Shown here: in pieces, positions 1 to 27,378 of the stretch
Layout of the letters: each line of letters opens with the position of its first letter
Numbering within the stretch: position 1 is the stretch's first letter
From: Planctomycetota bacterium
GTDB lineage: Bacteria; Planctomycetota; Phycisphaerae; SM23-33; FEN-1343
Reading direction: 5' to 3'
Length of the DNA stretch: 27,378 bases
Assembly: GCA_012514895.1 (NCBI GenBank)
Contig: JAAYZK010000107.1
Location: 1 to 27,378 of the forward strand
Notes under the pieces: model-generated
Told to the model about the DNA's origin: nothing
Databases searched by the model: none
What the model saw: the letters and a program-made list of their open reading frames with translations, nothing else
Position numbers and translations under genes: made by a program

Positions 1-7
1 CGACCGG

Positions 8-736
8 ATGACCTACCAGATGACCTTCGACCTGCACACCCGCAGCGGCACCGTCGTGGTCAACACCTCCGTCGTCGACGCCGAGCCCCTGATGGAATAC
101 GCCGACGAGATCTGCCGCTTCTACGAGCGCGGCTACGCGATGGGCCGCCTGCTGACCCTCCTCAAGCCGGGCGAGCGGATCGGCAAGATTCTCATCCCAG
201 AGGGCAAGCTGGGCTTCTGCACCGTCTGCTCGGTGACGCTCAACGGCGTCATGCTCAAGCACGGCGTTCCCATCACCAGCCGCTTCGGCGGGCTGATCGA
301 ACTGCAGGACGGCAGCGCCACCCGCTTCGTCGAGATGATCCACTACGACGGGACGAGCATCGACCCGCTGGAGGTCTTCATCCGCAGCGGCATGACCGAC
401 TACCGCGGGGCCATCTCGACCGGCAACGGCCGCATCGGCGCGTCGTTCCGCGAGATCCCCTGCGACGCCCGCCCCATGGTGCTGCAGTTGGCGTCCCACC
501 TCGACGAGATCGGCATGGGCGCCGTCCTGGCCGTCGGCCTGCCGGGCCAGGCGGTCCTGGAAGTCCCCGTCCCGGCCGAGCGGATCGGCATGGTCGTCAT
601 CGGCGGGCTGAACCCCATCGCCATCCTCGAGGAGTCCGGCCACCGCGTCTTCTCCCGCGCCCTGTCGGGCCAGATGGACTTCACCCGCCTGCAGCACTAC
701 CACGAACTGCCCAGGCTGCTGCGCAACGCGATGTAG
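8..736 (+). CDS. Hypothetical protein of unknown function, possibly 5'-truncated by the window edge (frame is open upstream to position 2). A weak impression of a DUF128/NrpR-type regulatory domain was not verified.
   Basis: 242-aa ORF with non-repetitive, protein-like composition (not Arg/Gly/Pro junk). No recognised catalytic motif. It is convergent with serA and a strong hairpin lies between them. Confidence 0.55.
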   Translation: MTYQMTFDLHTRSGTVVVNTSVVDAEPLMEYADEICRFYERGYAMGRLLTLLKPGERIGKILIPEGKLGFCTVCSVTLNGVMLKHGVPITSRFGGLIELQDGSATRFVEMIHYDGTSIDPLEVFIRSGMTDYRGAISTGNGRIGASFREIPCDARPMVLQLASHLDEIGMGAVLAVGLPGQAVLEVPVPAERIGMVVIGGLNPIAILEESGHRVFSRALSGQMDFTRLQHYHELPRLLRNAM

Positions 737-828
737 CGGCGCCCCGAGAGGCGGTTTGACGACCCCCCCGGCCGGCAAAGCTCTCGAGAGACCATCCGCC
801 GAAGGGCTGTGAGACAGCCTATGGGAAA

Positions 829-863
829 GCGGCGCGGCGGCTCACTCGGAACCGCCGCGCCGC
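829..863. terminator. GC-rich hairpin between the convergent ORF1 and serA (12-bp perfect stem GCGGCGCGGCGG / CCGCCGCGCCGC, 11-nt loop). A TTTCCC run follows on the minus strand, so it is a candidate serA terminator, possibly bidirectional.
   Basis: Perfect inverted repeat read directly from the sequence. The U-tract on the minus strand is weak (TTT). Confidence 0.4.
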
Positions 864-884
864 CCGTGAAATCGCCCGTCGCGT

Positions 885-2501
885 CTACCCGTTCTTGCGC
901 TGCTGTTCGGGCAGCGTCTCCAGGCGGACGGCGTAGACCTCGTTCATGAAGGGCATGGCCTTCAGTTTCTCCAGCACCGACGCCGGCGGCTGGGTGTCGA
1001 CGTTCAGGGCCAGGACCGCCTTGTTGGTGGCCTTGCGGCGGCCGAAGGTCATCGAGGCGATGTTCACGCCCGCTTCGCCGAAGGCGTCACCGACCTTGCC
1101 GATCACGCCCGGCTGATCGTCGTTGAAACAGATCACCACGTCGCCCTCGGGGATCATCTCCATGCGGTGGCCGTCGATGGCCACCACGCGGGGGAACTTG
1201 TGGCCGAAAATCGCCCCGACGGCGGTGCGGCTGACCTTGTCGGTGGTCACCTCCACCTGCACCAGGTTGGCGAAGTCCCGCACCTGCTCGGACGTGATCG
1301 TCTCGATGTTGATCCCGCGCTCCTTGGCCAGCACGGGGGCGTTGACCAGGTTCAGCTCGTCGCCCAGGACCGGCTTGAGCAGCCCGATCGTCAGCGCCGT
1401 CGTCACCGCCGACATGTTCTGCTGGGCGATCTCCCCGCGGTAGACGACCTCGACCTTCCTGATCGCCCCGGGGGTGATGTTCGTCAGCAGCGTGCCCATG
1501 CGACTGAGCAGCTCGGCGTAGGGCCGCAGGCTCTCGGGCAGCTTGGTGGCGCCCGAGACGTTCACCGCGTTGCGGATCTCCCCGCCCCGCAGGGCCTCGA
1601 CCATGATCTCCGCCGCCTCCAGCGCGACGCCTTCCTGGGCCTCCTCGGTGCTGGCGCCCAGGTGCGGGACGGCCACCACGTTGGGGTGCTCGATGAGCTT
1701 GCGCAGGTGCTCGCTGGCCGGCGGCTCCTCGGTGTAGACGTCCAGGGCCGCCCCGGCCACGGTGCCGGCCTCGAGGGCCGCCAGCAGGGCCTTCTCGTCG
1801 ATGATTCCGCCGCGGGCGGCGTTGATCAGGCGGACCGAGGGCTTCATCATCGCCAACTGGGCCGCGGCGATCATGCCCTTGGTCGCGTCGGTCTTGGGCA
1901 CGTGGACGGTGATGTAGTCGGCGACCTTGTACAGTTCGTCCACGTCGGCGACGAACTCGACCGCCTCGGGGACGGCCGCGGCGGTGAGCATCGGGTCGTA
2001 ACCCACCACCTTCATGCCCATCGCCATGGCGATGCCCGCCACCGTCCGGCCGATCCGCCCCAGGCCGATCACCCCGAGCGTCTTGCCGGACAACTGCGTC
2101 CCCTCGTAGCTCTTGCGGTCCCACTTGCCGGCCCGCAGGCTCACGGCGGCCGGAACGACCTTGCGGGACAGGGCCATCATCAGCGTGACGGCCAGCTCGG
2201 CGGTCGAGAGGGTGTTGCCGCCGGGCGTGTTCATCACGATGATGCCGCGGCTCGTCGCCGTCGGCAGGTCCACGTTATCGACGCCCACGCCGGCGCGGGC
2301 GACGGCCCGCAGGCGGCCCGGGTTGGCCAGGACCTCGGCCGTCAACTTGGCGCCGGAGCGGATGATGATCCCGTCGTACTGGCCGATCGTCTTGGCCAGA
2401 TCCTCGGCGCTCAGGCCGGTCTTGATGTCGAAATCGACGTTCTGGGCCTTGAGGTAATCCAGGCCCACCTGGCTGAGTTTGTCGGCAACCAGAATCTTCA
2501 T
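885..2501 (-). CDS. serA: D-3-phosphoglycerate dehydrogenase, long form with a C-terminal ACT regulatory domain.
   Basis: 538 aa. N-terminus MKILVADKLS..., NAD-binding GxGxxG motif (GVIGLGRIGRTVA), 2-hydroxyacid dehydrogenase catalytic region, C-terminal ACT-like region. Adjacent to a class-V aminotransferase (serC-like). Confidence 0.93.
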   Translation of the reverse strand: MKILVADKLSQVGLDYLKAQNVDFDIKTGLSAEDLAKTIGQYDGIIIRSGAKLTAEVLANPGRLRAVARAGVGVDNVDLPTATSRGIIVMNTPGGNTLSTAELAVTLMMALSRKVVPAAVSLRAGKWDRKSYEGTQLSGKTLGVIGLGRIGRTVAGIAMAMGMKVVGYDPMLTAAAVPEAVEFVADVDELYKVADYITVHVPKTDATKGMIAAAQLAMMKPSVRLINAARGGIIDEKALLAALEAGTVAGAALDVYTEEPPASEHLRKLIEHPNVVAVPHLGASTEEAQEGVALEAAEIMVEALRGGEIRNAVNVSGATKLPESLRPYAELLSRMGTLLTNITPGAIRKVEVVYRGEIAQQNMSAVTTALTIGLLKPVLGDELNLVNAPVLAKERGINIETITSEQVRDFANLVQVEVTTDKVSRTAVGAIFGHKFPRVVAIDGHRMEMIPEGDVVICFNDDQPGVIGKVGDAFGEAGVNIASMTFGRRKATNKAVLALNVDTQPPASVLEKLKAMPFMNEVYAVRLETLPEQQRKNG

Positions 2502-2571
2502 GGTGCACCTCTTCTAACGCCCCCGCAGGGGCTAGGTCGCTTCTCCCGCTGAACAAGCGGGGTCCGGCCGC

Positions 2572-2762
2572 AAAATCCGAAACTCGAAGCACGAAATCCG
2601 AAACAAATCTCAAACGGCTGAAAACGACAAACCTCAAAACGGCCGAGCCGGTCTGTATGCTGCTTTCCCGTTCGTTGGTTTTGCCGTTGTTTCGTTTGCC
2701 GTCTTGGCTGTTTCTCCGTTTCGAGTTTGTTTCGTATTTCGAAGTTCGTGTTTCGGATTTCC
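2572..2762. repeat. Long imperfect inverted repeat in the serC-serA intergenic region. The left arm (2572-2643) is rich in CGAAAC/CAAAC motifs and the right arm (2683-2762) holds about 6 copies of GTTTCG/GTTTC. The arms are roughly 70-75% complementary.
   Basis: Reverse-complementing 2683-2762 gives GGAAATCCGAAACACGAACTTCGAAATACGAAACAAACTCGAAACGG..., which aligns with 2572-2643 (AAAATCCGAAACTCGAAGCACGAAATCCGAAACAAATCTCAAACGG...). The region is AT-enriched relative to the flanks. Confidence 0.6.
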
Positions 2763-2801
2763 CCAACGGAACCGCAGGTCCGGCAGGAAAACGCTCCAGT
2801 T

Positions 2802-3935
2802 CTATTCCCAATCCCGCAAGACGGCCGTCGCCGCCGCCACGCCGGCGCCGATCTTCACCTTCACGCCCAGCTTGGCCAGCGTGTACTCGGTGGCAGCGAT
2901 CAGGCCGATCGTGTCCAGCGGATCGACATAGCCCATGTGGCTGACGCGGAAGACCTTGCCCTTGATGTCGTCCTGCCCGCCGGCCACCGAGCAGCCGTAC
3001 GTCTTCTCCAGGGCCTTGCGGAACGCGTCGTCGATGCCCTGGGGATACCAGATGCCCGTGACCGAGTCGCTGGGCTGGCTGCTGTAGACCTTCAGCCCGA
3101 TCGCCTCGGCGGCCGTGCGGGTCGCCTTGGCCAGCAGGGCCGTGCGGGCCCAGACCTTCTCGATGCCGATCTTGTGGATCATGTCCAGGGCGACTTTCAT
3201 CCCGCGGATGAGCGAGACGGCCGGCGTGTAGGGCGTGTCGCTGTCGGCGATCGATTTGCGATAGGCCTTCAGGTCCAGATAGAACGCCTGCGGCTTGACG
3301 GCCGCGGCGGCCTTCCAGGCCTTCTCGCTGACGGCGACGTTGGCCAGCCCCGGCGGGAGCATCATGGCCTTCTGCGACCCGGAGGCGACGATGTCCAGCC
3401 CCCACGCGTCCGTCTCCAGCGGCAGGGCGCCGACGGAGGTGATCCCGTCCACCATCAGCAGGGTGTCGGTCGGACCGGTAATCCTGCCGAGGGCCTGGAC
3501 GTCGGTGGCGGTGGCGGTGGACGTCTCGCTGTGGACGACGATGACGGCGCCGTACTGGCCGGTCTTCACCTTCTCGGCCACGAGGTCCGGACTGATGGCG
3601 GTGCCCCACTGGACCTTCACTTCATCGACGTCCATGCCGTACACGCGGGCGACCTTGGCCCACCGCTCGCCGAACTTGCCGCCGTTGGCGACCAGGACCT
3701 TCTTGCCGCGGGGCATGCAGGTGACGATCGCGGCTTCCATGCCGGCGGTGCCGGAGCCGGCGAGGGTCAGGACGTTGCTGGAGGTGCGGAACAGCTTCTT
3801 GAGACCCTCGTTGACCTCCGCGAACATCGCCTTGAACCGCGGCGTGCGGTGGTGGAACATCGGGCGGGCCATCTCGGTGAGGACTTCCGCGGGCACATCC
3901 GTGGGCCCCGGGGTGAACAGGCGTTCTTTGATCAT
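2802..3935 (-). CDS. serC: Class-V (AGXT-type) PLP-dependent aminotransferase, probably phosphoserine aminotransferase given the adjacent serA. Start chosen at MIKERLFTPGPT (ATG 3935) with GGAG 9-12 nt upstream, rather than the ORF-track start at 3989.
   Basis: N-terminal FTPGPT motif typical of class-V aminotransferases, PLP-lysine motif SGSQKAMM, about 378 aa. Same strand as serA and immediately upstream of it. Confidence 0.8.
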   Translation of the reverse strand: MIKERLFTPGPTDVPAEVLTEMARPMFHHRTPRFKAMFAEVNEGLKKLFRTSSNVLTLAGSGTAGMEAAIVTCMPRGKKVLVANGGKFGERWAKVARVYGMDVDEVKVQWGTAISPDLVAEKVKTGQYGAVIVVHSETSTATATDVQALGRITGPTDTLLMVDGITSVGALPLETDAWGLDIVASGSQKAMMLPPGLANVAVSEKAWKAAAAVKPQAFYLDLKAYRKSIADSDTPYTPAVSLIRGMKVALDMIHKIGIEKVWARTALLAKATRTAAEAIGLKVYSSQPSDSVTGIWYPQGIDDAFRKALEKTYGCSVAGGQDDIKGKVFRVSHMGYVDPLDTIGLIAATEYTLAKLGVKVKIGAGVAAATAVLRDWE

Positions 3936-4398
3936 CGTTCTCGCTCCAAGGTTCGTGAATCCCCCATCTCGGGGGTCCATGGGTTGCACACTCTAAGCCG
4001 ACACACACGCAACGAAAAGGGGACCTCGTCGACCGCCAGAGACCGGGGGATGCCGCCGTCACACGGAAGTGCCCGAAAAGGCCGGACTTATCGCCGCCAC
4101 GTCGCGCGGAAAGCTCAAATCGACATCAGCGGACCCATCACACGAGCCGACGGCGCGGGCCTTCAGTGCCTCCGGGGGCATCCCCCGGTACACATGCCCG
4201 ACAAGCGGCCCGTTCGGGCCGTCACTCCTTCAGCCTGTCGACGCCGCCGCCGCATCATCCCGACTCCCATCAGGCGTCCGCCCACGGCACCCCCGTCACG
4301 CGGACGGCCCGTAAGTCACTACACTACTTCGGCTCCAGGAGCCTGTCAATGGGGCTGTGAAAAAAATAACAGGTCGAGTCAGGATTTTCCGATTCCCT

Positions 4399-4426
4399 TT
4401 GAAACGCCGCGATCAGTATGTATAGT
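4399..4426 (+). promoter_or_regulatory. Sigma70-like promoter candidate for tRNA-Ala: -35 TTGAAA (4399-4404), 16-nt spacer, -10 TATAGT (4421-4426), with an upstream A-tract (4355-4372).
   Basis: Read directly. The -10 element lies about 30 nt upstream of the mature tRNA 5' end. Confidence 0.45.
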
Positions 4427-4455
4427 GGCTTCGTCCGGCCCCCGAGGCCTGACGC

Positions 4456-4528
4456 GGGGACGTAGCTCAGTTGGGAGAGCGGCTGGTTCGCAATCAGCAG
4501 GTCGAGGGTTCGAATCCCTTCGTCTCCA
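4456..4528 (+). tRNA. tRNA-Ala, anticodon CGC; no CCA encoded.
   Basis: Cloverleaf folded by hand: acceptor GGGGACG/CGTCTCC carrying the G3:U70 alanine identity pair; D-arm GCTCAGTTGGGAGAGC; anticodon stem GCTGG/TCAGC with loop TTCGCAA (anticodon CGC); T-arm GAGGGTTCGAATCCCTT; discriminator A. Confidence 0.9.
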
Positions 4529-4532
4529 GTCT

Positions 4533-4562
4533 TCGTTCGCCGCGGCCGACGATCGCGGCGAA
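4533..4562. terminator. Perfect 10-11-bp hairpin (GTTCGCCGCG ... CGCGGCGAAC) between the tRNA-Ala 3' end and the stop of the convergent minus-strand gene.
   Basis: Inverted repeat CGTTCGCCGCG-gccgacgat-CGCGGCGAACG read from the sequence. Weak T-run. Confidence 0.45.
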
Positions 4563-4566
4563 CGTT

Positions 4567-5128
4567 CTACCGGTGCGTCCGGGCGAGCAGCCGACGGTCC
4601 CAGCCGGGCTCGGCGGGGTGCAGGGATTGGACGTCCACGGTGAGCGACACGCCGGAGGCCTGCAGCAGCGCCTTGAAGTCGAGGCGGTCCAGGCGGTCGA
4701 AACAGTCCAGCGTGATCGCGTAGAGGGCGTTGCGGCGTTCGTCCCCCTCGGGCAGCCGGCGCGCCTCGGCGATGCGATCCTCGGCGTTGCGGATCTCCCT
4801 GAAGAAATCCGGCCAGAAGGCCGGCCCGTACCGCCGCCGGCAGAGGTGCAGCAGGTGCGCGTGGATCCTGTCGACCTGGTTGCACGAGCCGCACCACATC
4901 CATCCCGCTGGCCAGATGCCCCAGGCCCGTCGGGCAGAGGGTGGCGGCATCGGACAGATCGGCGTGCACCGCGCCTTCGACGATGACGTACGCCTTGTCG
5001 GTGGCGTCGAAGTGCCCCATCAGCGCGAGGTCCCACACGACGGCATCGCCCGCCTCCGCCGACACGGCGCGGGCGGTCGAGGCGAGGCATGCTCCCGCAG
5101 CCACTATCACGATGGCCGTCCTGATCAT
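4567..5128 (-). pseudogene. Secreted CxxC (thioredoxin-like, WCGSC motif) protein with an apparent +1 frameshift near 4905-4945. The N-terminal frame (5128 downwards) carries a Sec signal peptide and the C-terminal frame (down to 4567) carries the WCGSC motif and a protein-like tail.
   Basis: GGGGAG RBS 7 nt upstream of ATG 5128. Signal peptide MIRTAIVIVAAGACLASTARA/VS. Two protein-like segments lie in frames offset by 1 nt. The extension of the 249-aa ORF through tRNA-Ala is Arg/Pro/Gly junk. The C-terminal frame has no credible start of its own. Confidence 0.45.
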
Positions 5129-5434
5129 CGGTCGTCTCCCCGGCCGTTCCGTTCCACGGGTGCCCCCGTCCCGTAACTCAGACGCCCAACCCAGCGCGCG
5201 GTTCCCCCGGCGATGCCTTGCCCCTCCTCATGCCCGATCACCCGACATCATTGTGCCTTCTTCGCTCCGATGCAATCCGTGGCTCTCGGTTCCCCGGCGC
5301 CGGGAACAGCGCTGGAGCGGTGGGAAAGCAGGGGAAGTGGACGTGCCGACGATCACGTCGAAGCTTTCGCGCGTCCCAGACGGACGGATGACGGGGATCG
5401 CTGCCGCCCGTTCCGGCCTCAGATCAGCCCCCCC

Positions 5435-5956
5435 CTACCCCAGCGGCACGGCCAGCCCCGCCGACGCCAGGAGGTCCAGCACTGGCGGCAGAGAGACGGT
5501 GCTACGCTTCATGCGATGGCGGAGGCGGCGCGCGGGGAGGGGCGAGACGGGCGGGGAAGCGGCACAGAGGAGGTCGACGGCCTGCACGATCACGATCGTC
5601 GCCCCGGGGTAGGTCAGGCTGCCCGAGGCCGTCCGCGGGAAGCTCTGCTGCCAGTCGGGTCGGGCCACTTCGGAGACGACATGGTCGCCGAACGGCAGGC
5701 CGTCTAGGACGTAGCCGCCGCTGGTGTCAGTGGTTGTGAATCTCTCGCCCTCGCCGCTGTCCCATCGGCCGTCCCCGTCGCCGTCGGTCCAGTCCAGCCG
5801 ATCGTTTTCGTTGGCGTCGAGGTAGATGGTCCAGCCCGCCAGCGCCGGTTCTCCGGGATCGCGCAATCCGTCATTGTCGAGGTCATCCCACTTGACGCCA
5901 TGGATCACCACGAACGCAGACCTCCAGGAGCCTTTGCACGCGCTTGTCGGCCCCAC
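5435..5956 (-). CDS. Orphan SdrD-B-like / Cna-B-type (carboxypeptidase-regulatory-like) beta-sandwich domain ORF with no signal peptide; possibly a gene remnant.
   Basis: Motif GVKWDDLDNDGLRDPGEPALAGWTIYLD ... TTTDTSGGYVLDGLPFGDHVVSEVARPDWQQSFP matches the SdrD B-like repeat pattern. The GTG start at 5956 is only 24 bp from the divergent mutL start. No upstream ATG before an in-frame stop. Confidence 0.4.
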   Translation of the reverse strand: MGPTSACKGSWRSAFVVIHGVKWDDLDNDGLRDPGEPALAGWTIYLDANENDRLDWTDGDGDGRWDSGEGERFTTTDTSGGYVLDGLPFGDHVVSEVARPDWQQSFPRTASGSLTYPGATIVIVQAVDLLCAASPPVSPLPARRLRHRMKRSTVSLPPVLDLLASAGLAVPLG

Positions 5957-5979
5957 CCCCCGCGTGGTACAACGGCCGC

Positions 5980-7845
5980 ATGGCTTCCATCCGCGTCCTG
6001 CCCGTGCACATGGTCAACAAGATCGCCGCCGGCGAGGTGATCGAGCGCCCGGCGAGCGTCGTGAAGGAGCTGCTGGAGAACGCCCTGGACGCGGGGGCCG
6101 GGCGGATCGACGTGACGGTGGAGCAGGGCGGCAAGCAGCTCATCCGGGTCAGCGACGACGGCGGCGGGATGGGGCCGGAGGACCTGGCCAAGGCGTTCGT
6201 GCCCCACGCCACCAGCAAGCTGCCGGACGAGGAGGCGCTGTTCCACATCGCGACGCTGGGCTTCCGCGGGGAGGCCCTGGCGTCGATCGCGGCGATCAGC
6301 CATGCGAGCATCCGCACCCGCACGGCCGCCGAGGACGGGGGGCACGAGGTGGCCGCCGGCGGGGAGGTTCTCGGCGAGGTGCGGCCGTGTGCGGCGCCGG
6401 TGGGCACGACGGTGGAGGTGCGGGACCTGTTCTTCAACACCCCGGCCCGCCGGAAGTTCCTGCGGTCGGATTCGACGGAACTGGGTCACATCGCCGAGGC
6501 CCTGATCCGCGCGGCGCTGCCCCGTCGCGACGTGGCGTTCACGCTGACACACAATGGGCGTCGGGTGATGGATGTTCCGCCGGCCCGCACGTTGCAGCAG
6601 CGGGTGGCGGACCTGTTCGACCCGGAGCTGGCCGAGCCGCTCATCGCGGTGGAGCCATCCGACGGGGACGTGCGGATCTCCGGGCTGGTGGCCCCGCCGT
6701 CGGCGGCGCGGGCGGCGGCGAAGTGGCAGTACCTGTTCCTCAACGGCCGCTACATCCGCGACCGCTTCTGCCAGCACGCCCTGAGGGAGGCCTACCGCGG
6801 GCTGATCGACCCGCAGCGCCACCCGGTGGCGATCCTGTTCATCGCCCTGGACCCGGCGGCCGTGGACGTCAACGTCCACCCCACCAAGATCGAGGTCCGC
6901 TTCCGCGACGGCCAGAGCGTTCACTCGCACCTGCTGGCGGCGGTCCGCGAGACCCTCCAGCGTGCGGAGTTGCGGCCGCGAATGAGTTTGCCGCCCGAGG
7001 CCCCCGAGCCGCCGGACGACGCGCGGCGTCAGAGCCTGCGGGAGGCCCTGGCGGACTTCTTTGCCGCCCAGCCGGCCCCGCAGCCGCACCTGCATTTCAG
7101 CGAGCGGCGCGACCGCCCGTCGGGCGAGCCGTTCGGCGGCGATCGCGCCCCCCTCCCGCCGATGGCGCGGCTCTCGCCGCGTCCGCCAGCCGACGACGGC
7201 GCCGCCCCGCCGCTGCGTGCGGCCGAGCCGTCCGACCCGCCGGCCGGCCACGCGCCCGAGCCGGCGCGGGCGCCGGCGCGGCGGGTGATGCAGGTGCACA
7301 ACACCTACATCGTCGTCGCCGACGCCGACGGGCTGCGGATCATCGACCAGCACGCCCTGCATGAGCGGGTGCTCTACAACCAGCTCCTCGAGCGGATCAC
7401 CGCCGGGCCGCTGGCGGGCCAGGGGCTGCTGCTGCCGGCGACGCTGCCGGTGACGCCCGCGCGCAAGGCCCTGCTGGAGACGCACGCGGACCTGCTGGCC
7501 AGGCTGGGGATCGAGGTGAGCGATTTCGGCCCGGCGAGCGTCGCCGTCCAGCGGTTCCCCGCTTTCCTGGACCGGGCCGACCCCGCCGCCTTCGTGGCCG
7601 ACCTGCTGGACCTGCTGGACGGCGGCGACGCCGCCCTGGACCCTGAGCACCTGCTGCACAGCGTCCTGGACATGATGGCCTGCAAGGCCGCCGTCAAGGC
7701 CGGCGATCCCCTCGGCGACGAGGAGATCGCCCACCTGCTGGACGCCGCCGACGCCGCCGACAAGTCCACCGCCTGCCCGCACGGGCGGCCCACCCAGATC
7801 CGCCTGACGCTGCGGGACCTGGAGAAGCAGTTCAGGCGCGGGTAG
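5980..7845 (+). CDS. mutL: DNA mismatch repair protein MutL, endonuclease-type, with a Pro/Ala-rich interdomain linker. Start taken at MASIRVLP.
   Basis: N-terminal GHKL ATPase motifs (KELLENALDAGA, DDGGGM). C-terminal DQHALHERVLYN, ACKAAVKAG and CPHGRP metal-binding/endonuclease motifs. 622 aa. Confidence 0.93.
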   Translation: MASIRVLPVHMVNKIAAGEVIERPASVVKELLENALDAGAGRIDVTVEQGGKQLIRVSDDGGGMGPEDLAKAFVPHATSKLPDEEALFHIATLGFRGEALASIAAISHASIRTRTAAEDGGHEVAAGGEVLGEVRPCAAPVGTTVEVRDLFFNTPARRKFLRSDSTELGHIAEALIRAALPRRDVAFTLTHNGRRVMDVPPARTLQQRVADLFDPELAEPLIAVEPSDGDVRISGLVAPPSAARAAAKWQYLFLNGRYIRDRFCQHALREAYRGLIDPQRHPVAILFIALDPAAVDVNVHPTKIEVRFRDGQSVHSHLLAAVRETLQRAELRPRMSLPPEAPEPPDDARRQSLREALADFFAAQPAPQPHLHFSERRDRPSGEPFGGDRAPLPPMARLSPRPPADDGAAPPLRAAEPSDPPAGHAPEPARAPARRVMQVHNTYIVVADADGLRIIDQHALHERVLYNQLLERITAGPLAGQGLLLPATLPVTPARKALLETHADLLARLGIEVSDFGPASVAVQRFPAFLDRADPAAFVADLLDLLDGGDAALDPEHLLHSVLDMMACKAAVKAGDPLGDEEIAHLLDAADAADKSTACPHGRPTQIRLTLRDLEKQFRRG

Positions 7846-7851
7846 CGCCGC

Positions 7852-10473
7852 TTACGGCACAGCCATCGCGGCGGCGCTGTCCGACTCGGCGACGGTCGAC
7901 TGGTGCTCCAGCAGCCGCAGGCGGCAGACCAGCAGGGCCGTGTCGAGCTGGATGTCGGCGCGGAACTGCAGGGCCATGTCCTCGTTGAGCTGGGCCTCAT
8001 CGCGGCTCTTGATGATCTCGGTTCGCCGCAGGAGGCGCATCCACCGCCGAAGCTGCCTGGGCGTCACGGGGGGGTTGATGTCGGGCTCGACGCCCCACTC
8101 GGTCGCCCCGTCGATCCGGTGCAGGCAGCGGTCGCTGGGCAGGTAGTAGTACGCCGCCGTGATCTTCAGGTACGCGTCGTTCAGCCCGCCGGTCGGGTCC
8201 GGCCGGATCGGAATGAGGTTCTGCACGCTGCCCTTGCCGAAGCTTCTCTGGCCGACGATGACGGCCCGCCCCAGGTCCTTCAGGGCGCCGCTGACGATCT
8301 CGGCCGCCGAGGCCGAGCTCTTGTCGACCAGCACGACCAGCTCCCCGTCGAGGAACTGCCCGCTGGGTGTCGCGTGGAACCGCCCGGTCTGCTGCTGGCG
8401 GCCCTTGGTCGAGACGATCTGCCCCCGCCGGACGAACTCGTCGGTCACGTCCACCGCAGCCTTGAGGAACCCGCCGGGGTTGCCCCGCAGGTCCAGGATC
8501 AGCCCGCGGACGCCCTGGGTGTGCATCTCGGCCAGGGCGCGGCGGAGCTCGTCGACGGTGTCGCGGTTGAAGTTGGTGATGCGGACGTAGCCGATCCCGT
8601 TGTCCGGATCGAGCATCCAGTCCCACCCGCCGTCATTGGTGCGGCGCCAGCCCTTGACCGTCTGGATGTGGATCTCCGCCCGCACCAGCGACTCGGTCAG
8701 CAGCGTATCCAGCCCCGGCCGCTTGATCGTCAGCGTCACCGTCGTGCCCTCGGGGCCCGTGATCCTGCGGACGGCCTCCTCGATGTCGATCCCGCGGGCC
8801 GACTCGCCGTCGATCTCCAGGATCAGGTCGCCGGCCTTGATCCCCGCGTGGTAGGCCGGGGAGTCCTCCAGGGGCGTCACGACCATCAGCAGGTCGGTCT
8901 CCCGCTGCAACTGGATCTGGATCCCCACGCCGCGGAAGCTGCCCATCGTCTGCTTGCGGAAGTCGGACCACTCGCTGGGCCAGATCATCGAGCTGAAGCG
9001 GTCCAGCTCCTGCATCACGCCCTCGGTGAACTCCACGTCGATGACCTCGTCGGGCAGGTTCACCGTCTGGCGGTTGGCGTCCAGCACGCTCATCAGGGCC
9101 ATGCCCACGAAGCGGTGCGTCGAGTCGGGCGCCCGCTCGGCCTCGGCGATGAGCCTGTCGATGCGGGCGATGAACGCCGTGCGCCGGCCCTCGTCGGCCA
9201 GCCCGTCGAACGTGTCGGCCACCTCCGGCGACTGCGCCAGCACGCGGACCGCCCGCAGGCCGCCCAGCAGAAGCTTCTGGTAATCGACGGTTTCGACGTA
9301 CGTCTCGTCGATCCGCGCCAGGGCGTTGCGCACCATGTCGGCGTCCACGCCGCTGACGAACTCGGTCCATCTCACCTCGTCGCCTTCGGGGATCTTCTGC
9401 TCCTCACTCTCCGGGACGTCGGCCTGGTCGGCATCAGCGGCCATCGCCTCGGGCGCGTACAGCGACACGACCCGCGCCCACCGGGTCGTGTGCTTGATGC
9501 GGTCGTCGTACCGCTCGTCGTCGAAGACCTCCCGCAGCACGCCGTACAGGGCCAGCGCCTCGTACCACTTCTTCTGGCCCACCAGTTCCTCGGCCCGCTT
9601 CTCGGCGCCGGCGACGATCGCCTCGGCCCAGGGTTCCTTCAGGAACAACAGGTCATCCCCGGCCACCTGCTTGATCATCAGCAACCGGTCGACCGCCGCC
9701 TGCCAGGGGTGGGTGGTCACCAGCGCGCTGAGGTCGTCGGTGGCCATCAGCAGCGTGTCGGTCTGGTCGGACAGGTCGTTGAGGCTCCGCTCGCTGGCCG
9801 CCAGGGTTCCCCACGGCTTCTCGGCGGTGGCGGCGATGAAAGCGTCCAGCGTTCCCAGCAGGCGATCGGCGGCCAGGCCGATCTCCTCGGCGTGCACGCA
9901 AGACTGGCCGTCCAGTTCGGCGCGGATCGCGCCGAGGGCCTCGACCATCCTGGCCCGCTCGCGGGCAAGCCGCTCGGCGTACCAGCCGTCGGAGGCGATG
10001 TTTTCCCCCACGTGGGGCGCGCCCACGATGTCGATGACCACCTCGCGGACCGTGTCGACGTGCTCGCGCACCGCCTCGATGGTGCCGTTGGGTTCGTCGG
10101 CGTGCAGGGCCACGTTCAGCAGCACGCGGGCGACCGCGACGGAGGCCTCGTAGTCGGCCAGCCGGTCCTTCTCGTCAGCCTCGCGGCGTTCGAGGAAGCC
10201 CCGCGTCCACTCGGCCGCCTGCTTGACGACCGGGTCTTCGGGATCGATCTGGGCGGCCGACATCAGCGTAGCGACGCCGTCGCGGAATTGTCCGGCCAGC
10301 AGTTGCGTCAGGGCTTCGCGCCGCACCTGGGCCAGGTCCGACGACCGGGCCGGACTGTCCGCGGGCGCCGCCGTCGCCCCCCCGGGGAGTTCCCCGTCGG
10401 CCGTCGCCGGACCGGAGGCCGTAAGTGCCGCAGTCACAACGACTAGCAGGACGGTCACCCAACTTCGATTCAT
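7852..10473 (-). CDS. S41-family C-terminal processing (tail-specific) peptidase with a PDZ domain and an unusually long helical N-terminal extension of about 500 aa; secreted.
   Basis: Signal peptide MNRSWVTVLLVVVTAALTASGPATA. PDZ region (GIKAGDLILEIDG). S41 catalytic Ser/Lys region (DKSSASAAEIVSG ... SFGKGSVQ). 873 aa. Confidence 0.88.
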   Translation of the reverse strand: MNRSWVTVLLVVVTAALTASGPATADGELPGGATAAPADSPARSSDLAQVRREALTQLLAGQFRDGVATLMSAAQIDPEDPVVKQAAEWTRGFLERREADEKDRLADYEASVAVARVLLNVALHADEPNGTIEAVREHVDTVREVVIDIVGAPHVGENIASDGWYAERLARERARMVEALGAIRAELDGQSCVHAEEIGLAADRLLGTLDAFIAATAEKPWGTLAASERSLNDLSDQTDTLLMATDDLSALVTTHPWQAAVDRLLMIKQVAGDDLLFLKEPWAEAIVAGAEKRAEELVGQKKWYEALALYGVLREVFDDERYDDRIKHTTRWARVVSLYAPEAMAADADQADVPESEEQKIPEGDEVRWTEFVSGVDADMVRNALARIDETYVETVDYQKLLLGGLRAVRVLAQSPEVADTFDGLADEGRRTAFIARIDRLIAEAERAPDSTHRFVGMALMSVLDANRQTVNLPDEVIDVEFTEGVMQELDRFSSMIWPSEWSDFRKQTMGSFRGVGIQIQLQRETDLLMVVTPLEDSPAYHAGIKAGDLILEIDGESARGIDIEEAVRRITGPEGTTVTLTIKRPGLDTLLTESLVRAEIHIQTVKGWRRTNDGGWDWMLDPDNGIGYVRITNFNRDTVDELRRALAEMHTQGVRGLILDLRGNPGGFLKAAVDVTDEFVRRGQIVSTKGRQQQTGRFHATPSGQFLDGELVVLVDKSSASAAEIVSGALKDLGRAVIVGQRSFGKGSVQNLIPIRPDPTGGLNDAYLKITAAYYYLPSDRCLHRIDGATEWGVEPDINPPVTPRQLRRWMRLLRRTEIIKSRDEAQLNEDMALQFRADIQLDTALLVCRLRLLEHQSTVAESDSAAAMAVP

Positions 10474-10653
10474 GGTTGCCTACTCCAATGCTCCTGTGCA
10501 GACGCCGCGACGACACCCGCGCCGGCAGCCCCCCACATCAAGACACTCATCTGTAGTCTAGCTTTCACAGCCGTCGCGTTGCAACGACCTTGCTCTTTTC
10601 AGCCCCCCGCCCCCGGCCCGGCCCCTCCTAAGCCGCACGAACGGAAGAACGGC

Positions 10654-10768
10654 GACGGCAGGCTGCAGGCTACCGGCTGCTGGCTGTAGGGGCGGTCGGC
10701 GCATAGCGTTGCCGTTCCTGCAGCCTGTAGCCAGCGGCCTGCCGTTCTCAGGCTGCCGTTCTTCCCTC
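10654..10768. repeat. Imperfect palindromic intergenic element built from GGAAGAACGGC / GCCGTTCTTCC and CAGGCTGCAGG / CCTGCAGCCTG arms. A core of about 22 bp (GCCGTTCCTGCAGCCTGTAGCC, 10719-10740) recurs in inverted orientation at 12301-12326.
   Basis: Reverse complement of 12301-12326 (CAGGCTGCAGGCTGCAGGAACGGCCT) is about 90% identical to 10719-10740. Both copies are intergenic. Confidence 0.55.
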
Positions 10769-10831
10769 GACGACCAGGGTCTGCCGTGGTACGATGCCGC
10801 CGATGATCGACCCTTGCCCGGAGGCACAGCC

Positions 10832-11155
10832 ATGATCCAGTGCCAGGACTGTGAGTTCTTCGAACATAACGCCAAAGGCGGATTCGGCTTCAAGTGCGAC
10901 CCTTTCCGCACGATCAAGGAGCCGGAGTGCCTCACCAAGTGGCAGCTCATCAAGATCGAGCAGATGGTGCAGGCCTACCAGGCAACGCTCGACTACTACC
11001 GCCGTCTGGCACCCCTGCAGGAAAAGATGTTCCGCGTCATGGAGCGCGAGATGGACGACCTCAACGAGTCCGAAAACTGGAAACTCGCCGACGACGAAGA
11101 AGAAGACGATGACGGTCCTTACGACGACGAAGACCGGTGGGGTCGCCCCACTTGA
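10832..11155 (+). CDS. Small (107 aa) hypothetical protein with an N-terminal Cys4 cluster (CxxC-x14-C-x10-C) and a strongly acidic C-terminal tail (DDEEEDDDGPYDDED). Start at MIQCQDCEFF (GGAGG 8 nt upstream), not the ORF-track start at 10709.
   Basis: RBS GGAGG before ATG 10832. The upstream part of the 148-aa ORF overlaps the palindromic repeat region and lacks an RBS. Composition is protein-like. Confidence 0.55.
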   Translation: MIQCQDCEFFEHNAKGGFGFKCDPFRTIKEPECLTKWQLIKIEQMVQAYQATLDYYRRLAPLQEKMFRVMEREMDDLNESENWKLADDEEEDDDGPYDDEDRWGRPT

Positions 11156-11234
11156 CGGTTGACGGGGGGCGCCTTGGGGCCCATAATCCGCCAAACGGTT
11201 AGGATTCACAGGTTTCTAAACAAAGGACACACCG

Positions 11235-12251
11235 ATGGCCGACGTTACGATTCTCTACGACAAGGACGGCTCGCTCGAGCCGCTGATGGGCAAGACCGTC
11301 GCCGTGCTCGGGTACGGCAGCCAGGGCCACGCCCACGCCCAGAACCTGCGGGACAGCGGCGTGAACGTCATCGTCGCCGAACTGCCCAAGACCGCCAACG
11401 GCAAGCTCGCCGCTGAGCACGGGTTCAAGCCCGTGTCGGCCGCCGAGGCCACCAAGAAGGCCGACCTGATCATCCTCACACTGCCCGACGAGGTCCAGTC
11501 GGTAGTGTACAAGAAGGAAATCGAACCGAACCTCAAGCCCGGCAAGGTGTTGGGCTTCTGCCACGGGTTCAACATCCACTTCAAACAGATCGTCCCGCCC
11601 GCCGGGGTCGACGTCGTCATGATCGCCCCCAAGGGCCCCGGGCACACCGTCCGGAGCTGTTATGAAGAAGGCTCGGGCGTCCCCTGCCTGATCGCCATCG
11701 AGAAGAACGACACCGGCAACGCCCGCGACATCGCCCTGGCCTGGGGCATCGGCATCGGCGGCGGCCGCGCCGGCATCATCGAGACCACCTTCAAGGAAGA
11801 GACCGAAACCGACCTGTTCGGCGAGCAGGTCGTCCTGTGCGGCGGGCTGACCGCCCTGGTCAAGGCGGGCTTCGACACCCTCGTCGAGGCCGGCTACAAG
11901 CCCCACATCGCCTACTTCGAGGTGCTCCACGAGCTGCTGCTGATCATCAAGCTCATGAGCGAGGGCGGGATCAGCTACATGCGCTACAGCATCTCTAACA
12001 CCGCCGAGTACGGCGACCTGACCCGCGGCCCGCGCCTGATCACCGACCAGACCCGCGCCGAAATGAGGAAGATCCTCAAGGAAATCCAGTCCGGCGCCTT
12101 CGCCAAGGAATGGCTCGACGAGTGCAAGGCCGGCAAGCCCAACTTCACGCGCCTCTACGAAGCCGACAAGAACCACCCCATCGAAGTCGTCGGCAGGCAG
12201 CTCCGCAAGATGTTCAGTTGGATGGAAGCCAAGGAAGCGCCGGAAGAATAG
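11235..12251 (+). CDS. ilvC: Ketol-acid reductoisomerase (class I, about 338 aa).
   Basis: [22 protein letters not shown]-binding signature. Conserved KARI motifs ([28 protein letters not shown]). Confidence 0.95.
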
Positions 12252-12300
12252 CACGCCAGGCCGACAACGACCTGCCTCCGCCAAGGCTTCGGCGGACAGG

Positions 12301-12326
12301 CAGGCTGCAGGCTGCAGGAACGGCCT
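12301..12326. repeat. Second copy (inverted) of the REP-like element core seen at 10719-10740, in the ilvC-GH3 intergenic region.
   Basis: CAGGCTGCAGGCTGCAGGAACGGCCTGG. See the feature at 10654-10768. Confidence 0.5.
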
Positions 12327-12426
12327 GGCGCCTGAGACTTGTGAGTGACCCACCAGCGGCCGCCCGGAATCCCGGACGGCCGCTGTTTCGCGCGATGAGA
12401 CACCCCCTGGAAGACAGAGAACGCCC

Positions 12427-14589
12427 ATGACCGACTCGCCCCTTTACCGGAACCCCGCCGCACCCGTGGACCAGCGCGTCGACGACCTGCTCGGCCGCAT
12501 GAGCCTCGAGGAGAAGGTCGGGCAGATGCTCCAGCTCGACGGCCGCAAGGACCCCCAGGCCGGCCTGCGCGAACGCCATCCCGGTTCCTTCCTCCACGTT
12601 CTCGGCGACGACGCCGTCGCCCTCCAGAACGCCGCGATGAAGACCCGCCTGGGGATCCCCCTGCTGTTCGGCATCGACGCCATCCACGGCCATTCCTTCT
12701 GGGCCGGGGCGACGATGTTCCCCACCCAGCTCGGCCTGGCCTGCGCGTGGAACGCCGACCTGGCCCACAGGGTCGGGCGGATCACGGCGATGGAGATGAG
12801 CCACACCGGCGTCCACTGGACCTTCGCCCCCGTGCTCTGCCTGGCACGCGATCTGCGATGGGGCCGCATCGACGAGACGTTCGGCGAGGACCCCCTGCTG
12901 ATCGGCGATCTGGCCTCGGCCATGATCGACGGCCTCCAGGGCGACGACCTCGGCGATCGCTACAGCGTCCTGGCCTGCGCCAAGCACTTCGCCGCCTACA
13001 GCGAGACGCACGGCGGGCGGGATGCCACCGAGGCCGACCTGTCGCGACGGAAGCTGCGCAGCACCTTCCTGCCGGCCTTCCGCCGGGCGACGGGCGCGGC
13101 GACGTACATGATCGGCTACCAGGCCATCGACGGGGTCCCCTGCACCGCCAGCCGATGGCTGCTGACCGAGGTGCTCCGCGAGGAGTGGGGCTTCGAGGGC
13201 TTCACCGTCACCGACTGGAACAACGTCGGGGCCCTGGTCACCCACCAGCACGTCGCCGCCGACATCGCCGCCGCCGCCGCCATGGCCGTCCGGGCCGGCT
13301 GCGACATGATCATGAACACGCCGGCGTTCTACGAAGGCGCCCTGGAGGCCGTCCACCGCGGCGACCTCGACGAGGCCCTCGTCGACCAGGCGGTCCGGCG
13401 GATCCTCCGGATGAAGTTCATCATGGGCCTGTTCGAAGACCCCCGCCTGCCCGATCCGGCCAGACGTCCCGAACTGATCGCCACCGACGAGCACAAGGCC
13501 GTCAATCTCCAGGCCGCCCGGGAGTCGATTGTTCTGCTCCGGAACAGCGGCCTGCTGCCGCTGGCGACCGAGACGCTGAAGAAGGTGGCGGTGATCGGCC
13601 CGAATGCCGACGACACGGTGGCGCAACTGGGCGACTGGTCGCTGGGCACCGGCCAGGCCGGCCAGGGCGCCCATCCCCGCCAGTCCATCACGACCGTCCT
13701 GGACGGACTGCGGGGGCGGCTGGAGGGCACGGCCGAGGTCGTCTACGCCAGGGGCTGCAACGTGGTGGATGACGACACCGGCGGCATCGACGAGGCGGTC
13801 CGGACGGCCACCGGCGCGGACGTGGCCATCGTGGTCGTCGGCGACCAGAAGCCCTTCATCGGCGAGGCCCGCTCGACCGCCACGCTCGAGCTGCAGGGCG
13901 CCCAGCAGGCGCTGCTGGAGGCGGTGCATGCGACCGGCACGCCGATGGTCGTCGTCCTGCTGGCCTCCAAGCCGCTGGCCGTCGAGTGGATCGACGGGCA
14001 CGCCGCCGCGGTCCTGGTCGCGTTCAACCCGGGCATGGCGGGCGGGCAGGCCGTCGCCGAGATCCTCTGCGGCGACGTGAACCCCTCCGGCAAGCTGCCC
14101 ATCAGCTTCGCCCGCCACGTCGGCCAGCAGCCGGTGTACTACAACCAGCTTCCCGGCCAGCACGGCACGAAGTACGCCGACCTCACGCAGGAGCCGCTCT
14201 ACCGGTTCGGCAAGGGCCTCAGTTACACGACCTTCGCCTACGGCAACCTGAGACTCGCCAGAAAGACGATCGCTCCCGGCGAGCCTGTCGCCTTCACCTT
14301 CGACGTGGCCAACACCGGCGGGCGGGACGGCGTCGAGATCGTCCAGGTCTACCTGCGCGACAGGATCACCTCCGTCACCTGGCCGCTCAAGACGCTCAAG
14401 GCCCACCGCCGCGTGGCGGTGAAGGCCGGGCGGACCGAGACGGTGAGCTTCACCCTCGACCACGACGCCCTGGCCCTGGTCGACGCGGACGGACGGTGGG
14501 TCGTCGAGCCCGGCGAGTTCGAGCTGCTCGTCGGGGCGTCGTCGGCCGACGAGGATCTGCTGGTGGCCGCGTTCGAGGTCACGGCGTAG
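12427..14589 (+). CDS. Glycoside hydrolase family 3 beta-glucosidase/beta-hexosaminidase-like (BglX-type), cytoplasmic with no signal peptide.
   Basis: GH3 N-terminal domain motifs (GIDAIHGHSF, FAPVLCLARDLRWGRIDETFGEDP, catalytic-region TDW), GH3 C-terminal domain and a fibronectin-like C-terminal region. 720 aa. Confidence 0.9.
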   Translation: MTDSPLYRNPAAPVDQRVDDLLGRMSLEEKVGQMLQLDGRKDPQAGLRERHPGSFLHVLGDDAVALQNAAMKTRLGIPLLFGIDAIHGHSFWAGATMFPTQLGLACAWNADLAHRVGRITAMEMSHTGVHWTFAPVLCLARDLRWGRIDETFGEDPLLIGDLASAMIDGLQGDDLGDRYSVLACAKHFAAYSETHGGRDATEADLSRRKLRSTFLPAFRRATGAATYMIGYQAIDGVPCTASRWLLTEVLREEWGFEGFTVTDWNNVGALVTHQHVAADIAAAAAMAVRAGCDMIMNTPAFYEGALEAVHRGDLDEALVDQAVRRILRMKFIMGLFEDPRLPDPARRPELIATDEHKAVNLQAARESIVLLRNSGLLPLATETLKKVAVIGPNADDTVAQLGDWSLGTGQAGQGAHPRQSITTVLDGLRGRLEGTAEVVYARGCNVVDDDTGGIDEAVRTATGADVAIVVVGDQKPFIGEARSTATLELQGAQQALLEAVHATGTPMVVVLLASKPLAVEWIDGHAAAVLVAFNPGMAGGQAVAEILCGDVNPSGKLPISFARHVGQQPVYYNQLPGQHGTKYADLTQEPLYRFGKGLSYTTFAYGNLRLARKTIAPGEPVAFTFDVANTGGRDGVEIVQVYLRDRITSVTWPLKTLKAHRRVAVKAGRTETVSFTLDHDALALVDADGRWVVEPGEFELLVGASSADEDLLVAAFEVTA

Positions 14590-14620
14590 ACTTCGGCGGC
14601 AGGACCAGGGAGACAGACCG

Positions 14621-15613
14621 ATGGAACACCGCAGACTCGGCTCGACCGACATCGACGTGTCCGTCATCACCTTCGGCGCCTGGGCGATCGGCGGCTGGAT
14701 GTGGGGCGGACAGGAGGAGAAGGACGCCATCGCGGCGATCCACGCGGCCCTGGACCACGGCGTCACGAGCATCGACACCGCCGCCGTGTACGGCTTCGGC
14801 GACTCCGAGCGGCTCGTCCGCAAGGCGGTCGGCAAGCGGCGCCACGAGGTGCGGATCTTCACGAAGTTCGGCCTGCGCTGGGACCGTGACGAGGGCGAGG
14901 TGCGGTTCGAGACCTTCGACAACGACGGCCGTCCCGTGAAGGTCCGTCGCAACGCACGGCCCGACAGCGTCATCGAGGAGTGCGACAACAGTCTGCGGCG
15001 GCTGGGCACCGACTATATCGACCTGTTCCAGATCCACTGGCCCGACCCGCAGACGCCCGTCGAAGAGACGATGGCGGCCCTGGACAGGCTCCTCCAGGCC
15101 GGCAAGATCCTCGCCGCCGGCGTGAGCAACTACTCCGTCGAGGACCTCGACCGCGCCCGCAGGACCTGCCCCATCGCCTCCTCGCAGCCGCCCTACAGCA
15201 TGGTCCTGCGCGGGGCCGAGAAGGACATGCTGCCCTACTGCCGCGAGCACACCATCGGCGTGGTCGTCTACTCGCCCCTGCAGAGGGGCCTGCTGACTGG
15301 CAAGGTGACGGCCGACCGGGAGTTCCCCGAGGACGACCATCGGCGGACCAACCCGCTGTTCAGCGTTGAGAACCGCAGGCGCGTCAACGCTTTCCTGGAT
15401 GAGATCCGCCCGGTCGCCGAGGCCCACGACGTGACGCTCGCCCAACTCGCCATCAACTGGACGATCCATCGCCCCGGCATCACCGCCGCCCTGGTCGGCA
15501 GCCGCAACGCCAGGCAGGCCGCGGAAAACGCCCAGGCCGCGAGCTTCAAGCTGAGGCCGGACGAGACGGCGTTCATCAATGAGCGGTTGGAGCGGCTGGA
15601 ACTGCTGCCGTAA
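14621..15613 (+). CDS. Aldo-keto reductase family oxidoreductase.
   Basis: AKR signature regions (IDTAAVYGFGDSE, HWPD, GVSNYS). 330 aa. GGGAG RBS. Confidence 0.9.
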   Translation: MEHRRLGSTDIDVSVITFGAWAIGGWMWGGQEEKDAIAAIHAALDHGVTSIDTAAVYGFGDSERLVRKAVGKRRHEVRIFTKFGLRWDRDEGEVRFETFDNDGRPVKVRRNARPDSVIEECDNSLRRLGTDYIDLFQIHWPDPQTPVEETMAALDRLLQAGKILAAGVSNYSVEDLDRARRTCPIASSQPPYSMVLRGAEKDMLPYCREHTIGVVVYSPLQRGLLTGKVTADREFPEDDHRRTNPLFSVENRRRVNAFLDEIRPVAEAHDVTLAQLAINWTIHRPGITAALVGSRNARQAAENAQAASFKLRPDETAFINERLERLELLP

Positions 15614-15618
15614 TCGTC

Positions 15619-16098
15619 TCACCCATGCAGCTTCACGGCCAGCTCGGCCACCATCGCCCCATACTCGCGGCCGTGTCGTGTGGCGCGGTCGTCGGGGACA
15701 TTGATGCCGACGGGCCCGTAGTGGTCGCCGCGGGCGACGCCCTTGACGACCATGCCGTGCACGAGCAGGCAGTTGAGGATGTCCAGGACGCAGGTCTCGT
15801 TGCCGCCGGCGAGGTTGGCCGAGGTGCAGAACGCCCCGCCGACCTTGCCGTCGAGTTTGCCGTGGTAAGCGACGGATTCGTCGATGAGCTTCTTGATCTC
15901 CCAGGCCATCGTCCCGTAGTAGACCGGCGAGCCGATCACGATCGCGTCGTAGCCCATCAGATCGGCGGCCTTGACCTGGGCGATCGGCTTGAAGTCCACC
16001 TCGGCGCCCGCCGTCTCGGCCGCCCCGTCCCGCACCGCCTCGGCCAGCGCCTGCGTGTGCCCGCTCCGCGTGTAGTACGTCACCAGTATCTTCGCCAT
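15619..16098 (-). CDS. Flavodoxin-fold NAD(P)H:quinone oxidoreductase / FMN reductase (WrbA-like), 160 aa. Start at MAKILVTYYTRSGHT (16098). The ORF-track extension to 16272 is rejected because it runs through tRNA-Leu.
   Basis: Flavodoxin-like FMN-binding N-terminus (ILVTYYTRSGHTQALAEAV), GSPVYYG motif. AAGGAA RBS about 14 nt upstream of ATG 16098. Confidence 0.85.
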   Translation of the reverse strand: MAKILVTYYTRSGHTQALAEAVRDGAAETAGAEVDFKPIAQVKAADLMGYDAIVIGSPVYYGTMAWEIKKLIDESVAYHGKLDGKVGGAFCTSANLAGGNETCVLDILNCLLVHGMVVKGVARGDHYGPVGINVPDDRATRHGREYGAMVAELAVKLHG

Positions 16099-16146
16099 GG
16101 GCGTCCCGTTCCTTTCCCGATGTTGTAGTCCGCACGTCCCGGCCAC

Positions 16147-16229
16147 TGGCCCGGGCGGGACTCGAACCCGCACGCCCTTGCGGGCAGGGGATTTTAAATC
16201 CCCAGCGTCTGCCATTCCGCCACCGGGCC
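16147..16229 (-). tRNA. tRNA-Leu, anticodon TAA, with a long variable arm; no CCA encoded.
   Basis: Reverse complement GGCCCGGTGGCGGAATGGCAGACGCTGGGGATTTAAAATCCCCTGCCCGCAAGGGCGTGCGGGTTCGAGTCCCGCCCGGGCCA. Acceptor GGCCCGG/CCGGGCC; anticodon stem GGGGA/TCCCC with loop TTTAAAA (anticodon UAA); long extra arm; T-arm GCGGGTTCGAGTCCCGC. Confidence 0.88.
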
Positions 16230-16244
16230 GGTGGGTGATGTTCC

Positions 16245-16272
16245 ATTCTATCCGCGACCGATGCGGATACAA
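16245..16272 (-). promoter_or_regulatory. Sigma70-like promoter candidate for tRNA-Leu on the minus strand: -35 TTGTAT, 16-nt spacer, -10 TAGAAT, about 15 nt before the tRNA 5' end. It overlaps an ATCCGC-N7-GCGGAT palindrome.
   Basis: Read from the reverse complement of 16245-16272. Confidence 0.4.
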
Positions 16273-16487
16273 CAGGACGCCAGGAGGTTATGAGAATCCG
16301 TCGCGGATTTTCCTTGCCGGATCGCCGGAAGGGTGCTAACGTTACATACGAATACTCCGGATCCGTTCGTCGCCGCCGGGTAAGGCGGAACCACGCGGGC
16401 GGGCCGGACGGTCAGAAAGGCACGGGGCCTTTCGCCGTTGGTGATCCCAGCCGACAGGCTGGGAGCCTAGCAGGAAGGAGTATCGTC

Positions 16488-17222
16488 ATGGGGCTTTTCA
16501 GGCGCATCCACCGTATCACCGTCGGCCGTGTCTCGGCGTTTCTCGATCGCGTGGAGGATCCCGAGATCGTCTTTCCCCAACTGCTTCGCGAGATGGAGCA
16601 GCAACTGCAGCAGGCCACGGGCCAGGAGGCCCGGGCGACCGCGGCGGTCACGCAGGTGGAGGTCAAGATCGACCGCCTCCGCCGCAAGGTCGAGGCCATG
16701 GGCCGCGGGGCCTTCCAGGCGCTCAAGCAGGACCGCGAGGACGTGGCCCGCGAGGCGCTGGGGGCGCAGATCGACACCGAACACGAGATCGAGCGGTTCG
16801 AGGCCAGCCTGGCGTCGCTGAAGGCCTCGCGCAACCTGGCCGAGGCGTCGCGCAAGCAGATCCAGCAGCAGCTCGAGCAGTTGCGCGCCCGCAAGCACGC
16901 CCTCATCACGCGCAGCCGTCTGGCGCGGACCCGCCGGCGGATCCAGCGGAGCCTCAACGGCGCGACGGTCTCCGGCGGCAGCATCCTCGACGCGGTCGCG
17001 CGGATGGAGGAGCACATCGAGTCCATCGAGGCCGAGATGGAGGTCCAGTGCCGCCTGACCGGCGAAGGGGTGCTCAACCCTGCCCTGGAGCTGAGTCTGG
17101 CCGAGCTGGACCAGGCCGGGCAGATCGACGAGCGCCTGGCGGACCTGAAGGTGCGCCTGAAGGGTCCGGGCAAGACCGCCCCGCTGGACCTGGCGCCGCA
17201 GACGGTCCAGTGGGGTCACTAG
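16488..17222 (+). CDS. pspA: PspA/IM30/Vipp1-family (ESCRT-III-like) protein, paralog 1 (244 aa). Start at MGLFRRIHRI (AGGAAGGAG RBS), not the ORF-track start at 16290.
   Basis: N-terminal amphipathic helix plus the conserved MGLFRR...FLDRVEDPE...LREMEQQL block typical of PspA/Vipp1. All-helical heptad-rich sequence; length about 220-250 aa. Confidence 0.88.
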   Translation: MGLFRRIHRITVGRVSAFLDRVEDPEIVFPQLLREMEQQLQQATGQEARATAAVTQVEVKIDRLRRKVEAMGRGAFQALKQDREDVAREALGAQIDTEHEIERFEASLASLKASRNLAEASRKQIQQQLEQLRARKHALITRSRLARTRRRIQRSLNGATVSGGSILDAVARMEEHIESIEAEMEVQCRLTGEGVLNPALELSLAELDQAGQIDERLADLKVRLKGPGKTAPLDLAPQTVQWGH

Positions 17223-17417
17223 GTCCCAATGTGCCCCATCGGCGGCGCCGCACGTGCGGCGCGGGTATCGGGACGATCGCCTTGGCACAGACGGATTGGG
17301 GCAGGCCGGTCGGGCACACGGTGACAGCGGAATGGGAAAGACGGCTTGCACGGCCGGGCGGCGGACGTTACTTTTGTGGCGCCCGGCCGTACGGCAGGCG
17401 GGCACGAGGGTACGACC

Positions 17418-18074
17418 ATGTCCATCCTAGCGCGAATCGGGCGGATCGCCAGGGCCAACATCCGTTGGCTCCTGGAGAAGGCCGAGCCGCCGGAACAGGA
17501 GTTGGCGGCGAAGATCGAGGAGCTGACCGCCGCGGTCGCCGAGTGCAAGGCCGCCGCGGGCACGTACGGGGCGACCTTCCGCCGCCTGGAGGCCGAGGCG
17601 GCCCAGCTTCGCGATCGCCAGGCCGGCCTGCACGAGCAGGCGGAGGCCGCGATCCGTGCCGGCGACGACGCGGCCGGCCGCGGCCTGCTGACGGAGAAGG
17701 TATCCGCCACGCAGCGGCTGGCGCAGCTCCAACCGGGGCTCGACCAGGGCCGCCGGACGCTCGACGAACTGCGGGACAACCTCGGCCGCCTGACCGATCA
17801 GCTCGCCGCGGCCCGCACGAAGCAGGCGGAGCTTCATGCCCGCCAGCGATCGGCGGCGGCCCGCAAGGCCTTCAGCGAGAACGCCGGGGCGGCCGACACG
17901 CTCGGCGGCGACGTGTTCGAACGCATGGACGACGAGGTCCTGCAGCTCGAGGCCGAGGCCGACGTCTGCGAGGACATGACCCGCTCGATGGACCTCGAGC
18001 GGCGGAGCCTGGAGCTCCAGGTCGAGGCGGAACTGGCCGCGATGAAGCAGCGTCTGACCGAGGGACGGCCATGA
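17418..18074 (+). CDS. pspA: PspA/IM30-family (ESCRT-III-like) protein, paralog 2 (218 aa). Start at MSILARIGRI.
   Basis: MSILARIGRIARANIRWLLEKAEPPEQEL matches the PspA N-terminus. Coiled-coil rich. Its stop overlaps the next gene's start (ATGA). Confidence 0.85.
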   Translation: MSILARIGRIARANIRWLLEKAEPPEQELAAKIEELTAAVAECKAAAGTYGATFRRLEAEAAQLRDRQAGLHEQAEAAIRAGDDAAGRGLLTEKVSATQRLAQLQPGLDQGRRTLDELRDNLGRLTDQLAAARTKQAELHARQRSAAARKAFSENAGAADTLGGDVFERMDDEVLQLEAEADVCEDMTRSMDLERRSLELQVEAELAAMKQRLTEGRP

Positions 18075-18784
18075 TCGAATTCCTGCAATTCGCCTTCCTG
18101 CCGGCCACGGCGGTGTTCTCCCTGCTGCTGGGCGTGGTGCTGCTGTACTGGCTGGTGGTGATCGTGGGGCTGCTGGACACGGACTTCCTGAACATCGACC
18201 TCCACACCGACGGGGATCTCGGCGATGTCGGCGACGCCGGGGACGTTGACGTCGATGCCGACGTCGATGTCGGCGAGGCCGGGGACCTGGGCGACGTGTT
18301 CCACGCGATGCTCTCGTTCTTCTACGTCGGCCGGATCCCGGTGACGGTGCTGGTGACGCTGATGGTGTTCAGCCTGTGGATCCTGGCGATGGCGGCCAAC
18401 CACGCCGTCAACCCGACCGGCGGCCTGCTGCTGGGGCTGCCGATCGCCGCGGGCAGTTTCGTCGCCAGCCTGTTCGTGGTGAAGGTGCTGGGATGGCCGT
18501 TCGCCAAGCTGTACCGGGCGATGGACGGCTCGCGCGACGGATTGAAGAACGTCACGGGCAAGCTGTGCGTCCTGCTGACGGCCGTCGGGCCGGGGCGCAC
18601 GGGCCAGGCGCAGGTGGCCACCGCCGGCGCGCCGGCCGTCGTGAACGTGATCGTCGAGGACGGCGTGACGCTGGAGCGCGGCTCGGAGGCGGTCGTCCTG
18701 GAATACCGCAAGGCGTCCCACGTGTACGTCGTGGCGCCGGTGGACCTGAACGCCCCGGCCAGGCCCGTCCAGGGCGCCGGCTGA
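18071..18784 (+). CDS. NfeD-like (YuaF-type) membrane protein: 3 TM helices plus a C-terminal OB-fold beta-barrel domain, with an unusual acidic (D-V/D-G)n repeat loop between TM1 and TM2. Translationally coupled to pspA paralog 2 (ATGA overlap).
   Basis: Only the last 237 aa of the 578-aa track ORF are real; the upstream part overlaps pspA-1 and pspA-2 out of frame. TM segments FLPATAVFSLLLGVVLLYWLVVIVGLL, IPVTVLVTLMVFSLWILAMAA and LLLGLPIAAGSFVASLFVV. C-terminal GKLCVLLTAVGPGRTGQAQVATAGAPAVVNVIVEDGVTLERGSEAVVLE fits the NfeD OB-fold pattern. Sits directly upstream of a flotillin gene, as yuaF-floT does in Bacillus. Confidence 0.68.
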   Translation: MIEFLQFAFLPATAVFSLLLGVVLLYWLVVIVGLLDTDFLNIDLHTDGDLGDVGDAGDVDVDADVDVGEAGDLGDVFHAMLSFFYVGRIPVTVLVTLMVFSLWILAMAANHAVNPTGGLLLGLPIAAGSFVASLFVVKVLGWPFAKLYRAMDGSRDGLKNVTGKLCVLLTAVGPGRTGQAQVATAGAPAVVNVIVEDGVTLERGSEAVVLEYRKASHVYVVAPVDLNAPARPVQGAG

Positions 18785-18888
18785 CAGGCGGAGACGTCCC
18801 GCACCCGCGGCTGGGGACGGGTGCGATCGAGGAATGAACGACCGGCCCCCGCGGGGGCCGCTTACAGGAGACAGAGCTGATCAGTGTC

Positions 18889-20904
18889 TTGCTTGCCGAT
18901 GCGATCACCCAAGGGATGCTCATCGTCGCCGGGATCGGGGTCTTCATCCTCCTGGTGGCCGTCTATGTGATCATCAGGTGTTTTCACAAGGTCAGCCAGG
19001 GCGAGGCGCTCATCCGCAACGGCGTGGGCGGCACGAAGGTGACGTTCAGCGGGCTGGTGGTCTGGCCGATCATCCACCGCGCCGAGTACATGGACATCTC
19101 GGTCAAGCGGATCGCCATCGACCGCCGGGGCGACACCGGGCTGATCTGCCGGGACAACCTCCGCGCGGACATCCAGGTGGCGTTCTTCGTCCGCGTCAAC
19201 CCCACCGTCGCCGACGTTACTGCCGTCGCCCAGTCGCTGGGGGTCAAGCGGGCCAGCGACGAGAAGGCCCTGTACGACCTGTTCGACTCGAAGTTCTCCG
19301 AGGCCCTCAAGACCGCCGGCAAGCGGTTCGACTTCGCCGAGCTGTACGTCTCGCGGGACAAGTTCAAGGAGGAGATCCTCCAGGTCATCGGGCGCGACCT
19401 GAACGGCTACGTCCTGGAAGACGCCGCCATCGACTACCTCGAGCAGACCGACAAGAACCTGCTGAATCCCAACAACATCCTGGACGCCGAGGGCATCAAG
19501 AAGATCACCGTCCTGACCGCCGAGCAGTTCGAGCTGGCCAACGCCCGCGAGCGCGAGAAGGACAAGACGATCACCAAGCAGAATGTCGAGGCCCAGGAGG
19601 CGATCCTCGAGCTCAACAAGCAGCTCGCCGAGGCCCAGGCCAAGCAGAAGCGCGAGGTCGAGTCGGTCACGGCCCGCGAGGAGGCCGAGGCCAAGCGCGT
19701 GATCGCCGAGGAGCGCGAGAAGGCCGAGAAGGCGCGCATCAGCGCCGACGAGCAGATCGCGGTGGCCGAGGAGAACAAGCAGCGCCAGGTCATCGTCGCC
19801 GCCCGCAACAAGGAACGGACTGACGGGGTCGAGACCGAACGGGTCCAGCGCGACCGGCAGTTGGAGAAGACCGAGCGCGAGCGCCTCGTCCGCCTGGCCG
19901 AACTGGAGCGCGACAAGGTGGTCGAGACGGAAAACCGCGAGCTGCAGAACGTCATCCGCGAGCGTGTGACGGTCGAGAAGTCCGTGGCGGTCGAGGAAGA
20001 GAAGATCAAGGATACCCGCGAATTCGCCGGGGCCGACCGTTCCAAGCGGGTGCAGATCACCAAGGCCGAAGAGCAGGCCGAGCAGGCCCTGGTCAAGGAC
20101 ATCAAGCAGGCCGAAGCCTCCAAGCGGGCCGCCGAGCAGTACGCCGCCCAGCAGCTCATCGAGGCCGAGGCGAACGAGAAGGCCTCGATCAAGAACGCCG
20201 AGGCCACCAAGATCCTGGCGGCCGCATCGGTGAAGGAGCACGCGGTCACCGGCACCGCCGAGGCCGAGGTGATGGAAGCCAAGGCTGTCGCCACCGAGAA
20301 GCAGGGCACCGCCGAGGCGGTCGTGCTGCAGCGGAAGTACTCGGCCGAGGCGCAGGGCATCACCGAGAAGGCCGACGCCATGAAGAAGTTCCACGACGCC
20401 GGCAAGGAACACGAGGAGTTCAAGCTCAAGCTCAACAAGGACCGCGACGTCGACCTCGCCGCCATCGAGGCCAACCGCCTCATCGCCGCCGAGCAGGCCA
20501 GGCTCGTCGCCGAGGGCCTGCGATCGGCCAAGATCGACATCGTCGGCGGGGAGAACGACTTCTTCCAGAAGCTCGTCGGCGCCATCGGCAACGGCAAGGC
20601 GGTCGACCGGATGGTCGGCGGCTCGGACGTCCTGACGCAGGTCAAGGACGCCTTCCTCGCCGACGACCCCGAGCAGGCCCGCACGCAGATCCGCCAGTTC
20701 ATCAGCCGCTTCGGCATGACCAGCGACGACCTGAAGAACCTGACGATCTCGGCGCTGCTGGTCAAGCTCATGGGGCAGGCCGACGGCGAGACGAAGAGCG
20801 CCCTCAGTGCCCTGCTGGACAACGTCAGGAAGCTCGGCCTGCACGACGAACCGGCCCACCTGCTCGACCCGGCGGCCCGCATCGACAGGCTGCCCCGCGG
20901 CTGA
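18889..20904 (+). CDS. SPFH/Band-7 flotillin-family protein (FloT/YqiK-like), 671 aa. The start is uncertain: TTG 18889 or ATG 18916.
   Basis: N-terminal membrane hairpin (LIVAGIGVFILLVAVYVII). SPFH domain (GEALIRNGVGG...VWPIIHRAEYMDISVKRIAI...). A long EA-rich coiled-coil region and a flotillin-like C-terminal region. Confidence 0.88.
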   Translation: MLADAITQGMLIVAGIGVFILLVAVYVIIRCFHKVSQGEALIRNGVGGTKVTFSGLVVWPIIHRAEYMDISVKRIAIDRRGDTGLICRDNLRADIQVAFFVRVNPTVADVTAVAQSLGVKRASDEKALYDLFDSKFSEALKTAGKRFDFAELYVSRDKFKEEILQVIGRDLNGYVLEDAAIDYLEQTDKNLLNPNNILDAEGIKKITVLTAEQFELANAREREKDKTITKQNVEAQEAILELNKQLAEAQAKQKREVESVTAREEAEAKRVIAEEREKAEKARISADEQIAVAEENKQRQVIVAARNKERTDGVETERVQRDRQLEKTERERLVRLAELERDKVVETENRELQNVIRERVTVEKSVAVEEEKIKDTREFAGADRSKRVQITKAEEQAEQALVKDIKQAEASKRAAEQYAAQQLIEAEANEKASIKNAEATKILAAASVKEHAVTGTAEAEVMEAKAVATEKQGTAEAVVLQRKYSAEAQGITEKADAMKKFHDAGKEHEEFKLKLNKDRDVDLAAIEANRLIAAEQARLVAEGLRSAKIDIVGGENDFFQKLVGAIGNGKAVDRMVGGSDVLTQVKDAFLADDPEQARTQIRQFISRFGMTSDDLKNLTISALLVKLMGQADGETKSALSALLDNVRKLGLHDEPAHLLDPAARIDRLPRG

Positions 20905-20939
20905 TCGAGGAAGCGCCAGGCACGGAAGCGGCGTTGTCG

Positions 20940-20965
20940 CCCCTGCCCCTCTGAGGGGGCAGGGG
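20940..20965 (+). terminator. Perfect 10-bp GC hairpin (CCCCTGCCCC-tctgag-GGGGCAGGGG) between the flotillin gene and the giant ATPase gene. No U-tract follows, so it may be a partial terminator, an attenuator or an RNA-processing site.
   Basis: Inverted repeat read from the sequence. Confidence 0.35.
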
Positions 20966-21049
20966 TGACCGCCCGACGGCGTCGGACGGCCCTGACGGCC
21001 ACACGCCGCCGCCGGACGATGGGACGGACAGCGAGAATAGAACGCACCT

Positions 21050-24000
21050 ATGGCCGATAACCCGACAACGCAGTCGCAGACCGACAGCCCATCGAGCGAC
21101 ATCCAGCTCGAAGGCGGGACGTACGAGATCATCCGCAACCGCCTCCGCAAGCACGCCGACGACCTGCGAGGCCGCCTCGACAGGCTCAATGAGGCGCGCA
21201 AGGCCGTCTTCGGGGCGATCGAGACGAAGCTGCTCAGCTCCGAGCGGATCACGACCGACAACAACTGCATCCCGCGGGACATGATCACCGTCGGCGAGCG
21301 GTTCCTGTTCGGCTACAACGTCTTCATCGGCCTGCGCAGCGAAACGCGGCTGGAAGACGTCTTCGCGATGGTCCGCCGCACCGAAGGCCGTTTCGCCGCC
21401 GAGCCGCTCGACGCGATCGCCGACAAGGCGTTCCTGGCCGAATTCCGCAACCTCTACCAGTACTACCGCGGCGCGACTTTCGCGAAGTTCGCGGTGCTCG
21501 GCCCCTGCCTGTACATGGTTTTCCGCGTCGGCCGCGGAGCCGCCGACATCAAGGCGTTCAAGTGGCGCCTGACGGGCGACGGCGGCCTGGAGTACGCCGA
21601 CAGCCGGTCGACGCACGAGTTCGTCTTCCCGCCCCAGCACGAGTTCGCCTGGACGCGGGCCACGCACGACATGCACCGCTCGGGCGCCTGCCCGCACGTG
21701 TCGATCGAGGACCGCCTCTTCGTCGAGACCGTCGGCGGCGACCTGACAATCAAGATCGAGGACAACACCGCCACCGGCGAGGGCGTCTACAGCGAGCCGG
21801 TCGACAACGCCGACCAGACGCTCGACGACGCGGAGATCCACTATGCCGTCGTCGGCAACCTCATCCTGCTGAAGATCCGGCCCTACCAGGAGGAGGCGTA
21901 CCGGCACCTCGTCTTCAACGAGAAGACCCAGGACGTCGTCCGTATCGACTCGATCGCCGACGCCTGCGTCCTCCTGCCCGACGGGCACGGGCTGATCTTC
22001 CCCAAGGGCTACTACCTCCAGACCGGCCAGCAGAAGCTCTTCAACAACGACATGGAGGGGATGGTCTTCGAGAAGCGCCTGGCCAGCCCCAACGGCGAAG
22101 ACCACCTCTACGTCTTCTACAACCCCGACAGCGGCCAGTACGTCCTGCTGAGCTACAACGTCATCACGCAGGAGGTCGCCACCCCCATCGCCTGCGGCGG
22201 CTACTGCCTCTTCGACGACGGCACGCTGATGTACTTCCGCGCCGGCGATGAACCCCAGCGCCACCACGTCATCCAGATCTGGCAGACGCCCTACTGCGCC
22301 GCCGACCGCCTCACCGCGGCGCCGTCCGACACGTACCTGTTCAAGATCGGCAACAGGGAGATCGTCCGCTGCATGGCCGAGTGCGGCGAACTGCTGACGC
22401 TGCTGGCCAAGGAGGACTCCTACGCCAACCTCTACGTCGACCTCGCCCGGCGTGCAGAGGACATCCGCGATGCGTACTTCTGGCTGGGCAGCGCCGAGGC
22501 ATACGATCTCGCCGAACCGCTCGGGCAGATCCACGCCGCTGCCGCCTCGGCGATCGAGGAATACGAGAAGGTCGTCCGCACCCGCCAGGAGACCGCACGC
22601 CAAATCGCGGCCGTCGACAAGCGGGTCGGCGAACTGCTGAACCGCTCGAAGCGCGACCCGCTGAACGACGTCGACGCGTACGTCGCCCTGCTGGCCGACT
22701 TGCGGGCCGTGCGGGGCGAAGTGGTCACGTTGCGGGAACTGCGGTACGTCGACGCCGCGAAGGTCGAGGCCCTCGATCAGCAGGTGGCCGCGCGGACCGA
22801 CGAGCTGTCGGCCGGTTGTGTCGAGTTTCTCCTGCAGGAAGACAGCCTGCGGCCCTACCACGACCGCGTCGAGGCCCTGGACGCGGAGATCCCGCAGGCC
22901 GCAACGGCCGCGGCGGCGCGGGAGGTGGCCCAGGCCGTCGCGCAGACGGGCCGCGAGCTGGAGATGCTCACGGAGATCGTCTCGAACCTCAGGATCGACG
23001 ACGCCACGAAGACCACCGCGATCATCGACGGGATCTCGCTGGTCTACCAGCGGCTCAACCAGGTCAAGAGCAGCCTGCGGAACCGCCTGGACGAGCTGGG
23101 GCGCGCCGAAGGCCAGGCGGAATTCGCCTCGCAGACCCGCCTGCTGGACCAGGCGGCGGCGAACTACCTGGACGTGTGCGACGCGCCCGGGAAATGCGAC
23201 GACTACCTCGCCCGCCTGATGGCCCAGGCCGAGACGCTCGAAGCCCGTTTCGCCGACTTCGACGAGTTCATCCTGGCCCTCACCGCCAAGCGGGAGGAGC
23301 TCTACAACGCCTTCGAGGGCCGCAAGGTCCAGCTCGTCGAGCAGCGCAACCGCCGCGCGACGGCCCTGATGACGTCGGCCGAGCGGATCCTCAAGGGGAT
23401 CGCCAACCGCGTCGCGGCGATGGACGACCTCAACGCCATCGGCGGGTACTTCGCCGGGGACCTGATGATCGAGCGGCTGCGTGCGACGATCGATCAGCTC
23501 GAGCAGCTCGGCGACACGGTCAAGGCCGAGGACGTCCGCAGCCGCCTCAAGAGCATCCAGCAGGAGACCGTCCGCCAGCTCAAGGACCGTCAGGCGCTGT
23601 ACGAGGACGGCGACAACGTCATCCGTCTGGGCGAGCACCGCTTCGCCGTCAACCGCCAGCCGCTGGAACTGACGATCGTCCACCGCGACGGGGGGCTGTG
23701 GTTCCACCTGGCCGGGACGGGGTTCTTCGAGCCCATCGCCGACGAGGCCGTCGAGTCCTGCCGGGATGTGTGGGGCCTGGAGGTGATCTCCGAGACGCCC
23801 GAGGTCTACCGCGCCGAGTACCTCGCCTGGCAGTTCCTCGCCGCGGCCCGCGCCGACGGGAGCCTGGCCGGCCTGGCAGCCGCCGAACCGGCGGCCCTGC
23901 AGGAGCGGGTCCGCGCCTTCATGGCCGGCCGCTACGCCGAGGGGTACGTCAAGGGCGTCCACGACGCCGACGCCGCGGCCATCGCGGCGGCCCTGGTGCG

Positions 24001-26383
24001 GATGGAGACCACGCTGGGCCTGCTGCGGTACGGCCCGGCCGAGCGGGCGCTGGCGACGACGTTCTGGGGGCTGTGGGACGACGACAGCGACGGACAGAAA
24101 TGGCGGCTCAAGTCCCGCCTGGCGGCGATGGGGCACCTCCGCCGCCTCTTCGACCACGCCGCCGACGGCGGCCGCGACATCGCCGACCTGCGGGGGCGCC
24201 TGGAGCGATTCGCCCAGGCGACGCGGCTGTTCCCCGTCGAGCTGTGCGGCACGGCCGCCGAGTACCTTTTCCACGAACTGCTGGCCGCCAGACCGTTCGC
24301 GGTCTCGCAGCGGGCGGTCCAGTTGAAGGGCGACTTCCTCCGCCACCTGGAGCGGCAGGGTTTCGACGCGACCTTCCGGGCGGCCCTGGACGCCGTCGGC
24401 GCCGAACCCGCCGAGGCCTTCCGCCTGCGACGGGACTGGGTCCGGGCGTACCTGGCCGGCAACGGCCACGCCGACGACGCCGACGAGGTCGCCGCGCTCC
24501 TGGACGACGAGGACGCCGAGCGCACGGTCATCGCCGCCGAGACCACGGTGGAACTGACCGGCCTGGTCGGCTCGCACCCGCTCATCCGGGACGGCCGCTA
24601 CACGCTCGACTACCTGCGATTCGTCGGCCGCCTCGACCGCCACCAGCGGGTCGTCGCCCCGGCGTTCGCCCGATTCCAGGAGGCCAAGAAGGCCCTCACG
24701 GAGCAGTTCGCGCGGCAGTTGCGGCTCAGCGAGTTCGAGCCGCGGGTCCTGACGACGTTCGTCCGCAACCGGCTGATCGACCGGGTATACCTGCCGCTGC
24801 TGGGCGACAACCTGGCCAAGCAGATCGGTTCGGCCGGCGCGCAGAAGCGCACGGACCGCCAGGGGCTGCTGCTGCTGATCAGCCCGCCGGGGTATGGCAA
24901 GACGACGCTGATGGAGTACATCGCCAACCGCCTGGGGCTGATCTTCATGAAGATCAACGGCCCGGCCGTCGGCCACGCCGTCACCAGCCTGGACCCCGAC
25001 GAGGCCCCCAACGCCGCCGGGCGGGCCGAACTGCAGAAGCTCAACCTCGCCTTCGAGATGGGCGACAACGTGATGATCTACCTGGACGACATCCAGCACT
25101 GCAGCCCCGAATTGCTGCAGAAGTTCATCTCGCTGTGCGACGCCCAGCGGCGGGTCGAGGGCGTCTACAAGGGCCGCACCCGCACGTACGACCTGCGGGG
25201 CAAGCGCGTCTGCGTCGTCATGGCCGGCAACCCCTACACCGAGAGCGGGGAGACCTTCCGCATCCCGGACATGCTGGCCAACCGCGCCGACACGTACAAC
25301 ATCGGCGATATCGTCGGCGACAACTACGAGAGCTTCGTCGACAGCTACATCGAGAACTGCCTGACCTCCAACCCCGTCCTCGCCCCGCTCGCCCAGAGAA
25401 GCCAGGCCGACGTGTACAGCGTCATGAAGCTCGCGGGCGGCGCGTCGAGCGACGGGATCGACTTCGAAGGGCAGTACGCGCCCGACGAACTGAACCAGTT
25501 CGTCGCCACGATGAAGAAGCTCTTCGTCGTCCGCGAGGTCCTGCTGAAGGTCAACCAGCAGTACATCCGCTCGGCCGGCCAGGCCGACGAGTACCGCACC
25601 GAGCCGCCCTTCCTGCTGCAGGGCTCGTATCGCAACATGAACCGCATCGCCGCGCGCGTCGTGGCGGTGATGAACGACGCCGAACTGTGGACGCTGATCC
25701 TGGCGGCCTACGAGCAGGACGCCCAGACGCTCACCACCGGCGCCGAAAGCAACCTCCTGAAGTTCAAGGAGATGGTCGGCCGCCTCCGCGATGACGAGAA
25801 GGACCGCTGGGAGGCCATCAAGGCCACCTACCGCCGCCGCCAGTTGCTCGGCGGCAGCGACGAGGACAAGATCACGCAGGTCATCCGCCAGATCAACGCC
25901 CTCTCCGGGGGCCTGGACACCATCGGCGCCGCACTGGGCAAAGGCAGGGAGCAGTTCGCCGGCCTGGCCGGCGGGCTGGAGGGCATCCGCGCCGCCGTCG
26001 AGAAGGCGGCCGCCGCCGGGCGGACGGACGAGGGCCTCGCCGAACGGCTCGACGAAGTCGTCGCCGCCATCCGCCGGCAGGCGGCCCTGACGGCCGAGAC
26101 CGCGCGGCGGCACGAGGCGCTGACGATCAACGACAACGCCCAGACGCTGGTGGCGGTGCTCGAGGAGCAGTTCCAGATGCTCGAAACGTGGCTGGCGCCC
26201 GTCGAGCGCAGCGTCGAAGGGCGGGCGCAGTACATCGGCGACCTGATCGAGCGATTCCAGGCCATGGTTGAGGGGTATACTCAGTTGATCGCCCTGTTGA
26301 ACCGCAAGCGTGCCCTGCCGCAGGCGGGCGAGCCCCGGTTGGGCGATCCGGATGCGGCGCCGGACGAGGATAGGGGCGTGTAG
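21050..26383 (+). CDS. Giant (1777 aa) uncharacterised cytoplasmic protein. N-terminal beta-rich region of about 480 aa, a central coiled-coil/helical region of about 700 aa, and a C-terminal MoxR/AAA_5-like P-loop ATPase module (Walker A ISPPGYGKTT, Walker B-like MIYLDDIQH, sensor-1 VVMAGNPY, Arg in MLANRAD).
   Basis: Single uninterrupted ORF with protein-like composition throughout. No signal peptide or TM segments seen by eye. AAA_5/MoxR-like motif order in residues about 1290-1480. All overlapping long ORFs are Arg/Gly/Pro-rich artefacts. Confidence 0.85.
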   Translation: MADNPTTQSQTDSPSSDIQLEGGTYEIIRNRLRKHADDLRGRLDRLNEARKAVFGAIETKLLSSERITTDNNCIPRDMITVGERFLFGYNVFIGLRSETRLEDVFAMVRRTEGRFAAEPLDAIADKAFLAEFRNLYQYYRGATFAKFAVLGPCLYMVFRVGRGAADIKAFKWRLTGDGGLEYADSRSTHEFVFPPQHEFAWTRATHDMHRSGACPHVSIEDRLFVETVGGDLTIKIEDNTATGEGVYSEPVDNADQTLDDAEIHYAVVGNLILLKIRPYQEEAYRHLVFNEKTQDVVRIDSIADACVLLPDGHGLIFPKGYYLQTGQQKLFNNDMEGMVFEKRLASPNGEDHLYVFYNPDSGQYVLLSYNVITQEVATPIACGGYCLFDDGTLMYFRAGDEPQRHHVIQIWQTPYCAADRLTAAPSDTYLFKIGNREIVRCMAECGELLTLLAKEDSYANLYVDLARRAEDIRDAYFWLGSAEAYDLAEPLGQIHAAAASAIEEYEKVVRTRQETARQIAAVDKRVGELLNRSKRDPLNDVDAYVALLADLRAVRGEVVTLRELRYVDAAKVEALDQQVAARTDELSAGCVEFLLQEDSLRPYHDRVEALDAEIPQAATAAAAREVAQAVAQTGRELEMLTEIVSNLRIDDATKTTAIIDGISLVYQRLNQVKSSLRNRLDELGRAEGQAEFASQTRLLDQAAANYLDVCDAPGKCDDYLARLMAQAETLEARFADFDEFILALTAKREELYNAFEGRKVQLVEQRNRRATALMTSAERILKGIANRVAAMDDLNAIGGYFAGDLMIERLRATIDQLEQLGDTVKAEDVRSRLKSIQQETVRQLKDRQALYEDGDNVIRLGEHRFAVNRQPLELTIVHRDGGLWFHLAGTGFFEPIADEAVESCRDVWGLEVISETPEVYRAEYLAWQFLAAARADGSLAGLAAAEPAALQERVRAFMAGRYAEGYVKGVHDADAAAIAAALVRMETTLGLLRYGPAERALATTFWGLWDDDSDGQKWRLKSRLAAMGHLRRLFDHAADGGRDIADLRGRLERFAQATRLFPVELCGTAAEYLFHELLAARPFAVSQRAVQLKGDFLRHLERQGFDATFRAALDAVGAEPAEAFRLRRDWVRAYLAGNGHADDADEVAALLDDEDAERTVIAAETTVELTGLVGSHPLIRDGRYTLDYLRFVGRLDRHQRVVAPAFARFQEAKKALTEQFARQLRLSEFEPRVLTTFVRNRLIDRVYLPLLGDNLAKQIGSAGAQKRTDRQGLLLLISPPGYGKTTLMEYIANRLGLIFMKINGPAVGHAVTSLDPDEAPNAAGRAELQKLNLAFEMGDNVMIYLDDIQHCSPELLQKFISLCDAQRRVEGVYKGRTRTYDLRGKRVCVVMAGNPYTESGETFRIPDMLANRADTYNIGDIVGDNYESFVDSYIENCLTSNPVLAPLAQRSQADVYSVMKLAGGASSDGIDFEGQYAPDELNQFVATMKKLFVVREVLLKVNQQYIRSAGQADEYRTEPPFLLQGSYRNMNRIAARVVAVMNDAELWTLILAAYEQDAQTLTTGAESNLLKFKEMVGRLRDDEKDRWEAIKATYRRRQLLGGSDEDKITQVIRQINALSGGLDTIGAALGKGREQFAGLAGGLEGIRAAVEKAAAAGRTDEGLAERLDEVVAAIRRQAALTAETARRHEALTINDNAQTLVAVLEEQFQMLETWLAPVERSVEGRAQYIGDLIERFQAMVEGYTQLIALLNRKRALPQAGEPRLGDPDAAPDEDRGV

Positions 26384-26394
26384 AGGATGTACCG

Positions 26395-27063
26395 ATGGGA
26401 CTGATCAGCCGTCTGCGGCGCATTACCCGGGGGCGGATCGAGGCGTTTCTGGACGCCCTGGAAGACCCCGCCCTCATCGTGCCCCAGTTGATCGACGAAC
26501 TCGCCGACCAGGTGAAGGTGGCCGCGAACGCCGAGGCCAAGTCACTGACGGCCGTCAAGGCGCACCAGCGGAAGCTGGATGAAGCGACGGGCCGTGCGCT
26601 GCGGATGCAGCGGGGCGCCGAACTGGCGCTGGCGGCCGGCAAGGAGGATCTCGCCCGCCAGGCGGTGGCTCTCCAGCTTCAGGCCGAGCGCGACCAGCAG
26701 TCGCTGCGCGACATGCTCGCCGGCGCCCAGGCCGCCCACGCTGAAGCCCGCACCGTCCGCCGGCAGCTCGCCGCCGAACTGGAGTCGCTCCGCGCCCGTC
26801 GCGGGGAGCTGATCCGCCGCGCCAAGGCGCCTTCGGGCCCCGCACCCGCCCGCATCGCCTCGGACGGCCGGCGCCTGCTGGACGACGTCGCCCGCATGGA
26901 GGAGAAGGCCGTCGATGCTTCCGACGCCGCCGACGCCGCCGACGAGACCGCAGCACTGATCGAATCGGACCTCGCCTCCCGCCAGGTCGACGACCTCCTC
27001 CGCGACAACGAGGTCCAGCGGAGACTGGAGGACCTCAGGAAGCAGGTGGGCGGGCCCGGGTGA
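26395..27063 (+). CDS. pspA: PspA/IM30-family (ESCRT-III-like) protein, paralog 3 (222 aa), 11 bp downstream of the giant ATPase gene.
   Basis: MGLISRLRRITRGRIEAFLDALEDPALIVPQLIDEL matches the PspA/Vipp1 N-terminal block. Coiled-coil rich. A GAGG lies 7 nt upstream of the ATG. Confidence 0.85.
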   Translation: MGLISRLRRITRGRIEAFLDALEDPALIVPQLIDELADQVKVAANAEAKSLTAVKAHQRKLDEATGRALRMQRGAELALAAGKEDLARQAVALQLQAERDQQSLRDMLAGAQAAHAEARTVRRQLAAELESLRARRGELIRRAKAPSGPAPARIASDGRRLLDDVARMEEKAVDASDAADAADETAALIESDLASRQVDDLLRDNEVQRRLEDLRKQVGGPG

Positions 27064-27378
27064 CCGGTTCTATTCGGCGGAACGCCGCTGGATCTCTCCC
27101 CCTCCGAGAGAAACTCGCCCTGAGCCTGTCGAAAAGGCAGGATCGCAGACCGGATGTCCCGGGGCGCAGCGCGAGCGGAGCAGGGCGAGGGCGATTGCCC
27201 GGCAGCGGACGGTTCGCACCGCCCCGTGCCGCAACCTCTCCACCGCCGGGGGAGATCGGCCCGAAGGACCGGGTGGGGGCAGCCTTGGACGAACTACAGC
27301 GGTCGCAGGCGGGCGCGGGCTGGCCGGGCCCTCACGCCCACCCTTCGACTCCGCTCAGAACCGGCGCGGCCTGCGGCC

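Follow-up and report, generated by a model that had tools for sequence, protein, structure and literature searches.

A planctomycete locus with three PspA paralogues is probably a lineage-specific version of a widespread YqiJ-flotillin-giant ATPase module

Introduction

Do bacteria pair their ESCRT-III-like proteins with an ATP motor? PspA is a member of the ESCRT-III superfamily, and a 2025 review of the bacterial members states that a Vps4-like ATPase for PspA and Vipp1 appears to be absent in bacteria (PMC7619361). A locus on contig JAAYZK010000107.1 of a Planctomycetota bacterium (GCA_012514895.1), where three pspA genes stand beside a flotillin gene and the gene of a giant AAA+ protein, could show whether such a pairing exists. 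The initial annotation of this 27,378-nucleotide stretch (the window) took the lack of a bacterial Vps4-like ATPase as its premise, which the review still upholds, and proposed a new membrane-remodelling system.

Several related arrangements have been described. Ravi et al. 2024 predicted operons of CesT/Tir-PspA, YqiJ/YuaF, Band-7/flotillin and a “beta-propeller + coiled-coil + AAA-ATPase” protein, described in section 19 and exemplified in the supplement by ANH61663.1 of Dokdonia donghaensis (PMC11237479). The AAA+ protein of this operon was counted as one of the chaperone-like PspA partners (sections 19-20), while the comparison with Snf7/VPS4 was drawn for different PspA-linked AAA+ ATPases (section 18); “planctomycet” has 0 occurrences in the paper (PMC11237479). 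The SPFH2 family and the flotillin-NfeD pairs were defined by Hinderhofer et al. 2009 (PMC2636767). In Bacillus subtilis, recruitment of PspA to the membrane by the SPFH protein YdjI has been experimentally proven (PMC8581546).

Results

A conserved six-gene operon

Six co-directional genes lie on the plus strand between positions 16488 and 27063: pspA-1, pspA-2, a YqiJ/NfeD-like gene, a divergent flotillin gene, the gene of a 1777-aa protein and pspA-3. All were found where the initial annotation had placed them, and Pfam and homologues agree with the identities it had given; the identification of the locus is almost certain. The stop codon of pspA-2 overlaps the gene at 18071-18784 in the ATGA coupling that had been described, and the 11-nt gap between the giant gene and pspA-3 was likewise recovered and includes AGGA. 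Upstream of pspA-1, a divergent intergenic region (16096-16487), presumed to be the promoter region, leads to a minus-strand flavodoxin-like gene (15619-16095). Scans of 15900-27378 gave no sigma-70-type promoter by consensus and no more terminators than expected from shuffling, both scans being uninformative for this organism. The remaining window context consists of housekeeping genes. Models of the PspF/sigma-54 activator, PspB and PspC, which mark the classical proteobacterial pspF-pspABCDE system, had zero matches among the window proteins.

The same six genes occur in the same order in all seven close relatives examined (L085-L091), which places the arrangement far beyond chance. The cluster is therefore an evolutionarily conserved unit, as had been supposed, and a real operon.

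The three PspA proteins all match PF04012, as expected of ESCRT-III-superfamily subunits. The match of pspA-1 (16488-17222, plus strand, 244 aa) extends across the full length (E 3.5e-26), and no TM segment was found in its product by TM scan; those of pspA-2 (17418-18074, plus strand, 218 aa) and pspA-3 (26395-27063, plus strand, 222 aa) have E values of 2.2e-24 and 4.9e-13. The ATG start of pspA-2 at 17418 agrees with the orthologue N-termini (“MSI..R..RIA.AN”), and its product shares only 20-27% identity with the other two paralogues. In an NJ tree the proteins fall into three positional clades, separate from CesT-linked PspA. Orthologues of pspA-1 stand at the corresponding place in L085, L086 and L088-L091 and make up a single clade, the pspA-2 group is a second, and pspA-3, found downstream of the giant gene in L005, L011 and L085-L091, forms a third. 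Within the three-PspA clade pspA-3 is always immediately 3' of the giant gene. The paralogues are old duplicates held in fixed positions.

A phi-x-x-R-L-x-x-L-K/R helix resembling MIM1 ends pspA-1 and pspA-3. Such a helix is believed to be a general C-terminal feature of PspA, and no MIT domain was found in the giant protein; we therefore rejected the motif as evidence of a Vps4-like interaction.

The membrane components

The gene at 18071-18784 (plus strand) encodes a YqiJ/YuaF-type (NfeD-like) membrane protein of 237 aa, assigned from YqiJ_N, orthologues and a TM scan. Its own match to YqiJ_N (PF21001) reaches 22.8 bits, just below the 23-bit cutoff; among its orthologues, 8 of 11 match this model and 1 of 11 matches the NfeD C-terminal domain. 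About three segments of the protein are hydrophobic, an acidic loop (aa 41-75) is rich in Asp, and the C-terminal domain is rich in beta structure. Its profile did not find an NfeD structure in the PDB.

The next gene (18889-20904, plus strand; TTG start, alternative ATG at 18916) encodes a protein of 671 aa, for which sequence searches of Pfam, NCBIfam and the PDB gave no direct match. Its homologues carry the names flotillin, YqiK or SPFH, and Band_7 is matched in 3 of 17 of them, at up to 9e-11. A profile matches the SPFH protein QmcA (8z5g, E 0.0046). Since its own Pfam and PDB matches are absent while homologue names and Band_7 matches agree, we identify it as a divergent long flotillin (SPFH2/YqiK-like) by transitive homology only. 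The predicted layout comprises one N-terminal TM segment, the SPFH region, an E/A/K-rich coiled-coil region in the middle and a C-terminal domain.

The giant AAA+ protein

The fifth gene (21050-26383, plus strand) encodes a soluble protein of 1777 aa annotated as a “DNA repair ATPase”, with matches to DUF3686 (E 1.9e-187), DUF7902 and AAA/AAA_5 and without a TM segment in the TM scan. In the N-terminal model, a long helix (aa 22-54) is followed by a putative divergent beta-propeller, the core of DUF3686 (aa ~60-412; 21227-22285). A long helical/coiled-coil region (aa ~429-1230; 22334-24739) includes DUF7902 (aa 598-681, E 3.4e-25) and contains many residues that are invariant across phyla; it was modelled at its two ends, where the N-terminal model shows helices at aa 429-594 and the C-terminal model at aa 1188-1259. 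A MoxR-like AAA+ module (aa ~1240-1600; 24767-25849) precedes a low-confidence helical/coiled-coil tail of long helices (aa ~1607-1777; 25868-26383; pLDDT 40-80). This tail is poorly conserved. Homologues from Bacteroidota and Clostridia, of about 1620-1680 aa, have a shorter one or none, and the tblastn matches to shorter homologues stop near aa 1630.

The nucleotide-binding motifs are intact. Walker A reads PPGYGKTT (aa 1279-1286) with an invariant Lys, and Walker B reads YLDDIQH, where the invariant Asp pair D1346 and D1347 gives DD instead of the usual DE; N1394 is a candidate sensor-1 and R1412 is an invariant Arg. The modelled fold is closest to the MoxR chaperones NorQ and CbbQ, and together with the Pfam matches this bears out the initial description of the module as MoxR/AAA_5-like. 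The MoxR clade remodels protein complexes (CbbQ with Rubisco, NorQ, midasin), and the motifs seen here are consistent with an active motor of this remodelling clade. The features of a Vps4-type ATPase, an N-terminal MIT domain with a classical-clade AAA+, were not detected in the giant protein, whose N-terminus is instead a predicted beta-propeller. Matches to RuvB and VCP in PDB sequences cover only ~40-50 residues around the P-loop, so these names carry no weight and we rejected that identity. Pfam detected no nuclease, helicase or DNA-binding domain in the protein.

The family is large: more than 6993 homologues are in the database, and a collection with one genome per species has at least 585 stretches that match. 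It is also highly conserved, and only 263 clusters at 50% identity have an E below 1e-30. Identity with proteins from Bacteroidota, Actinomycetota, Gammaproteobacteria and Deinococcota is 38-51% over 90% of the length. No papers were found on DUF3686/PF12458, or on a “DNA repair ATPase” with a flotillin.

Constant and facultative neighbours

Gene neighbourhoods were compared in the 80 best-scoring of the at least 585 loci, a sample that is biased to Planctomycetota, Bacteroidota and Verrucomicrobiota, and the counts refer to the 67 loci, drawn from many phyla, that have 5 kb or more of upstream sequence. The gene immediately before the giant gene encodes a flotillin in 64 of the 67 (96%), and YqiJ lies upstream of the flotillin in 58 (87%). 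On the other hand, any PspA is nearby in only 19 (28%), and 72% have none within 10 kb. CesT or YjfI is nearby in 16 of the 67; HMMs from Hymenobacter CesT/Tir and pQBR103 YjfI found 15 and 1 loci, respectively, and neither gene was found by HMM in the window or in L085-L091.

Of the neighbours whose conservation the initial annotation had asked about, the SPFH protein and the NfeD-like YqiJ are conserved, and PspA mostly is not. The conserved core is YqiJ-flotillin-ATPase and PspA is a facultative add-on, a term that describes linkage and not function, because the counts cover locus neighbourhoods. By these counts, flotillin and YqiJ come first among the partners of the giant ATPase. A subclade nested within the three-PspA clade of the giant-protein tree has kept the trio and no longer has any PspA gene, a loss that, with the counts, speaks against the proposal that PspA is the main partner. 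A complete separation of ATPase homologues from PspA and SPFH genes is clearly not what we found, and since they do co-occur, the hypothesis of a functional link stays alive.

The same trio appears in the annotated contexts of Hymenobacter, Pseudomonas pQBR103, Streptomyces and Deinococcus, in some of them together with PspA and in others not. PspA joins the core as CesT/YjfI-PspA in Bacteroidota and the Pseudomonas plasmid, as a single PspA in Omnitrophota and Kiritimatiellota, and as three paralogues here. All three-PspA loci fall within one Phycisphaerae-type clade of the giant-protein tree. The tree as a whole crosses phylum boundaries; for example, Verrucomicrobiota fall into two separate groups and Clostridia branch from within the vicinity of Bacteroidota. 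This pattern suggests transfer, and 13 plasmid records, of large plasmids, hold giant-protein homologues.

Unbiased clustering of neighbours returned only one wider shared partner, a LexA-like regulator restricted to Bacteroidota. The other clusters were a small verrucomicrobial HTH-like ORF and generic sulfatase, ABC ATPase and SDR genes. At three loci the giant gene has no flotillin nearby, and these orphan copies have unrelated neighbours. One orphan lies beside a STAND NTPase and TPR pair and another beside a Uma2 endonuclease-like gene.

A variant of a predicted operon type

The giant protein belongs to the ATPase family of the operons predicted by Ravi et al., with the same propeller, coiled-coil and AAA+ parts, and is 46-53% identical to the Bacteroidota proteins of that operon type. 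The locus shares with them a YqiJ-type TM protein 5' of a long flotillin (the latter recognized by homology only), the giant protein, the gene order and the presence of PspA in the operon; our Bacteroidota loci reproduce the published example down to the divergent HTH and protease regulator. The kind of operon had therefore already been described computationally (PMC11237479), and the claim of a new system does not hold.

The locus is nevertheless a variant and not the published form, since no CesT/Tir or YjfI chaperone is paired with PspA and pspA-1 is instead preceded by the divergent flavodoxin-like gene. Instead of one PspA gene it has three, of which two precede the ATPase gene and one follows it, and these belong to clades apart from CesT-linked PspA. 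The host is a Planctomycetota of Phycisphaerae type, and the C-terminal tail of the giant protein is longer. What is new is this three-PspA, CesT-less variant, kept in all seven close relatives examined.

Discussion

We consider it fairly probable that the locus is the form taken in this lineage, with three PspA genes, by a widespread YqiJ-flotillin-giant ATPase module that works by a scaffold and motor mechanism. Flotillin and YqiJ would form an oligomeric SPFH scaffold at the cytoplasmic face of the inner membrane. The giant protein may oligomerise through its MoxR-like AAA+ ring, dock on the scaffold through its propeller and coiled-coil parts and spend ATP to remodel, load or release scaffold-associated proteins. 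The absence of TM segments from the giant protein, with one in the flotillin and about three in YqiJ, agrees with a cytoplasmic motor that sits on a membrane scaffold. The three PspA paralogues of this lineage would be recruited to the flotillin platform, as PspA is by YdjI in B. subtilis, and act as membrane-sealing effectors whose assembly state the ATPase may control. We infer which proteins the ATPase acts on and in what order the steps follow. An “ATP-driven ESCRT-III/flotillin machine”, as the initial annotation put it, is a reasonable hypothesis.

Like YqiK-YqiJ of Escherichia coli and FloT/YuaG-YuaF of B. subtilis, the locus has a YqiJ/YuaF-type gene directly upstream of, and co-directional with, a long flotillin gene, and its flotillin appears to share the N-terminal anchor and EA-rich coiled coil of SPFH2 flotillins. 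However, it is too divergent for the Pfam Band_7/Flot models, and it is followed by the giant ATPase in a pair flanked by PspA genes; to our knowledge the E. coli and B. subtilis flotillin-NfeD operons have neither. The pspA-ydjGHI operon of B. subtilis likewise joins PspA to an SPFH protein and small membrane partners, but YdjI is short, YdjG/H are unrelated to YqiJ, PspA is single and there is no AAA+ ATPase. Compared to the MoxR-type remodellers, in which CbbQ works with CbbO, NorQ with NorD and RavA with ViaA, no VWA/MIDAS partner is encoded here: no VWA domain was matched in any window protein or among the conserved neighbour clusters. Moreover, a single AAA+ module with a DD Walker B ends a 1777-aa protein, in place of a ~300-aa stand-alone protein or the six-module ring of midasin. 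HflK/C-FtsH, where an SPFH cage encloses an AAA+ protease with which it is functionally coupled, offers only an analogy. FtsH, a protease of the classical AAA+ type, is anchored in the membrane and the SPFH domains of HflK/C are periplasmic, whereas the ATPase here is soluble and lacks a protease domain, and the body of the flotillin is predicted to lie in the cytoplasm.

It could instead be speculated that the giant protein is a dedicated Vps4-like assembly and disassembly motor for a three-PspA heteropolymer, with flotillin and YqiJ as membrane anchor only. As in archaeal and eukaryotic ESCRT-III with Vps4 (CdvB/CdvC), several ESCRT-III-superfamily paralogues, retained as distinct orthologue groups, are encoded beside an AAA+ gene and would act at the cytoplasmic membrane face. 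The fixed paralogue positions in every close relative examined, the mere 11 nt before pspA-3 and the linkage of PspA to the trio in several phyla and in different forms agree with such a motor, as do the MIM1-like helices, discounted above. The published Snf7/VPS4 comparison, made for other ATPases, and the count of this ATPase among chaperone-like partners (PMC11237479) lean the same way. However, the constant genomic partner of the giant ATPase is flotillin and not an ESCRT-III homologue, most sampled loci have no PspA within 10 kb, and the nested subclade retained the trio after losing PspA. Moreover, the AAA+ is MoxR-like and not of the classical clade, a propeller seems to take the place of MIT, and the protein is ~4 times larger than Vps4. 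The resemblance is thus one of function by analogy and not of shared motor ancestry, and we regard a dedicated PspA motor as doubtful, with flotillin/YqiJ as the more likely primary partner. That the three PspAs co-assemble as a heteromeric ESCRT-III-like polymer on the flotillin/YqiJ platform, with the giant MoxR-type ATPase driving turnover, is rather unlikely.

Two further readings fare far worse. A membrane-associated anti-phage or abortive-infection system on mobile DNA would account for the plasmid copies, the tree that crosses phyla and the neighbours of two orphan copies. However, PADLOC returned coiled-coil noise for two PspA paralogues, nothing for the third and P-loop-only matches to IetA, and because this is only coiled-coil and P-loop noise we rejected a defence role. 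Conservation at about 40% identity over 1600 aa between phyla is also unusual for a defence gene, the window context is housekeeping and no nuclease or toxin effector domain was found, which makes this reading very improbable. The least probable of all is a DNA repair ATPase whose membrane-protein neighbours are incidental or reflect membrane-tethered DNA processing: the NCBI and Pfam names (“DNA repair ATPase”, “ATPase involved in DNA repair”), the divergent LexA-family (HTH and S24 protease) regulator conserved beside Bacteroidota operons and weak RuvB_N-type matches at the Walker A region are outweighed by the lack of detected DNA-processing domains, the short span of the RuvB/VCP matches, the NorQ/CbbQ-like predicted fold, the invariant membrane-protein neighbours, a name that no paper found supports, and the fact that HTH and S24 repressors also govern non-SOS regulons.

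The family is large and highly conserved, and its “DNA repair ATPase” name is misleading. We know of no ATPase that works with a bacterial flotillin, and a literature search for this family together with flotillin found nothing; the giant proteins may therefore explain how flotillin scaffolds are assembled or cleared. Cultured hosts of the module include Pseudomonas fluorescens SBW25 pQBR103, Proteus mirabilis, Vibrio campbellii, Hymenobacter, Dokdonia and Streptomyces. The module is also a clear genomic candidate for an ATP-driven PspA partner, and the three-PspA variant is the strongest case of tight linkage. If a PspA heteropolymer is turned over by the giant ATPase, the locus would represent an independently evolved bacterial counterpart of ESCRT-III/Vps4, built on a different AAA+ clade.

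The six-gene cluster and its surroundings

ORF listing and codon-position GC content identified six consecutive plus-strand genes at 16488-27063 of the window, which has a GC content of 68%. Three of them encode PspA proteins (PF04012): pspA-1 (16488-17222; E = 3.5e-26), pspA-2 (17418-18074; E = 2.2e-24; its ATG was set by ortholog alignment) and pspA-3 (26395-27063; E = 4.9e-13). Between pspA-2 and pspA-3 lie a YqiJ/NfeD-like gene (18071-18784; YqiJ_N score 22.8 bits against a cutoff of 23), a gene for a 671-aa flotillin-like protein (18889-20904) and the gene for a giant 1777-aa protein (21050-26383) with matches to DUF3686 (E = 1.9e-187), DUF7902 (E = 3.4e-25) and AAA/AAA_5. The pspA-2 stop and the start of the YqiJ/NfeD-like gene share an ATGA overlap, and the 11-nt gap between the giant gene and pspA-3 contains AGGA. 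Downstream of pspA-3 the contig continues for 315 nt. A consensus-based scan of the cluster region for promoters and terminators gave no promoters, and its terminators did not exceed the shuffle expectation; it was uninformative.

A flavodoxin-like gene is transcribed away from pspA-1, and the other genes of the window are of ordinary chromosomal kinds (an NrpR-like regulator, SerA, a class-V aminotransferase, MutL and an S41 peptidase, with IlvC, a GH3 glycosidase and an aldo-keto reductase as further genes). The upstream boundary of the cluster is therefore clean. The initial annotation had named the same six genes over the same span, and this description was correct, the flotillin being recognized through homologs only, with no direct Pfam match. 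The identity of the locus is near certain.

The product of the gene at 8-736 (+), which the contig start probably truncates, strongly matches NrpR regulatory domains (PF01995, E = 1.6e-75). The NrpR family is known mainly as a nitrogen repressor in methanogenic archaea, and such a protein was unexpected on a planctomycete contig.

The giant ATPase and its family

Pfam places DUF3686 at aa 38-477, DUF7902 at aa 598-681 and AAA/AAA_5 at aa 1274-1397 of the giant protein; it detected no MIT, VWA, nuclease or DNA-binding domain, and a TM scan found no transmembrane segments. An AlphaFold2 model of aa 1-600 (pLDDT 87.3) contains a long helix, a beta-rich domain at aa 60-412 and helices from aa 429. 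The modeled beta domain has about 26 strands in groups of four, and the PDB matches listed for it by Foldseek are mostly beta-propellers (E = 2.7e-7 to 1e-4, but with low TM-scores), including the DCAF1 WD-repeat domain, the Vps18 beta-propeller, prolyl oligopeptidases, CyRPA and thiocyanate dehydrogenase. On the strength of these matches and the strand grouping, aa 60-412 is predicted to be a divergent propeller, in agreement with the published description.

The C-terminal model (aa 1181-1777; pLDDT 80.7, rising above 90 in the ATPase core) shows an AAA+ module and then low-confidence coiled coils. Its structural neighbors are led by the MoxR-type proteins NorQ (15.8) and CbbQ (15.7), ahead of midasin (12.8), dynein (11-12) and Vps4 (11.0, rank 27). 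Walker A (PPGYGKTT), the Asp pair of Walker B (YLDDIQH), N1394 and R1412 were invariant in 12 sequences from five phyla. The giant protein is a probably active MoxR-like motor. The Walker B pair D1346-D1347 (window 25085-25090) is Asp-Asp, not the usual Asp-Glu.

More than 6993 database proteins match the giant protein at E < 1e-10, many of them named “DNA repair ATPase” or “MoxR-like ATPase”, and a query with just the N-terminal domain hits 764 clusters at 50% identity. Members of the family are 1600-2000 aa long when complete. A scan of one genome per species returned at least 585 matching stretches encoding a relative. Plasmid tblastn added 13 full-length relatives (38-51% identity) from Hymenobacter, Streptomyces, Nonomuraea, Pseudomonas fluorescens pQBR103, Deinococcus, Proteus, Halomonas, Photobacterium and Vibrio. 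Literature searches retrieved no paper on DUF3686 or PF12458, and none linking “DNA repair ATPase” with flotillin.

Conserved neighbors of the giant ATPase

Annotated contexts gave four arrangements upstream of the ATPase: a Tir chaperone, PspA, DUF1449 (YqiJ) and a 722-aa protein in Hymenobacter; YjfI, PspA, polyamine-related genes, a small protein and an SPFH protein on Pseudomonas pQBR103; and, without PspA, a small protein followed by a flotillin in Streptomyces or by a flotillin-like protein in Deinococcus. HMMs built from these proteins and those of the window were searched against every six-frame ORF of 84 loci, a set later extended to 91. Of at least 585 loci, the 80 with the best scores made up the neighborhood sample, which therefore leans to Planctomycetota, Bacteroidota and Verrucomicrobiota; neighbors were counted in those 67 loci where 5 kb or more of sequence precedes the giant gene.

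In 64 of the 67 loci (96%) the gene immediately preceding the giant gene, in the same orientation, encodes a flotillin, and YqiJ was present in 58 (87%). PspA was found within 10 kb in 19 (28%) and CesT/YjfI in 16; none of the 67 sampled loci had more than one PspA. The invariant core is therefore the trio of YqiJ, flotillin and ATPase; PspA recurs as an optional addition to it.

Unbiased clustering of the other ORFs yielded a single further conserved neighbor, a divergently transcribed LexA-family regulator in the 15 Bacteroidota operons. In locus L001 this regulator (HTH plus S24 protease; 2580-3365, -) lies upstream of a CesT-PspA-YqiJ-flotillin-ATPase operon, and equivalent ORFs occur in L008, L024, L034, L036, L042, L047, L048, L060, L064, L066, L067 and others. 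It may make the Bacteroidota operon damage- or stress-inducible, and it might have given rise to the “DNA repair” label.

Where flotillin was missing (three loci), the giant gene had unrelated neighbors. Beside giant ATPases lacking both flotillin and YqiJ we observed a STAND/NACHT-like NTPase with a TPR protein (L022, 4327-7020) and a Uma2 endonuclease-like gene (L046, 5909-6505). Together, L022 and L009 make up a subclade of orphan ATPase copies from Desulfobacterales. On pQBR103 (L002, 1427-5110), a rhomboid protease and a DUF2491/DUF350/DUF1190/glutathionylspermidine-synthase set separate the YjfI-PspA pair from the trio, an arrangement that unites two PspA contexts treated separately by Ravi et al.

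Orthologs of the 18071-18784 product matched YqiJ_N in 8 of 11 cases and the NfeD C-terminal domain in one of 11. Between its hydrophobic segments 1 and 2 this protein has a strongly acidic, Asp-rich loop (aa 41-75, window 18191-18295; DGDLGDVGDAGDVDVDADVDVGEAGDLGD) of variable length, which is acidic in the planctomycete and Hymenobacter orthologs and nearly absent in those of Pseudomonas and Deinococcus; it might bind cations. The 671-aa protein, with one N-terminal TM segment and an E/A/K-rich center, had no match as a query in Pfam, NCBIfam or PDB sequences. Its homologs are annotated as flotillin, YqiK or SPFH, three of 17 match Band_7, and the family profile touches the SPFH protein QmcA. 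Two loci encode an extra short Band_7 protein (184-189 aa) between yqiJ and the long flotillin (L091, 5331-5885; L008, 6987-7538). These proteins match the N-terminal part of the flotillin HMM (E = 2e-56 and 8e-48, respectively), and a Pfam Band_7 match is on record for the L091 copy. They thus form a bridge identifying the N-terminus of the long protein as an SPFH domain.

The three-PspA variant

The order pspA, pspA, yqiJ, flotillin, giant gene, pspA recurred in all seven contigs (L085-L091) of seven of the closest giant-protein relatives (59-63% identity to the window protein), and the downstream pspA was kept in two truncated contigs (L005 and L011). In a neighbor-joining tree the PspA proteins formed three clades corresponding to the three positions, with the CesT-linked Bacteroidota PspAs in a clade of their own. 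As the window paralogs share just 20-33% identity, the duplications are old, with all three copies retained.

In the giant-protein tree, every three-PspA locus fell into one Phycisphaerae-type clade. Nested within it is a subclade (L006, L025 and L075) that has kept the trio while its loci have lost all PspA genes. The upstream flanks of the three loci (about 5.5-7 kb each) and the 10 kb downstream of the L075 giant gene yielded no PspA; the contigs of L006 and L025 stop at or within the giant gene. PspA was also absent from the loci of the other planctomycete clade (Pirellulaceae, Rhodopirellula, Blastopirellula and similar labels) and from those of Verrucomicrobiota, Clostridia and Desulfobacterota. 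Omnitrophota and Kiritimatiellota loci had one PspA, upstream.

Directly upstream of the three-PspA operon, two Sedimentisphaerales-type relatives encode a MASE3-HisKA_3 sensor kinase together with a GerE-type response regulator (L088, 1121-3328; L089, 1134-3412), a candidate regulatory pair for the operon. The window lacks this pair, whose domains are like those of LiaS/LiaR. A C-terminal helix with the pattern phi-x-x-R-L-x-x-L-K/R occurs in pspA-3 (26981-27040) and pspA-1 (17114-17150) (DNEVQRRLEDLRK; QIDERLADLK) and is conserved within each ortholog group. It resembles MIM1, the motif that binds Vps4 MIT domains; however, the ATPase here has no detected MIT domain, and the helix is probably a general PspA feature.

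Relation to known systems and a proposed mechanism

The interpretation given in the initial annotation is supported in part. Its proposal of a new membrane-remodeling system was too strong, as the operon type, which includes CesT/Tir, had already been described from genomes (Ravi et al. 2024, PMC11237479, section 19). In contrast, the window cluster lacks CesT/Tir and has three PspA paralogs, in a phylum that paper does not mention. The same paper reports a wider distribution for shortened operons that lack PspA; our 67-locus counts agree and add numbers. The cluster does not qualify as an ESCRT-III/Vps4 system, since its ATPase belongs to another clade and has another N-terminal domain, nor as a canonical MoxR system, since it has no VWA partner.

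What we observe is a conserved gene unit, an invariant trio, repeated linkage to PspA, and a soluble ATPase beside membrane-anchored partners. We consider it somewhat more likely than not that the trio forms a scaffold and motor with the PspAs as effectors; the detailed mechanism is about evenly balanced between right and wrong. Flotillin and YqiJ would assemble into an SPFH scaffold at the cytoplasmic side of the membrane; SPFH proteins build large domes or cages, an example being the human flotillin 44-mer (PMC13000311). The giant protein would dock through its propeller and coiled-coil parts, and its MoxR-type ring would remodel the scaffold or the scaffold's clients. PspA paralogs would be recruited to the scaffold as sealing effectors, by analogy with B. 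subtilis, where PspA recruitment depends on YdjI (PMC8581546). In the three-PspA clade the ATPase may also control PspA assembly.

On the other hand, the ATPase could be a Vps4 analog dedicated to PspA. PspA is linked in 19 of 67 loci, but flotillin (64 of 67) is the likelier primary partner of the ATPase, and in its strict form this reading is improbable.

Whether bacterial ESCRT-III-like proteins work with an ATP motor is an open question (PMC7619361, a 2025 review), to which the window locus is a good entry point. It is likewise an entry point to the function of the giant-protein family, which is very large and misleadingly named.

Follow-up and report, generated by a model that had tools for sequence, protein, structure and literature searches.

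A large protein combining a beta-propeller, a coiled coil and an AAA-ATPase, encoded in operons together with PspA, YqiJ and flotillin, was already described by Ravi et al. in 2024, who proposed ESCRT-like roles for PspA-AAA+ pairs (PMC11237479). According to reviews of bacterial ESCRT-III proteins, PspA and Vipp1 have no known Vps4-like ATPase (PMC7619361). SPFH-NfeD pairs are described as building cytoplasmic cages that hold unfolded proteins without ATP (PMC13086221), and the AAA+ protease FtsH is housed in the HflK/C cage according to a further report (PMC13220708). In the literature on DUF3686, on PspA disassembly, on ATPases linked to PspA, flotillin or NfeD, and on the name 'DNA repair ATPase', no experimental study of any member of the family treated here was found. 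The locus analyzed lies on a contig of 27,378 nucleotides from a Planctomycetota bacterium (JAAYZK010000107.1), which was considered at its full length and is hereafter called the window; all features described are on its forward strand.

Results

The ATPase gene extends over positions 21050..26383 and encodes a protein of 1777 amino acids, named in databases 'DNA repair ATPase' or 'AAA domain-containing protein'. It is a single intact gene with exactly the limits given in the initial annotation. Its GC content at codon positions 1/2/3 (0.69/0.42/0.95) matches that of the other real genes in the window, the overall GC content of which is 68%. Since homologues of 1740–1890 amino acids align over 97–100% of its length, the open reading frame is no artefact in which a sequencing error has fused two genes, a concern that had been raised at the outset. 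Pfam searches identified DUF3686 (PF12458) at residues 38–477 (21161..22480), scoring 623.7 bits (cut-off, 25; E=1.9e-187) and covering the whole 448-position profile, and DUF7902 (PF25472) at residues 598–681 (22841-23092), scoring 88.5 bits (cut-off, 26; E=3.4e-25). The roughly 1250 N-terminal residues had been considered unannotatable and the architecture unusual. Neither description holds, as both domains fall within this region and the layout is standard for a large family already present in Pfam and already described by Ravi et al. (PMC11237479).

The homologues of the ATPase with E<=1e-10 numbered 6993, co-linear and 1600–1900 amino acids long, and the ATPase module of the family formed 938 clusters at 50% identity. 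No fewer than 585 species genomes, from at least nine phyla, contain a member; culturable hosts include Proteus mirabilis, Vibrio, Flavobacterium, Hymenobacter, Streptomyces and Pseudomonas fluorescens carrying pQBR103. Nearly all of the 120 homologues listed covered 97–100% of the query at 52–67% identity, and identity to gammaproteobacterial and other members was 30–45%. Both Pfam domains, four ATPase motifs, full-length co-linearity and upstream genes for a YqiJ-like protein and a flotillin were all present, and by its sequence the window ATPase is a typical member of the large and widespread DUF3686-DUF7902-AAA+ family.

The AlphaFold model divided the ATPase into six parts: a propeller-like head, antiparallel helices, a small beta domain, a helical domain, the AAA+ module and a variable tail. 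Residues 1–497 were modelled with about 26 strands grouped in fours, in line with the beta-rich N-terminus that had been recognized. The predicted propeller-like core, at residues ~60–427, would be clasped by helices 24–54 and 429–496. An all-helical region follows at residues 488–850 (22511..23599, pLDDT 86), which contains DUF7902 and consists of helices of 20–58 amino acids connected by short turns. This region was read from the AlphaFold secondary structure, as a crude heptad scan did not discriminate. The long coiled coil of the initial annotation is thus retained as a coiled-coil-like helical part at about 488–850, but as an arm of some 360 residues made of long antiparallel helices with turns, rather than as one coil reaching residue 1200. 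Residues 857–1187 were modelled as a small beta domain (residues 857–895, 23618..23734; mean identity 58% across phyla), a helical globular domain devoid of Pfam matches (residues 921–1152, 23810..24505; mean identity 32%) and a second small beta element. The AAA+ module occupies part of the C-terminal third, as claimed, but not the very C-terminus, since a variable helical tail comes after it (residues 1601–1777, 25850..26380; mean identity 16%, gap fraction 34%). A hydropathy scan revealed no hydrophobic segment in the ATPase (maximum Kyte-Doolittle 19-residue mean, 1.37), and no membrane-spanning segment is predicted. As had been anticipated, the protein is on this basis predicted to be soluble and cytoplasmic.

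The AAA+ module spans residues 1241–1600 in the model, with an alpha/beta core at 1241–1417 (24770..25300) and a helical lid region at 1418–1600 (25301..25849). The core, matched by Pfam AAA_5, AAA, AAA_22 and RuvB_N as well as in Foldseek searches, was modelled (pLDDT 86) in the order b1, a1, b2, a2, b3, a3, a pre-sensor-1 beta-hairpin (1368–1381), b4, a4 and b5, that is, the canonical AAA+ strand order plus the pre-sensor-1 hairpin. Mean identity of the core was 76% across phyla, with 80 positions conserved at 95% or more. Pfam, modelled fold and motif layout agree that the module belongs to AAA+ rather than to ABC or RecA-like ATPases, the alternatives that had been contemplated. Walker A reads SPPGYGKTT (residues 1278–1286, with K1284; 24881..24907); of 140 cluster representatives bearing the motif, 133 had it in this form. 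Walker B reads YLDDIQH (residues 1344–1350, with D1346 and D1347; 25079..25099). The DD pair, previously noted as non-canonical, is indeed there, but wherever the motif was found among family representatives it read DD(I/V)QH, and it is therefore a family signature and no local oddity. The presence of aspartate instead of the catalytic glutamate may make hydrolysis slow and switch-like.

The sensor NP motif and the candidate arginine finger reported earlier were located in MAGNPYT (residues 1391–1397, 25220..25240), where sensor-1 residue N1394 lies at the end of b4, and in PDMLANRAD (residues 1406–1414, 25265..25291), where R1412 ends a4 before b5, at the arginine-finger position. SPPGYGKTT, DDIQH, MAGNPYT and PDMLANRAD were nearly invariant among 150 cluster representatives. 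The lid contains the invariant sequences YRTEPPF (1515–1521) and QGSYRNMNR (1524–1532), the latter with a sensor-2-like R1528 and with GSYRN as a further family signature. Combined, K1284, D1346/D1347, N1394, R1412 and R1528 make up a predicted nucleotide site that is complete and extremely conserved. The loop at the position of pore loop 1, after b2 (NGPAVGHAVTSLDPDEAPNA), is conserved too, yet it is without the aromatic residue on which threading AAA+ unfoldases rely; any aromatic residue at this position was present in only 10 of 80 sequences, which makes Vps4- or ClpX-style threading doubtful.

Among Pfam AAA families, AAA_5 gave the best match to the ATPase (28.9 bits; cut-off, 22; E=1.3e-6), with AAA (PF00004) and AAA_22 nearly equal; AAA_3 gave no match. 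Foldseek matched the module to CbbQ2, NorQ, RuvB, Lon and ClpX. CbbQ2 (6l1q_A; E=6.3e-5, TM 0.63 of target) and NorQ (TM 0.5–0.59) were ahead of the other three, with close E-values. Dynein heavy chains were the top Foldseek matches (E=5e-8), with a TM of only 0.13; full-length homology to them was not accepted, and the matches were treated as reflecting modelled helices plus an AAA_5-type module. In hhalign comparisons RuvB scored a probability of 94% (E=1e-7), although the alignment comprised just 73 columns. The alignment to E. coli RavA began at Walker A, reached the arginine finger and comprised 134 columns, with a probability of 5.9% (E=0.0064). Sequence searches of the PDB by phmmer and by profile retrieved only a stretch of about 40 residues of p97/VCP and RuvB, from the P-loop to b2, from which the clade is not assignable.

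The ATPase gene belongs to a cluster that begins directly past a tRNA-Leu gene with a first PspA/IM30 paralogue (16290..17222; 310 aa, PspA domain at 68–287; PF04012 E=7.7e-26, TIGR02977 E=1e-28). A second paralogue (17346..18074; 242 aa, PF04012 E=3.1e-24) overlaps by 4 nt (ATGA) the start of a gene for a YqiJ-like, NfeD-type membrane protein (18071..18784; 237 aa) with three hydrophobic segments and an acidic D/G/V-rich loop. This protein matched Pfam YqiJ_N with E=1.1e-4 and 22.8 bits against a cut-off of 23, and E. coli YqiJ in BLASTP with E=0.007. Next comes the gene for a YqiK-type flotillin (18889..20904; 671 aa), in which an SPFH domain and an E/A/K-rich coiled coil lie between an N-terminal membrane anchor and a C-terminal region that is conserved. 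The protein has a single hydrophobic stretch, at residues 1–37, followed by basic residues. The window flotillin had no Pfam match at 0.01, was not recognized by NCBIfam and retrieved only QmcA (E=0.0098) in a profile search of the PDB. Its homologues go by the names 'flotillin family protein' or YqiK, and the flotillin family aligned to E. coli YqiK in hhalign over 405 columns with a probability of 100% (E=1.1e-39). A third PspA/IM30 paralogue (26395..27063; 222 aa, PF04012 E=4.9e-13) starts 11 nt past the ATPase stop codon; this downstream PspA gene is shared by only the two closest loci. A scan of the window for sigma-70 promoters and terminators gave nothing above the shuffled expectation, and Rfam identified two tRNAs and no other RNA.

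Conservation of the neighborhood was assessed in the 80 loci most similar to the query, with testable loci as denominators; the proportions are consequently biased to Planctomycetota, Verrucomicrobiota and Bacteroidota. Of 65 testable loci, 62 (95%) had a flotillin-like gene directly upstream of the ATPase gene and in the same orientation, whereas the remaining 3 had no flotillin nearby. A YqiJ-like gene was present in 54 of 62. PspA was nearby in 19 of 55 loci, about 65% being without it. The order YqiJ-flotillin-ATPase was also observed in Pseudomonas pQBR103, where PspA is near the ATPase gene too, and in Streptomyces, Deinococcus and Vibrio. The only other conserved neighbor families in the 80 loci were CesT-like and HTH genes, in Bacteroidota. 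The conserved genetic partners of the ATPase are, in short, flotillin and YqiJ first and PspA second, a linkage that shows a functional connection and not a physical mechanism.

Discussion

Because its gene almost always follows those of a flotillin and a small membrane protein, the ATPase most likely powers the remodelling of a membrane scaffold, and predicted co-transcription with the YqiJ-like and flotillin genes points to these two proteins as those on which it most likely works. With slightly better than even confidence, we regard the enzyme as an ATP-driven remodeller of a flotillin/YqiJ scaffold, PspA being a lineage-specific addition. The ATPase would oligomerize via its AAA+ module and would be docked on the scaffold by the propeller and the helical arm, the SPFH and coiled-coil parts of the flotillin presumably facing the cytoplasm. 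ATP would then be used to assemble, open or dismantle the scaffold, or to extract proteins held there. Genes for PspA, a bacterial ESCRT-III protein, would have been added in about a third of lineages, with three in the window, and where PspA is present the ATPase may in addition drive the turnover of its polymers in membrane repair.

The initial annotation had proposed a functional analogue of Vps4 or PspF for the adjacent PspA paralogues. Of these, the Vps4-like role may hold, but it is flotillin and YqiJ that are the conserved partners. In its strict form, a Vps4-like motor dedicated to PspA would recycle polymers of the three PspA/ESCRT-III paralogues, with flotillin and YqiJ merely as a membrane platform. 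This would fit the three PspA genes flanking the ATPase gene, one of them immediately past its stop codon, the presence of PspA in a minority of loci and in pQBR103, the vacancy for a bacterial Vps4 equivalent perceived in the field (PMC7619361) and the ESCRT-like roles proposed by Ravi et al. [quoted passage not shown] We nevertheless consider such dedication unlikely, given that most loci are without nearby PspA whereas flotillin is nearly constant, and that the window ATPase appears to be of another AAA+ clade: neither a MIT nor a Vps4_C domain was detected (Pfam, E<=1), the pore loop has no conserved aromatic residue, the modelled pre-sensor-1 hairpin is absent from the classical Vps4 clade, and the p97/VCP matches are limited to the stretch between the P-loop and b2. 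As to a PspF-like transcriptional regulator of psp genes, adjacency of an AAA+ protein to PspA genes is what speaks for it, and its probability is negligible: the GAFTGA motif is absent, no Sigma54_activat or HTH domain was matched in Pfam, and a 1777-residue protein with a propeller and a helical arm is unlike enhancer-binding proteins. This role was excluded.

The module was also first taken for a MoxR-like ATPase, and part of this stands. AAA_5 is, by a narrow margin, the best Pfam AAA match, MoxR-type proteins (CbbQ, NorQ, RavA) include its best single-domain structural neighbors and share the pre-sensor-1 hairpin, homologues are named 'MoxR-like ATPase' by JGI, and the order P-loop, Walker B, hairpin, AGNP sensor 1, NRAD arginine and sensor-2-like GSYRN parallels the MoxR pattern DE/DD-I-N/Q, (A)xNP, (D/N)R(F/A), GxS/YxR. 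On the other hand, the ATPase has about 1240 extra residues N-terminal of the module, DD and not DE in Walker B, weak profile similarity to RavA and no modelled helix-2 insert, as b2 (1298–1303) and a2 (1322–1337) are connected by a loop with a 4-residue helix. The earlier observation that a VWA or MIDAS partner is missing from the window was borne out: no VWA domain was detected among the window proteins scanned, the DxSxS motif is absent from the ATPase, and no VWA partner was a conserved neighbor in the 80 loci, where CesT-like and HTH genes were the only further families. Membership of the MoxR group is thus weakly indicated, and a classical MoxR-type chaperone that, with a VWA/MIDAS partner, matures a client complex or inserts its cofactor is very improbable.

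A membrane-based anti-phage or stress abortive module, with the ATPase as a sensor of invasion that would set off membrane remodelling, is equally hard to credit. Occurrence of the family on megaplasmids and chromids, including pQBR103, and its patchy distribution across phyla would suit it, but matches in PADLOC were trivial (P-loop only, E about 1e-3) and no homologue was found in 50,697 phage records, outcomes that lend no support to an origin in defence or in phages; moreover, the window neighbors are housekeeping genes and form no defence island. Still less probable is the DNA repair ATPase of the database label. That label derives from the Pfam description of DUF3686 and from NCBI product names, and weak similarity to RuvB_N and RuvB and the presence of mutL 13 kb upstream in the window could be adduced in its favor. 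However, the RuvB similarity is confined to the stretch from Walker A to Walker B and is far under family cut-offs for the RuvB equivalogs NF000868 and TIGR00635 (23.4 and 20.8 bits against 282 and 299), with RuvB_N at 23.5 against 27. No DNA-binding or nuclease domain was detected in the ATPase, the conserved neighbors encode membrane proteins, unrelated metabolic genes as well as a tRNA gene lie between mutL and the cluster, and no paper tying the family to DNA repair was found in the literature. The name, which finds no support here and is being spread by annotation pipelines, is probably misleading.

Returning to the remodeller of a flotillin/YqiJ scaffold, a bolder version can be put forward tentatively, although we rate it well below even. 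The family could provide the energy source that bacterial membrane-scaffold systems have been missing, in the form of an AAA+ mechanoenzyme with a single module and with MoxR and dynein as relatives. Such an enzyme would grip cages of YqiK-type flotillin and YqiJ and, where present, PspA polymers through its propeller head and helical arm, and would assemble or dismantle them with ATP, as a functional bacterial counterpart of Vps4 from a different AAA+ clade. Widespread, tightly linked to flotillin genes and highly conserved in its ATPase site, the family is a concrete candidate for the turnover motor both of PspA or Vipp1 and of flotillin/NfeD assemblies.

Compared with known systems, the window is a PspA-rich version of a known operon type and no new kind of system. 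The CesT/Tir-PspA-YqiJ-flotillin operons of Ravi et al. (PMC11237479) encode an ATPase with the same Pfam domains, length class and motifs, in the same order YqiJ, flotillin, ATPase; the window differs in having no CesT/Tir-like gene and in the number of its PspA paralogues, which is three: two precede the ATPase gene and the third directly follows it. The yqiJ-yqiK operon of E. coli contains homologues of the two genes upstream of the ATPase gene in the same order, but in E. coli K-12 no ATPase gene comes after yqiK, and flotillins linked to the ATPase exceed E. coli YqiK by about 110 residues, their conserved C-terminal region not aligning to it. Finally, HflK/C-FtsH and other SPFH-NfeD cages (QmcA-YbbJ, FloA-NfeD; PMC13086221, PMC13220708) resemble the present case in the coupling, genetic or physical, of SPFH and NfeD-type partners to an AAA+ enzyme at the inner membrane. 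Unlike FtsH, the window ATPase has neither a protease domain nor a membrane anchor, and it is unrelated to FtsH in sequence.

Family membership and integrity of the ATPase gene

The ORF at 21050..26383 (+) encodes a 1777-aa protein, with the coordinates and length given in the initial annotation, and its GC content of 0.69, 0.42 and 0.95 at codon positions 1, 2 and 3 follows the pattern of genuine genes in this 68% GC window; a 1762-aa antisense ORF was discarded as a shadow ORF. A database record identical to the ATPase is named 'AAA domain-containing protein [Planctomycetes bacterium]'. Homologues of 1740–1890 aa align to 97–100% of the query, and this co-linearity indicates that the gene is not a fusion resulting from a missed stop or frameshift, excluding the concern that two genes had been read as one. 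Pfam identified DUF3686 at residues 38–477 (PF12458, E=1.9e-187) and DUF7902 at residues 598–681 (PF25472, E=3.4e-25), within the ca. 1250 N-terminal residues previously regarded as unannotatable, and gave weak matches to AAA_5, AAA, AAA_22 and RuvB_N at residues 1261–1397 (E 1e-6 to 5e-5). NCBIfam yielded only sub-threshold P-loop matches. The encoded protein is a typical DUF3686-DUF7902-AAA+ family member.

Variants were observed among relatives. In a Planctomycete-type homologue of 1844 aa (P0098), the DUF3686-AAA+ architecture is extended by ankyrin-repeat Pfam domains. The ATPase gene of a Rubripirellula MAG (locus L050) is split in two ORFs (8546–10876 and 11198–13861). At loci L010 (5577–6128 and 6195–8345) and L042 it is the flotillin gene that is interrupted or occurs twice. 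Decay into pseudogenes or faulty assembly may account for these cases.

Predicted structure

Queried with either the protein alone or the family profile, the PDB yielded no solved structure of a close relative; alignments covered only ca. 40 residues, from the P-loop to strand b2, of p97/VCP and RuvB. The model of residues 1–497 (15 sequences, pLDDT 73.8) comprises a helix at 24–54, ca. 26 strands grouped by four and helices at 429–496, in keeping with the beta-rich N-terminus proposed initially. The top 50 Foldseek matches of this head were all beta-propellers, including DCAF1, prolyl oligopeptidase, tricorn and Cdc20 (E 3e-6 to 2.5e-4). Because of their low TM scores, the predicted head is termed beta-propeller-like. 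This is consistent with Ravi et al. 2024 (PMC11237479), whose Table S3 gives 'Betapropeller+Coiled-coil+AAA-ATPase' for Dokdonia.

The model of residues 478–1677 (80 diverse sequences, pLDDT 86, pTM 0.66) shows an all-helical region (488–850) with helices of 20–58 residues and short turns, a small beta domain (857–895), a helical domain (921–1152), a small beta element (1159–1187), a long helix (1188–1224), an AAA+ a/b core (1241–1417), a helical lid extending to ca. 1600 and long terminal helices thereafter. The long coiled coil formerly assigned to 480–1200 thus amounts to ca. 360 residues of helices packed into antiparallel bundles, with other domains after them. The core comprises b1 (1273–1277), b2 (1298–1303), a2 (1322–1337), b3 with Walker B (1341–1346), a beta-hairpin (1368–1381), b4 (1387–1393) and b5 (1413–1417).

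Class and active site of the AAA+ module

Pfam matches and the modelled core both uphold the assignment to AAA+. Foldseek against the PDB ranked dynein heavy chains first (E=5e-8, TM just 0.13), then the MoxR proteins CbbQ2 (E=6e-5, TM 0.63 of target) and NorQ (TM 0.5–0.59), followed by RuvB, ClpA, Lon and ClpX. With hhalign, the family profile gave a weak but long alignment to E. coli RavA (probability 5.9%, 134 columns) and a stronger but short one to RuvB (94%, 73 columns, Walker A to Walker B). The suggested likeness to MoxR holds only at fold level and fails in two hallmarks: no helix-2 insert hairpin is predicted in the model, and, as noted initially, no VWA protein was found among the window proteins scanned. 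The module is best described as an AAA+ family of its own, nearest to MoxR/AAA_5 at fold level.

Across 150 sequences, each representing a cluster at 50% identity, SPPGYGKTT, [LI]Y[LVI]DDIQH, MAGNPYT and PDMLANRAD were nearly invariant, as were the lid motifs YRTEPPF and QGSYRNMN. The DD Walker B pointed out before is thus present, but as a family signature rather than an oddity. The initiator AAA+ proteins DnaA and DnaC, which hydrolyze ATP slowly, also have DD; by analogy, this motif does not imply an inactive site and may point to switch-like behaviour. Across phyla, the AAA+ core has a mean identity of 76%; the propeller (50%), helical arm (41%) and tail (16%) are less conserved. Judging by sequence, the ATPase site is complete and very strongly constrained. 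The pore-loop-1 position is occupied by a conserved but non-aromatic loop. The ATPase lacks GAFTGA and DxSxS motifs and any hydrophobic segment, in agreement with the earlier reading that it has neither a MIDAS motif nor a TM segment.

Gene cluster in the window

A same-strand (+) cluster starts with two PspA paralogues (16290–17222 and 17346–18074), the first lying 60 nt downstream of a tRNA-Leu gene (anticodon UAA; 16147–16229, −). A YqiJ-like protein with three hydrophobic segments (18071–18784) overlaps the preceding PspA stop by 4 nt, and is followed by a 671-aa membrane-anchored coiled-coil protein (18889–20904), the ATPase, and a third PspA paralogue (26395–27063) starting 11 nt past the ATPase stop. 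Pfam did not recognize this 671-aa product. A profile built from it together with 12 orthologues matched the E. coli flotillin YqiK (probability 100%, E=1e-39, 405 columns), and database names of its homologues are 'flotillin family protein' or YqiK. The remaining genes are housekeeping ones (serA-like, mutL, S41 peptidase, ilvC, GH3 enzyme, aldo-keto reductase).

Several further features were observed. The first PspA paralogue has 67 residues N-terminal to its PspA domain, which are either genuine or due to a start codon placed too far 5'. Residues ca. 35–75 of the YqiJ-like protein, between hydrophobic segments one and two, form a strikingly acidic, repetitive D/G/V-rich loop (DTDFLNIDLHTDGDLGDVGDAGDVDVDADVDVGEAGDLGD) that may bind cations. 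ATPase-linked flotillins are ca. 110 residues longer than E. coli YqiK, and their strongly conserved C-terminal region (ca. 430–671; e.g. GKEHEEFKL ... IDIVGGE..FF), unaligned to YqiK, might be where the ATPase docks. The tRNA-Leu gene overlaps the 5' end of a mechanical ORF (15619–16272, −) whose flavodoxin-like domains begin only at residue 61, so that its true start is probably further in. A tRNA-Ala (CGC) lies at 4456–4528 (+). The first ORF (8–736, +), which may run off the left end, matches the NRD1/2 regulatory domains of NrpR (PF01995, E=1.6e-75); this family is known mainly from nitrogen repressors of archaea.

Neighbourhoods in other genomes

Scanning one genome per species identified at least 585 loci with a related gene, the best 80 of which belong to Planctomycetota, Verrucomicrobiota, Bacteroidota, Desulfobacterales, Kiritimatiellota and Clostridia. 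HMMs from the window proteins were searched against six-frame ORFs of these 80 loci. In 62 of the 65 loci with sufficient upstream DNA, the ATPase gene was immediately preceded by a flotillin-like gene of the same orientation. A YqiJ-like gene was present in 54/62, and PspA in 19/55 (18 upstream, one downstream). All-against-all clustering of the remaining ORFs of the 80 loci revealed just two further recurrent neighbours, a CesT/Tir-like protein of 131 aa, seen in 15 loci, and a divergent HTH regulator, seen in 16, both confined to PspA-bearing Bacteroidota-type loci, and no VWA family. Flotillin and YqiJ genes are hence the conserved genetic partners, PspA being a frequent, non-universal addition.

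At three loci where over 7 kb precede the ATPase gene (L014, L017 and L026; two Bacteroidota, one Desulfobacteraceae), no relative of flotillin, YqiJ or PspA was found even when thresholds were relaxed; these ATPases may have their partners encoded elsewhere in the genome.

By tblastn against plasmids, the gene was found on 13 megaplasmids or chromids. The YqiJ-flotillin-ATPase order is retained in Pseudomonas fluorescens SBW25 plasmid pQBR103, Streptomyces, Deinococcus and Vibrio, and a PspA/yjf-like cluster lies upstream in pQBR103. There (85112–97641), the run preceding the YqiJ-SPFH-ATPase genes encodes PspA, a rhomboid protease, DUF2491, DUF350, DUF1190 and a glutathionylspermidine-synthase-like protein; the yjf-type cluster of E. 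coli is thus linked here with the flotillin module. This well-studied megaplasmid resides in a genetically tractable host. No homologue was found in phage records, and PADLOC returned nothing meaningful.

Proposed function

The family and its operon are already described computationally: Ravi et al. (PMC11237479) placed such a protein in CesT/Tir-PspA-YqiJ-flotillin operons, and reported shorter flotillin-YqiJ(-ATPase) operons to be more widespread. The literature search found no paper naming DUF3686 or reporting an experiment on the family. According to a 2025 review (PMC7619361), bacteria appear to lack a Vps4-like ATPase. The 'DNA repair' label of the databases finds no support in sequence, structure or gene context.

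The ATPase is proposed to form an AAA+ oligomer at the cytoplasmic face of the inner membrane, where head and arm would dock it onto the flotillin/YqiJ scaffold, and ATP would drive remodelling of this scaffold or its clients. PspA polymers may be an additional target where PspA is present, including this window.

The initial annotation had proposed an analogue of Vps4 or PspF acting on the adjacent PspA proteins. A PspF-like role is excluded by the missing GAFTGA motif. The ATPase may act in a Vps4-like way, but this ranks behind its link to flotillin, found in 62/65 loci against 19/55 for PspA. By its predicted pre-sensor-1 hairpin, the module falls outside the classical Vps4/p97 clade. The non-aromatic pore loop and DD Walker B of the window ATPase count against simple threading and unfolding of the Vps4 type.

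Through this family, it could become testable which ATPase drives bacterial flotillin and PspA dynamics. Remodelling of the flotillin/YqiJ scaffold is proposed by analogy with known SPFH biology: SPFH-NfeD pairs are reported to form cytoplasmic cages, with FloA-NfeD holding unfolded proteins without ATP (PMC13086221), and the AAA+ protease FtsH is reported to be housed in HflK/C cages (PMC13220708).
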